Shown here: positions 1 through 64,000 of the stretch, piece after piece
How positions within the stretch are numbered: position 1 is the stretch's first letter
How the letters are laid out: each line of letters begins with the position of its first letter
Assembly (NCBI RefSeq): GCF_902713615.1
Contig: NC_052158.1
Location: forward strand, 39,361,729-39,425,728
From: Scyliorhinus canicula
Taxonomy: Eukaryota
DNA: 64,000 nucleotides
Reading direction: 5' to 3'
Made by a program: the position numbers and the translations under genes
Notes under the pieces: generated by a model
Told to the model about the DNA's origin: nothing
Seen by the model: the letters and a program-made list of their open reading frames with translations, nothing else
The model's database searches: none

Positions 1-3000
1 GGTTAGTGATAGACCGGGTGTGTCCCAGGTTACTGTTCCAGGTTAGTGATAGACTGCGTGTGTCCCAGGTTACTGTTCCAGGTTAGTGATAGACCGGGTC
101 TGTCCCAGGTTACTGTTCCAGGTTAGTGATAGACCGGGTGTGTCCCAGGTTACTGTTCCAGGTTAGTGATAGACTGGGTGTGTCCCAGGTTACTGTTCCA
201 GGTTAGTGATAGACCGGGTGTGTCCCAGGTTACTGTTCCAGGTTAGTGATAGACTGGGTGTGTCCCAGGTTACTGTTCCAGGTTAGTGATAGACCGGGTG
301 TGTCCCAGGTTACTGTTCCAGGTTAGTGATAGACCGGGTGTGTCCCAGGTTACTGTTCCAGGTTAGTGACTAGACCAGGGTGTGTCCCAGGTTACTGTTC
401 CAGGTTAGTGATAGACCGGGTTGTCCCAGGTTACTGTTCCAGGTTAGTGATAGACCGGGTGTGTCCCAGGTTACTGTTCCAGGTTAGTGATAGACGGGTG
501 TGTCCCAGGTTACTGTTCCAGGTTAGTGATAGACCGGGTGTGTCCCAGGTTACTGTTCCAGGTTAGTGATAGACCGGGTGTGTCCCAGGTTACTGTTCCA
601 GGTTAGTGATAGACCGGGTGTGTCCCAGGTTACTGTTCCAGGTTAGTGATAGACTGGGTGTGTCCCAGGTTACTGTTCCAGGTTAGTGATAGACTGGGTG
701 TGTCCCAGGTTACTGTTCCAGGTTAGTGATAGACTGGGTGTGTCCAGGTTACTGTTCCAGGTTAGTGATAGACCTGGGTGTGTCCCAGGTTACTGTTCCA
801 GGTTAGTGATAGACTGGGTGTGTCCCAGGTTACTGTTCCAGGTTAGTGATAGACCTGGTGTGTCCCAGGTTACTGTTCCAGGTTAGTGATAGACTGGGTG
901 TGTCCCAGGTTACTGTTCCAGGTTAGTGATAGACCAGGTGTGTCCCAGGTTACTGTTCCAGGTTAGTGATAGACCAGGTGTGTCCCAGGTTACTGTTCCA
1001 GGTTAGTGATAGACCGGGTGTGTCCCAGGTTACTGTTCCAGGTTAGTGATAGACCGTGTATGTCCCAGGTTACTGTTCCAGGTTAGTGACAGACCGGGTA
1101 TGTCCCAGGTTACTGTTCCAGGTTAGTGATAGACCGGGTGTGTCCCAGGTTACTGTTCCAGGTTAGTGAGAGACCGGGTATGTCCCAGGTTACTGTTCCA
1201 GGTTAGTGATAGACTGGGTGTGTCCCAGGTTACTGTTCCAGGTTAGTGATAGACCGGGTGTGTCCCAGGTTACTGTTCCAGGTTAGTGATAGACTGGGTG
1301 TGTCCCAGGTTACTGTTCCAGGTTAGTGATAGACCGGGTGTGTCCCAGGTTACTGTTCCAGGTTAGTGATAGACCGGGTGTGTCCCAGGTCACTGTTCCA
1401 GGTTAGTGATAGGCCGGCTGTGTTCCAGGTTACTGTTCCAGGTTAGTGACAGACCAGGTGTGTCCCAGGTTACTGTTCCAGGTTAGTGATAGACCTGGTG
1501 TGTCCCAGGTTACTGTTCCAGGTTAGTGACAGACCGGGTGTGTACCAGGTTACTGTTCCAGGTTAGTGATAGACCGGGTATGTCCCAGGTTACTGTTCCA
1601 GTTTACTGTTCCAGGTTAGTGACCCAGGTTACTGTTCCAGGTTAGTGATAGACTGGGTCTGTCCCAGGTTACTGTTCCAGGTTAGTGACAGACCGGGTGT
1701 GTCCCAGGTCACTGTTCCAGGTTAGTAACGGACTGGGTGTGTCCCAGGTTACTGTTCCAGGTTAGTGACAGACCGGGTGTGTCCCAGGTTACTGTTCCAG
1801 GTTAGTGATAGACTGGGTCTGTCCCAGGTTACTGTTCCAGGTTAGTGACAGACCGGGTGTGTCCCAGGTTACTGTTCCAGGTTAGTGATAGACTGGGTGT
1901 GTCCCAGGTTACTGTTCCAGGTTAGTGATAGACTGGGTGTGTCCCAGGTTACTGTTCCAGGTTTGTGATAGACTGGGTGTGTTCCAGGTTACTGTTCCTG
2001 GTTAGTAACAGACTGGGTGTGTCCCAGGTTACTGTTCCAGGTTAGTGATAGACTGCGTGTGTCCCAGGTTACTGTTCCAGGTTAGTGACAGACCGGGTGT
2101 GTCCCAGGTCACTGTTCCAGGTTAGTGATAGACTGGGTGTGTCCCAGGTTACTGTTCCAGGTTAGTGATAGACCAGGTCTGTCCCAGGTTACTGTTCCAG
2201 GTTAGTGATGGACCAGGTGTGTCCCAGGTCACTGTTCCAGGTTAGTGAGAGACCGGTTGTGTCCCAGGTTACTGTTCCAGGTTAGTGACAGACCGGGTAT
2301 GTCCCAGGTTACTGTTCCAGGTTAGTGACAGACCGGGTATGTCCCAGGTTACTGTTCCAGGTTAGTGAGAGACCGGGTGTGTCCCAGGTTACTGTTCCAG
2401 GTTAGTGAGAGACCGGGTATGTCCCAGGTTACTGTTCCAGGTTAGTGATAGACTGGGTGTGTCCCAGGTTACTGTTCCAGGTTAGTGATGGACCGGGTGT
2501 GTCCCAGGTTACTGTTCCAGGTTAGTGATAGGCTGGGTGTGTCCCAGGTTACTGTTCCAGGTTAGTGATAGACCGGGTGTGTCCCAGGTTACTGTTCCAG
2601 GTTAGTGACAGACCGGGTGTGTCCCAGGTCACTGTTCCAGGTTAGTGATAGGCCGGCTGTGTTCCAGGTTACTGTTCCAGGTTAGTGACAGACCAGGTGT
2701 GTCCCAGGTTACTGTTCCAGGTTAGTGATAGACCTGGTGTGTCCCAGGTTACTGTTCCAGGTTAGTGATAGACCGGGCATGTCCCAGGTTACTGTTCCAG
2801 GTTAGTGATAGACTGGGTGTGTCCCAGGTTACTGTTACAGGTTAGTGATAGACCGGGTGTGTCCCAGGTTACTGTTCCAGGTTAGTGACAGACCGGGTGT
2901 GTCCCAGGTTACTGTTCCAGGTTAGTGACAGACCGGGTGTGTCCCAGGTTACTGTTGCAGGTTAGTGATAGACAGGGTGTGTCCCAGGTTACTGTTCCAG

Positions 3001-3080
3001 GTTAGTGACAGACCGAGTGTGTCCCAGGTTGCTGTTCCAGGTTAGTAACAGACCGGGTGTGTCCCAGGTTACTGTTGCAG
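1..3080 (+). repeat. 40-bp minisatellite (GGTTAGTGATAGACCGGGTGTGTCCCAGGTTACTGTTCCA), ~77 units, upstream of gene 1 alpha1 exon (probably intron 1); runs off the window edge
   Basis: Direct 40-bp periodicity; reverse-complement array at 59255-62625. Confidence 0.98.
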
Positions 3081-3439
3081 GTTGGTGATATTCTGTTTGA
3101 CACTCTAACCCCTGGATTATGTCCCAGAATCTCCCCCGTGTCCACACTGACTCCATCGGGTATCTGAGTGACTGATTCTGTGTTTACTCCTGTTCTGAGA
3201 GGCTGCAGCATCTAATTGTGACCCAGTTTAATCTGATTCTGTTTCAATATCAGACAGGATTCTGACATTGTGATAAAGTGGTGGATTATTGGACATTGTC
3301 ACAGTGTGGATGTGCCGCACTTTGATCAGGTTCTGGGTGTTTATTAACCTTTCACATTAAAATTGTTTAATCTATAACCAGAAATCCATGATAAACTGAT
3401 CAGTTTTAGCAGCGTCTGATGATGGGAGTGACAGTTCAC

Positions 3440-3770
3440 AGCTGGGATTTTCTAATTGGACAGATTCTCTGTGTTGGAGCCAAAACTTCCCAGCCGGAAA
3501 ATCCCGGTCATCCTGAGAGCCGTATGGATACCAAATGTTCCCGCTGTTTCTCTCCACCCAGATACTGCCAGTCCTGCTGTGTTTCCAGAAGTTTCTGTTT
3601 CTAACTCAGGATTACGGCCTCTGCACAATACCACTTTTAACTCTCGTCATTCAGTTATTTTACAGACACATTGACAGTGATCTTCACTGTATTTGGGATA
3701 TTCCTGAGATTTCTGGTATTATTCTGGTTCGTGAAGAACAGCCACATTATTCTGATGATCCGATTGTTGT
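3440..3770 (+). pseudogene. Degenerate class I promoter/leader/alpha1-start relic
   Basis: kB-like GGGATTTTCT (3444) and GGAAAATCCC (3496), ATTGG (3455); ATG 3535 MFPLFLS..LCF resembles gene 2 leader MFLILFSISLCF but has no good GT donor; ttttacag acceptor at 3665 then DTLTVIFTVFGI / frameshift / PEISGIILVREEQPHYSD aligning to the alpha1 start. Confidence 0.5.
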
Positions 3771-3804
3771 TTATTAAACATTGGTGTTAACTGTTTCTTT
3801 ACAG

Positions 3805-4065
3805 ACACCAACATACACACTGTGATATACACAGCAGTCTCTGGGATTGAAGATTTTCCTGAGGTGATCAGCATTGCAATGGTCAATGGTGTCCAAATAG
3901 GTTACAGGGACAGTAATATCCATCGCTGTATTCCCAGACAGCAGTTCATGGCTGATTATTTCGATATGACACACTGGGACTATATTACAGATCTGGTGAT
4001 GAAGGATTCAAATCGAGTGAAGGAAAATCTGGATACGATATTGAAGAACACAAACCAGACACACG
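3805..4065 (+). CDS. Non-classical MHC class I gene 1, alpha1 exon (87 codons)
   Basis: tttacag / G-gtaag, phase 1; DTNIHTVIYTAVSGIEDFPEV...HWD...NTNQTH with conserved W60, D37-S38, P47-R48 and N86 NQT glycosylation site. Confidence 0.95.
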
Positions 4066-4129
4066 GTAAGATCAGGCAGATAGAAACTCTGTTTCGATTG
4101 ACTCCAATAGACACCATCCTTGGAGATAA

Positions 4130-7100
4130 TTCAGCCCATCTCCCAGCACTGACCCCTGGGACACGGCACTCAGTCCATCTCCCAGGACTGACCCCTGGAA
4201 CACTGCACTCAGTCCCCCAGCACTGACCCCTGGGACACTGCACTCAGTCCCCCTGCACTGACCCCTGGGACACTGCACTCAGTCCATCTCCCAGGACTGA
4301 CCCCTGGGACACTGCACTCAGTCCATCTCCCAGGACTGACCCCTGGGACACTGCACTCAGTCCCCCAGCACTGACCCCTGGGACACTGCACTCAGTCCCC
4401 CAGCACTGACCCCTGGGACACTGCACTCAGTCCATCTCCCAGGACTGACCCCTGGGACACTGCACTCAGTCCATCTCCCAGGACTGACCCCTGGGACACT
4501 GCACTCAGTCCCCCAGCACTGACCCCTGGGACACTGCACTCAGTCCATCTCCCAGCACTGACCCCTGGGAAACTGTACTCAGTCCATCCACCAGCACTGA
4601 CCGCTGGGACACTGCACTCAGTCCCCCAGCACTCAACCCTGGGACACTGCACTCAGTCCCCCAGCACTGACCCCTGGGACACTGCATTCAGTCCATCTCC
4701 CAGCACTGACCCCTGGGACACTGCACTCAATCCATCTCCCAGCACTGACCCCTGGGACACTGCACTCAGTCCATTTCCCAGCACTGACCCCTGGGACACT
4801 GCACTCAGTCCACCAGCCCTGACCCCTGGGACACTGCACTCAGTCCCCCAGCACTGACCCCTGGGACACTGCACTCAGTCCCCCAGCACTGACCCCTGGG
4901 ACACTGCACTCAGTCCCCCAGCACTGACCCCTGAGACACTGCACTCAGTCCATCCCCCAGCACTGACCCCTGGGACACTGCACTCAGTCCCCCAGCACTG
5001 ACCCCTGGGACACTGCACTCAGTCCCCCAGCACTGACCCCTGGGACACTGCACTCAGTCCCCCAGCACTGACCCCTGAGACACTGCACTCAGTCCATCCC
5101 CCAGCACTGACCCCTGGGACACTGCACTCAGTCCCCCAGCACTGACCCCTGGGACACTGCACTCAGTCCATCACCCAGCACTGCCCCCTGGGACACTGCA
5201 CTCAGTCCCCCAGCAATGACCCCTGGGACACTGCACTCAGTCCCCCAGCACTGACCACTGGGGCACTGCACTCATTCCCTCAGCACTGACCCCTGGGACA
5301 CTGCACTCAGTCCATCTCCCAGCACTGACCCCTGGGACACTGCACTCTGTCCCCCAGCACTGACCCCTGGGACACTGCACTCAGTCCATCCCCAGCACTG
5401 ACCCCTGGGACACTGCACTCAGTCCCCCAGCACTGACCCCTGGGACACTGCACTCAGTCCCCCAGCACTGACCCCTGGGACACTGCACTCAGTCCCCCAG
5501 CACTGACCCCTGGGACACTGCACTCAGTCCCCCAGCACTGACCCCTGGGACACTGCACTCAGTCCTCCCAGCACTGACCCCTGGGACACTGCACTCAGTC
5601 CCCCAGCACTGACCCCTGGGACACTGCACTCAGTCCTCCCAGCACTGACCCCTGGGACACTGCACTCAGTCCCCCAGCACTGACCCCTGGGACACTGCAC
5701 TCAGTCCATCCCCAGCACTGACCCCTGGGACACTGCACTCAGTCCCCCAGCACTGACCCCTGGGACACTGCACTCAGTCCTCCCAGCACTGACCCCTGGG
5801 ACACTGCACTCAGTCCCCCAGCACTGACCCCTGGGACACTGCACTCAGTCCCCCAGCACTGACCCCTGGGACACTGCACTCAGTCCCCCCAGCACTGACC
5901 CCTGGGACACTGCACTCAGTCCATCCCCAGCACTGACCCCTGGGACACTGCACTCAGTCCATCCCAGCACTGACCCCTGGGACACTGCACTCAGTCCCCC
6001 AGCACTGACCCCTGGGACACTGCACTCAGTCCCCCAGCACTGACCCCTGGGACACTGCACTCAGTCCCCCAGCACTGACCCCTGGGACACTGCACTCAGT
6101 CCCCCAGCACTGACCCCTGGGACACTGCACTCAGTCCCCCAGCACTGACCCCTGGGACACTGCACTCAGTCCCCCAGCACTGACCCCTGGGACACTGCAC
6201 TCAGTCCCCCAGCACTGACCCCTGGGACACTGCACTCAGTCCCCCAGCACTGACCCCTGGGACACTGCACTCAGTCCCCCAGCACTGACCCCTGGGACAC
6301 TGCACTCAGTCCCCCAGCACTGACCCCTGGGACACTGCACTCAGTCCCCCAGCACTGACCCCTGGGACACTGCACTCAGTCCCCCAGCACTGACCCCTGG
6401 GACACTGCACTCAGTCCCCCAGCACTGACCCCTGGGACACTGCACTCAGTCCCCCAGCACTGACCCCTGGGACACTGCACTCAGTCCCCCAGCACTGACC
6501 CCTGGGACACTGCACTCAGTCCCCCAGCACTGACCCCTGGGACACTGCACTCAGTCCCCCAGCACTGACCCCTGGGACACTGCACTCAGTCCCCCAGCAC
6601 TGACCCCTGGGACACTGCACTCAGTCCCCCAGCACTGACCCCTGGGACACTGCACTCAGTCCCCCCAGCACTGACCCCTGGGACACTGCACTCAGTCCCC
6701 CAGCACTGACCCCTGGGACACTGCACTCAGTCTCCCCAGCACTGACCCCTGGGACACTGCACTCAGTCCCCCAGCACTGACCCCTGGGACACTGCACTCA
6801 GTCCATCCCAGCACTGACCCCTGGGACACTGCACTCAGTCCCCCAGCACTGACCCCTGGGACACTGCACTCAGTCCCCCAGCACTGACCCCTGGGACACT
6901 GCACTCAGTCCTCCCAGCACTGACCCCTGAGGACACTGCACTCATGTCCCCCAGCACTGACCCCTGGGACACTGCACTCAGTCCCCCAGCACTGACCCCT
7001 GGGACACTGCACTCAGTCCCCCAGCACTGACCCCTGGGACACTGCACTCAGTCCCCCAGCACTGACCCCTGGGACACTGCACTCAGTCCCCCAGCACTGA

Positions 7101-9272
7101 CCCCTGGGACACTGCACTCAGTCCCCCAGCACTGACCCCTGGGACACTGCACTCAGTCCCCCAGCACTGACCCCTGGGACACTGCACTCAGTCCCCCAGC
7201 ACTGACCCCTGGGACACTGCACTCAGTCCCCCAGCACTGACCCCTGGGACACTGCACTCAGTCCCCCAGCACTGACCCCTGGGACACTGCACTCAGTCCC
7301 CCAGCACTGACCCCTGGGACACTGCACTCAGTCCCCCCAGCACTGACCCCTGGGACACTGCACTCAGTCCCCCAGCACTGACCCCTGGGACACTGCACTC
7401 AGTCCCCCAGCACTGACCCCTGGGACACTGCACTCAGTCCCCCAGCACTGACCCCTGGGACACTGCACTCAGTCCCCCAGCACTGACCCCTGGGACACTG
7501 CACTCAGTCCCCCAGCACTGACCCCTGGGACACTGCACTCAGTCCCCCAGCACTGACCCCTGGGACACTGCACTCAGTCCCCCAGCACTGACCCCAGGGA
7601 CACTGCACTCAGTCCCCCAGCACTGACCCCTGGGACACTGCACTCAGTCCCCCAGCACTGACCCCTGGGACACTGCACTCAGTCCATCTCCCAGCACTGA
7701 CCCCTGGGACACTGCACTAAGTCCATCCCCCAGCACTGACCCTCTGGGACACTGCACTCAGTCCTTCTCCCAGCACTGACCCCTGGGACACTGCACTCAG
7801 TCCATCTCCCAGCACTGACCCCTGGGACAATGCACTCAGTCCCCCAGCACTGACCCCTGGGACACTGCACTCAGTCCCCCAGCACTGACCCCTGGGACAC
7901 TGCACAGTCCCCCAGCACTGACCCCTGGGACACTGCATTCTGTCCATCCCCCAGCACTGACCCCTGGGACACTGCACTCAGTCCCCCAGCACTGACCCCT
8001 GGGATACTGCATTCAGTCCATCCACCAGCACTGACCCCTGGGACACTGCACTCAGTCCATCCACCAGCACTGACCCTTGGGACACTGCACTCAGTCCATC
8101 CCCCAGCACTGACCCCTGGGACACTGCACTCAGTCCATCCACCAGCACTGACCCTTGGGACACTGCACTCAGTCCATCCCCCAGCACTGACCCCTGGGAC
8201 ACTGCATTCAGTCTATCTCCCAGCACTGACCCCTGGGACACTGCACTCAGTCCCCCAGCACTGACCCCTGGGACACTGCACTCAGTCCCCCAGCACTGAC
8301 CCCTGGGACACTGCACTCAGTCCACCAGCCCTGACCCCTGGGACACTGCACTCAGTCCCCCAGCACTGACCCCTGGGACACTGCACTCAGTCCCCCAGCA
8401 CTGACCCCTGGGACACTGCACAGTCTCCCAGCACTGACCCCTGGGACACTGCACTCAGTCCATCTCCCAGCACTGACCCCTGGGACACTGCACTCAGTCC
8501 CCCAGCACTGACCCCTGGGACACTGCACAGTCTCCCAGCACTGACCCCTGGGACACTGCATTCAGTCTATCTCCCAGCACTGACCCCTGGGACACTGCAC
8601 TCAGTCCGCCAGCACTGACCCCTGGGACACTGCACTCAGTCCCCCAGCACTGACCCCTGGGACACTGCACTCAGTCCATCCCCCAGCACTGACCCCTGGG
8701 TCACTGCACTCAGTCCATCCGCCAGCACTGACCCCTGGGACACTGCACTCAGTCCCCCAGCACTGACCCCTGGGACATTGCACTCAGTCCATCTCCCAGC
8801 ACTGACCCCTGGGTCAATGCATTCAGTCTCCCAGCACTGACCCCTGGGACACTGCACTCAGTCCCCCAGCACTGACCCCTGGGACACTGCACACAGCCCC
8901 CAGCACTGACCCCTGGGACACTGCACTCTGTCCCCCAGCACTGACCCCTGGGACACTGCACTCACCCCCCCAGCACTGACCCCTGGGACACTGCACTCAG
9001 TCCATCCCCCAGCACTGACCCCTGGGACACAGCACTCAGTCCCCCAGCACTGACCCCTGGGACACTGCATTCAATCCATCTCCCAGCACTGACCCCTGGG
9101 ACACTGCACTCAGTCCCCCAGCACTGACCCCTGGGACACTGCACTCAGTCCCCCAGCACTGACCCCTGGGACACTGCACTCAGTCCCCCAGCACTGACCC
9201 CTGGGACACTGCACTCAGTCCCCCAGCACTGACCCCTGGGACACTGCACTCAGTCCCCCCGCACTGACCCCT
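4130..9272 (+). repeat. 35/39-bp minisatellite (CCCAGCACTGACCCCTGGGACACTGCACTCAGTCC), ~5.1 kb, intron 2 of gene 1
   Basis: Direct periodicity; nearly pure 35-mer core ~6000-7680, variant 39-mers at both flanks. Confidence 0.97.
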
Positions 9273-9859
9273 AGTCCCTGTATTGTGTCCATCTCTCAGC
9301 AGAGACATTGTTGTAAATTCCTCATCGGTGGGCACCTGAACCACTGGTCCCCGGGACCCGGAATCATGTTCGTGGATATTACAAATGGTCTCAACAAATG
9401 TGAGTCTGACGTTGTGACACTTGCGTTGGGCCAAGGGGGAGGATAAAAGCTTCAGCGCGTCACCCCAAAAGTCCAGCCGACGACCACCTTCCCCCCTGCC
9501 CCACCCCCCACCCCCCACATTACACTCATCCTCGACCAGACCCACCCCCTGCCCCACATAGAGACCACTTAAATGAAGGGACCCCCGCCCTCCCAGAGAC
9601 CCATAATTGAAGGATCCCCCTCCAGAAAGCCCCTTATCTAGAGGCCCCACCCACAGGGATTCCTAGACTAAAGGGAACCCCCCACACATATCCCCCCTCC
9701 CTAGAAAAGAGACACCTGTCTGGAGGCTAGAGATCTGTTCAGACAGGGGAAATGAAAACAATTCGAGTTGTAACGCTTACCTGGAGGCTCCCCGTGTCCT
9801 TTACTGGAAATTGAACTGTCCACTGAAGATCCACAGTGGGTTATCGCTGGTCAGCACGT

Positions 9860-10780
9860 AGCTAGACACAGGGCCTACAGACGGTATTTGTCATTTCTGC
9901 AGGTGATCCAGATACAGTGTCACCGGAGACTGTGCGTGTTCAGGGAAAAGTCGTTCACATCTGTCGCCTGCTGCAGGATGTGGCACCATGGGGCTCTGGA
10001 GGGTATCCACTGCAATGTCTGTGACGGTGACCAGAGCGTTCAATTTTTACACCTGTAGCTCTTTCCAGGACTCTACAGGTGACCGTGTGGGATCTCACAA
10101 ACCAGCACACACACGTCTGCCCAGGAGGGACATGGTCTATACGAGGGGACACAGCTATGTGTGCTTCGACCAGGGTCAGACAAGTCAGGAAGCAAGAGCA
10201 ATGGGGTTTACGCAGATCTCTGACTTTCCACAGGTGCAAGGTGTCATTGACTGCATCACGTTGTGTTCACATCTCCGGGGCAACAAGCTGTCCAGTGTGT
10301 GAACCACAAGATTTTCGACTGGCTGAAATTTCAGCTGGTCTGAAATCACACCCAGGTATCCTCCAGGTGTGTGCTCAATTCCCAGGGAGTGTGAATGACT
10401 CCGACATTGTGAGCCGCTCTCAGATCCCTGTCAGGTTTCAGGGTTCACAGGGGCTCCATGGTTTGCTACTTGGGGACAAGGACTACCCACTGAGGAGGTG
10501 GCTGATGATGCCTGTGTGGAGGCCACGCAGAGTACAGCTGAGACGAGATATATTGTGGTTCATGCTGCCTCTCGCTCTTTGATGGAGCAGGTCATTGGGA
10601 TGCTGCAGGTGAGGTACCGTGGCCTGGATCGTTCTGGTGGGGTCCTGCAGTACAATCCACAGACCGTTTCAGGCATTGTGGCCGCCTCCTGGGCCCTGCA
10701 CAACCTGGCTCTGCAATGGGGGGCGGAAGTGCCTGAGAGGAAATGGAGGAGAGTCACATTACTCTGATGTGAAAGATGTT
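9860..10780 (+). mobile_element. Decayed PIF/Harbinger transposase (HARBI1-like DDE nuclease)
   Basis: Frameshifted motifs FNFYTCSSFQ, FPQVQGVID, FPGSVND, LLGDKDYPLRRWLMMP, LDRSGGVLQY..ALHN. Confidence 0.85.
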
Positions 10781-11624
10781 GAAGGGATGAGGGAGAGGAT
10801 GTTGGCCATAAAGCAATCGTGATGTTCAGACATACTTGGGACACACTCATAACCATTAGACATGTGCAGGATGATGACAACAGGAGTGAGAACACTCAAT
10901 AGATCCTAACATCTGTGAGCGTTAGTCCTGTCTGACTGACAGCAGTGCACACTGTCTGTGATACTGCTCCTGTGAAGGGGACACACCGGATAAGCGCATT
11001 CCCTACATTCCAGAAGGATGATGATGGCATACATTGGGAACACTCCATAGATCCTCAAAGAGCTCCTGTGAATATCTGACTCCTGACTGGCTGATGGCAG
11101 CTCGCTAATTCTCTGTGACCAGGGTTATCTCATAGTGAAGCAGGGGGAAAGTTTCACTCCTCCTGATCCTATGGCATCCTTCGTGGACTGCACTCCTGAA
11201 AACCCCGGTGTCGCTGGAGACACTCTAGGGTTGGGGATGGTGATGGGGTGAGGGGGAGGGGGGATGGAGAGGTGGCGGCGGGAGGGCCTGGTCAGGGGTG
11301 CCCACACCTCAAAGGTGCCGAGAGCATACGGGGAGAATGTCTGAACTCTGTGACAGCAGCCCAGGACTTTCTGGCAGTAATGATAATTCCCAGCGAGATG
11401 CAGATATGACACTTGTGTCCAGTCACTATGAAGGTGCAACATCAATGTGCTGGGAGGGTTGTACACAGCACAGAGAGGAGGCCCTGGATTGAGATACCTG
11501 CCTTTATTTTGTGTAGGAACTAAGATTTCATGGGGGGATTAAGATGTGCATGGGAGAGCGAGTGGTAGCAGTGAGTGAGATCTCTGTGTGATGGGTGTGT
11601 GTGTGTGAGAATTCCAAGTGAAGG

Positions 11625-11930
11625 ATGACTTACACGAGCAGAACGGAGGAGATTGTTCATCCTCTTTCATTAGTGGATGTCTGTACTCTAATAGAGTGCA
11701 TTGGCACTGACGCGCCCTACCATCCCCTCCCCTACTGGATTAATGACCTTGTTGGCGGGTCTTCGCCCTGACGCGGGTAGAGGAGTTCCCAGTGGGTCTC
11801 TACAATGCTCAGAAGGCATGAGGGAGGCGTCGCTAAATTTGGGGGCAGCATGTTCCTCCCATTGCCAGCCGCAATGTTCCAGCAGCTTCCTCTCCCATAG
11901 GGAGAGAGCTCTGAGCGGGAGCACCATTTC
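11625..11930 (-). mobile_element. Decayed Myb/SANT-like ORF of the same Harbinger element (convergent to the transposase)
   Basis: AAPKFSDASL...GRRP...RVSA..., then across stops KRMNNLLRSAR followed by gtaag. Confidence 0.7.
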
Positions 11931-12194
11931 AATATGGCGTGAGGTTTACTGAAGGCCTCAGATGATGATGGGCAGGAGAAGCTGAGCGGGCCCACAAGTG
12001 ATCCATGCGGGCCCACATGGATGAATAATTAATGAGGTGGCAATGGGATCATACAGCAGGAAAAGTGGCTGAAGGGTAAAATATCCTTTGTGAAATCTGG
12101 GATGTTTCAGACACCTTCCCCTCTGATCAGAACGTTTGTGATTGTCTATTAACTATTCCGTATTGATTATTGATCCCTGTTTGGTCACTGTCAG

Positions 12195-12470
12195 GAATCC
12201 ATATTCTTCAATGGATGTGGTCTGTCGAGATCACTGAAGACGGCTCCATGAGGAGGTCGATGAGGTTTGGATTTGATGGAAAGGATTATATTAGTTTGGA
12301 GCCAGACAGAATGAGATGGGTCGCATCCAATCACATCGCAGTGAAGACTAAAGAGAAATGGGATTCGGATCAATCCTGGAACAAGCACTGGAAAACATAT
12401 CTGGAAGAAGTTCATGTTCTGCATTTAAATGAATATTTACAAGCTGGAAAGGAATATTTTGGACAGAAAG
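12195..12470 (+). CDS. Class I gene 1, alpha2 exon (92 codons), no cysteines
   Basis: tcag / G-gtatt; GIHILQWMWSVEI..FDGKDYISL..TKEKW..YLEEVHVLHLNEYLQAGK; 276 nt, frame preserved. Confidence 0.96.
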
Positions 12471-12586
12471 GTATTGATTTGAGTTTTGATCCATGTTCTG
12501 ATCTAACTTCACTGATCTATCAAACCGTTCTCCCATTCCATTCAGTGTCTGTCTATTGTTTGTGTTTTCACCCTTTCCCATTACAG

Positions 12587-12865
12587 TTCAGCCTGAAGTC
12601 TTCATCTCCAGAAGTGAGGCCAATAGTCAGTACAAGCCGCTCACTCTCTCCTGCCTGGTTACTGGGTTTTATCCTGTAGACATCGAGGTGACCTGGCTAA
12701 GGAATGGAGAGGTAATGTCTGAGACACAATCCTCGGGGCTTCGACCGAACCACGATGGGAGCCATCAGATCCAGAAAGAGATTGAAATAAATGCTGGGGA
12801 TGAGGATCAATACTCCTGTCAAATTGAACACAGCAGCCTGGCAGAGCCCAAGCTCCATCAGTGGG
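12587..12865 (+). CDS. Class I gene 1, alpha3 (Ig C1) exon
   Basis: ttacag / G-gtaag; LSCLVTGFYPVDIEVTW..RPNHDGSHQ..YSCQIEHSSL; C-W-C core intact. Confidence 0.97.
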
Positions 12866-13080
12866 GTAAGGAACAGGACTGGATATGTGTGTGTGTGTGA
12901 TTATGTATGTGCATGCATCTGTGTGTGTGTGTGTTCGTTTACATGCAATATATGCAATATATACAGTCTATTCAGTCTGTTTTACTGTCAATGAGATAAT
13001 GGATTATTTTGACCTCAATTCCATTCATGAGCCTGAGGAATGAAAACAGGAACCGATCGTCAAGCCGACCTTCCCAGCGA

Positions 13081-13338
13081 GTTCATAGAATCCCTACAGT
13101 GCAGAAACAGGCCATTCAGCCCATCATGTCTACACTGACTCTACTGAGGCTCGCTCCCCATCCCTGTGATCGCACCCGGACGTTGGGCACTAAGGGGCAA
13201 TTTAGCAGGGCAAATCCACCTAACCTGACCATCTTTGGACTGTGGAAGAGCAAACTCCACACAGTCACTCAAGGCTGGAATTAAACTCGGGTCCCTGGCT
13301 CTGTGAGGGAGCAGTGCTAACCACTGTGCCACCGTGCC
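13081..13338 (-). mobile_element. HE1/V-SINE-type tRNA-derived SINE
   Basis: Reverse strand GGCACGGTGGCACAGTGGTTAGCAC A-box head, CCAAAGATG..GTTAGGTGGATT core, GGGATTCTATG tail. Confidence 0.8.
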
Positions 13339-13937
13339 ATCTGAGTTCAGCTAATTCTTCTCTGTGTCTGGAACTCAATCTCTGGACATTTGTGAATCTT
13401 TTCTTTGAGCTGGATTCTCTCACTTATTCTATGTGTTGACCATGGTGGCTTCACTGCAGTCGGTTAGGACTAAGTTCTGCTGTTGGATTGTACCAAGTGT
13501 TTCTTTTGAAGCATTTGCTCTGTTTATCTGTCATTTTTCTCATTATCAGCTCAGCCCAGTTTCCTGTGGTCAGTTTATTCCTCATCCCTTTGAAGTTTGA
13601 TGTGAAAACCATCAGTGATGCTGCCTCCTGGGCCGTACAATGTAACCCTGGAGATTGAGCAAGGACAGGACACAGAGACATTGGGGAGAATTAGAACTGA
13701 ACTGGCCGGGAAGGTAACCCACAGGATTGGGAAAACACGGCTTTGACACTCCCATCAATGGGAATCTTCAGTGACTTCACTGGAGAGTGAAATCGGGCGA
13801 ATGTAAAACCAACGTTCCCACCATTCCCATCAATTCCCAATGGGCGGCTTCAGTTCAAATTGTCCCCAATTAACACAGAACTGGGAATGGATCCGGGAAC
13901 AGAGAGGCAAGCCTCATATTATTCACATGTGTTTCAG

Positions 13938-14054
13938 AAATCCCGGTAAACAGTGGGGAACACTCCAATTTTGGAATTATAATCGGATTAGTCATCACTG
14001 CACTGGCTATTTCTGGGATAATCGGAATAATCATCTGGAAAAGACAACGGAGAG
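13938..14054 (+). CDS. Class I gene 1, connecting peptide/transmembrane exon
   Basis: tttcag / G-gtaag; EIPVNSGEHSNFGIIIGLVITALAISGIIGIIIWKRQRR. Confidence 0.93.
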
Positions 14055-14069
14055 GTAAGAATCAGAGAG

Positions 14070-14830
14070 AGGGGAACGTAGAACTGAGAGGACAGAGTGA
14101 GTGTGGGGGAATCTCCAGTACTGGGAGTACAGGACACTGAGAGGGGAGAGAGAGAGAGAGGGGAATGTAGAACTGAGGGGACAGAGTGAGTGTGGGGGAA
14201 TCTCCAGTACTGGGAGTACAGGACACTGAGAGGGGAGAGAGAGAGAGGGGAATGCAGAACTGAGGGCACAGAGTGAGTGTGGGGGAATCCCCAGTACTGG
14301 GAGTACAGGGCACTGAGAGGAGAGTGAGAGAGAGGGGAATGTAGAACTGAGGGGACAGAGTGAGTGTGGGGGAATCCCCAGTACTGGGAGTACAGGACAC
14401 TGAGAGGAGAGTGAGAGAGAGGGGAATGTAGAACTGAGGGGACAGAGTGAGTGTGGGGGGAATCTCCAGTACTGGGAGTACAGGACACTGAGAGGGGAGA
14501 GAGAGGGGAATGTAGAACTGAGGGGACAGAGTGTGTGTGGGGGAATCCCCAGTACTGGGAGGACAGGACACTGAGAGGGGAGAGAGAGGGGAATGTAGAA
14601 CTGAGGGGACAGAGTGAGTGTGGGGGAATCCCCAGTACTGGGAGTACAGGACACTGAGAGGGGGGGAGTGAGAGAGAGAGGGGAATGTAGAACTGAGGGG
14701 ACAGAGTGAGTGTGGGGAAATCCCCAGTACTGGGAGTACAGGGACACTGAGAGGGGAGAGAGAGGGGAATGTAGAACTGAGGGGACAGAGTGAGTGTGGG
14801 GGAATCTCCAGTACTGGGAGTACAGGACAC
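14070..14830 (+). repeat. ~85-bp G-rich minisatellite (~9 units) after the TM exon, with kB-like sites
   Basis: Unit GAGAGGGGAATGTAGAACTGAGGGGACAGAGTGAGTGTGGGGGAATCCCCAGTACTGGGAGTACAGGACACT; same array in gene 2. Confidence 0.95.
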
Positions 14831-15313
14831 TGTGTTGAATGAACTGATTTAATTCCCACTCACAGATACACGTTTAAACACATCTTGTTCCCGGTCTGAT
14901 CTCCCTTTGTGTGATCAGCCCAGACCAGGTCTAATATTGATCATTAAACCCACCACACAGAGACTTCCAGTGTGCAGCATGATGTGAGTAAGCACACAGA
15001 GGCAGCTCCTGCCTAAGGTTACAGAAACGGCACGGGTTGGAGTTTTGATGAAAAGGAGTAGGTGAAGGGTCAAGGAGTACTTTCCCCCAGGAATAGTATG
15101 TTTCCTGGTTATCAGACCCTCAGAAACAGTGCAGGATTGCGGAAGCAGTGGCAGACAAAGACCTCTGCAGGCAGGCAAGCGGGGGAGGGGGCCAGTTTGA
15201 AGGTCTCAAGCAGACTTGAGGGCCTTTGTGAAGGCTGAATTCTAGCAGCAGTCGATGCTATCCCGACGAATCCCAGTGGGGGAAGGTGTCTAGAGGAGCA
15301 TTCCCCATAATTT

Positions 15314-16159
15314 ATGGTGCTCACCCGGAGTGGGGCAAAGGAGAAAGCTGCAGCAGCTCCCCAAGAAGAGCAGGGGAAGAAAGACAAAATGGCGGCCGGC
15401 GGAACACCCGAGGACTGGTGGAAGTGGGCGCAGGAGCAGCAGGCCTCTCTTCTGCGCTGTTTTGCGGAGCTGAAGGCTGAGTTGCTGGACTCTCTGAATG
15501 CAACTACAAACAAGCTGCTTGGGACACAGGCAGCCCAGGAGGTGTCGATTCGGGAGTTACAGCAACATGCCGCTGAGAGGGAGGAGGAGGCCCTGGTCCT
15601 CGTGGGGAAAGTGGAGTTGCACGAGGCACTTCACAAAAAGTGGCAAGACCGCTTGGAGGAGCTGGACGTTCGCACGAGGCGAAAGAATTTGAGGATTCTG
15701 GGCCTGGCGGAGGGGCTGGAGGGGTCGGATCTCCCGTGGTACGTGACCACGATGTTGAGCTCGTTGATGGGAGCGGGGTCCTTCCATTTGCCCCTGGAAC
15801 TTGAGGGAGCTCACAGAGTGCTGGCCAGGAGGCCTAAGGCAAATGAACCCCCGCGGGCGGTGCTGGTGCGGTTCCATCGATTTAGTGACCGGGAGTGTGT
15901 GCTGCGCTGGGCCAAGAAAGAGAGGAGCAGCAAGTGGGAGAATTCGGTGGTGCGAATCTACCAGGACTGGAGTGCGGAGGTGGCAAAGCGGCGGGCCGGG
16001 TTCAACCGGACGAAGGCAGTGCTGCATGCCAAGCAGGTCAGATTTGGAATGCTGCAGCCTGCGCGTCTGTGGGTGACATACAAGGACCGGCGCCACTACT
16101 TCGAGTCCCCGGAGGAGGCATGGGCCTTTGTACAGGCGGAGAAGCTGGACACGAACTAG
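15314..16159 (+). CDS. L1 ORF1p (coiled coil + RRM/CTD), 281 aa, open
   Basis: RRKNLRILGLAEG, LEGAHR, PRAVLVRF, IYQDWS, LQPARLWV motifs. Confidence 0.9.
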   Translation: MVLTRSGAKEKAAAAPQEEQGKKDKMAAGGTPEDWWKWAQEQQASLLRCFAELKAELLDSLNATTNKLLGTQAAQEVSIRELQQHAAEREEEALVLVGKVELHEALHKKWQDRLEELDVRTRRKNLRILGLAEGLEGSDLPWYVTTMLSSLMGAGSFHLPLELEGAHRVLARRPKANEPPRAVLVRFHRFSDRECVLRWAKKERSSKWENSVVRIYQDWSAEVAKRRAGFNRTKAVLHAKQVRFGMLQPARLWVTYKDRRHYFESPEEAWAFVQAEKLDTN

Positions 16160-16790
16160 TGTCTGGGGACACACTATGGCCGTTGCTGTTTTCGCTGTTG
16201 CTGTTTTTCAATTTTGACAGGTGTTATTTTTATGCTGGTTTTCTTTTTGTTCTGTTTCTGGGTGGGTTTGTCTGTTGGGTATGGGTGTGGGGTATGTGGG
16301 GAACGTTGGGGGTATGTGCTTTATATGTTCGCTTCTGTATGGGGCTGGGGGTTGGGGTGAAACTGGATTTTGAGGAGCTGCGTCAGAAGGGTGGGGTGTG
16401 GCAGTATGAAAGCGCGGGCTTTCCTCTGGTTTCCCGCGCTGCGGGGCAGTGGGGGCGGAGCTGGAGGTGGGGGCGTGGCCTTCACTGGTTTTCTTTCCCC
16501 CGCTGAAGCAGTGCCAAGGAGGTGTGGCAAGAGGGGGATGACCCCATGCCGGGAGGAGATGGGTTTTGGCGGGAGCTGCCGGGTCAGCAGAAGTCAGCTG
16601 ACTCACGGAAGTACCATGGAGGGTGCGTCGCGGCTAGGAGGGGTCCTAGGGTGGGGGGGGGATACCGGGTTGCTGCTGGAATGGCCAGAAAGGAGCTGGT
16701 GTGGGCCGGGGGGGGTAGAGGAGAGGCGGTATCGCCATGGGGAACGGGTCAGGCGGGGCGAGCTGGCCTGGGGCGAGCAGTCGATAAGCT

Positions 16791-19700
16791 GTGGCTAGCC
16801 GGCAGGGGAGAGGGACAGGCTGCCCTCTGATCCGGCTGATTACCTGGAACGTGAGGGGGCTGAATGGGCCGGTTAAGAGAACTAGGGTATTTTCTCATCT
16901 GAAGGGGCTGAAGGCGGACGTGGCTATGCTCCAGGAGACCCACTTGAAGGTGGCGGACCAGGTTCACCTGAGGAAGGGATGGGTGGGGCAGGTTTTTCAC
17001 TCAGGATTGGACGCGAAGAACCGGGGGGTGGCGATTCTGGTGGGGAAGAGGGTGGCGTTCGAGTCGGCTGAGGTGGTGTCGGACAAGGAGGGCAGATATA
17101 TTATGGTGAAGGGTAGGCTGCAGGGAGAGAAGGTGGTGCTGGTTAATGTATATGCCCCGAATTGGGATGATGCCGGCTTCATGAGGCGCTTGTTGGGCCG
17201 CATTCCGGACCTGGAGGCAGGGGGCCTGATCATGGGGGGAGACTTTAACACAGTGCTGGATCCCCCACTGGACCGGTCCAGTTCAAGGACGGGTAGGAGA
17301 TCGGCGGCGGCCAAAGTGCTGAGGGGGTTTATGAACCAGATGGGAGGGGTGGATCCCTGGAGGTTTGGGAGGCCGAGAGCGCGGGAGTATTCCTTTTTCT
17401 CCCATGTCCATAGGGTCTATTCCCGAATAGATTTTTTCATCCTGAGCAGGGGATTGATCCCGAAGGTGCAGGATGCAGAGTATTCGGCCATAGCGATTTC
17501 AGACCATGCTCCGCACTGGGTTGATCTGGAGATGGGGGAGGCGCGGGACCAGCGCCCGCTCTGGCGCCTGGATGTGGGGATGCTGGCTGATGAGGAGGTG
17601 TGTAGGAGGGTCCGGGGAAGTATTGAGGGGTATCTTGATACCAACGACACGGGGGAGGTCCGGGTGGGGATGGTCTGGGAGGCTCTGAAAGCAGTGATCC
17701 GGAGGGAGCTGATCTCCATCCGAGCCCATAGGGAAAGGAGGGAGAGGAAGGAGAGGGAGAGACTGGTGGGGGAGCTCCTGGATGTGGACAGGAGATATGC
17801 GGAGGCACCGGAGGAGGGGTTGCTGGGGGAACGGCGTAGTTTGCAGGCCAAATTTGACTTGTTGACCACCAGAAAGGCGGAGACACAGTGGAGGAGGTCG
17901 CAGGGCGCGGTATATGAGTATGGGGAGAAGGCGAGCAGGATGTTGGCGCATCAGCTCCGCAGGCGAGATGCGGCTAGGGAAATTGGTGGAGTGACGGATA
18001 GGGGTGGGAATGTAGTGCAGAAGGGGACTGAAGTAAATGGGGTCTTTAGGGACTTCTACGAGGAACTGTACCGGTCAGAACCTCCGATGGGGAGAGGGGG
18101 GATGGAGAGCTTCATGAACAGGCTATGTTTCCCAAGGGTTCAAGAGGAGCTGGTAGAGGGGCTGGGGGCGCCGATAGAGTTGGAGGAGCTAGTCAGGGGG
18201 ATTGGACAAATGCAGTCAGGGAAGGCGCCGGGGCCGGACGGGTTCCCGGTGGAATTTTATAAAAAGTATGCGGATCTGGTGGGCCCCCTGTTGGTGCGAG
18301 CCTTCAATGAGGCATGGGAGGGGGGGGCTTTGCCCCCGACGATGTCGCGGGCACTGATCTCTCTGATCCTGAAGCGGGATAAGGACCCCTTGCAGTGTGG
18401 ATCATACAGGATTTGTCAAGGGACGGCAGCTCAACACGAATGTGCGGAGACTGCTAAATGTTATTATGATGCCGGCAGTGGGGGGGAGGCGGAGATAGTG
18501 GTGGCGCTGGATGCGGAGAAAGCGTTTGATAGAGTTGAGTGGGGGTACCTGTGGGAGGTGCTGGAGCGGTTCGGATTCGGGGAGGGTTTCATCAAATGGG
18601 TGAGGCTGCTCTACGCGGCTCCGATGGCAAGTGTAGTTACCAATGGAAGGAGATCGGAGTACTTTAGGCTCTACCGTGGGACCAGGCAGGGGTGCCCCCT
18701 GTCCCCCTTGCTCTTTGCACTGGCGATTGAACCTTTGGCTATGGCGTTGAGGGAGTCAGGGAGATGGAGGGGTCTGGTGCGGGGTGGGGAGGAACATCGT
18801 GTATCGCTGTATGCGGACGACCTGCTGTTGTATGTGGCGGATCCAGAAGGGGGAATGCCGGGGGTGATGGAGCTGTTAGCAGAATTTGGGGGCTTCTCGG
18901 GCTATAAGTTAAATTTAGGCAAGAGTGAGGTATTTGTAGTACACCCGGGTGATCAGGAGGAGGGAATTGGGAGACTCCCATTTAAGAGGGCAGTGAAGAG
19001 TTCCAGATACCTGGGGGTGCAGGTGGCCAGGAGTTGGGGGACTCTCCATAAGCTTAATTTTACCAGGCTGGTGGAGCAGATGGAGGAGGAATTTAAAAGG
19101 TGGGACATGGTGCCGCTATCGTTGGCGGGTAGAGTGCAGTCCGTCAAAATTACGGTTCTCCCGAGGTTCTTGTTCCTTTTTCAGTGTTTGCCCATCTTTA
19201 TCCCTAGGGCCTTTTTTAGAAGGGTGACTAGCAGCATCATGAGCTTTGTTTGGGCGCATGGGACCCCGAGGGTGAAGAGGGTCTTCTTGGAGCGGGGTAG
19301 AGATGGGGGGGGGCTGGCGTTACCCAATCTCTCGGGGTATTATTGGGCGGCCAATGTGTCGATGGTGCGCAAGTGGGTAATGGAGGGGGAGGGGGCAGCA
19401 TGGAAACGGATGCAGAGGGCGTCCTGTGAAGATACAAGCCTGGGGCCCTGGTAACGGCGCCGTGGCCGCTCCCTCCTAAGAGGTATACCACGAGTCCGGT
19501 GGTGGCGGCTACCCTCAAGATTTGGGGGCAGTGGAGGCGACATAGGGGAGAAGTGGGGGGCTCGATGGAGGCTCCGTTAAGGGGGAACCATAGGTTCGTC
19601 CCGGGGAACATTGATGGAGGATTTCAGGGTTGGCACAGAGCGGGCATCAGACAGCTGAGGGACCTGTTTATTGATGGGAGGTTTGCGAGTCTGGGGGAGT

Positions 19701-20482
19701 TGGAGGAGAAATTTGGGCTCCCCCGGGGAACATGTTCAGGTATCTGCAGGTAAAGGCATTTGCTAGGCGGCAGCTGGAGGGATTCCCTTTGCTTCCCGCG
19801 AGGGGGGTGAGCGACAGGGTGCTTTCGGGGGTCTGGGTCGGAGAGGGGAAGATATCTGATATCTATAAGGTTATGCAGGAGGCGGAGGAGGCGTCAGTAG
19901 AGGAGCTGAAAGCTAAGTGGGAGGGGGAACTGGGGGAACAGATCGAAGACGGGACATGGGCTGATGCTCTGGAGAGGGTTAATTCTTCCTCCTCGTGTGC
20001 GCGGCTTAGCCTCATCCAATTCAAGGTGCTGCATAGGGCCCACATGACTGGAACGAGGATGAGTAGGTTCTTTGGGGGTGAAGACAGGTGTGTCAGGTGT
20101 TCGGGGAGTCCAGCGAACCATGCCCATATGTTCTGGGCATGCCCGGCACTGGAGGAGTTCTGGAAGGGGGTGGCGAGGACGGTGTCGAGGGTGGTGGGAT
20201 CCAGGGTCAAGCCAGGATGGGGACTCGCGAGTTTTGGGGGTTGGGGTGGAGCCGGGAGTGCAGGAGGCGAAAGAGGCCGGTGTACTGGCCTTTGCGTCCC
20301 TAGTAGCCCGGCGAAGGATCTTGCTACAATGGAAGGATGCGAGGCCCCCAAGCGTGGAGACCTGGATCAATGACATGGCGGGTTTCATTAGGCTAGAGAA
20401 GGTCAAATTCGCCCTGAGAGGGTCGGTACAAGGGTTCTTTAGGCGGTGGCAACCTTTTCTCGACTTTCTGGCTCAACGATAG
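16791..20482 (+). pseudogene. L1 ORF2 (APE endonuclease + reverse transcriptase + C-terminal zinc knuckle), internal deletion and frameshifts
   Basis: TWNVRGLN, GGDFN, SDH; GKAPGPDG, LDAEKAFD, RQGCPLSP, LYADD; RC..C.....HMFWAC; segment between GSYR and FVKG deleted at ~18409; frameshifts near 19450, 19730 and 20220. Confidence 0.9.
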
Positions 20483-20963
20483 GGTACAGGGACAGTAGCA
20501 GCAGCAACCCGGGGGGGAGGGGGAGGGAAAAAGGGGGGGGGGGGGCGGACAATGACTATGTTTGTTTATTTAATTTTAACTTATTTTTAAGTTCTTTTGT
20601 TGTGCATTGGGGTTGGGGGGGGTGGGGGGGATGTGATACATGCGTCGATACGGTCTGGGGGTGTTACAGTTATGGGTTATTTTGTTGCATTTCATTGTCT
20701 GTCGTTATGTTTTATATTTTCTGTAAAAAATTCCAATAAAAATTATATTTTAAAAAAAACCCACCACACACACTCACATCCTCACCTACTGAATATGGAT
20801 GGTATGGAAGAGATCTACAGGATCTCCATAAAGTGGAAGGATGGAGGGGAGTGTGGGAATGAGTATTTCTCACACAATCTCCATTCCCTCACACTTGTTG
20901 TGTTCTCACTCTCTGATAATGGATTATTCCCCATTCTAACTGACATTTATTTTCCTTCTGCAG

Positions 20964-20996
20964 ATTCACCGAGTGGGATCTACACAACAGCTCACA
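20964..20996 (+). CDS. Class I gene 1, cytoplasmic exon (DSPSGIYTTAH)
   Basis: ctgcag / A-gtaagt, 33 nt phase 1; homologous exon at 45804-45836; Tyr in a GxY context like class I tails. Confidence 0.85.
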
Positions 20997-21849
20997 GTAA
21001 GTGACTGAGAGACAGATTGTTGGGAAGCAAATAGACGGGATTGAAAGTTGTAGAATTATATTCTCCTGGGAATAACTCAGGGTTACACGGGGAGACTCTC
21101 ACCCTCCAATCCCTCACCCTCCATTCTCTCATCATCCACTCTCTGACCCTTCACTCCCTCACCCTCTACTCCCAGAGTCAGGGACATGAAGATTAGAAAT
21201 AGCAGCAGGAAGGGGCCATATTCCACCCTCAGTAACAACCTGACTGAATCTCAACAGCAACAGGGAGATTGGAAACTGTTCTCCTGGGAACAGAGAAGGT
21301 TAAGAGGAAATTGAATTGAGGGTTTTTGGGTGATGATAGGTTTTGTAGATGAGATGGAGAAAAATGATTCTCTCTGGTGAGTGATCAATAACTCGCGGTT
21401 ATAGATTTCAAATCATTGATCAGTGATCCTGAGAGGAGAAGAGGAGAAATATTTTTCACTCTGGGAATGTCGGGATGTGGAATGTTACAGCTGGCAATGT
21501 GGTGGAAGCTGATTCCATCAATAATATTAAAAGGAAGCTGAACAGATATTGAAGATGAGGAAATCACAGGGATAAAGACAAAAAGTGAGAATCTGGGAAA
21601 AAGCATGATGTTTCTCTCAAAGGGACAGCACAGCTAGATGGGCAGATTTTTCTGGGATTTTGCTTCAACTCGGTTCCAATTCTTCTTTCCTGCATCATTC
21701 CCAGTATCCTTGCTGCCCCTCAGTGCTCCAGAATCACTGGATCCCAGTGCGGACCGTTCTCACTGCCTGATCATCCAGAATCAGTTGGAGAAACAGTTCC
21801 AAAGATTCACAACTGTCAGAGAGAAGACATTTCTCATCATTTAAGTCTC

Positions 21850-23345
21850 TCCCTCAGCCTCTACTCTCTCCACCTTCACTCCATCTCCCTAACCCTCCAC
21901 TCACTTGCCATCCTCACCACTCTCTTACTATCCACTCCATCATCCACCAATTCCTTATCCTCCACTTCCTCACCCTCCATTCCTTCACCCTCCATTCCCT
22001 TGTCTCCACTCTCTAACCCTCCACTCCTTCACCCCACACTCCATCAGCCCCCATTCCCTTACCCTCCAGGCACTTGCACTTCACTCCTTCACCCTCCACT
22101 CCCTCACACTGCACTCTCTCACCTTCCACTCCCTCACAGTGAACTCGCTCACCCTCCACTCCCTCACACTGCACTCGCTCACCCTCCACTCCCTCACAGT
22201 GTACTCTCACCCTCCACTCCCTCATACTGCACTCGCTCACCCTCCACTCCCTCACACTGCACTCGCTCACCTTCCACTCCCTCACACTGAACTCGCTCCA
22301 CCTCCACTCCCTCACCCTCCACTCCCTCACAGTGCACTCGCGCACCCTCCACTCCCTCACACTAAACTCGCTCACCCTCCACTCCCTCACAGTGCACTCT
22401 CCCACCCTCCAGTCCCTCACAGTGCACTCTCTCACCCTCCACTCCCTCACACTGCACTCACTCACCCTCCACTCACCCATCCTCCACTCGCTCACCCTCC
22501 ACTCCCTCACCCTCCACTCCTTCACAGTGAACTCGCTCACCCTCCACTCCCTCACACTGCACTCTCTCACCCTCCACTCCCTCACAGTGCACTCTCTCAC
22601 CCTCCACTCCCTCACAATATACTCTCTCACCCTCCACTCCCTCACAGTGAACTCGCTCACCCTCCACTCCCTCACACTGCACTCTCTCACCCTCCACTCC
22701 CTCACACTGCACTCTCTCACCCTCCACTCCCTCAGTGCACTCTCTCACCCTCCACTCCCTCAGTGCAATCTCTCACCCTCCACTCCCTCACACTGCACTC
22801 TCTCACCCTCCACTCCCTCACACTGCACTCTCTCACCCTCCACTCCCTCAGTGCAATCTCTCACCCTCCACTCCCTCACAGTGAAATCTCTCACCCTCCA
22901 CTCCCTCATACTGCACTCGCTCACCCTCCACTCCCTCACAGTGCGCTCGCTCACCTTCCACTCCCTCACACTGCACTCGCTCACCCTCCACTCCCTCACA
23001 CTGCACTCGCTCACCCTCCACTCGCTCACCCTCCACTCGCTCATCCTCCACTCGCTCACCCTCCACTCCCTCACAGTGCACTCGCTCACCCTCCACTCCC
23101 TCACACTGCACTCGCTCACCCTCCACTCCCTCACCCTCCACTCCCTCACACTGCACTCTCTCACCCTCCACTCCCTCACACTGCACTCTCTCACCCTCCA
23201 CTCCCTCACAGTGCACTCGCTCACCCTCCACTCCCTCACACTGCACTCTCTCACCCTCCACTCCCTCACAGTGCACTCTCTCACCCTCCACTCCCTCACA
23301 GTGCACTCTCTCACCCTCCACTCCCTCACAGTGCGCTCTCACCCT
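21850..23345 (+). repeat. 15/30-bp C-rich satellite (CACTCCCTCACAGTGCACTCTCTCACCCTC), left part
   Basis: Direct periodicity; resumes after the Gypsy insertion. Confidence 0.95.
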
Positions 23346-26300
23346 TGATGCACCATCAATCGGACACGAGGCGAGAGGTAGTTCCAAACGACAGGCCTTA
23401 ATACACTAGATATGTGCCCGGCAGTAGACGTACAGAGAAAGGCAGACTGCCAGCCGGTACGGGTTCTTATACCCTGTCTCGTAGGCAGAGCTACCTACCT
23501 CTCAGCCTATCGGCGGGGAGGCACGTGGCTAGCCTCAGCCAATTGGCAGAGAGGCACATGTGCCTGGGCCAATGGGTAGTGAGCCTTCTGCACCAATGGC
23601 AGCTTGGTTCTAGGGTACTGTAATCTCCCTAGTCATATTACCACATTCACCCCATGTTGAGAAAGAAGCAGCGGGGGTGCCCCGCGGGTGCGTGAGACTG
23701 GTAGTGTGACGAGAGATGTTTAAGTCGTACCGAGTTATCTATGGCTGCCCACTGGCCCGCGACTAATGTGCAAGAAAGCGATAATACTATTTACAGTGTA
23801 CGAGGGAACAAAAAAATTGAGAACAGGCAAGGAACATATGCAAGAACACAAGAGTCCATAAAGTCGATCAGTACATCAAATTGACTCGATCAACCGGGTG
23901 GGTGCCTTCGATGTCCTGCTGGACCTGTGCAGCGGTGTCGGTGACGTCGGAGCGATTGTCGTCCGTGACTCCGGGAGCAGCAGTCCTGGTCCTGTGTCCG
24001 TACCCTTGGTCGGAGTTGGCGGTGGCCAGGCCGGGGAAGGGGGTTCCTGTGCACCGGGTTGCGGGGCGTCGGTGGGGTCGGGAGGAGGAGCGCCAGGGAC
24101 CGTTGGGACTGGAGGGGGGGGTGTGGCCGCACTCTGGCGGGTGCCAGATCCCGAAGGGAGACCGTGTCCTGTCGTCCGTCGGGATACTCCATGTACGCAT
24201 ACTGCGGGTTGGCGTGGAGTAACTGGTCTCTTTCAACCAACGGGTCGGACTTGTGCACCCGCACATGCTTCCGGAGCAGGATGGGCCCGGGGGTGGCCAG
24301 CCAGGTCGGGAGCGAGGTCCCTGAGGAAGACTTCCTGGGAAAAACAAGAAGACATACGTGAGGTGTTTGATTCGTGGCGGTACAGAGAAGTGACCGAATA
24401 GAGTGGAGGGCGTCTGGGAGGACCTCTTGCCAGTAGGAGACCGGGAGATTCCTGGACCGTAGGGCTAGCAGGACAGTCTTCCAGACCGTACCGTTCTCCC
24501 TCTCGACCTGTCCGTTACCCCGGGGATTGTAACTGGTCGTCCTGCTGGAGGCTATGCCCCTGCTGAGCAGGAATTGACGCAGCTCGTCACTCATAAATGA
24601 GGACCCCAATCGCTATGGATGTAAGCGGGGAATCCGAACAGGGAGAAAATGGTGTGGAGGGCTTTTATGATGGTTGTCGTGGTCAGGGCAGGGGATGGCG
24701 AAAGGGAAGCGGGAGTACTCGTCAATCACCTTTAGGAAATACGTGTTGCGGTTGTGAGAGGGGAGGGGACCTTTGAACTCCATGCTGAGACGTTCAAAGG
24801 GGCAGGAAGCCTTAATAAGGTGCGCTTGTTCGGGGCGGTAGAAGTGCGGCTTGCACTCCGCGCAGATGTGGCATTCCCTAATGACTGTCCTGACCTCCTC
24901 AATAGAGTTGGGCAGGTTGCGGATATTGACGAAATGAAAAAAGCGGGTGACCCCCGAATGGCAGAGGTCCGCGTGGAGGGCTCGAAGGCGGTCCACCTGT
25001 GCGTTGGCACAGGTGCCGCGGGACAGGGCATCGGGAGGCTCGTTTAGCTCGTTTAGCTTCCCAGGACGATACAAGATATCGTAGTTGTACGTGGACAACT
25101 CGATCCGCCACCGCAAGATCTTGTCGTTCTTGATCTTGCCCCTTTGTGCATTATCGAACATGAAGCCACTGACCGTTGGTCTGTGAGGAGGGTGAACCTC
25201 CTACTGGCCAGATAGTTCCTCCAATGTCGCACTGCTTCGACAATGGCCTGTGCCTCCTTTTCCACCGAGGTATGGCGGAGTTCGGAAGCGTGGAGGGTTC
25301 GGGAGAAGAAGGCCACGGGTCTGCCCGCTTGGTTGAGGGTGGCCACCAGAGCTACATCAGGCGCGTCGCTCTCGACCTGGAATGGGAGGGACTCGTCGAT
25401 AGCGCGCATCATGGCCGTTGCAATGTCTGCTTTGATGCGGCTAAAGGCCTGGCGGGATTCCGTAGACAAGGGGAACGTGTTGGACTGGATGAGAGGGCGG
25501 GCTTTGTCGGCGTAGTTAGGGACCCACTGGGCATAATAGGAAAAGAAGCCCAGACAGCGCTTGAGGGCTTTGAAGGAGTTGGGGAGGGCAAGTTCCATTA
25601 GGGGGCGCATGCGTTCGGGGTCGGGGCCTATTACTCCGTTACGCACTACGTAGCCGAGGATGGCTAGACGGTCGGTGCTGAAACGCACTTATCCTTATTG
25701 TAAGTGAGGTTAAGGAGTTTTGTGGTACGGAGGAATTTGCGGAGGTTGATGTCGTGGTCCTGCTGGTCATGGCCGCAGATGGTGACGTTGTCGAGATACG
25801 GGAAGGTTGCCCGTAAACCGTATTGGTCAACCATTCGGTCCATCTCCCTTTGGAAGACCGAGACCCCATTTGTGACACCGAATGGAACCATTAAAAAGCG
25901 GTAGAGTCGCCCATCCGCCTCGAACACGGTGTACTTTCGGTCACTCGCGTGGATGGGGAGCTGGTGGTAGGCGGACTTAAGGTCCACCGTGGAAAAGACT
26001 TTGTACTGCGCGATCCTGTTAACCAGGTCGGAGATATGGGGGAGAGGGTACGCGTCCAGCTGCGTAAACCTGTTGATGGTCTGACTGTAGTCTATGTCCA
26101 TCCAACTTTTGTCCCCAGTCCTAACCACCAGCACTTGTGCTCGCCAGGGGCTGTTGCTAGCCTCGATGACTCCTTCCTTCAGAAGCCGTTGGACCTTGCA
26201 CCTGATGAAGGTCCGGTCCTGGGCACTGTACCGTCTGCTCCTGGTGGCGATGGGTTTGCAATTCGGGGTGAGGTTTGCAAACAAGGACGGGGAATCGACC

Positions 26301-28032
26301 TTGAGGGACGCGAGGCTGCAGACAGTAAGGGGGGAATAGGGCCGCCGAATTTGAAAGTTAAACGCTGGAGATTGCAGTGGAAGTCCAATCACAGGAGTGC
26401 TGCTGCGCAGAGGCGGGGAAGGATGAGGAGTTTATAGTTTTTAAACACCCTCCCCTGGACCGTGAGGTCCGATATGCAGCACCCGGTGATCTGGACCGAG
26501 TGCGAACCGGAGACCAGAGCGATTTTGTGTTTCACTGGGTGAACGGGGAGCGTGCAGCGTCTTACCGTGACGGGGTGGACAAAACTCTCTGTGCTCCCGG
26601 AGTCCAGTAGGCAGTTCGTCTCATGGCCGTTAAGGAGGATCTTCGTGGTTGCCGTGAAAAGCGTGCAGGGCCGTGACTGATCCAAAGTCACCGAGGCGAG
26701 TCGTGGCAGGAACTCGGAGTCATCATCCAGCAGCGAGTGGTCACTTGCGGGGTCCTCCGTGCCGATCCAAGATGGCGGCGCCCGTCGGCAGCACGTGGTG
26801 GGGGGTGAACAAGATGGCGGCACCCGGGGGTTGCATGTGGATTCGGAGGTCCAAAATGGCAGCATCCGGGGATCACTCGTGGCGGTGGGGGGTGGGGGCA
26901 GCAAGGTCCGTGGGCCGCACGGGGCCCTAGAGGAGTGCGGGGGGGGGGACCCGCGGTCACTGTTCGGGACGGCAGTAACCGACTTTGACTGACAGACGGC
27001 CGCAAAGTGGCCCTTCTTGCCGCAGCTTTTACAGGTTGCGGTGCGGGCCGGGCAGCGCGGGCCGGGGTGCTTGGCCTTACCGCAAAAGTAGCAGCGGGGC
27101 CCCGTGGGTTTATCGGCATGTCCCGCGGCGCAGGTCTGGGGGGGGTCCGAGTCTGCGGGGGTGAGGGGGTCGTGTTCCACGCTGCCCAGGGGGCCACCGT
27201 GCGGCCGGGGGCATACGCGTGGGCGTTGCGGTCAGCGACCTCTAAGGAGGATGCGAGGGTCCGTGTCTCAGCGAGGCTTAAAGTCTTTTTCCAGGAGTCT
27301 CTGGCGTATCTGGGATGATTGCATACCTGCAACGAAAGCGTCTCTGATCAAAAGTTCGGTATGTTCAGCCACAGAAACTTGAGGGCAGGCGCAATTTCTC
27401 CCAGGACAATGAGGGCCCGGTAGAATTCGTCGAGGGACTGACCGGGGAATTGCTGTCTCATAGCCAGGAGGTGCCGCGCGTAGACCTGATTCACCGGCCT
27501 GATGAAATGTCCCTTCAGCAGGTCCATGGCGGCGTCATAGTCGAGTTCAGCCTCTATAAGAGAGTAGATGGCGGTGCCCACGCACGAGTGGAGGATGTGG
27601 AGTTTCTGTTCCTTAGTCGGCCGGTTTTCTGCTGTGGTGAGGTAGCTGTTAAAACACGCCAACCAGTGTTTAAACGTTGCTGACGCATTTGTGGCATGCG
27701 GGCTGATGCGGAGGCATTCTGGCTTGATCCGGAGTCCATTTCAAAATTCTAGTCTATTAAATTGATGCATCATCAATCGGACACGAGGCGAGAGGTAGTT
27801 CCAAACGACAGGCCTTAAAACACTAGATATGTGCCCGGCAGTAGACGTACAGAGAAAGGCAGACTGCCAGCCGGTACGGTTTCTTATACCCCGCCTCATA
27901 GGTGGAGCTACCTACCTCTCAGCCTATCGGCGGGGAGGCACATGACTTGCCTCAGCCAATGGGCAGCGAGTCTTCTGCACCAATGGCAGCTTGCTTCTAG
28001 GGTACCGTAATCACCCTAGTCATACTACCACA
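23346..28032 (-). mobile_element. Complete but decayed Ty3/Gypsy LTR retrotransposon, 5-bp TSD ACCCT
   Basis: TG..CA LTRs 23346-23645 and 27763-28032; TSD 23341-23345 and 28033-28037; minus-strand gag CCHC (CKSCGKKGHFAAVC), PR DSGS (~26600), RT YLDN (25664-26392), RNase H (25053-25688), integrase (23890-25161) in Gypsy order; multiple frameshifts. Confidence 0.95.
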
Positions 28033-29440
28033 ACCCTCCACTCCCACACAGTGCACTCCCTCACCCTCCACTCCCTCAGTGCACTCACTCAACCTCTTCG
28101 TCCCTCCCATGCACTCCCTCACCCTCCAATCCCTCACAGTGCACTCTCTCACCCTCCTCTCCCTCACACTGCACTCTCTCACCCTCCACTCTCCCAGTGC
28201 CCTCTCTCACCCTCCACTCTCCCAGTGCCCTCTCTCACCCTCCACTCCCTCACAGTGCACTCTCTCACCCTCCACTCCCTCACACTGCACTCTCTCACCC
28301 TCCACTCCCTCGCACTACACTCTCTCACCCTCCACTCCCTCACACTGCACTCTCTCACCCTCCACTCTCCCAGTGCCCTCTCTCACCCTCCACTCCCTCA
28401 CAGTGCACTCTCTCACCCTCCACTCCCTCAGACTGCACTCTCTCACCCTCCACTCCCTCACACTGCACTCTCTCACCCTCCACTCCCTCACAGTGCACTC
28501 TCTCACCCTCCACTCCCTCACACTGCACTCTCTCACCCTCCACTCCCTCACACTGCACTCTCTCACCCTCCACTCCCTCACACAGCACTCTCTCACCCTC
28601 CACTCCCTGACAGTGCACTCTCTCACCCTCCACTCCCTCACAGTGAAATCTCTCACCCTCCACTCCCTCACAGTGCACTCACTCACCCTCCACTTCCTCA
28701 CAGTGCACTCCCTCACCCTCCACTCCCTCACAGTGCACTCACTCACCCTCCACTCCCTCACAGTGCACTCACTCACCCTCCACTCTCTCACACTGCACTC
28801 TCTCACCCTCCACTCCCTCACACTGCACTCTCCCACCCTCCACTCCCTCACATTGCACTCTCTCACCCTCCACTCTCTCACCCTCCACTCCCTCACAGTG
28901 CACTCTCTCACCCTCCACTCCCTCAGTGCACTCTCTCACCCTCCACTCCCTCACAGTGCACTCTCTCACCCTCCACTCCCTCAGTGCACTCCCTCACCCT
29001 CCACTCCCTCACAGGGCACTCGCTCACCCTCCACTCCCTCACCCTCCACTCCCTCACCCTCCACTCTCTCACCCTCCACTCCCTCGCAGTGCACTCTCCC
29101 ACCCTCCGCTCCCTCACAGTGCACACTTCCACCCTCCACTCCCTCACAGTGCACTCTCTCACCCTCCACTCCCTCACACTGCACTCGCTCACCCTCCACC
29201 CTCACAATGCACTCCCTCACCCTCCACTCCCTCACTTTGCACTCTCTCACCCTCCACTCCCTCACACTGCACTCTCTCACTCTCCACTCCCTCACAGTGT
29301 GCTCTCCCACCCTCCACTCCCTCACAGTGCACTCTCTCACCCTCCACTCCCTCACACTGCACTCTCCCACCCTCCACTCCCTCACAGTGCACTCGCTCAA
29401 CCTCCACTCCCTCACAGTGCACTCGCTCACCCTCCACTCT
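28033..29440 (+). repeat. 15/30-bp C-rich satellite, right part
   Basis: Same unit as 21850-23345. Confidence 0.95.
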
Positions 29441-29568
29441 GTCTCTGTTCATATTTACCATGTGTGAGTCCGTTTAATAGTTTATACTGATGAAATCCAG
29501 GGTCCAGGATAGAAAATGTCATTTCCTTGATTTAACATTTTATTCATTTTTTGTTATTATTTTCTCAG

Positions 29569-29600
29569 CTTCTGATGTCCCTGTTCCGGAAGCTTCTTGA
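29569..29600 (+). CDS. Class I gene 1, last coding exon (TSDVPVPEAS*)
   Basis: ttctcag acceptor, phase 1, TGA then CTCA-gtaagt; identical coding sequence in the inverted copy at 55613-55644. Confidence 0.8.
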
Positions 29601-29639
29601 CTCAGTAAGTGAAATTTTAATTCAACTCCCATTGACATC

Positions 29640-30660
29640 ACTCCCTCCTGACCCTGTCTCACTCTCCCAGACACTGTTAAACCTGTCAGACTAATTTCAC
29701 TCCCTCCTGACCCTGTCTCACCCTCCCAGACACTGTTAAACCTGTCAGACTAATTTCACTCCCTCCTGACCCTGTCTCACCCTCCCAGACACTGTTAAAC
29801 CTGTCAGACTAATTTCACTCCCTCCTGACCCTGTCTCACCCTCCCAGACACTGTTAAACCTGTCAGACTAATTTCACTCCCTCCTGACCCTGTCTCACCC
29901 TCTCAGACACTGTTAAACCTGTCAGACTAATTTCACTCCCTCCTGACCCTGTCTCACCCTCCCAGACACTGTTAAACCTGTCAGACTAATTTCACTCCCT
30001 CCTGACCCTGTCTCACTCTCCCAGACACTGTTAAACCTGTCAGACTAATTTCACTCCCTCCTGACCCTGTCTCACTCTCCCAGACACTGTTAAACCTGTC
30101 AGACTAATTTCACTCCCTCCTGACCCTGTCTCACTCTCCCAGACACTGTTAAACCTGTCAGACTAATTTCACTCCCTCCTGACCCTGTCTCACTCTCCCA
30201 GACACTGTTAAACCTGTCAGACTAATTTCACTCCCTCCTGACACTGTCCCACTCTCCCAGACACTGTTAAACCTGTCAGACTAATTTCACTCCCTCCTGA
30301 CCCTGTCTCACCCTCCCAGACACTGTTAAACCTGTCAGACTAATTTCACTCCCTCCTGACCCTGTCTCACCCTCCCAGACACTGTTAAACCTGTCAGACT
30401 AATTTCACTCCCCTCCTGACCCTGTCTCACCCTCCCAGACACTGTTAAACCTGTCAGACTAATTTCACTCCCTCCTGACCCTCTCTCACTCTCCCAGACA
30501 TTGTTAAACCTGTCAGACTAATTTCACTCCCTCCTGACCCTGTCTCACCCTCCCAGACACTGTTAAACCTGTCAGACTAATTTCACTCCCCTCCTGACAC
30601 TGTCTCACCCTCCCAGACACTGTTAAACCTGTCAGACTAATTTCACTCCCTCCTGACCCT
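29640..30660 (+). repeat. 59-bp minisatellite (~17 units) in the post-stop intron of gene 1
   Basis: ACTCCCTCCTGACCCTGTCTCACCCTCCCAGACACTGTTAAACCTGTCAGACTAATTTC. Confidence 0.97.
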
Positions 30661-30721
30661 GAACCGATTGTCTTGTTTCTCTCCATTCCTTACCTCGTGG
30701 GTTTACTGGGCTCCACTGCAG

Positions 30722-31290
30722 GACATTCCCGGAGTCACATTATGAATAACGGGATTGGCCTGTTCTAGTGTGAACCTGGACATCATTGTCCATCCTTCCA
30801 TATCACAGCAGACACACAGAATTACAGCTCATTGTTTACACTCAGTTACTTGATGATTAAAATCTATTTTTCCCGGGAATGTGTTTCCACAGATTGAACA
30901 GTGGTTTGCGGATCCCGGTTGGGATTCAGATTCTTCAAGTGAGAATAGCTCACGTCGCGTTTCCATCCAGTATCAGCAATGTGACGTCTCTCACAGTCGA
31001 AGGGATGTTTAGGGACGGCTTTTCTCTCGCACTTTCTGATTTTCCAGCCCTTCTTCAGGCCGAGTAATAAACCTGAACTGAGTTAATTATATTGAGGAAA
31101 CTCAAGAGATACTTTTTATATTCAGAGAAACTTATTTTGTTTGCACTTTATGTTAAATTTGAACTGTTGTATAATGAACCTTTCATAAAATTTATAACTG
31201 AAATATTTTTATATAAGAAAGTATGTTATTATTTAGATCATCAATATTTCTCTATGAGAACTGATAATTGTAATTTGTAATCAATAAATA
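30722..31290 (+). other. Putative 3' UTR exon of gene 1 with polyA signal AATAAA at 31283-31288
   Basis: ctgcag acceptor at 30721; AATAAA conserved in the inverted copy (TTTATT 53702-53707). Confidence 0.55.
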
Positions 31291-31699
31291 TTTATAATGA
31301 ACAAATAATTGTTGGTGTTTGACTTGTCTGAATTCTTCTTCACTGTTTTCATAAGAAAGGTTTAATTCATTCACTCAGCAGCGTGTGACCCTTGGAATGG
31401 GAACTTGTTGAGGTTCAATTCAATGTGAACTGGCTGAGTTCATACCAAATGTCAGCATCATTCACTGCTTCCCATCAGCATTGATTCACTTGTTTACAGA
31501 AAAGAAGATGACAGCGAGAGACAGAGGAGAGGAAGACGCCTCATAACTTTAGTGAATCAAACTCCAACACATTTCCCAATGAGGTGAGGGTGAAGTGCGA
31601 CCAGCTTCTCAGTAATGTGAAGTGTAGAGAACCTCAGAAAGTTAGTGTCTTGGTGAGGAAGGAGGTCACAGAGACTCTGAGTGGGAACAGCTCTACGTA

Positions 31700-31935
31700 C
31701 GAACATATGACCAAGGAACAGGAGTAGGCCACTCGGCCCCTCGAGCCTGCTTCACCAATAAGATCATGGCTGATCTGATTGTAACCTCAATCCCACATTC
31801 CTGCCGACCCCGATAACCTTTCACCCCCTTGTTCAGCAAGAATCTATCCAGCTCTGCCGTAAAAATATTCAAAGATTCTGCTTCGACCTGCTGTTCAGGA
31901 AGAGAGTTCCAGAGACACAATCTCTGAGAGAGAGA
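31700..31935 (-). mobile_element. CR1/HER1-type LINE 3' fragment
   Basis: LWNSLPEQ..EAESLNIF..ELDRFL C-terminal motif and typical 3' tail. Confidence 0.75.
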
Positions 31936-32118
31936 GAAGAATGTTACCTTTAGTCTTTTATCCATTAGATTCTACAGACAATCTGACTCCAACAACCCGT
32001 CCTGTGATTAACCTTAGACACCCACAGACACAGCTTACCCTGACCTACACAGAGATATAAATGATACACTGATCATCACACTAGTCTGTCCAAACTCTCC
32101 ACATAAAACCCATTGTCA

Positions 32119-32288
32119 GGGGCTGTTTAGCACAGGGCTAAATCGCTGGCTTTGAAAGCAGGCCAGCAGCACGGTTCGATTCCCATAACAGCCTCCATGA
32201 ACAGGCACCGGAATATGGCGACTAAGGGCTTTTCACAGTAACTTCATTGAAGCCTACTTGTGACAATAAGTGATTTACATTTCATTTC
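32119..32288 (+). mobile_element. tRNA-derived SINE with GGCTTTTCACAGTAACTT..GTGACAATAAG tail
   Basis: A/B-box-like head; related copy at 34636-34797. Confidence 0.65.
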
Positions 32289-32329
32289 TAGTAAACCTTC
32301 CCGGAATTGCTTCCAACACATTTTGATCC

Positions 32330-33122
32330 TCCACAGCTCCAGGGTCCCAGGTTTGATTCCGGCTTGGGTCACTGTCTGTGCGGAGTCTGCACATCCTCCC
32401 CGTGTGTGCGTGGGTTTCCTCCGGGTGCTCCGGTTTCCTTCCACAGTCCAAAGATGTGCAGGTTAGGTGGATTGGCCATGCTAAATGAATTTAGAATTTA
32501 TTTATAAATAAATTCATCATAGAATTTACAGTGCAGAAGGAGGCCATTCGGCCCATCGAGTCTGCACCGGCTCTTGGAAAGAGCACCCTACCCAAGGTCA
32601 ACACCGCCACCCTATCCCCATAACCCAGTAACCCGACCCAACACTAAGGGCAATTTTGGACACTAAGGGCAATTTTGGACACTAAGGGCAATTTATCATG
32701 ACCAATCCATCTAACCTGCACATCTTTGGACTGTGGGAGGAAACCGGAGCACCCGGAGGAAACCCACGCACACACGGTGAGGATGTGCAGACTCCGCACA
32801 GACAGTGACCCAAGCCGGAATCGAATCTGGAACCGTGAAGCTGTGAAGCAATTGTGCTATCCACAATGCTACTGTGCTGCCCCATCCACAATACTACCGT
32901 GCTGCCCAATCTCATCTGGGTTTCCTCTCAGAGTCCAAAGATGTGTGGGCTAGATGGGTTGGCCATGCTAAATTGTACCTTAGTGTCCAGGGATGTGCAG
33001 GTTGCGTTATGGGGTGACAGAGTTGGGGCGGAAGGGACATGGGTAGAGTGATCTTTCAAAGGGCCGGTGCAGAGTCGATGGGCCGAATGGTCTCCTTCTG
33101 AACTATAGGGATTCTGATTCTC
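32330..33122. mobile_element. Cluster of three HE1/V-SINE copies (+, -, +)
   Basis: GGGTCACTGTCTGTGCGGAGTCTGCACATCCTCC..CCAAAGATGTGCAGGTTAG core in both orientations. Confidence 0.85.
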
Positions 33123-33259
33123 CATGAGGCCAAAACCGGGTTTGAGTCAAACCCATTGTGAGTCTCCTGGCCCCGCCCAGCAGCCCTGACTCCTGTCAAA
33201 TCCTGTGTCCCCCACCCAGCATGATTGGGGGAGGGGCAGATTCTGCCCAATGTGTTCAC

Positions 33260-33562
33260 TGTGAGGGGGGAGTCCAGGGTCCCAGTGTCTCCTCTCTTTA
33301 CACTGGAGCTGCTGGACGAGGTCTCTTCAATCTCACTGTGAGGGGGGAGTCCAGGGTCCCAGTGTCTCCTCTCTTTACACTGGAGCTGCTGGACGAGGTC
33401 TCTTCAATCTCACTGTGAGGGGGGAGTCCAGGGTCCCAGTGTCTCCTCTCTTTACACTGGAGCTGCTGGACGAGGTCTCTTCAATCTCACTGAGGGGGGA
33501 GTCCAGGGTCCCAGTGTCTCCTCTCTTTACACTGGAGCTGCTGGCCGAGAACTCTTCAATCT
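33260..33562 (+). repeat. 77-bp tandem repeat (~4 units) directly upstream of the gene 2 promoter
   Basis: GTGAGGGGGGAGTCCAGGGTCCCAGTGTCTCCTCTC... repeated. Confidence 0.9.
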
Positions 33563-33566
33563 CTCA

Positions 33567-33582
33567 TTTCTGTTTCACTTTC
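33567..33582. promoter_or_regulatory. ISRE of gene 2 promoter (TTTCTGTTTCACTTTC)
   Basis: GTTTCACTTTC = GAAAGTGAAAC IRF consensus, ~265 bp upstream of the leader ATG, as in class I promoters. Confidence 0.7.
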
Positions 33583-33814
33583 TGAAACGCAACCTGTCTG
33601 AGTTTAATCTGCCTGGTAACTGGTGACTGAAGGTTGTTTATTTCTTTAACTGGGTAATTTTCTGAGACTAACAATCATCCATCCTCTGGTTCTGCTCTTG
33701 AGGAAATGATTAGATTAGATCTGGAGTTAAACATTAAAATGGAGTCTGTGTTTGTATTTTCCCCAGTCTATAAACAGGATTAGTTTCCCCCTCAGAGAGT
33801 TTGATTCCCAGTCA

Positions 33815-33822
33815 CTGATTGG
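33815..33822 (+). promoter_or_regulatory. MHC Y box (inverted CCAAT, CTGATTGG)
   Basis: Exact CTGATTGG ~25-30 bp upstream of the leader ATG. Confidence 0.7.
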
Positions 33823-33845
33823 AACAGGGACAGTGGATTCCCAGA

Positions 33846-33897
33846 ATGTTCCTGATCCTTTTCTCCATCTCCCTGTGTTTTTCCTGGGTCTCTGCCG
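33846..33897 (+). CDS. Class I gene 2, leader exon (MFLILFSISLCFSWVSA)
   Basis: Hydrophobic 17-aa peptide ending VSA, phase-1 G-gtaagt donor matching the alpha1 acceptor phase. Confidence 0.85.
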
Positions 33898-34635
33898 GTA
33901 AGTACAGAATTCACTCTTCCATTCTCACTCTCACTCTCTGGGTTAATGTGAATCTTTTGGGGAGAGTTTGAAATGGGTGATATTTGATCAGACGCCTGTT
34001 ATACAGCCAGCCTGATATCTGAAACCATTGAAGTCAGCACAGTGTGTCAGACTCTGATGGGATTTGTGTCCAGCTCTCCTGACAGCAGGATGCAGAAACA
34101 CCCGGATCAGAGAAACTTGGAGCAAATGGAAAATGCTTCAAATGGACAATTTTAATTTTCACATCGATTGGGAGAAGCAAAACAGCTTCATCATTCCTGG
34201 TCTAAAGTCTTCGAAACACTCCGGGGAGGAGAAGGATAATCCATGTTTCACCCACCCCAGGATCAGCTGTGATGCCCTCATGGTTGAATAGGCCAGGTTA
34301 TCTCAGACCACCAACATCCTGGTGAGCATGTATAAAGGGGAGATTAAAAAGCTCAGTGAAGGACAGTGGAGATCGTGCTCTGGATTGTCCATCACCCAGT
34401 TTGACAGAGAGACTGTTCACACAGTGACTGTCGTCCACCCCCCCGGGCCCGTCCATGATGTAACGTTCTGCTCACAACAAACTAAAACTGGATCACACGA
34501 CCCACTTTTCTCCAGGTGATGTAAATCTGTTGTGTTTAAAAAGAGATTACAGCAAAGATGATAAACAACAGCACAGTCTTGAGTGACTCTGACTCTGTGT
34601 TTACTCCCTGTTCTGAGAGGCTGCAGCACGATGTG

Positions 34636-34797
34636 GGCGGAACAATAGCACAGTGGTTAGCACTGTTGCTTCCAGATAAATTGGACATTCTGAATTCTCC
34701 TTCTATGTACCCCAACAGGCGCTGGAATGTGGCGACGAGGGGCTTTTCACAGTAACTTGCACTGTTAGTTTACTTGTGACAATAATAAAGATTATCT
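34636..34797 (+). mobile_element. Internally deleted tRNA-derived SINE in gene 2 intron 1, absent from the matching gene 1 sequence
   Basis: AGCACAGTGGTTAGCAC head and ..GTGACAATAATAAAG tail interrupt homology to 3165-3350. Confidence 0.7.
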
Positions 34798-35025
34798 AAT
34801 TGTGACTCAGTTTAATATGTAAAAGACCTTACTGTGGCCATCCCAGATCAGTGCCGGCATCTCAACATCAGTTTAATATAATACTGTTTCAAATATCAGA
34901 CAGGATTTTGACATTGTGATAAAGAGGTGAATTATTGGAGATTGTCACTGTGTGGATGGACCGCACTTTGATCAGATTCTGGGTGTGTAAATGTAAATGT
35001 TTATTAACCTGTCACTTTTTTACAG

Positions 35026-35280
35026 TCACTGACTCACTGACTGTGATCTACACGGCAGTTTCTGGAATTGATGACTTTCCTGAGGTTACTAACGTTGCAA
35101 TAGTGAAGGGAGTTCAAGTTAATTATCATGACACTCACATTCGTCGGATGATCCCCAGGATCATGATGGAATATTTTGATAAGGAATATTGGGAACATCT
35201 CACATTTGTCGTCAATACACGATCAGACATGGCGATAGAGAATCTGAATACTGTAATGAAGATGACAAACCAGACAACCG
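35026..35280 (+). CDS. Class I gene 2, alpha1 exon (85 codons, open)
   Basis: ttttacag / G-gtaag; VTDSLTVIYTAVSGIDDFPEV..EYW..TNQTT. Confidence 0.93.
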
Positions 35281-35559
35281 GTAAGATCAGTGATACAAAT
35301 CTCCCACTGACTGACCTGTTTAATGTGTATGAGCCAGGTACCCAGCCACAGTCACACTGCAGACTGTGACGTTGGAGTGTACGTGTGTGGGACCATGAAT
35401 CAGGGACACATGGATGGTTATTCTAAGATAAAAGCATCTTACTGCGGATGCTGGAATCTGAAACAACTGGACAATCTCAGCAGGTTGTTATGTGAAATAA
35501 GAGGCTGTTTGGCTAGCTAAAGGTAACTTTGTCTTGCTGGGAGCTGGTTAGAGGTGGGG

Positions 35560-36011
35560 TGGTCTTTGGGGCTGGTTCTGTTTTTGGGTGTTTTTTTTCT
35601 AAAGTGGCTGTTTCTTCACTTCACTGTTTTTTTTGATTGTTTACTGGGGAATGTGATGCTTTGAATATGTTTGTCCAAGTGGGGGGTGAGGGGAGAGAAC
35701 AATGGGGAGACAGACTGCTTGGTGCTATGGATGGGCACTATCAAGTCAGCATGGGTCAGCTGACTCAAGGAAGCACAGTGGGAGGCGACCAGGTGTTAAG
35801 CTGGAGCTTGACTTGGGGGGTTGGATTTCTAGTGTTGTTGCTCGGGGGAGAGTGAGCTGCTTTGCTCACGGGGAGGAACTGTTACTAGGGGACAAATGGG
35901 AGGTTGGGAATGGCAAATGCCTGAGCGGGGGCTCGAGGAGGTGGAGGGCACGATTTAGAGGCTGGCCTAAAAAGTGTGATGGCTAGTCGGCAGGGGGGGA
36001 GGAGCAGGAAG

Positions 36012-36046
<35 letters not shown>

Positions 36047-38640
36047 ACCAGGCTGATTTCATGGAACATCAGAAGGTTGAATAGGCCGGTCAAGAAGGCT
36101 CACGTGTTTGCACATTTGAGGGGCTGAAGGCGGAAGTGGCAATACTACAAGAGACACACCTAAAGGTTACAGACCAGACAAGATTCACAAAGGGGTGGGC
36201 TGGCCGAGTATTCCACTCAGGGCTGGACTCAAAGACCAGCGATCTTGATCAACCGACGAGTGGCATTCGAGGCAGGGAGAATCGTGTCAGACAAGGAGGG
36301 TAGGTACATAATGGTGAGTGGGCAGCTGGATGCAGGTGGTACTCGTGAACATATATGCTCCGAATTGGGACAATGTAGAATTTATGAGGTGGGTGTTAGG
36401 TAAGATCCCAGACTTAGAGTCAAATAACCTGATTATGGGAGGAGATTTTAACACAGTCGTTGATCCGGAATTGGACCGGTCAAAATCCAGGACAGGGAGG
36501 AGGCTGGCCATGGCAAAGGAACTAAAGGGGTTTACAGTTGGGGGAGTAGACCCATGGAGGTTTGCACGGCCAGGAATGAAGGAGCCTTCTTTTTTCTCTC
36601 ATATCCACAAGGTATACTCTCGCATTGACTTTTTTGTTCTGATCAGGGCGCTACTATCGGGGGTCGTAGATACCGAGTACTCGACAATCGCAGTGTCGGA
36701 TCAAGCCCCACATTGGGTGGATCTACGGGTTAGTGTGGAGAGAGGGCAACGCCCGCTGTGGAGACTGGGTGTAGGGTTGCTAGTGGACGAAGTGATCTGT
36801 GGGCGGGTTAACAAGTCCATCCAGAACATCCTGGAAATAAATGATACGGGGGAGGTCTCTGCAGCGACGGTTTGGGAAGCTTTGAAGGTAGTGGTCAGAG
36901 GGGAATTAATCTCGATACGGGCCCACAGAGAAAAAGCAGAACGGGCTGCAAGGGATAGGTTAGTGGAGGAGATACTCTAGGTGGACAGGAGATACTCGGA
37001 GGCCCCGGACGCGGGGCTACTGAGGGGGGGCGGAGGTGACAGGCTGAGTTTGGGCTGTTGACCACAGGGAAAGCGGTGGAACAGTTCAGGAAGGCAAGAG
37101 GGGGGGATTTATGAGTATGGAGAAAAGGCTTGCAGAATGTTAGCACACCAGCTCAGGAAAAGGGAGGCGGCCAGGGAGATAGGGAAAGTAAAGAGTAGAG
37201 GCGGGAATAATGTCCTGGACCCAGTGGGGTTGAATAAGGTGTTTAAGGACTTTTATAGTAAATTAGAAGTCGGAACGCCCGGCTGGGGTGGAGGAGACGA
37301 GGTAGTTTTTGGATCAGTTGAGGTTTCCGAGGGTAGATGAGGATCTGGTGGAAGGGCTGGGAGCCCCAATTGAAATTGAGGAAATAATTGAGGGGCTGGA
37401 GGGCATGCAGTCGGGCAAGGCCCTGGGGCCAGACGGCTACCCGGTGGAATTCGATAAGACGTTTTCAGAGATATTGAGCCCACGGCTGGTGAGGACATTT
37501 AATGAAGCAAGAGAGAAGGGTCCTCCCCGCAACAATGTCGCAGGCCTCAATTTCATTGATCCTGAAACGGGAGAAGGATCCGGAGCAATGCGGGTCATAC
37601 AGGCCAATTTCTCTACTGAACGCTGGCTAAGATACTGGCCACAAGGATAGACGATTGTGTCCCGCGGGTGATAGGGAAAGACCTGACGGGATTTGTAAAG
37701 GGCAGGCAACTCAAGGCCAATGTTCAAAGGCTTTTAAATGTTATTATGATGCCCTCAGAAGGAGAGGAGGCGGAGGTGGTGGTAGCGGTGGATGCCGAGA
37801 AGGCTTTTGATCGGATGGAGTGGGATTACCTGTGGGAGGCGCTGGGAAGGTTTGGGTTTGGTGAGGGCTTTATTGACTGGGTGCGGTTGCTCTATCAGGC
37901 ACCAGTAGCGAGTGTGCATACGAACCGGCTGAGGTCGGGGTATTTTAAACTCCACCGAGGGACGAGGCAAGGGTGCCCCCTCCCTGTTACTGTTTGCTCT
38001 GGCCATAGAACCATTCGCCACGGCATCAACAGCCTCTGTGAACTGGAAAGGGCTGGGTGGGGGGTAGGGGGGGGGGTGTAAAGTCTCGCTTTACGCAGAT
38101 AGATGACCTGCTCTTGTATATTTCAGACCCGTTGGAGGGGATGGGGAAAGTGATGCAAATCCTGGGGGAATTTGGCAATTTTTCGGGGTATAAATTGAAG
38201 ATGGGGAAAAGCGAGATGTTTGCGATCCAGGCCAGAGGACAGGAGGAGAGACTGGGAGAGCTGCTGCTTAGAATGGTAGGGAAGATCTTTCAGTACCTGG
38301 GAATCCAGGTGGCCCGGGAATGGGAGGCACTGCACAACTTAAACCTATCCCGGCTCGTAGAACAAATGGAAGGGGACTTTAAGAGATGGGACTGCTCCCG
38401 CTATTACTGGCGGGGCGGTATAGACCCTGAAATGATGGTCCTCCCCCAGATTTCTGTTTGTCTTTCAGTGCCTCCCCATCTTCATCCCAAAGGCCTTTTT
38501 CAAGCGGGTAAATAAGATTATTTCGGGCTTTGTGTGGGCCCGTGAGTGAACAAAATGTTGCGACAGCACAGTCGGGGGGAGGGTTGGTTGGCTCTGCCGA
38601 ACGTCTGCAATTACTACTGGGCGGCTAATATAGCCATGAT
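35560..38640 (+). mobile_element. Degenerate, truncated L1 (spacer + EN + RT), same family as 14960-20756
   Basis: VNIYAPNWD, GGDFN, QSGKALGPDG, DAEKAFD, RQGCPL with many frameshifts. Confidence 0.88.
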
Positions 38641-38684
38641 TAGGAAGTGGGTCGTGGGGGAGGAGTCGGTGTGGGAGCGTGGGG

Positions 38685-38719
<35 letters not shown>

Positions 38720-38984
38720 GACGGTAGAGGGCCGGACTGTTGTTTTATGATTGGTGTGTGTGAAGATTGTGATGGGTGGAAATGTTTATTAAAGAACAAA
38801 GAAAGGTACAGCTCAGGAACAGGCCCTTCGGCCCTCCAAGCCCGTGCCGACCATGCTGCCCGACTAAACTACAATATTCTGCATTTCCTGGGTCCGTCTC
38901 CCTCTATTCCCATCCTATTCATGTATTTGTCAAGATGCCCCTTAAATGTCACTATCGTCCCTGCTTCCACCACCTATTCTTGGT

Positions 38985-39677
38985 AGTGTGGACGAGCAGG
39001 GAGATCTCGGTGTCCATGTCCATAGATCCCTGAAAGTTGCCACCCAGGTTGAAAGGGTTGTTAAGAAGGCCTATGGTGTGTTAGCTTTTATTGGTAGAGG
39101 AATTGAGTTTCGGAGCCATGAGTTCATGTTGCAGTTGTACAAAACTCTGGTGCGGCCGCATTTGGAGTATTGTGTTCAGTTCTGGTCGCCACATTATAGG
39201 AAGGATGTGGAAGCATTGGAAAGGGTACAGAGGAGATTTACAAGAATGTTGCCTGGTATGGAGGGAAGATCATATGAGGAAAGGCTGAAGGACTTGAGGC
39301 TGTTTTCGTTAGAGAGAATAAGGTTAAGAGGGGACTTAATTGAGGCATACAAGATGATCAGAGGGTTAGATAGGGTGGACATCGAGAGCCTTTTTCCTCG
39401 GATGGTGATGTCCAGCACGAGGGGACATAGCTTTAAATTGAGGGGAGATAGATATAGGACAGATGTCAGAGGTAGGTTCTTTACTCAGAGAGTAGTAAGG
39501 GCGTGGAATGCCCTGCCTGCAACAGTAGTGGAGTCGCCAACACTAAACGCATTCAAATTGGCATTGGATAGGCATATGGACGATAAGGGAATAGTGTAGA
39601 GGGACTTTAGAGGGGTTTCACAGGACGGCGCAACATCGTGGGCCGAAGGGCCTGTACTGCGCTGTAATGTTCTATGT
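38985..39677 (+). mobile_element. CR1/HER1-type LINE 3' end
   Basis: RPHLEYCVQFWSP..LERVQRRFTRMLPG..RGDLIE..FFTQRVV..WNALP; tail GGGCCGAAGGGCCTGT. Confidence 0.9.
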
Positions 39678-40149
39678 TCCTCTGCAAGCGTGTTCCAGGC
39701 ACCCACTACCCTCTGTGTGAAAAACTTGCCTCATACATCTACTCTAAACCTTGCCCCTCTGCATGCCCCCCCTTGCCGGCTAACTGCATGGCCAATTCAA
39801 ATGTCCAATCAAGCTTCTTAACAGCATTCTTTCTCCTTTGACTGTAAGATTAGCATTCTCTCATGATCTAGCCCAGTTTATCAGGTACTAGTTACATTTT
39901 CTAAATATGATGGTTGCTTCAATGTTACCACTAACCTATTCTGTTTAATCTCTAATCCTATCCATGCAATAGTCCCTGAAGCGCGACTTCAAATCATAAA
40001 TTTATCTATCACAAACTGCTCAAATTGCACAGAGCCTGTAGCAAGTCATCGATATGCATCATAAATATGTCTGAGAGTTTCCTCTTGTGATACCAATAGA
40101 ACACTGATGGATCTACTTTCAGTTAAGATTTGAATATTGAGTCTGGGGA

Positions 40150-41165
40150 CATCATGTGGTGTGGGGAATGGAGGGGACGGTGGATGCTCAGTAATGATAT
40201 TGCAATGTATGGAATGATATGGACGAAGGTATAGGTGGTCTGATTAGCAAGTCTGCCGATGATACTAAGATTGGTGGAGTTGCAGATAGCAAGGAGGACT
40301 GTCAGAGAATACATCAAAATATAGATAGATTGGAGAGTTGGACAGAGAAATGGCAGATGGAGTTCAATCCAGGCAAATGCGAGGTGATGCATTTTGCAAG
40401 ATCTAATTCAAGTGCGGACTATACGGTCAATGGAAGAGTCCTGGGGAAAATTGATGTACAGAGAGATCTGGGAGTTCAGGTCCATTATACCCTGAAGGTG
40501 GCAATGCAGGTCGATAAGAGTGGTCAAGAAGGCATACAGCATGCTTGCCTTCATCGGACGGGGTATTGAGTACATGAGTCGGCAGGTCATGTTACAGTTG
40601 TATAGGACTTTGGTTGGGCCACATTTGGAATACTGCGTGCAGTTCTGGTCGCCACATTACCAGGAGGATGTGGATGCTTTAGAGAGGGTGCAGAGGAGGT
40701 TCACCAGGATATTGCCTGGTATGGAGGGTGCTAGCTATGAAGAAAGGTTGAGTAGATTAGGATTGTTTTTCATTGGAAAGACGGAGGTTGAGGGGGGGGA
40801 CCTGATTGAGGTCTACAAAATTTTGAGAGGTATGGACAGGATGGACAGCAACAAGCTTTTCCAAGAGTGGGGGTGTCAGTTACAATGGGTCACGATTTCA
40901 AGGTGAGAGGGGGAAAGTTTAAGGGAGATGTGCGTGGAAAGTTTTTACGCAGAGGGTGGTGGGTGCCTGGAATGCTTTGCCAGCGGAGGTGGTAGAGCCG
41001 GGGCACGATAGCATCATTTAAGATGCATCTGGACCGATATAGAACGGGTGGGGAACAGAGGGAAGTAGATCTTTAGAAAATAGGCGACAGGTTTAGATAA
41101 AGGATCTGGAGCAGCGCAGGCTGGAAGGGCTGAAGGGCCTGTTCCTGTGCTGTAATGTTCTTTGG
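40150..41165 (+). mobile_element. CR1/HER1-type LINE 3' fragment (RT end)
   Basis: ISKSADDTK, WQMEFNPGKC, HLEYCVQFWSP. Confidence 0.88.
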
Positions 41166-42748
41166 CAAGAACCTCATGATGTCACCGACAAGCAGCGTGG
41201 AAAATCATGAAAATGCAATCTCGCCGGGTGATAATCACGTTTCCTGATTCTCGCCATATTTTCCTCCCACGTCACCATTCTCGTTGATGGCTAATGTGGA
41301 CTTAAAATCGCCCCTTTGATCTCAGCCATTCTTCAACAATAGTACCTCAGGTTACAATCTTCTGTCTGAAACAGATCTTTAGGCCGGACCTTTTCAGCCG
41401 TTCTCAGCACCAAGATCTTTTCGTCCCGCTGATGGTCGGGGTGACAGTACAACAAGAAACCCCGTTGACAATGGCAGACCAGACGATCCCACCGCCAACC
41501 AATAGCAGGTGTCCTCGGCAATCACGAAACCTGCTATGGGACTTGTGGAAATCCCATCCTTCATTCCTAATTGGCAACTGTTCTCTGCTTCTATATTAAT
41601 TTCTGCCCAAGCCAGGTGAAGTGTTCCGGTTATGAAATGTGAATTTACAGAATGCAGCATTATTAACCAACCCAATCACTGTCTCAGAAGTCTGTTTGTA
41701 AGAACTCTAGGTATGCAATTAAACAAAGGCATCCACATATGTATTTGACATATTAAATAACATATTATTAAGACCACATATCCTCCTATTCTATCAGCCT
41801 GTTTATGTCTTTTTCTAAAAGTTTATTATTGTCTTCCTCTTAGTTCACTACACATCCAACTTTTGTGTCATCTTCTGATTTGAAATCGGGCCTTGTATGC
41901 CCTAAGTCCAAGGTCAAATACCAGCAGCGGTCCGAGTCTTCAAAACTTGGCAACATCATTGCCTTCAGTCTCAAAACCAGTCAATCACCACAACTCCCCA
42001 TTTCCTATATCTTAGTCAGTTCTGAAAACATCCTGCCTCTTCTCCATGAGCTCTCTTGGTAATCGTTCACTGAAGCATGGCCAACCGTGGGGATTTTATA
42101 AAACAATTCCTGTACCAGCTGAGGTAATTCATAAAGGCCCGCCTTCTCAACCTTACCCCTCGCCTGTGTCTCCCTCAGCTAGAATGGGGATCAAATCCTG
42201 TGCTGTTAGTGTTAGTCTTATTGACACACAAGCCATCTAAACAACTGAGCTAAGAGCAACAACACCCTGCACCCACCAATCCTCTCTACAAAACCGCTTT
42301 CAAATAACCACTACTGTCCATTTTAGTCCACAGGGTTTAATTTTACTAACAAGTCTATCAGTTGCATCATTATAAAAAGTATTATGAAAGTCCACGGAGA
42401 CAACTTCAATTATATTCCCCTCATCAACACAATCTTTGGTGTTTTATCAAGTAAGTTCAATCAAAGCAAACAAAAAATTCTCTTTAATCCAAGTTCACTC
42501 CCCACTTTTAAACTATTTTGTCCAATACCTATTAATTTTCTCCCTATATTTTGTCCCTAAATGTTTTCCTGCCATTATTATTGATCTGACTGGACTGTAA
42601 TTGGCTGGATTATCAGTCTCCACTTTATTTGATGAGGGTGTAACATTTGTCATCCTCCAATCCACTGGCACCATGCCAGGTATGACAATCCCATTCCCCA
42701 TTGTGATTTTCTGCTAACAACTGATTATTGATTTTTGGTCCCTGACAG

Positions 42749-43025
42749 GAATTCATGTTTTCCAATGGATCCTAATTGGTGAAGTCACTGAAGACGGCTC
42801 CATTCGGAGGTCGATGAGAGTTGGATTTGATGGGAAGGATTATATTAGTTTTGGAGCCAGACACAATGAGATGGGTCGCATCCAATCACATCGCAGTGAA
42901 GACCAAAGAGAAATGGGATTCAGATCAATCCTGGAACAAGTATTGGAAAATAGTTCTAGAAGAAAACATTATCAACGATTTGCTGGTGTATTTAAATGCT
43001 GGAAAGGAATATTTTGGACGGAAAG
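42749..43025 (+). pseudogene. Class I gene 2, alpha2 exon with +1 T (42849-42852), no cysteines
   Basis: 277 nt vs 276 in gene 1; GIHVFQWILIGEV..FDGKDYIS / LEPDTMRW..VLEENIINDLLVYLNAGK. Confidence 0.92.
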
Positions 43026-43136
43026 GTATTGATTTGAGTTTTGATCCATGTTCTGATCTAACTTCACTGATCTATCAACCGTTCTACATTCCATTCGTGT
43101 CTGTCTATTTTTGGTTTTCACCCTTTCCCATTACAG

Positions 43137-43414
43137 TTCAGCCTGAAGTCTTCATCTCCAGAAGTGAGGCCAATAGTCAGTACAAGCCTCACTTCTCTCC
43201 TGCCTGGTTACTGGGTTTTATCCTGTAGACATCGAGGGTGACCTGGCTAAGGAATGGAGAGGTAATGTCTGAGACACAATCCTCTGGGCTCGACCGAACC
43301 ACGATGGGAGCCATCAGATCCAGAAAGAGATTGAAATAAATGCTGGGGATGAGGATCAATACTCCTGTCAAATTGAACACAGCAGCCTGGCAGAGCCCAA
43401 GCTCCATCAGTGGG
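43137..43414 (+). pseudogene. Class I gene 2, alpha3 exon with three local indel lesions (net -1)
   Basis: 278 nt vs 279; otherwise nearly identical to 12587-12865. Confidence 0.92.
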
Positions 43415-44459
43415 GTAGGACACTTGACTGGGTATATATGTGTGTGGTACCAGGATGAGGCCATTCTGCCCTTTGACTCTGTTCCTCCATTCAGTTCACA
43501 TCCTGACTGATCTGTCCCACAGCTCCATTTATCCATTATTGGCTCAATATCTGTCGCTGTCTGATCCAATAAAACTCTCTCTATCTCAGTCTGGAACATG
43601 TCCATTAACCCCCAGCTCCCACAGCCTTTTGGTGGAGAGAGCTCCAGATTTCATTGCCCTTTTTGTGAGGAATTGCTTCCTGATATCACTCCTCAATGTC
43701 CTCAGTCTAATGTGAAGATGATGCTCTCTTATTCCAGATTCCACCACCAGAGAAAATAGTTTCTCAGTATCGACCCTATCGAATCCCTTTATCATTTTAA
43801 CATCTGGATCAGATCCTCCTTCACCCTGTTAAACACAGGGAAATACATGGTCAGCTTTATATAACCTGCCCTCAGAACTGAGAGAATCCAGCTCAATGAA
43901 AAGGCTTCACAAATGCCCAGAGATTAAGTTCCTGACCCTTTGGCCGAGATCTACCGGCTGCATTGCGTCTGAAATGCAGCGTGACGCAACCGGTAGATGC
44001 CGCGGGATATCATCCACGGGATCTACCCTCCACGCTTCAGGAGATCTAAAGCGATCTCGCGGAATGTCACGACCTGAATCCTGCCCATTGTGGGCGGGAT
44101 CACTTTCTAGCAAATCTACCTAATTAGCATGCGAGAGCTAGTCTCACTTTAATATGTGTTCCTGAAATCTAATCCCGTCACCTGGAGACCTCGGGCGAGT
44201 GTTCTTCAATGCTGCTCAATGCTCCGAGCACCAGGCAACACCGGCTAATTGTGCTCTACAGGACTCTGTCCCCATTGGGTAGATCGCACAAGAATTAGCA
44301 GATCTCATGGAGACGGAATGGCCTTTGTGAAGGGGAGCTCTTGTCTGACTCATCTCACTGGCGGATAAGGGAGTGTCTATGGGCTGGTCCAGCTGGAATT
44401 CCAGAAGGTCAGGAATCTTGGTACAAAGAGAAAATCCTGATCCTTTTCCAATGTTTCAG

Positions 44460-44579
44460 AAATACGGGAAAACAGTGTGCGACACCATCAACTTGTCATT
44501 ATGATGGTACCACTGATCCTGGCACTGGCTGGTATATTCGGGATAATTGGAATAATCATCAGGTGCATACATCGAAGAG
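44460..44579 (+). CDS. Class I gene 2, TM exon
   Basis: tttcag / G-gtaag; EIRENSVRHHQLVIMMVPLILALAGIFGIIGIIIRCIHRR. Confidence 0.88.
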
Positions 44580-44599
44580 GTAAGAATCCGAGTGATTGG

Positions 44600-45475
44600 A
44601 ATGTGGAACTGAGGAGACAGTGTGAGTGTGGGGGGGATCCCCAGTACTGGGAGTACAGGACACAGAGGGGAGAGAGAGGGAGAGGGGAATGTAGAACTGA
44701 GGGGACAGAGTGAGTGTGGGGGGATCCCCAGTACTGGGAGTACAGGACACAGAGGGGGAGAGAGGGGGGTAATGTAGAAACTGAGGGGACAGTGAGTGTG
44801 GGGGGATCCCCAGTACGTGGGAGTACAGGACACTAGAGGGGAGAGGGGAATGTAGAACTGAGGGGACAGAGTGAATGTGGGGGGGAATCCCCAGTACTGG
44901 GGGTACAGGACACTGAGAGGGGAGAGAGAGAGAGAGGGGAATGTAGAACTGAGGGGACAGAGTGAGTGTGGGGAATCCCCAGTACTGGGAGGACAGGACA
45001 CAGAAGGGAGAGAGAGGGGAATGTAGAACTGAGGGGACAGAGTGAGTGTGGGGAATCCCCAGTACTGGGAGTACAGGACACTGAGAGGGGAGAGAGAGGG
45101 GAATGTAGAACTGAGGGGACAGAGTGAGTGTGGGGGAATCCCCAGTACTGGGAGTACAGGACACTGAGAAGGGAGAGAGAGGGGAATGTAGAACTGAGGG
45201 GACAGAGTGAGTGTGGGGGAATCCCCAGTACTGGGAGTACAGGACACTGAGAGGGGAGAGAGAGGGGAATGTAGAACTGAGGGGACAGAGTGAGTGTGGT
45301 GGAATCCCCAGTACTGGGAGTACAGGACTCTGGGAGGGGAGAGAGGGGAATGTAGATCTGAGGGGACAGAGTGAGTGTGGGTGGAATCCCCAGTACTGGG
45401 AGTACAGGGCGTTGGGAGGGGAGAGAGGGGAATGTAGATCTGAGGGGACAGAGTGAGTGTGGGGGAATCTCCAGC
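44600..45475 (+). repeat. ~85-bp G-rich minisatellite (~10 units) with kB-like sites, same family as 14070-14830
   Basis: Same unit and same intron position as in gene 1. Confidence 0.95.
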
Positions 45476-45778
45476 GCTGGTTTTTTCCAAGGGTTGAAGT
45501 GTAAAATTCAAGGAGGCGCAGTTTCAAGGTGAGAGGGTGAAAGTTTAAGGGAGATGTGCGGGGTAAGTGGTGGGTGCCTGGAATGTGCTGCCAGAGGATG
45601 TGGTGGAAGCAGGCACATTCGAAACATTTAAGAGGCATCTGGATTTTGACATGAATTGGGAGGAAATCGAGGGATATGGACCAGTAAGGGTAAAAAGATT
45701 TATTTAGTTACTGCATCATGATCGGCACAGGCTTGGAGGGCCGAAGGGTCTGTTCCTGTGCTCTACTTTTCTTTATTC
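45476..45778 (+). mobile_element. CR1/HER1-type LINE 3' fragment
   Basis: TTTCAAGGTGAGAGGG..GCCTGGAATG..GGGCCGAAGGG tail. Confidence 0.75.
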
Positions 45779-45803
45779 ATTGACATTTACTTTATTTCTA
45801 CAG

Positions 45804-45836
45804 ATTCACCGAGTGTGATCTGCACAACAGCTCCCA
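45804..45836 (+). CDS. Class I gene 2, cytoplasmic exon (DSPSVICTTAP)
   Basis: ctacag / A-gtaag; homologous to 20964-20996. Confidence 0.82.
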
Positions 45837-46989
45837 GTAAGGACAAAGGGGCAGGTTTAAATGATCTTTAAGTGTTCATGGATTTTTATCAAAATGTATC
45901 TGACTCAGTATGCAAGACTCTGACTGGTCAAGAGGTGAAGATGACAATCAGTTTGTTGAGCTTACCTTTCCAGTGTCTGGACAGGTCGGGGGTCACTTTC
46001 CCAGACACTCCTGTCACAGTTACGGGGATTGTGGGACAAGGTTACACATTGAACAACTTTCCCCTGCAGGAAGGACTGACCCTTCACCCCACAGAGCAGA
46101 TTGTTCTGGAAATGGATGGAATGGAGGATGCCAACATGGATGTCCCTGGAGTCAGGCCTCATGGAGAAGCTGAGGAAACACCGACTGCAGCTGTCAGGCA
46201 GGCTGCAGAGCAGCTGGGGGCTGGTAGATTTGGACATTGAGATTGAGAAAATCCCACTCGCTCCTCCCAGGAAATCAGAGAAAAGAACAGTGTGGATGGA
46301 GAGTGAAACAAGAGACATTTTATTACAGCAGCAAATAGACATTGTACAACTTTGTGATAGTTATTGCTAAACAACGGAAATCTCAGGAAAATGGTCCAAA
46401 ACATTCGGACATTTGTGTTAATGAGATATTTTTCTGCTTTATAAACTGTTGTCATCTTAAAATGGATCATGTGAATAAAACGATTTTGATTTATTTAGAA
46501 TGATTCCTGGTTGAAGCATAAATACAACAACAACCTGAAACAGAACACGAACAATTCATAATTTAGAAATAGAATTTTCATTCAATGAAAGAAAACCAAC
46601 ATTTCCTCAAAATGAAACATCAAAATTCCCCCCTCTCTGTGCCTGAGGGTCTCTGTCACAAAGGGGGGAAGGGGGGGGGGAGGAGATAAAGACGTCCTCT
46701 CTGCAAGAGCTGCCCCCTAATGCCCCCTGCATCTTCCCCGTATCCGTATCCTGCCCCCTCTAGTGGCAGAAACATGCCCAGCAGCTGCTCACTGCTGACT
46801 GGGGAGCTGCTGAGCAGAAGCTGCTCCATTCGAGGTCCAGCTGCTGTCCCTTGGGGTTTGTATTACTGCCATCCCAGCTGTGTATAACTCAGGTCTCTGT
46901 ATGGGCCTTGTTATGGGGCCTTGCAGCATCCTCCATGTGGGTATAATGATTGAGATGGGTCTGCTTTGTACCAGTCATTGTATTAGTGA

Positions 46990-47440
46990 TGCGATGAGGA
47001 GCCAGCAGCGGTGCCGGGTGATACTCCCGTGCCAAAAACGGCCAGAGAATAGCCGGGTCCATGGCCGCGCGTCCACAACCCCACAGGCCACACACTGGCC
47101 AACCCCCCATCAGTCCCTCAGCCCTCATGGAAGCCCCCCCGGCCAGCGGCACGGATCCCGCCAAGTGTGGCGGCGCTGGACACAGACCATTCCCGCCACA
47201 CCGCGTTCCCGACCGCTGAGACCACACGTGTCCCGTGTAGAATTTGGCCAATCGGGGCCAATGATGTGACAAAGCCGTTGCAACAGCGTGCGGCTCGCGA
47301 TGCGATGATGCAATTTCAGAGGGGCGGAGCATAGCTGACCGGCGTCAAACTGCCGCTAGTCCCGATTGGGACGTCAGAGTCAATTCTCTGCCTGATCGCC
47401 GATTACGATATCGGCTTCAGGCACCGGAGAATCCTGCCCA
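46990..47440. mobile_element. GC-rich non-autonomous element of the GGGCGGGATTCTCC-ended family
   Basis: Ends GGAGAATCCTGCCC, like 52719-52732 and 53350-53363. Confidence 0.55.
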
Positions 47441-47627
47441 AGGTGTCTGTCACGTTGAGACACCAGTACGTTCCTCAGTTCTGGAATTCAAACCTGTCCC
47501 ATAGAGTGTCAACATGGGGCTGATGTGGTCCACGTGTCACTGAAGAGCATGAAGCAAGTTGTTAAAATACTGCTGTCTTATCTTTTGTCTGTCCTGTGTT
47601 CCCCTTTTTTTTATCCGTGTCCTATGT

Positions 47628-47997
47628 TCTATGAGAGGTGACTTAATAGAGACATATAAGATAGTCAGAGGGTTAGATAGGGTGGACAGTGAGAGTCTTT
47701 TTCCTCGGATGGTGATGACCAACACGAGGGGACATAGCTTTAAATTGAGGGGTGATAGATATAGGACAGATGTCAGAGGCAGTTTCTTTACTCAGAGAGT
47801 AGTAGGAGTGTGGAACGCCCTGCCTGCAACAGTAGTAGACTCGCCAACTTTAAGGGCATTTAAGTGGTCACTGGATAGACATATGGATGGAAATGGAATA
47901 GTGTAGGTCAGATAGGCTTCAGATGGTTTCACAGGTCGGCGCAACATCGAGGGCCGAAGGGCCCGTACTGCGCTGTAGTGTTCTATGTTCTATGTCC
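47628..47997 (+). mobile_element. CR1/HER1-type LINE 3' end
   Basis: MRGDLIETYKIVRGLDRVD..WNALPATVV; near-identical to 39330-39677. Confidence 0.88.
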
Positions 47998-49049
47998 TGC
48001 GGCCTGCTTTGAACTACAGTTTTCCAATTAGCTGCTACAACATTGTGACACCATTTGGGATTTCTGTTTAAACTATAAATTTTAGGCAGAGTTGGAACCC
48101 CCTATCGTGGTGGACTAGGCCAAGACATCCCCTTTAGGTTCTGTGGCAGAACATGTGATGGTGATTTGATAGACTTGGCAAGCAACCAATCGGGGAATGT
48201 ACAATTTGCACCCTTCTCCTATTGTGGCTTGTGATTGGTGGAGTCAGTCAGAAAGTTGCGGAAAGGAGGTGGGACTTCTGAAGAGTTCCATTTTGTCTTC
48301 TGTTCTGGGAAGAGTTTCAAGCATGAGGCAGTTTCAAACAACTCTCTCTCTCTCTCTGACTGGTGATTAAGGGAGCATTCTGCAGCCTGCAGTTTCTAGT
48401 TGAAGACATTAGGAGATCACTGGATACAAAGAGGTATATCGGCAGCAAAGAAATTAATCCCTGTTATTTTAAACTTCCTCCCACTTTTCCCCCTTGTGCG
48501 TTTGTCTATTGTGCGTCTGGGTGGAGGGTGAGATGGGGTTTTATGATTAGTAGATTGTTCGATGATTGTTCTCTTATTTCTTTATATATTCATCTTTTCC
48601 TCTTGTCATTATTAAACAGTTTGTTAACATCTTTACTTATAAATCTGGGGCGTGAATCTCGCCCCCCCCCCCCCAGCGATTCTCCGGCCCGCGATGGGCC
48701 GAAGTCCCGCTGCTTCTATGCCAGTCCCGCTGGCGTAGATTGAACCAGTGAGCCTTTTGGAATTCTCTCTTCCTCAAAAGGCAATGGAAGGAAGGAAAAC
48801 CTTCAAATCTTTTTAAGGCAGAGCGAGATAGATCCTTGACGAATGAGGATGTGAATGGCTATTCAAGGTCGGCGGGAATTGGGAATTGAATTTACAATCA
48901 GATCAGTCATGATCTTATTGAATGGTGTAAGAAACCTCTTTCAAATCCTTGTCTGACCCCCACTTCCCATTTTAATTCCTGTCCTTAATTCAAGAAATCA
49001 AATGGGTTTTTGACAAGCAGAACATTTGGTCTGAGAAATAGTTTGTTTT

Positions 49050-52000
49050 AAATTTCCTTTACGGGACGTGTCATGAAGAACGTCCTCACGATATTTGGCA
49101 TAACACAAAAATTCCGCATAGCATACCACCCCCAGTCGAGTGGTATCGTGGAGCGCATGAATCGGACTCTAAAAGCTACCCTCAGAAAAATGGTCCAGGA
49201 GAATAACACGACTTGGGATTCAATCCTCCCATTCGCTCTAATGTTTTTGAGAAACACTGTTTCGACTTCTACAGGTTTCACCCCACACACACTCATGACC
49301 GGACACCCCATGAAAGGTACAGAATTCCTTTTAGGACTCGACTTGACCAGCCCCGAAGTGACGGCCCTCACCCACGAGACTGCAGTAAAACAATTGGTAG
49401 ACAATGTAAAATCAGCTCAGCAGCCGCGGTAAAATTAGGCACAAAAAGGAAACAGAGCAAGACCTGTTTCGAAAGGACAGTACATGCGATTGAGTTTCAG
49501 GTAGGACAACAGGTCATGCTGTCTGTCTACAGCCCCAGCACATTTCTGTCGCCAAAGTATTCGAGTCCGTATTCCATTGCGGACAAAGTTAGCCCCTCAG
49601 TATACAAGATCAAGTACCCCAACGAGAAGACGGCGTGGTTTCATATTAACTAGCTCAAGGCATATGGCTCGCAGTCTAACCACGCACACCACGTCATGCT
49701 TGACGCAGCACACCCCGCCCCACCCACAAGAGACGTATTTCCACCCTCCCCCTGCCAGACCAGCACCTCCATGGACTCGACCTCGACTCCGCCCCTTGAC
49801 TTTAGACTGCGCCCCGGAACGCCCACCAGCAGCAGAGACAGCGACTGTGACTCTGACGACAGCCACAGCACTCCTCACTACTGCCCTGCATAACAGACCC
49901 CACACACAGCGACTATGAACCTGACTCAAGTGATCCCTTTGAGATCACATACATTAAGGCCCCAGACCCAGAACCACCGCCCCACAATGAAGACCCTGAC
50001 TTTGAATACTCGGACTTAGACAAAACTGTTTGGCACCGCGACAATTCGTTCAGGCTCGCCCGGAATGACGAGATGGGCCCAAGGTCACACCATGCAGCCT
50101 TAGCAGCCATTATTCATTCGCGAGTATGGCATCTGGGAGAAGAGGATGACAATGAGTCTGACTCCCAAAACCAGAACCCCTTTGCGACCCTGTTCGCAGA
50201 TGACAATTGAGGTGTCCATCTGATGTAAAAAGAGGAACCGCTTGAGAGAGAAACGGAGTCCTTTCTGATGGAACCTGCACGTTTTGTGTTGCACGTTTGT
50301 TTGTTTGTGTTTGTATGTTTCTTTCCCAGGTACAACAGCTCGGCGGCCACACGCCCTATTTGTCCACCGATACCTCTGACAACTTGCCGGCTTGCTGGTC
50401 AGCTGATACCACTGAGAGCTTGCCCAACCCCCACTCACAACTGCTCTTCTGATTTGAGGGTACTCTTATCAGCAGATACCTCTGGGAATTTGCCACAGCC
50501 ACTTTCATAACTGCTCTTCTGGTTCGAAGGTAGAACCATTACAGCAACCCCCCACGATGACTACATTCCTGCCCATTCTTGTCAGGTCACTCAGGCAGTG
50601 GAGTAACAGCACTGATCCCCGCCGTGTCTGAGGACCCCCCCTCTGGTCAGCTAAGCTCGGGTACAGCACAGCACGCCCTACCCGGGGATCCTATCCAAAT
50701 CTTACCCGTCGCGGCCCATACGCACCTCATTTTGGCACTCTTGGTTTTAAAAGTTTGCTTTTGTTTTGTTTGTTTTCAGGTAACACTTTGGTTGCCACCT
50801 CCCCATGCTATTTACATCCAGGAACATTTGGATGGTAGATCGCAAAGCCTGAGAGATGGCTCGCAGTGGTACAGTATTTAAGACTATGTCTGGGCCTTAA
50901 ATTCGTTTTTGAAAAAAAAAGTGAGGGAGTCACAGAGAGTGACCAATTATAAAGGGAAACGTGGCACAAAAGGACAGACATGCTGCAGACAGACAGATAT
51001 TAAACAAGATGCTAACAGGCACGATGCTTGATCCCACAGATTTTCAGATGCTCCAAGGAGGGATCAAAGGAAGAAAACAGAAGAGAAGAGAAAAGAACAG
51101 AAGAGAAGAGAAAGATGAAGAAGACATCTTGTACCTTTGTCATATGGATCATAGGATCCATGTGGTTGCACGCGGACGCAAACCCCCTTACCCCCACTCC
51201 ACCAGCCGTTAATGTTTCACTTCCACTGAACACACAGAGCCAGTAACAAGTAGCAACACGCCGACCTGGTGTGACAAGTTCATCACCTGGTATTCCCTTT
51301 TTATTGTGGTGGAATCACTGTTAGCATTGGCAATAATCTGCAGCATCGTGCAGACTCTTCGTATGAAGAAATGGTGAAGGAGAGCCTACCGCTCCCTCAC
51401 CCCAGTTTACAGGATGAGATCCCCTATTTTCGGTTTCCACCAGGCCCCTGAACCCCTCGAAATGTAATAAAGAATTTTTTGTTTGTCGTTCATTTGTAAA
51501 TAAAGAAATGTGTTTTCTGAAAGATTGTATAACTCTGAGTTTGACTGCCAAGCCAGAGAAATGAAATCTGAATGCTGCTATTGTTTTGTAATGTTAGGAA
51601 GTTAGTATGCTTGGTTGTTTTGAGTGAGTGTAGTTATTGAGGACAGTTAGAGGTTCCAGTTTGTTATTTTGTACTGCATGTCCCCTTATGACATAACGCC
51701 ACTTAGAAACTGTTAGGTAAACTTTTCTTGCATAGTTGAGGACAGGGTAGAGGGCCATGGAACTCGCTGAGGTCAGGTAATGAAGACAACATAGTTGTGT
51801 GATCCTTCACGCTTCGTGTTAGGATCACAAGGAGGGGGTGTAGCCACCTGAGTTGGCCACTTCCCAAGTTAAAATGGAGAAACACAAGGAACGCAGGGAC
51901 AATTGGACAATCCCAGAGAAACAAACAGTTTGCAGACTTTTCCTGTGTATTCTGCCTGCAAAGAAAGCAGACAGCACCGAAACCAGCGGCCATGCATATT

Positions 52001-52255
52001 AATGAGCGATTCCCGGGCACAATAGTAACAATCAAAGGTGATCGAAGTAAAGCTAGACTCCTCGGCGCCAGCAGGAGTCCAAGACAAAAGAAGCAAACGG
52101 GCACCCAAAGACCGCCCAGCGATCGGGAAACAGTCCCAGTATTTGGGAATTCAAACCAATCGATTGGCATGGTTGTAAGCTCATACCAAGTAAGCTCGGG
52201 GTCCGCCCAAAAGAATGCAAAGCCTCTGGGACTATAAGATAGAGCCCCCAAGGTC
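49050..52255 (+). mobile_element. 3' part of a retrovirus-like/LTR element: integrase, accessory region, PPT, 3' LTR
   Basis: AYHPQSSGIVERMNRTLK integrase core, PKYSSPY GPY/F-like module; PPT AAGGAGGGGG 51829-51838 followed by TGTAGCC; TATAA-like at ~52232; right end interrupted by a MITE. Confidence 0.8.
51115..51467 (+). pseudogene. Small single-pass membrane glycoprotein ORF (~117 aa after repairing one -1 frameshift and one TGA)
   Basis: Signal-like MKKTSCTFVIWIIGSMWLHADA; P/T/S-rich ectodomain with NVS; TM LFIVVESLLALAIICSIVQTL; basic tail RMKKW*RRAY. Confidence 0.6.
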
Positions 52256-52732
52256 AGTTCGCGTGAGATGCCCGAGATGCCCGTTTTGGGGCTTGTAGGG
52301 GGCCTGGTGGGGAATGAGGACCACGGCCGTGCTCGGGAGGGGTCAGGCCCATGATTGATGCCCACCGATCGTCGGGCCGGTGTCTCAATCGGACGCAGTA
52401 TTTCCCCTCCGCCGCTCCACAAGGTCAAGCCGCCATGTCTTGCGGGGCGGCTGAGGAGAAAGACGGCCACCACGCATGCGCGGGTTTGAGCTGTCAGCCG
52501 TCGTGACGTCAGCCGCGCATGCGCCGGTTGGAGCCGGCCAACCTGAGCATGCGCGGCTGATGTCACATAGGCGCCGCCGTCGCGTCACTCTTGCCGCGCC
52601 GCCTGGCGGCCGAGAGTTACGGAGCGCTGTTCCTAGCCCCGCCGGGATGGGAAAATAGGGGGCGAGGAGCGGTCTCCGAAGCCGTCGTGAAACTCGGCCC
52701 ACGATTTTTCCCAGGAGCGGAGAATTCCGCCC
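52255..52732. mobile_element. MITE-like element, one end missing
   Basis: Ends GGAGAATTCCGCCC; internal homology with 52768-53363. Confidence 0.7.
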
Positions 52733-52767
52733 TCAGTCTCTGTGACCTACTTCCTCATCAAGACACT

Positions 52768-53363
52768 GGGCGCGATTCTCCCACCCACCCCCCAAAATGG
52801 CATTCGCGACCGGTTCACGCCGGCATCCACCACACCTGGTCGCTGCCGGCGTGAACATGGCGCCAGCAGCTGTTTTGGGGCTTGTGGGGGGGCGGAGAGG
52901 CGAGTGAGCACCACGGCCGTGCTCGGGAGGGGACTGGTCCGCGATCGGTGCCCACCGATCGTCGGGCCGGCGCCTCAAAGGGACGCACTCTTTCCCCTCC
53001 GCCGCCCCGCAAGATCAAGCCGCCACATCTTGCGGGGCAGCGGAGGGGAAGCCGGCAACCGCGCACGCGCGGGTTTGAGATTACAGCTGCCGTGACGTCA
53101 GCTGCACATGCGCGGGTTGGAGCCGGCCAACCTGCGCATGCGCGGCTGACGTAATTTGGCACGCCGGCCGCGTCATTCAGTGCGCTGGGCATTGACGCCA
53201 GCGATAAGGCCCCGCAGCCGAGATTCACGGCACGGACCTCCTATCCCCCGGGGTGGGGGGGGGGGGGGGGGGGGGGAGATAAGGGACAAGGAGCGGCCTC
53301 CGACACTGTCGTGAACCTCTCCGGATTTCACAACGGCATCAGGCCTTGCGGAGAATTCTGCCC
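52768..53363. mobile_element. MITE with imperfect 14-bp TIRs and 3-bp TSD (ACT), PIF/Harbinger-like
   Basis: GGGCGCGATTCTCC ... GGAGAATTCTGCCC; ACT on both sides; empty site in the paralogous sequence at ~31645-31655. Confidence 0.82.
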
Positions 53364-54496
53364 ACTAACTTTGAGGTTCTCTGCACTTCTCATTACTGAG
53401 AAGCTGGTCACACTTCACCCTCACCTCATTGGGAAATGTGTTGGAGTTTGATTCACTAAAGTTATGAGGCATCTTCCTCTCCTCTGTCTCTCGCTGTCAT
53501 CTTCTTTACTGTAAACAAGTGAATCAATGCTGATGGGAAGCAGTGAATGATGCTGACATTTGGGATGAACTCAGCCAGTTCACATTGAATTGAACCTCAA
53601 CAAGTTCCCATTCCAAGGGTCACAAGCTGCTGAGTGAATGAATTACACCTTTCTTGTGAAATCAGGAAAGAAGAATTCAGACAATCAAACACTGATAATT
53701 ATTTATTGACAAGAAACCAAAATTGTCGTGAAACATTGAGGATCTAAATAATATTGACTTTGTCACATATATATTTTAGTTCCAAAATTTACAATGATAC
53801 ATTATTAAACACTGTAAATATAACATCACATCAGACCATCAGACACAGGAGCAGAATTAGGCCATTTGGCCCATCGCTTCTGCTCTGCCATTCGATCATG
53901 GCTGATATGTTTCTCGTCCCCATTATCCTGCCTTCTCCCCATAACTCCTGACCCTTATTAATCAAGGAATTGCCTCATTAATCATGAATGACAGATTTGT
54001 GCTTCAAGTGCAAAATAGACTGATTGCTCTCAATATATAATTTGACCATCTGAATTTCCTCACTATAATTACACAGTTCAGGTTAATCACTCGACCCAAA
54101 CAAGTTGTTGAGGATAAGTAAGTGCGAGGGCAAAATTATCCCTGAAGATCCCTTCGACTGTGAGAGGCGTCACATTGCTGATGCTGGATAGAAATGAGAA
54201 TTCAATAAGTCTTAATTGATGAATCACAGTCCCATCTGATTGATCCGGGATCCACTGTTCAATCTGTGGAAACACATTCCCAGGAAATATGGATTTCAAT
54301 CATCAAAGAACTGAGATAAACAATGAGCTGTAATTCTGTGTGTCGCTGTGATATGGAAGGATGGACAATGATGTCCAGGTTCACACGAGAATAGGCCAAT
54401 CCCGTTATTCATCAATGAGGCTCCGGGAATGTCCTGCAGTGGAGCCCAGTAAACCCACGAGGTAAGGAATGGAGAGAAACAAGACAATCGGTTCAG

Positions 54497-55572
54497 GGTC
54501 AGGAGGGAGTGAAATTAGTCTGACAGGTTTAACAGTGTCTGGGAGGGTGAGACAGGGTCAGGAGGGAGTGAAATTAGTCTGACAGGTTTAACAGTGTCTG
54601 GGAGAGTGAGACAGGGTCAGGAGGGAGTGAAATTAGTCTGACAGGTTTAACAGTGTCTGGGAGGGTGAGACAGGGTCAGGAGGGAGTGAAATTAGTCTGA
54701 CAGGTTTAACAGTGTCTGGGAGGGTGAGACAGGGTCAGGAGGGAGTGAAATTAGTCTGACAGGTTTAACAGTGTCTGGGAGGGTGAGACAGGGTCAGGAG
54801 GGAGTGAAATTAGTCTGACAGGTTTAACAGTGTCTGGGAGAGTGAGACAGGGTCAGGAGGGAGTGAAATTAGTCTGACAGGTTTAACAGTGTCTGGGAGA
54901 GTGAGACAGGGTCAGGAGGGAGTGAAATTAGTCTGACAGGTTTAACAGTGTCTGGGAGGGTGAGACAGGGTCAGGAGGGAGTGAAATTAGTCTGACAGGT
55001 TTAACAGTGTCTGGGAGGGTGAGACAGGGTCAGGAGGGAGTGAAATTAGTCTGACAGGTTTAACAGTGTCTGGGAGGGTGAGACAGGGTCAGGAGGGAGT
55101 GAAATTAGTCTGACAGGTTTAACAGTGTCTGGGAGGGTGAGACAGGGTCAGGAGGGAGTGAAATTAGTCTGACAGGTTTAACAGTGTCTGGGAGGGTGAG
55201 ACAGGGTCAGGAGGGAGTGAAATTAGTCTGACAGGTTTAACAGTGTCTGGGAGAGTGAGACAGGGTCAGGAGGGAGTGAAATTAGTCTGACAGGTTTAAC
55301 AGTGTCTGGGAGAGTGAGACAGGGTCAGGAGGGAGTGAAATTAGTCTGACAGGTTTAACAGTGTCTGGGAGAGTGAGACAGGGTCAGGAGGGAGTGAAAT
55401 TAGTCTGACAGGTTTAACAGTGTCTGGGAGAGTGAGACAGGGCCAGGAGGGGAGTGAAATTAGTCTGACAGGTTTTAACTGTCTGGGAGGGTGAGGCAGG
55501 GTCAGGAGGGAGTGAAATTAGTCTGACAGGTTTAACAGTGTCTGGGAGAGTGAGACAGGGTCAGGAGGGAGT
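54497..55572 (-). repeat. 59-bp minisatellite (~18 units), reverse complement of 29640-30660
   Basis: Direct periodicity. Confidence 0.96.
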
Positions 55573-55612
55573 GATGTCAATGGGGAGATGAATTAAAATT
55601 TCACTTACTGAA

Positions 55613-55644
55613 TCAAGAAGCTTCCGGAACAGGGACATCAGAAG
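55613..55644 (-). CDS. Last coding exon of a third class I paralogue (SDVPVPEAS*)
   Basis: Minus-strand ttctcag acceptor; post-stop gtaagt donor at 55608; coding-identical to 29569-29600. Confidence 0.8.
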
Positions 55645-55789
55645 CTGAGAAAATAGTAACAAAAATGGAATAAAATGTAAAATCAAGGAAATTAGATTTT
55701 CTATCCTGGACCCAGGATTCCATCAGTATAAACTATTAAACGGACTCACACATGGTAAATATGAACAGAGACAGAGTGAAGGGGGAGCG

Positions 55790-58497
55790 AGTGCACTGTG
55801 AGGGAGTGGAGGGTGAGCGAATGGAGTGTGAGGGAGTGGAGGGTGGGAGAGTGCACTGTGAGGGAGTGGAGGGTGGGAGAGTGCACTGTGAGGGAGTGGA
55901 GGGTGGGAGAGTGCACAATGAGGGAGTGGAGGGTGGGAGAGTGCACTGTGAGAGAGTGGAGGGTGAGAGAGTGCACTGTGAGAGAGTGGAGGGTGAGAGA
56001 GTGCAGTGTGACGAAGTGGAGGGTGAGAGAGTGCACTGTGAGGGAGTGGAGGGTGGGAGAGTGCAGTGTGAGGAAGTGGAGGGTGAGAGAGTGCACTGTG
56101 AGGGAGTGGAGGGTGGGAGAGTGCACTGTGAGGGAGTGGAGGGTGGGAGAGTGCAGTGTGAGGGAGTGGAGGGTGAGAGAGTGCACTGTGAAGGAGTGGA
56201 GGTGAGAGAGTGCAGTGTGAGGGAGTGGAGGGTGAGAGAGTGCAGTGTGAGGGAGTGGAGGGTGAGAGAGTGCAGTGTGAGGGAGTGGAGGGTGAGAGAG
56301 TGCACTGTGAAGGAGTGGAGGTGAGAGAGTGCACTGTGAGGGAGTGGAGGGTGAAAGAGTGAGGAAGTGCACTGAGGGTGGAGGGTGAGAGAGTGCACTG
56401 TGAGGGAGTGGAGGGTGTGAGAGTGCAGTGTGAGGGAGTGGAGAGTGAAAGAGTGAGAGAGTGCACTGAGGGTGGAGGGTGAGAGAGTGCACTGTGAGGG
56501 AGTGGAGCGTGGGAGAGTGCAGTGCGAGGGAGTGGAGGGTGAGTGAGTGAGGGAGTGGAGGTTGAGAGAGTGCAGTGTGAGGGAGTGGAGTGTGGGAGAG
56601 TGCTCTGTGAGGGTGGAGGATGGGAGAGTTCAGTGTGAGGGAGTGGAGGGTGAGTGAGTGAGGGAGTGCAGGGTGGGAGAGTGCAGTGCGAGGGACTGGA
56701 GGGTGAGAGAGTGCAGTGTGAGTGGAGGATGAGAGAGTGCAGTCTGAGTTAGTGGAGGGTGAGAGTGCAGTGTGAGGGAGTGGAGGGTGAGAGTACACTG
56801 TGAGGGAGTGGAGGGTGTGCGAGTGCAGTGTGAGGGAGTGGAGAGTGAGAGAGCGCAATGTGAGGGAGTGGAGGGTGCGAGCGCACTGTGAGGGAGTGGA
56901 TGTTGTGAGAGTGCAGTGTGAGAGAGTGGAGGGTGAGTGTGTGCACTGTGAGGGAGTGGAGGGTGAGCGAGTGCAGTGTGAGGGAGTGGAGGGTGAGCGA
57001 GTGCACTGTGCGGGAGTGGAGTGTGCGAGAGTGCACTGTGAGGGAGTGGAGGGTTAGAGAATGCAGAGTGAGGGAGTGGAGGGTGAGTGAGTGCAGTGTG
57101 AGGGAGTGGAGCGTGAGAGACTGCAGTGTGAGGGAGTGGAGGGTGAGCGAGTGCAGTGTGAGGGAGTGGAGGGTGCGAGGGTGCACTGTGAGGGAGTGGA
57201 GGGTGGGAGAGTGCACTGTGAGGGAGTGGAGCGTGAGAGAGTGCAGTGTGAGGGAGTGAAGGGTGGGAGAGTGCAGTGTGAGGGAGTGGAGGGTGAGCGA
57301 GTGCAGTGTGAGGGAGTGGAGTGTAAAGAGGGCACTGTGAGGGAGTGGAGGGTGAGCGAGTGCACTGTGAGGGAGTGGAAGGTGAGCGAGTGCACTGTGA
57401 GGGAGTGGAAGGTGAGAGAGTGCACTGTGAGGGAGTGGAGGGTGAGCGAGTGCACTGTGAGGGAGTGGAAGGTGAGCGAGTGCACTGTGAGGGAGTGGAA
57501 GGTGAGAGAGTGCACTGTGAGGGAGTGGAAGGTGAGAGAGTGCACTGTGAGGGAGTGGAGGGTGAGCGAGTGCAGTGTGAGGGTGTGGAGGGTGAGCGAG
57601 TGCAGTGTGAGGGAGTGGAGGGTGAGCGAGTGCAATGCGAGAGAGTGGAAGGTGAGTGAGTGCACTGTGAGGGAGTGGAGGGTGAGAGTGCGCAGTGTGA
57701 GGGAGTGGAGGGTGAGAGAGTGCAGTGTGAGGGAGTGGAGGGTGGGAGAGTGCAGTGAGGGAGTGGAGGGTGGTAGAGTGGAGGGTGAGGTAGAGTGGAG
57801 GGTGAGGGAGTGGAGGGTGAGGGAGTGGAGGGTGAGGGAGTGGGAGGGTGAGGGGAGTGGAGGGTGAGGGAGTGGAGGGTGAGGGAGTGGAGGGTGAGGG
57901 AGTGGAGGGTGAGGGAGTGGAGGGTGAGGGAGTGGAGGGTGAGGGAGTGGAGGGTGAGGGAGTGGAGGGTGAGGGAGTGGAGGGTGAGGGAGTGGAGGGT
58001 GAGGGAGTGGAGGGTGAGGGAGTGGAGGGTGAGGGAGTGGAGGGTGAGGGAGTGGAGGGTGAGGGAGTGGAGGGTGAGGGAGTGGAGGGTGAGGGAGTGG
58101 AGGGTGAGAGAGTGCAGTGTGAGGGAGTGGAGGGTGGGAGAGTGAGAGAGCGCACTGTGAGGGAGTGGAGGGTGAGAGAGTGCACTGTGAGGGAGTGGAG
58201 GGTGGGAGAGTCAGAGAGTGCACTGTGAGGGAGTGGAGGGTGACAGAGTGCAGTGTGAGGGAGTGGAGGGTGAGCGAGGGCAGTGTGAGGGAGTGGAGGA
58301 TGAGTGAGTGCAGTGTGAGGGAGTGGAGGGTGAGAGAGTGCAGTGTGAGGGAGTGGAGGGTGGGTGAGTGCACTGTAAGGGTGGAGGGTGAGAGAGTGCA
58401 CTCTGAGGGAGTGGAGGGTGAGAGAGTGCAGTGTGAGGGAGTGGAGGGTGAGCGAGTGCAATGCGAGGGACTGGAGGGTGGGAGAGTGCAGTGTGAG
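55790..58497 (-). repeat. 15/30-bp satellite, reverse complement of the gene 1 intronic satellite
   Basis: GAGGGAGTGGAGGGTGAGAGAGTGCACTGT units up to the gap. Confidence 0.95.
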
Positions 58498-58997
58498 NNN
58501 NNNNNNNNNNNNNNNNNNNNNNNNNNNNNNNNNNNNNNNNNNNNNNNNNNNNNNNNNNNNNNNNNNNNNNNNNNNNNNNNNNNNNNNNNNNNNNNNNNNN
58601 NNNNNNNNNNNNNNNNNNNNNNNNNNNNNNNNNNNNNNNNNNNNNNNNNNNNNNNNNNNNNNNNNNNNNNNNNNNNNNNNNNNNNNNNNNNNNNNNNNNN
58701 NNNNNNNNNNNNNNNNNNNNNNNNNNNNNNNNNNNNNNNNNNNNNNNNNNNNNNNNNNNNNNNNNNNNNNNNNNNNNNNNNNNNNNNNNNNNNNNNNNNN
58801 NNNNNNNNNNNNNNNNNNNNNNNNNNNNNNNNNNNNNNNNNNNNNNNNNNNNNNNNNNNNNNNNNNNNNNNNNNNNNNNNNNNNNNNNNNNNNNNNNNNN
58901 NNNNNNNNNNNNNNNNNNNNNNNNNNNNNNNNNNNNNNNNNNNNNNNNNNNNNNNNNNNNNNNNNNNNNNNNNNNNNNNNNNNNNNNNNNNNNNNNN
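58498..58997. other. Assembly gap (500 N)
   Basis: Run of N. Confidence 1.
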
Positions 58998-59039
58998 GTC
59001 TGGGACACAATCCAGGGGTTAGTGTTAAACAGAAGATCT

Positions 59040-59240
59040 TTTTTTTCTTTTTTTTTTATAAATTTAGAGTACCCAATTAATCTTTTCCAATTAAGGGGCA
59101 ATTTAGCGTGTTCAATCCACCTACCTTGCACATCTTTGGGTTGTGGGGGCGAAACCCACGCAAACACGGGGAGAATGTGCAAACTCCACACGGACAGTGA
59201 CCCAGAGCCGGGATCGAACCTGGGACCTCAGCGCCGTGAG
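59040..59240 (-). mobile_element. 5'-truncated V-SINE-type SINE with poly(A) tail and 14-bp TSD
   Basis: TSD TAAACAGAAGATCT at 59026-59039 and 59241-59254; B box GGTTCGATCCC; T-run on + strand. Confidence 0.88.
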
Positions 59241-59254
59241 TAAACAGAAGATCT

Positions 59255-62200
59255 AACCTGGAACAGTAACCTGGGACACACCCAGTCTATCACTAACCTG
59301 GAACAGTAACCTGGGACAGACCCGGTCTATCACTAACCTGGAACAGTAACCTGGGACACACCCGGTCTATCACTAACCTGGAACAGTAACCTGGGACACG
59401 CCCGGTCTATCACTAACCTGGAACTGTAAACTGGGACACACCCAGTCTATCACTAACCTGGAACAGTAACCTGGGACACACCCGGCCTCTCACTAACCTG
59501 TAACAGTAACCTGGGACACACCCGGTCAATCACTAACCTGGAACAGTAACCTGGGACACACCCAGTCTATCACTAACCTGGAACAGTAACCTGGGACACA
59601 CCCAGTCTATCACTAACCTGGAACAGTAACCTGGGACACACCCGGTCTATCGCTAACCTGTAACAGTAAGTTGGGAAACACCCGGTCTATCACTAACCTG
59701 GAACAGTAACCTGGGACACACACGGTCTATCGCTAACCTGGAACAGTAACCTGGGACACCCAGTCTATCACTAACCTGGAACAGTAACCAGGGACACACC
59801 CAGTCTATCACTAACCTGGAACAGTAACCTGGGACACACCCAGTCTATCACTAACCAGGAACAGTAACCTGGGACACACCCGGTCTATCACTAACCAGGA
59901 ACAGTAACCTGGGACACACCCGGTCTATCACTAACCTGGAACAGTAACCTGGGACACACTCAGTCTGTCACTAACCTGTAACAGCAACCTGGGAAATACC
60001 CGGTCTATCACTAACCTGGAACAGTAACCTGGGACACCCGGTCTATCACTAACCTGGAACAGTAACCTGGGCCATACCCGGGCTATCACTAACCTGGAAC
60101 AGTAACCAGGGACACACTCAGTCTATCACTAACCTGGAACAGTAACCTGGGACACAACCGGTCTATCACTAACCTGGAACAGTAACCTGGGACACAGCCG
60201 GTCTTTCACTAACCAGGAACAGAAACCTGGGACACAACCGGTCTATCACTAACCTGGAAAAGTAACCTGGGACACACCCAGTCTATCTCTCACCTGGAAC
60301 AGTAACCTGGGACACACTGAGTCTGTCACTAACCTGGAACAGTAATGTGGGACAAACCCGGTCTATCACTAACCTGGAACAGTAACCTGGGACACCAGGT
60401 ATATCACTAACCTGGAACAGTAACCTGGGATACACCCGGTCTATCACTAACCTGGAACAGTAACCTGGGAAACACTCGGTCTATCACTAACCTGGAACAG
60501 TAACCTGGGACACACCCGGTCTATCACTAACCTGGATCAGTAACCTGGGACACACCCGGACTATCATTAACCTGGATCAGTAACCTGAGACACACTCGGT
60601 CTGTCACTAACCTGGAACAGTAACCTGGGACACACCCGGTCTATCACTAACCTGGAACAGTAACCTGGGACAGACCCGGTCTGTCACTAACCTGGAACAG
60701 TAACCTGGGACACACCCGGTCTATCACTAACCTGGAACAGTAACCTGGGACATACCCGGTCTATCACTAACCTGGAACAGTAACCTGGGACACACCCTGT
60801 CTATCACTAACCTGGAACAGTAACATGGGAAACACCCGGTCTATCACTAACCTGGAACAGTAACCTGGGACACACCCGGTCTATCACTAACCTGGAACAA
60901 TAACCTGGGACACACCAGGTCTATCACTAACCTGTAACAGTAACCTGGGACACACCCGGTCTATCACTAACCTGGAACAGTAACCTGGGACACACCCAGT
61001 CTATCACTAACCTGTAACAGTAACCTGGGACATACCCGGTCTTTCACTAACCTGGAACAGTAACCTGGGACACCCGGTCTATCACTAACCTGGAACAGTA
61101 ACCTGGGACACCCGGTCTATCACTAACCTGGAACAGTAACCTGGGCCATACCCGGGCTATCACTAACCTGGAACAGTAACCAGGGACACACTCAGTCTAT
61201 CACTAACCTGGAACAGTAACCTGGGACACAACCGGTCTATCACTAACCTGGAACAGTAACCTGGGACACAGCCGGTCTTTCACTAACCAGGAACAGAAAC
61301 CTGGGACACAACCGGTCTATCACTAACCTGGAAAAGTAACCTGGGACACACCCAGTCTATCTCTCACCTGGAACAGTAACCTGGGACACACTGAGTCTGT
61401 CACTAACCTGGAACAGTAATGTGGGACAAACCCGGTCTATCACTAACCTGGAACAGTAACTTGGGACACCAGGTATATCACTAACCTGGAACAGTAACCT
61501 GGGATACACCCGGTCTATCACTAACCTGGAACAGTAACCTGGGAAACACTCGGTCTATCACTAACCTGGAACAGTAACCTGGGACACACCCGGTCTATCA
61601 CTAACCTGGATCAGTAACCTGGGACACACCCGGACTATCATTAACCTGGATCAGTAACCTGAGACACACTCGGTCTGTCACTAACCTGGAACAGTAACCT
61701 GGGACACACCCGGTCTATCACTAACCTGGAACAGTAACCTGGGACAGACCCGGTCTGTCACTAACCTGGAACAGTAACCTGGGACACACCCGGTCTATCA
61801 CTAACCTGGAACAGTAACCTGGGACATACCCGGTCTATCACTAACCTGGAACAGTAACCTGGGACACACCCTGTCTATCACTAACCTGGAACAGTAACCT
61901 GGCACACACCCAGTCTATCACTAACCTGGAACAGTAACCTGGGACACACCCGGTCTATCACTAACCTGGAACAGTAACCTGGGACACACCCGGTCTATCA
62001 CTAACCTGGAACAGTAACCTGGGACACCCGGTCTATCACTAACCTGGAGCAGTAACCTGGGACACACCCAGTCTATCACTAACCTGGAACAGTAACCTGG
62101 GACACACCCAGTCTATCACTAACCTGTAACAGTAACCTGGGACACACCCAGTCCATCACTAACCTGGAACAGTAACCTGGGACACACTCGGTCTATCACT

Positions 62201-62625
62201 AACCTGGAACAGTAACCTGGGACACACCCGGTCTATCACTGACCTGTAACAGTAACCTGGGACATACCCGGTCTGTCACTAACCTGGAACAGTAACCTGG
62301 GACACATCCGGTCTTTCACTAACCTGGAACGGTAACCTGGGACACACCCGGTCTATCACTAACCTGGAACAGTAACCTGGGACACACCTGGTCTTTCACT
62401 AACCTGGAACAGTAACCTGGGACATACCCGGTCTGTCACTAACCTGGAACAGTAACCTGGGACACATCCGGTCTTTCACTAACCTGGAACAGTAACCTGG
62501 GACACACCCGGTCTATCACTAACCTGGAACAGTAACCTGGGACACACCCGGTCTATCACTAACCTGGAACAATAACCTGTGACACACCCGGTCTATCACT
62601 AACCTGGAACAGTAACCTGGGACAC
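59255..62625 (-). repeat. 40-bp minisatellite, reverse complement of 1-3080 (~84 units)
   Basis: ACCTGGAACAGTAACCTGGGACACACCCGGTCTATCACTA units. Confidence 0.97.
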
Positions 62626-62627
62626 CA

Positions 62628-62945
62628 GGGGCGGGATTCTCCGACCCCACGCAGGGTCGGAGAATCAGCGGGAAGCGGCGTTATTTCCGCTCCCGCAGGT
62701 TTTCGAATTCTCCCGCCGGTAAAAAACCGGCGTTGTGCAAATCCCGTCGGCAGCCTGTGAAAACAGCTGGCGCCGGCGGGATTTCATTTTATTTGCACTG
62801 ACCTGAAATCTCCGGCCCGGATGGGCCGAAGTCCCGCCGACGTGGCCACGGGTCACGTCGCCGAAAATCACAGTTGATTTAAAACGGCGTCAACCATTGA
62901 TGATGGTTGACGCCGTTCAGTGTCGGGGGTGGGTTGCGGCATTGG
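62628..62945. mobile_element. Start of a GGGCGGGATTCTCC-ended non-autonomous element
   Basis: GGGGCGGGATTCTCCGACCC..GGTCGGAGAATC subterminal palindrome. Confidence 0.6.
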
Positions 62946-62949
62946 GGGG

Positions 62950-63480
62950 GGGGGGGGGAGTGGGTTGCGGCCATCGGGGGGTTGCGGCCATCGGGGGGTT
63001 GCGGCCATCGGGGGAGTGGGTTGCAGCATCGGGGGAGTGGGTTGCGGCCATCGGGGGGAGTGGGTTGCAGCATCGGGGGAGTGGGTTGCGGCCATCGGGG
63101 GAGTGGGTTGCAGCATCGGGGGAGTGGGTTGCGGCCATCGGGGGAGTGGGTTGCGGCCATCGGGGGAGTGGGTTGCAGCATCGGGGGAGTGGGTTGCGGC
63201 CATCGGGGGAGTGGGTTGCAGCATCGGGGGAGTGGGTTGCGGCCATCGGGGGAGTGGGTTGCGGCCATCGGGGGGGGTGGGTTGCGGCATCGGGGGGGGT
63301 GGTTTGCGGCATCGGGGGGTTGCGGCCATCGGGGGGGGGGGTTGCGGCCATCGGGGGGGTGGGTTGCGGCCATCGGGTGGGTTGCGGCCATCGGGGGAGT
63401 GGGTTGCGGCCATCGGGGGGGTGGGTTGCGGCCATCGGGTGGGTTGCGGCCATCGGGGGAGTTGCGGCCATCGGGGGGGT
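62950..63480 (+). repeat. ~22-bp GC-rich minisatellite (GGCCATCGGGGGAGTGGGTTGC)
   Basis: Direct periodicity. Confidence 0.9.
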
Positions 63481-63679
63481 TTGGGGGCAGCGGCGGGCAG
63501 AGAGGGGGGGGGCGACGGTTGCCCGGGGCCAACGCACCGTCGCCCCCCCTCTGCACGCAGCTGCCCCTACCCCAACCCCCTCCCTTCACCACCCCTACCC
63601 CCTTCACCACCCCTACCCCCCTCCAACGCCGCACCCCCACACCCCCACTAACGCCGCACCCCCCCCCCTAACAGAGGAA

Positions 63680-64000
63680 GGAAAGGGGGGGAGGAGGAGA
63701 GAGGAGGGGGGAGGAGGAGAGAGGGGGGGGGAGGAGGAGGAGGAGAGGGGGGGAGGACGAGGAGAGAGGGGGGGGAGGAGGAGAGAGGGGGGAGGAGGAG
63801 GGGGGGGGGAGGAGGAGAGAGGAGGGGGGAGGAGGAGAGAGGGGGGGGAGGAGGAGGAGAGAGGGGGGGAGGAGGAGAGAGGGGGGGGGGAGGAGGGGAG
63901 AGAGGGGGGGGAGGAGGAGAGGGGGGGGGAGGAGGGGAGAGAGGGGGGGGGAGGAGGAGAGAGGGGGGGAGGAGGAGGGGGGGGGAGGGGGAGAGAGGGG
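63680..64000 (+). repeat. Purine-only G/A low-complexity tract
   Basis: GGAGGAGAGAGGGGGG-type repeats. Confidence 0.9.

What the first reader, a model, noticed from the sequence alone, without database searches (positions are those of the whole stretch)
12195..12470. MHC class I family with no alpha2 disulfide: both C101 and C164 lost in two paralogues
Seen: gene 1 reads HILQWMWSVE (position 101 = V, GTC 12224-12226) and YLEEVHVLHL (164 = H, CAT 12413-12415). Gene 2 has G (42778-42780) and I (42968-42970) at the same sites. Neither alpha2 has any Cys, while gene 1 is otherwise open across six exons with an intact Ig C1 domain. Established: C101-C164 is near-invariant in class I and class I-like molecules and staples the alpha2 helix to the groove floor. 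Inference: different replacements in the two genes suggest an old, tolerated loss, so a lineage with a reshaped or flexible groove and a non-standard ligand. Gene 1 keeps beta2m-contact signatures (Q96, D122, R234-P235, Q242), so a heterodimer is still likely. It may belong to a named shark non-classical lineage (UBA/UCA/UDA/UEA; multigene UEA is my best guess); I cannot assign this without a search.
Basis: partly seen in the sequence, partly recalled or inferred. Interest (0 to 1): 0.82.

Follow-up and report, generated by a model that had tools for sequence, protein, structure and literature searches.

The report
Shark UEA class I lacks disulfide
The missing alpha2 disulfide is real, but it is a 300-million-year-old trait of a whole shark-only family of non-classical MHC class I genes that is already described (UEA), and the gene in question is already annotated and expressed.

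Summary
Observation confirmed. The window is Scyliorhinus canicula chr13 (NC_052158.1:39361729-39425728). Gene 1 is RefSeq LOC119976115 (XP_038672218.1/19.1). My seven-exon model reproduces both isoforms exactly. PDB alignments put Val at C101 and His at C164. RNA contigs from three studies cover the exon and show the alpha1-alpha2 and alpha2-alpha3 splices.

This is a lineage trait, not a quirk of two paralogues. About 12 alpha2 exons on chr13 and about 95 proteins from 14 shark species never have Cys at 101. In 68 aligned members, 101 is Val in 65. Position 164 is hypervariable (L, F, Y, S, G and others) and still Cys in 5. All 13 outgroup class I proteins keep both cysteines. C101 was lost once, on the stem branch. 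C164 then changed at least 19 times.

Gene 2 is broken by four 1-bp indels in alpha2 and alpha3, so its G/I replacements carry little weight.

Position (between hsd17b8 and b2m, marked "MHC-Ib" in Verissimo 2023), high copy number and shark-only distribution fit the published UEA lineage. I could not read the UEA paper, so I cannot say whether the Cys loss was stated there.

AlphaFold2 gives a canonical class I fold (pLDDT 92.8). A beta2m complex model passes (0.92 against a best control of 0.02).

Interest is moderate; the lineage and gene are already known.

The parts
3805..4065 (+). Gene 1 exon 2 (alpha1). The peptide N-terminus and 84 anchors are changed (Y7->V, Y59->H, 84->N). The N-glycosylation motif NQT is kept. 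There is a single free Cys (TGT 3927-3929) at the HLA-45 equivalent.
   Evidence: The ORF, AG/GT splice sites and exact match to XP_038672218.1 are. The last 30 nt of this exon appear as the loose end joined to 12195 in RNA contigs of X1, X3 and X8.
4142..9272 (.). A 35-bp satellite array (about 142 copies) inside intron 2. The paralogues carry the same array in the same intron.
   Evidence: Tandem Repeats Finder; blastn against paralogue loci L027 and L029.
12195..12470 (+). Gene 1 exon 3 (alpha2), the finding itself. Val at 101 (GTC 12224-12226), His at 164 (CAT 12413-12415), no Cys in the domain. T143, K146, W147, Y159 and Y171 are kept.
   Evidence: RNA contigs match with zero differences in X1 and X3. 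Pairwise dN/dS against paralogues is 0.22-0.78.
12587..12865 (+). Gene 1 exon 4 (alpha3), an Ig C1-set domain with both Ig cysteines.
   Evidence: Pfam C1-set at E 2.7e-18. The splice joint 12470|12587 (GT..AG) is seen in X1, X3 and X8. Exact model.
13938..14054 (+). Gene 1 exon 5 (connecting peptide and transmembrane segment). It is skipped in RefSeq isoform X2.
   Evidence: The joint 12865|13938 (GT..AG) is seen in run X1. The model reproduces P0304 with this exon and P0200 without it.
20964..20996 (+). Gene 1 exon 6 (cytoplasmic, DSPSGIYTTAH).
   Evidence: Exact peptide match and AG/GT sites.
29569..29600 (+). Gene 1 exon 7, coding part (..SDVPVPEAS plus stop).
   Evidence: Exact peptide match. 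The spliced CDS equals XP_038672218.1.
33846..33897 (+). Gene 2 (LOC119976119) leader exon, MFLILFSISLCFSWVSA, with a Y-box-like CTGATTGG upstream.
   Evidence: tblastn with shark orthologues; sequence; 100% match to P0247 residues 1-17.
35028..35282 (+). Gene 2 alpha1 exon, 54% identical to gene 1 alpha1, with a 2-residue deletion.
42749..43027 (+). Gene 2 alpha2 exon: Gly at 101, Ile at 164 in the original frame, and a 1-bp insertion (extra T near 42852) that shifts the frame.
   Evidence: DNA alignment A1. The RefSeq product P0247 reads out of frame.
43145..43422 (+). Gene 2 alpha3 exon with three 1-bp indels (-1, +1, -1).
   Evidence: DNA alignment A1; tblastn shows stops and frame changes.

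Best explanation
Shown. Gene 1 is an intact, transcribed and correctly spliced member of a shark-specific, multicopy, MHC-linked non-classical class I lineage. Map position, copy number and distribution identify it as the published UEA lineage. The whole lineage lacks the alpha2 C101-C164 disulfide.

Inferred order of events. Cys101 was replaced by Val once, in the lineage ancestor before crown sharks diverged, and has stayed Val under purifying selection. Cys164 lost its partner and became a free position on the alpha2 helix. It has since been replaced many times, mostly by bulky hydrophobic residues (Leu, Phe, Tyr). A few members still carry it unpaired.

Inferred mechanism. The covalent staple between the alpha2 helix and the groove floor is replaced by hydrophobic packing of residue 164 on Val101. 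This lets the platform fold without oxidative bond formation and makes 164 one of the residues that differ between paralogues.

Inferred function. The heavy chain still pairs with beta2-microglobulin and reaches the membrane; a TM-less isoform is also predicted. The alpha1-side peptide anchors are lost (Y7, Y59, 84) while T143, K146 and W147 are kept. The ligand is therefore probably not a standard peptide, and is more likely hydrophobic or bound only at its C-terminal end. Gene 2 is a decayed copy.
For: Identity of the locus:
- The spliced model equals XP_038672218.1 and XP_038672219.1.
- LOC119976115 and LOC119976119 are listed as MHC-Ib between hsd17b8 and B2M in the supplement of PMC10751288. 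[quoted passage not shown]

Expression: depth is confined to exons, GT..AG joints are seen for alpha2-alpha3 in three studies and for alpha3-TM in one, and the alpha1 exon end joins at 12195.

The trait is lineage-wide:
- All chr13 paralogue alpha2 exons lack both Cys, while other class I lineages in the same genome keep them.
- About 95 proteins from 14 shark species never have Cys at 101.
- Among 68 aligned members, 101 is V in 65, I in 2 and A in 1. Position 164 is L in 23, F in 18, Y in 7, C in 5, S in 5 and G in 4. All 13 outgroups have C and C.

History on the tree: the family is one clade (SH-aLRT 100). There is one C-to-non-C change at 101 and at least 19 state changes at 164.

Constraint: pairwise alpha2 dN/dS is 0.22-0.78.

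No substitute disulfide: 19 of 68 members have no Cys in alpha1+alpha2 and 38 have exactly one.

Fold: AlphaFold2 pLDDT 92.8 and pTM 0.83. TM is 0.92 to chicken BF2 and 0.87 to shark UAA.

Beta2m: the complex score is 0.92, the best of 3 controls 0.02, the runs agree in 100% of contacts and the partner pLDDT is 92. In calibration this mark was reached by 51 of 78 solved complexes and 2 of 108 mismatched pairs.

Anchor residues are read from the alignments.
Against: - No sequence named UEA was in any database I could search, and the UEA paper (PMC8454915) is not held. The lineage name therefore rests on map position, copy number and taxon range.
- Hydrophobic packing of 164 on 101 is inferred from residue types only. 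I could not measure distances in the model, and a model says nothing about stability or dynamics.
- The beta2m pass may come from the model's memory of solved class I complexes.
- The Fitch set at the family root for 164 is ambiguous (L, C or F) without the outgroup. Re-gain of Cys164 is therefore not excluded.
- Gene 1 keeps T143, K146, W147, Y159 and Y171, so a peptide ligand bound at its C-terminus is not excluded.
- No protein-level or ligand data exist here.
Confidence: 0.78

Rival explanations
1. The family is drifting toward loss of function. The missing cysteines would reflect relaxed constraint in a set of dying or dead class Ib genes rather than a working disulfide-free design.
For: Gene 2 is frameshifted. 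L013 and the chr1 copy carry stops. L002 and L003 have no alpha1 exon. Position 164 changes very often.
Against: Gene 1 has seven intact exons with canonical splice sites. Spliced RNA is found in three studies. Pairwise alpha2 dN/dS is below 1 in all 28 pairs. Val101 is conserved in 65 of 68 members from 13 species that diverged hundreds of millions of years ago. One sublineage has orthologues one-to-one in many species.
Confidence: 0.05
2. The disulfide has been moved rather than lost. Another Cys pair, or an intermolecular bond through the free Cys at the 45-equivalent position, would take over the stabilising role (for example a covalent homodimer or a covalent ligand adduct).
For: Gene 1 has one Cys in alpha1 (TGT 3927-3929). 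Cys occurs at that column in 26 of 68 members and in 0 of 13 outgroups. Two paralogues (L005, L006) also carry a Cys in the alpha2 loop.
Against: 19 of 68 members have no Cys at all in alpha1+alpha2 and 38 have exactly one. No intradomain pair is therefore conserved. The monomer model is confident without any such bond.
Confidence: 0.1
3. The clade is not UEA but another shark class Ib lineage, for example one related to the dogfish UCA, or an unnamed one.
For: No named UEA sequence could be compared. Gene 1 keeps five of the eight classical anchor residues checked, while the UEA abstract as I recall it stresses loss of the nine invariant residues.
Against: PMC10751288 places only UDA (single copy), UEA (multicopy) and the unpublished UFA in this cluster. 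This family is the multicopy one, with about 12 loci from 39.28 to 41.1 Mb. Hits come from sharks only, including whale shark and bamboo sharks.
Confidence: 0.08
4. The missing cysteines are an assembly or base-calling artefact.
For: The neighbouring gene 2 shows four single-base indels, partly in homopolymers. These could in principle be long-read errors.
Against: Independent RNA contigs match gene 1 exactly across both codons. The same residues occur in 13 other species' assemblies.
Confidence: 0.01

Closest known systems
Shark non-classical class I lineage UEA (Almeida et al. 2021, J Immunol 207:824; mapped in Verissimo et al. 2023, PMC10751288)
   Same: Both are multicopy, MHC-linked next to beta2m and brd2, found in sharks only, carry altered peptide-terminus anchors and split into several sublineages. 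Gene 1 and gene 2 are listed as MHC-Ib in that paper's catshark table.
   Different: No difference was demonstrated. I could not compare with a named UEA sequence or read whether the paper mentions the missing alpha2 cysteines.
Classical class I (shark UAA, PDB 6lup; chicken BF2)
   Same: Same domain order, predicted fold (TM 0.87-0.93), N86 glycosylation motif, Q96, T143, K146, W147, alpha3 Ig disulfide and predicted beta2m interface.
   Different: There is no C101-C164 bond. G100 is also replaced. Y7, Y59 and residue 84 are changed. The family is multicopy rather than one polymorphic locus.
The alpha1-type membrane-distal MHC domains (class I alpha1 and class II alpha1), which lost the ancestral C11-C74 pair (PMC8236899)
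   Same: They are a precedent that the homologous helix-to-sheet disulfide of an MHC groove domain can be lost without loss of fold.
   Different: That paper argues the lost pair sits over an Ig-domain contact that compensates. It says the alpha2/beta1-type pair is well conserved because that half of the platform has no such support. UEA has lost exactly that conserved pair.
Class I molecules that present hydrophobic ligands (chicken YF1*7.1, CD1, the unpublished shark UFA/UGA)
   Same: Non-classical class I with changed pocket residues. YF1*7.1 is among the close structural matches (TM 0.93).
   Different: YF1*7.1 aligns with Cys at both alpha2 sites; for CD1 I recall the disulfide being kept (UFA/UGA are unpublished, so unknown). 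No ligand is known for UEA, and the resemblance in function is conjecture.

Membership tests
MHC class I heavy chain | alpha1-alpha2 platform (Pfam MHC_I) followed by an Ig C1-set alpha3 domain, a TM segment and a short tail | tested here: met
   Pfam MHC_I at E 7.7e-19 and C1-set at E 2.7e-18. The exon model equals the RefSeq protein. The AlphaFold2 model has TM 0.92 to solved class I chains.
MHC class I heavy chain | Intradomain alpha2 disulfide C101-C164 | tested here: not met
   V101 and H164 by gap-free alignment to PDB chains. Absent in the whole clade. This is a near-universal feature rather than a formal criterion, so membership stands.
MHC class I heavy chain | Association with beta2-microglobulin | tested here: inconclusive
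   The complex model scores 0.92 against a best control of 0.02, with 100% contact agreement and partner pLDDT 92. This mark was reached by 51 of 78 solved complexes and 2 of 108 mismatched pairs. The model supports binding but may draw on memory of solved class I complexes. No experiment was done.
Shark UEA lineage | Multicopy family in the MHC-Ib cluster flanked by hsd17b8/rxrb and b2m/brd2 | tested here: met
   About 12 alpha2 exons lie on chr13 from 39.28 to 41.1 Mb. The published catshark gene table marks these loci as MHC-Ib between hsd17b8 (34.9 Mb) and B2M (41.36 Mb). The main text names UEA as the multicopy lineage there.
Shark UEA lineage | Present in sharks (Selachii), not detected in rays or chimaeras | tested here: met
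   All clade members returned by two searches come from 14 shark species of six orders. Absence from rays and chimaeras is only absence among the hits.
Shark UEA lineage | Loss of the invariant peptide-terminus-binding residues and a hydrophobic groove (as I recall the abstract) | tested here: inconclusive
   Y7 is V in 44 of 68 members. Y159 is H, Q or Y. Y171 is Y in 46 and R in 16 of 68. K146 (60 of 68) and W147 (68 of 68) are conserved, and T143 is kept in gene 1. The loss is partial.
Shark UEA lineage | Clusters with named UEA reference sequences (nurse shark Gici-UEA) in a tree | not testable with these tools
   No protein carrying that name was returned. The paper is not held.

The most novel reading that the evidence does not exclude
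The two-step history may be undescribed. Cys101 became Val once at the origin of the lineage. The orphaned Cys164 then decayed at least 19 times into a hypervariable, mostly hydrophobic groove residue, and 5 of 68 members still carry it unpaired. Position 164, together with a free Cys at the 45-equivalent floor position in 26 of 68 members, may be a main determinant of what each paralogue binds. The lineage would then be a natural class I platform that folds without the oxidative step that classical class I needs.
Probability: 0.3. Interest if true: 0.55.

Novelty: already known. Interest (0 to 1): 0.38.

Why it matters
The C101-C164 bond is one of the most conserved features of MHC groove domains. 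From my own knowledge of classical class I, mutating either cysteine impairs folding and surface expression; I did not check this here. An old, expanded and expressed shark lineage that does without the bond shows that the bond is dispensable given the right packing. It offers a natural system for asking what the bond contributes to stability, groove dynamics and chaperone dependence, and what such molecules bind. For this scan the practical result is that the finding describes an annotated gene of a published lineage. It is useful as a lineage signature (Val101) and not as a discovery.

Tried and rejected
- Leader exon. A signal-peptide-like ORF inside the window (MMGVTVHSWDFLIGQILCVGA, 3419-3506) is not conserved in paralogues and was rejected. 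The true leader is 24.6 kb upstream of alpha1 (C13:39340844-39340895).
- The conserved block upstream of alpha1 (around window 3250-3340) has no usable reading frame and was left unexplained.
- Pfam MHC_I did not detect the alpha1 exons of this lineage genome-wide. They were found with gene 1's own alpha1 as the query.
- L008's 296-aa open frame is an artefact of an N gap, so I did not use it as a query.
- Reading the UEA and UDA papers failed by PMC id, DOI and PubMed id.
- Lexical searches for statements about class I lineages without alpha2 cysteines gave nothing specific.
- No protein named UEA turned up in cluster look-ups.
- The self-blastn against paralogue loci was swamped by the intronic satellite.
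- I could not extract coordinates from the AlphaFold2 model, so no 101-164 distance was measured.

Full report
**What is at the coordinates**

Window 12195-12470 is a phase-1 exon bounded by AG and GT. Its translation has no cysteine. It matches Pfam MHC_I positions 93-177 (E 7.7e-19), and the next exon is an Ig C1-set domain (E 2.7e-18).

phmmer alignments to solved class I chains are gap-free around both sites. MWSVE aligns with MYGCE or MFGCD, and LEEVHVLHL aligns with LEETCVLWL or LEETCIEWL. This puts Val (GTC 12224-12226) at C101 and His (CAT 12413-12415) at C164.

**Which genome and which gene**

The window is C13:39361729-39425728 of a 4.22-Gb assembly. The contig length, 163,470,629, is that of Scyliorhinus canicula chromosome 13, to which RefSeq proteins of this family are assigned.

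Protein P0200 (XP_038672219.1) and its cluster mate P0304 (XP_038672218.1) match gene 1 exactly. A seven-exon model reproduces both isoforms residue for residue, and all its splice sites are canonical:
- leader at C13:39340844-39340895, outside the window
- alpha1 3805-4065
- alpha2 12195-12470
- alpha3 12587-12865
- TM 13938-14054
- cytoplasmic 20964-20996
- cytoplasmic plus stop 29569-29600

The X2 isoform skips the TM exon. Intron 2 is 8.1 kb and holds a 5.1-kb array of a 35-bp satellite, which the paralogues share.

**Expression**

Contigs of four public runs were laid on 11900-14060. Depth is confined to the exons.
- The joint 12470|12587 (GT..AG) appears in X1, X3 and X8, which belong to three studies.
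- The joint 12865|13938 appears in X1.
- In X1, X3 and X8 the sequence joined upstream of 12195 is the last 30 nt of gene 1's own alpha1 exon.
- X1 and X3 contigs cover both codons in question with no differences.

The runs are labelled RNA only as a guess. The intron-free coverage and the canonical joints show that they are RNA.

**Gene 2**

Gene 2 (LOC119976119) has a leader (33846-33897) and an alpha1 exon (35028-35282). Aligned with gene 1, its alpha2 exon has a 1-bp insertion and its alpha3 exon has three 1-bp indels. RefSeq's 197-aa product (P0247) runs out of frame after the insertion.

Its Gly and Ile at the two sites (GGT, ATT) are therefore read from a broken gene. They are weak evidence for a 'tolerated' replacement. 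I could not check the indels against DNA reads.

**The trait belongs to a whole lineage**

Searching the genome with the alpha2 exon finds about 12 related exons on chr13 between 39.28 and 41.1 Mb, at 60-80% identity. All lack both cysteines. The more distant class I exons on the same chromosome all keep GC..C.

An exhaustive HMMER search and two word-indexed searches returned about 95 related proteins from 14 shark species:
- Scyliorhinus canicula and S. torazame
- Mustelus asterias
- Carcharodon carcharias
- Cetorhinus maximus
- Chiloscyllium plagiosum and C. punctatum
- Hemiscyllium ocellatum
- Stegostoma tigrinum
- Rhincodon typus
- Heterodontus francisci
- Heptranchias perlo
- Pristiophorus japonicus

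None of these proteins has Cys at 101. In an alignment of 68 full-length members and 13 outgroups:

| Position | 68 family members | 13 outgroups |
|---|---|---|
| 101 | V 65, I 2, A 1 | C 13 |
| 164 | L 23, F 18, Y 7, C 5, S 5, G 4, rest scattered | C 13 |

**History of the two sites**

The tree was built with the two trait columns removed. The family is one clade (SH-aLRT 100). The C versus non-C state at 101 changes once, on the stem. Position 164 needs at least 19 state changes. Its bottom-up Fitch set at the family root is {L, C, F}, which the all-Cys outgroup resolves in favour of Cys.

Members that still have Cys164 are scattered. They include two at the basal polytomy and one from Heptranchias. 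Many replacements (F, Y, S, G, W) are single-step neighbours of a TGY codon.

My reading is that C101V happened once and was kept, and that C164 was then released from constraint. That order is an inference. Re-gain of Cys164 is not excluded.

**Is the domain still under constraint?**

Nei-Gojobori dN/dS for all 28 pairs of catshark alpha2 exons is 0.22-0.78. The codon for Val101 is GTC or GTT throughout.

No replacement disulfide exists. Of the 68 members, 19 have no Cys in alpha1+alpha2 and 38 have exactly one.

Gene 1's single Cys (TGT 3927-3929) aligns with HLA residue 45 on the groove floor. Cys occupies that column in 26 of 68 members and in none of the outgroups.

**Structure and partner**

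AlphaFold2, run with the family alignment, gives pLDDT 92.8 and pTM 0.83, with the normal strand and helix order. Foldseek places the model on chicken BF2 (TM 0.92, rmsd about 2 A), chicken YF1*7.1 (TM 0.93) and shark UAA 6lup (TM 0.87).

The catshark beta2m exon 2 was taken from the annotated B2M locus and modelled with the gene 1 ectodomain.
- The score is 0.92 and the best of three controls is 0.02.
- The runs agree in 100% of contacts, and the partner pLDDT is 92.
- In calibration this mark was reached by 51 of 78 solved complexes and 2 of 108 mismatched pairs.

Class I-beta2m complexes are abundantly solved, so this pass shows likeness and not binding.

**Anchor residues**

By the alignments, gene 1 has Y7->V, Y59->H and 84->N, but keeps T143, K146, W147, Y159 and Y171.

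**Comparison with what is known**

Verissimo et al. 2023 (PMC10751288) list LOC119976115 and LOC119976119 as MHC-Ib genes of catshark chr13, between hsd17b8 and B2M/BRD2. [quoted passage not shown] A 2025 review calls UEA one of two expanded shark class Ib families.

I could not confirm this against a named sequence, and I could not read Almeida et al. 2021.

Wu et al. 2021 (PMC8236899) describe the homologous cysteine pair of the alpha2/beta1-type domain as well conserved, because that half of the platform lacks support from an Ig domain. They note that the pair of the alpha1-type domain was lost repeatedly. UEA has lost the pair that is normally kept, and that is the real point of interest.

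**Verdict**

The loss is old and tolerated, the UEA guess fits, and a beta2m heterodimer is plausible.

The argument from 'two different replacements' does not hold, a reshaped groove is not shown, and the novelty is low. The genes are annotated, the lineage is published, and its alignments necessarily show the missing cysteines. What may be new is the ordered, two-step history and the hypervariability of position 164.

Noticed in passing
window 3927-3929: Gene 1 has a single free Cys in alpha1, at the equivalent of HLA residue 45 on the B-pocket floor. Cys occupies this column in 26 of 68 family proteins and in 0 of 13 outgroups. It could be a ligand-facing thiol.
   Followed up: partly
G000:C1:23583318-23583685 (L045, L021): alpha1 and alpha2 of this lineage lie contiguous on chromosome 1, without the multi-kb intron and with stop codons. 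This looks like a processed pseudogene outside the MHC.
   Followed up: no
window 12314, 12413, 12420: An RNA contig of run X8 differs from gene 1 by A>C, C>T (His164 to Tyr) and T>A (Leu166 to Gln). It is either an allele of gene 1 or an unassembled paralogue, and either way it again varies at position 164.
   Followed up: no
window 1-3090 and 59253-62625; 55616-55642 (-): A 40-bp satellite at the window start recurs inverted near its end. The last coding exon (SDVPVPEAS) also has a minus-strand copy at 55642-55616, next to an N gap at 58498-58997. The window seems to end in an inverted partial gene copy.
   Followed up: no
window 14064-14832 and 44598-45474: An 83-87-bp minisatellite starts 10 nt after the TM exon donor in both genes (9-11 copies).
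   Followed up: no
G000:C13:39538250-39538522 (-) and 39555115-39555387 (+) (L002, L003): Two alpha2 exons encoding identical protein sequences lie head to head 16.6 kb apart, and no alpha1 exon was found for either. The one flank examined (9.5 kb upstream of the L002 exon, L027) is mostly the 35-bp satellite. This is either a truncated inverted duplication or an assembly collapse.
   Followed up: partly
window 12865 to 20964 (isoform X2): RefSeq predicts TM-less isoforms, with alpha3 spliced straight to the cytoplasmic exon, at two loci of the family (P0200, P0191). A Cetorhinus isoform (P0005) instead skips alpha3. Only the alpha3-to-TM joint was seen in the RNA contigs laid here.
   Followed up: partly
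window 3250-3340 and paralogue loci L035-L044: A block of about 90 nt roughly 0.5 kb upstream of gene 1's alpha1 exon is conserved among paralogues. It contains ATTGG and TGACAT motifs and has no usable reading frame. It lies inside intron 1, and its role is unknown.
   Followed up: no

Follow-up and report, generated by a model that had tools for sequence, protein, structure and literature searches.

A small membrane-protein gene in the env position of an env-less endogenous retrovirus family of the catshark Scyliorhinus canicula

Loss of env is the textbook route by which a retrovirus becomes an intracellular retrotransposon. Some env-less elements nevertheless encode a small membrane protein. 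Thus, sORF2, found in the Drosophila MDG1 group and in other insect LTR elements, is an ORF of ~70-110 residues with a single transmembrane segment (TM), a juxtamembrane basic cluster and a short ectodomain, which is under purifying selection and lies downstream of pol in some moth elements (PMC11952523). As the screen that defined sORF2 covered arthropod Metaviridae and required myristoylation (Gly2) (PMC11952523), the shark protein described here would have been missed by it. Small single-pass proteins are also known from the reovirus FAST family (p10, p14, p15). For example, p14 has a 36-residue ectodomain and a basic cluster (PMC3952855), and FAST proteins have no signal peptide and no glycosylation but are myristoylated or palmitoylated (PMC3952855, PMC12945298). 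In CrocERV31, a basal endogenous retrovirus (ERV), a captured nectin3 gene under purifying selection has replaced env, and its host source is clear (~76% identical) (PMC4299795). The snakehead retrovirus (SnRV) and Ovex1 have a long env or an env-like ORF3, and SnRV-like ERVs are carried by the elephant shark (PMC4422223).

No description of the gene reported here was found in the literature, while Repbase and Dfam, which lay outside this search, may hold the family. The accessible text of works on the full env genes of catsharks (10.64898/2026.05.06.723177) and of anamniotes (10.1101/2021.11.23.469661) concerns full envs. The literature covered also includes PMC12193657, PMC12440569, PMC11089739, PMC9040795, PMC4977317 and 10.1101/2024.03.17.585361.

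The locus lies in a stretch of 64,000 nucleotides of the S. canicula genome (contig NC_052158.1), hereafter the window, whose positions are used throughout. Its features are as follows.

49058..50210, + strand: 3' pol remnant with integrase core, GPY/F-like SH3 part and long C-terminal tail (weak Pfam matches to rve_3 and SH3_Tf2-1)
50300..50329, + strand: pyrimidine-rich tract ending in AG, just past pol (from sequence; site of the env acceptor in a related env-bearing family)
50580..50945, + strand: conserved non-coding block with predicted RNA hairpins (cross-copy alignment)
51010..51039, + strand: branch point (TGCTAAC) and splice acceptor (AG at 51038-51039) (conservation; RefSeq models)
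51040..51114, + strand: purine-rich leader from the acceptor to the ATG (76% purine)
51115..51467, + strand: small membrane-protein gene, broken here (reading frames, comparison with other copies)
~51115-51180, + strand: predicted signal peptide (hydropathy and a low-confidence model)
between ~51180 and ~51267, + strand: S/T/P-rich stalk with N-glycan sequon (from sequence)
~51267-51296, + strand: aromatic membrane-proximal segment (from sequence)
~51297-51359, + strand: predicted TM (hydropathy and a low-confidence model)
~51360-51386, + strand: basic cluster, followed by the tail to 51464
51799..51838, + strand: conserved hairpin and polypurine tract (PPT, 51829-51838) (cross-subfamily alignment)
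51839..52262, + strand: 5' part of the 3' LTR (TGTAGCC...), matching both LTRs of full-length copies

The element of the window is truncated 5' of 49058 and is colinear from there with full-length copies, its 3' LTR being split at 52262 by an unrelated GC-rich repeat. The original prediction assembled the small gene from two frames, with a missing base near 51236 and a stop at 51375, and both lesions are present in this copy. Frame 1 starts at the ATG 51115 and runs for 43 codons to a stop at 51244-51246, frame 2 (51213-51377) encodes the membrane-proximal part and the TM and ends with the stop 51375-51377, and a tail piece (51378-51464) then leads to the TAA at 51465-51467. From this three-piece structure, the window copy differs from an open gene by one frameshift (near 51236-51243) and one in-frame stop (51375-51377). 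Some 360-370 bases separate its final stop from the PPT, in agreement with the distance of ~370 bp first given. The window copy is a dead fossil of a real gene. The splitting repeat, which has inverted arms, occupies 52262-53150, and similar repeats split several other loci. The window also holds MHC class I-like exons (alpha2, alpha3, TM) at 42718-44560 on the + strand; they are oriented like the element, which lies ~4.5 kb downstream of them.

Intact copies, which the original prediction called for, exist elsewhere in the genome. At least 46 DNA matches to 51000-51860 were obtained, mostly 79-94% identical (40 of 2,657 candidates scored), and the frame is unbroken over 111-118 codons from the same ATG in 11 of 30 DNA-matched loci (window included, one locus unmapped). 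Among protein-search candidates, 109 of the 150 scored (out of 5,646, a set biased toward open frames) had no internal stop by hand count. An RT search with a distant relative led to a young subfamily, from which 20 loci were fetched by RT score; most of them have an open 582-residue Gag and a long pol, and the two LTRs are 98.6-100% identical in the 18 loci where both are visible. The small ORF is open with the same ends in 16 of the 19 young loci that have the region in view, with a local-alignment identity of ~57%. In older copies the two LTRs are 88-95% identical, and further subfamilies exist, whole-protein identity being 42-61% among four natural copies from different subfamilies. The five other frames of 52 distinct open copies are stop-free in only 1 of 260 cases; together with the openness of the ORF in many loci with the same ends, this places it beyond chance. 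The family is an LTR family of multi-thousand-candidate size that was recently active and is still amplifying, as its LTR pairs and open gag and pol indicate. Some young copies lie two in tandem at a distance of ~8.9 kb, a spacing that would fit an LTR common to both (C3:20733970/20742837, C16:82321158/82330097, C1:102289163/102298040).

The dN/dS values (NG86) were obtained from these 52 naturally open copies, sorted into four pattern-defined groups, broken copies being excluded. They are well under 1, as expected from the original prediction: 0.23-0.35 for six between-subfamily pairs, which are non-independent, with a codon-bootstrap upper bound of at most 0.54, and 0.22-0.49 within groups. 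Synonymous sites are near saturation between subfamilies. Gag and pol have lower values (0.07-0.10, one pair). Conservation is highest in the aromatic membrane-proximal segment and the TM (pN 0.06-0.27 versus pS 0.48-0.69), which form, with the tail, a conserved core, while the signal peptide and the stalk evolve fastest, the signal peptide varying in sequence and keeping its hydrophobicity. Relative to one natural yardstick copy, the single shared indel within the ORF is in frame, compared with 0 of 23 in flanking non-coding DNA and 1 of 5 in the leader. Private indels number 25 in the ORF versus 23 in an equal stretch of the 3' UTR, and the open fraction (11/30) compares with 8-10/29 expected under neutral decay. 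Purifying selection across subfamilies joined to neutral decay after insertion indicates that selection acted during replication of the element: the small ORF is under purifying selection at that stage, and copies decay neutrally once inserted. The indel and open-fraction pattern of the copies gives no sign of host domestication.

The protein features first predicted from the window recur across the four groups of open copies, i.e., a signal peptide, an S/T/P stalk with sequon, one TM and a basic cluster. A hydrophobic N-terminus is present in all groups (best 10-mer mean hydropathy 2.2-3.4), the stalk contains 44-57% S+T+P, and an N-glycan sequon is found in 50 of 52 copies. The TM starts at residue 57-60 (19-mer hydropathy 2.1-2.4) and includes a conserved Glu; the 15 residues after it hold 6-7 basic and ~0 acidic ones, and a tail of 38-42 residues follows. 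Conserved motifs are the amphipathic WCxKFxTWYS segment, RKWxRR and, in the tail, an invariant SPIFGFHQ. A YNTL end is restricted to 15 of 19 young copies. Both the signal peptide and the topology are predicted from hydropathy and from a low-confidence AlphaFold model (pLDDT 62), which has a helix at 3-22, disorder at 23-51 and a helix at 52-94.

Selection, copies and protein searches thus support a real small single-pass membrane-protein gene with no named homologue, as had been proposed. A profile search of 1.84 billion representative proteins gave five matches, all of them element-containing RefSeq models of S. canicula or S. torazame. A word-index protein search with the small protein gave no candidate and an ESM Atlas search with a stored homologue no usable match. 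The Foldseek comparison suggested at the outset did not help: none of 27 matches to viral models had an E under 0.001. Pfam matches are all sub-threshold, with TMEM156 in 7 of 9 aligned copies (best E 0.006; the match spans the aromatic segment, the TM and the basic cluster) and adenovirus E3A and K1 at E 0.2-0.4.

Full copies of the element are ~9.6-9.8 kb long with LTRs of 890-950 bp. Gag, which starts with MAMQ and thus has no Gly2, comprises a coiled coil and one CCHC knuckle, and an in-frame stop precedes the protease; the structure model of its N-terminus is poor (pLDDT 55), below use for fold comparison. Pol is ordered as RT, tether, second RNase H and integrase, with Pfam RT_RNaseH and RNase_H in one frame, the RTs of foamy virus and MLV as best solved relatives, and an SH3/GPY-like end. 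In the window, the integrase tail is a low-complexity acidic/proline stretch of ~190 residues (49650-50210), whose end HSRVW...NPF.TLF is conserved in all subfamilies. The target duplication is 4 bp in 8 of 11 copies. The primer site corresponds to the 3' end of a genomic tRNA-Arg(TCT) gene in one of six loci checked. Young copies (L113-L132) differ at this site beyond TGGCGAC, as though several variants of tRNA-Arg served as primers.

The dual RNase H, the in-frame gag stop with readthrough, the single zinc knuckle and the unmyristoylated coiled-coil Gag are shared with SnRV, Ovex1 and SnRV-like ERVs (Gag and readthrough traits in PMC2717909). By eye, the RT motifs are like those of SnRV and unlike those of Loki-Lch/Str in the alignments of Wang and Han (PMC7947760). 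In an RT tree of 41 rows, the element falls in an open fork with frog and coelacanth rows and Ovex1-like bird rows, the Ovex1 label resting on the WMGPVRV motif (PMC2717909), apart from class I and Loki-like rows, while one row with SnRV-like motifs falls across an open fork from it. The element is a basal Retroviridae ERV of the SnRV/Ovex1 grade, its placement within the grade being left as an open fork. It is not a lokiretrovirus, given its distinct RT motifs and the separate clade of Loki-like rows. An ERV4 identity, defined by a 5-bp target duplication and by the lack of zinc finger and GPF/Y (Chong et al. 2014, PMC4299795), is ruled out by the 4-bp duplication, the CCHC knuckle and the SH3/GPY-like end.

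Unlike SnRV and Ovex1, the shark family has no env. Both the pol end and the PPT could be located in 38 of the 53 long loci examined, which leaves 15 outside the measurement. None of these 38 has an env between pol and the 3' LTR: the two landmarks are 1.4-2.2 kb apart (median 1.6), and no open frame between them exceeds 186 codons. The small gene therefore sits in the env slot, as its original description stated. It is not itself a retroviral Env, with 111-118 residues and no SU-TM precursor, furin site, fusion peptide or heptad repeats. Neither the small protein nor the element has an Env Pfam match, and the small gene does not match the TLV_coat env genes of the catshark genome, which belong to another lineage. 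A 116-codon upstream frame seen in some young copies was not accepted as a gene, as shared frameshifts break it elsewhere.

A related, older family of low copy number in the same genome has a pol 35-53% identical to that of the element, followed by a full env that ends with TPxWW..W, a TM and a basic cluster; the RT tree does not place it as the sister group of the element. Its loci are L146, L188-L194 and L207-L214 (e.g., C15:79774058, C12:58978251). By eye, its env resembles the paramyxovirus-F-like env of lokiretroviruses (RQRR site, FNTGTSIVNS stretch), with no Pfam match. Lokiretroviruses were not found by Wang and Han in the six cartilaginous-fish genomes that they covered (PMC7947760).

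The small gene is preceded by signals of the env type. A branch point (TRCTAAC or ATTGAC) and an acceptor lie 43-116 bases 5' of the ATG, the acceptor triplet being YAG in 39 of 43 distinct copies. In two other copies, the RefSeq predicted models P0024 and P0025 have a GT-AG intron that runs from the GT donor of the preceding exon to precisely this acceptor. Two further predicted models, P0026 and P0028, have a common entry point ~22 codons 5' of the start. Of 43 copies measured, 39 have a leader free of upstream ATG, the window copy having one at 51048, and a purine occupies -3 of the start codon in all 52 open copies. As 11 of 14 loci checked have a GTAAGT donor in the LTR, splicing may proceed from it to the acceptor at 51039. 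Among the matches listed for contigs of 6 of 14 runs (presumed RNA) against one old and one young copy, no LTR-to-acceptor joint was seen. The tract at 50300..50329 is a putative acceptor in a region that varies between subfamilies. A U-rich tract with AG at 50779 is a doubtful acceptor because its triplet varies (CAG/TAG/GAG/AAG) and the bases downstream form a covarying hairpin.

The block 50580-50945 is more conserved than synonymous sites and includes several hairpins, one with a UUCG-type loop. Its folding predicts 71 pairs, five with two-sided change (nine sequences), and its shared indels are all out of frame. Rfam gave one chance-level match over the 3' region, with no IRES family, and none for this block, which could be an element of RNA export, packaging or translation.

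What the small protein does can be approached through its known counterparts. With FAST proteins and sORF2, it shares a single TM, a juxtamembrane polybasic cluster and a short ectodomain; the likeness to FAST extends to size, to a mature ectodomain of ~35 residues and to 3-8 basic residues after the TM. As FAST proteins have neither signal peptides nor glycans, the predicted signal peptide and the sequon in 50/52 copies, along with Gly2 in 0/52, rule out membership of that family. Unlike sORF2, the shark gene belongs to a vertebrate Retroviridae element, occupies a spliced-env position, has a predicted signal peptide and N-glycan but no Gly2, and shows no sequence match to it. The reading that we rank first, plausible but short of probable, is that the protein serves as an Env substitute that helps Gag particles to reach and cross into neighbouring (germ) cells. 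It is preferred since the gene is kept for the benefit of the element, in the env position, with env-type expression signals, and by analogy with sORF2. The env-less ERV would express it from a spliced LTR-driven mRNA, and predicted cleavage of the signal peptide near residue 20-22 would leave a ~35-residue ectodomain made up of the N-glycan, the S/T/P stalk and WCxKFxTWYS. The single TM would be followed by a basic cluster for stop-transfer/Golgi export and by a tail of ~38-42 residues with SPIFGFHQ, which would gather unmyristoylated Gag at the membrane, while the aromatic segment would favour contact or fusion of nearby membranes, the role put forward for sORF2 in Drosophila. Against this, env-less ERVs are known to multiply successfully with no membrane protein at all (cited in 10.1101/2021.11.23.469661), so that spread alone needs no fusogen, the dN/dS of the small gene exceeds that of gag and pol, and sORF2 gave no cell fusion in standard culture assays (PMC11952523). 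Moreover, the glycosylated S/T/P stalk fits immune-modulating accessory proteins equally.

A signal peptide, a glycosylated stalk, a TM with a Glu and a tail motif are typical of immune-evasion accessory proteins. All are predicted or conserved here, and a Vpu/E3-like role, in which the protein would remove MHC, tetherin-like or receptor proteins with no particle transfer, also accords with the several small accessory ORFs of SnRV-grade viruses (PMC12193657) and with the E3A and K1 matches. We nevertheless consider it unlikely, as these matches are non-significant and a germ-line retrotransposon presumably gains less than a free virus from immune evasion. Furthermore, the YRSL tail motif that the original prediction read as YxxPhi is confined to the window copy, YxxPhi occurring in the last 38 residues of 0 of 20 copies of its subfamily. 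Slightly less likely still is an assembly anchor only, whose tail would recruit the unmyristoylated coiled-coil Gag to an internal membrane for maturation in the same cell, with no cell-to-cell step. The lack of Gly2 in Gag and the invariant cytoplasmic SPIFGFHQ would suit such an anchor, and foamy virus budding does require Env, but conservation of the luminal aromatic segment and of the sequon is on a par with that of the tail, which goes beyond the needs of an anchor. As to origin, the gene might tentatively be seen as a shrunken env, reduced to signal peptide, membrane-proximal region, TM and tail, or as a captured host membrane gene; it may also have arisen anew. The env end of the related family recalls the former, whereas profile comparison with that C-terminus gave a probability of 0.6% (E 0.096) and HMM matches to that env have E 0.5 or worse. 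Capture has a precedent in the nectin3 of CrocERV31 (PMC4299795) and draws on the TMEM156 matches; however, these score ~14-17 bits when single proteins are searched and no more than 22.9 bits across the genome, far below the 27-bit cut-off, and all six genomic matches are element copies. With no host parent exon found, TMEM156 capture was rejected, and no host gene is among the five matches in the 1.84 billion proteins. The shark gene thus differs from CrocERV31 in having no host source found, and its family is far larger and young. That the ORF is a neutral relic or a chance frame without function is scarcely credible: the broken window copy, the private indels and the open fraction agree with it, but dN/dS well below 1 with synonymous sites near saturation, and the conservation of topology, acceptor and start context, speak against it.

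The family has lost env and yet keeps a membrane protein under selection in its place, together with splicing signals of the env type, a retention that spans subfamilies down to 42% protein identity as well as very recent insertions. If the protein does act in cell-to-cell transfer, envelope-independent germ-line infection would extend to vertebrate retroviruses. It is conceivable, if doubtful, that a Retroviridae lineage dropped Env, gained a mini-fusogen with a signal peptide and moves from soma to the shark germ line, still spreading, which would make it the first Retroviridae counterpart of sORF2. In any case, the small gene is a retroviral gene that annotation has missed in a shark used as a laboratory model, and it is directly testable.

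The acceptor of the element also draws host transcripts in, as judged from predicted models. P0024-P0028 are RefSeq predicted models from two catsharks in which host exons are spliced into it, providing new ends for annotated isoform models: a HEPACAM2-like one gains the TM and basic cluster of the element, and a PTGER3 one gains a new end.
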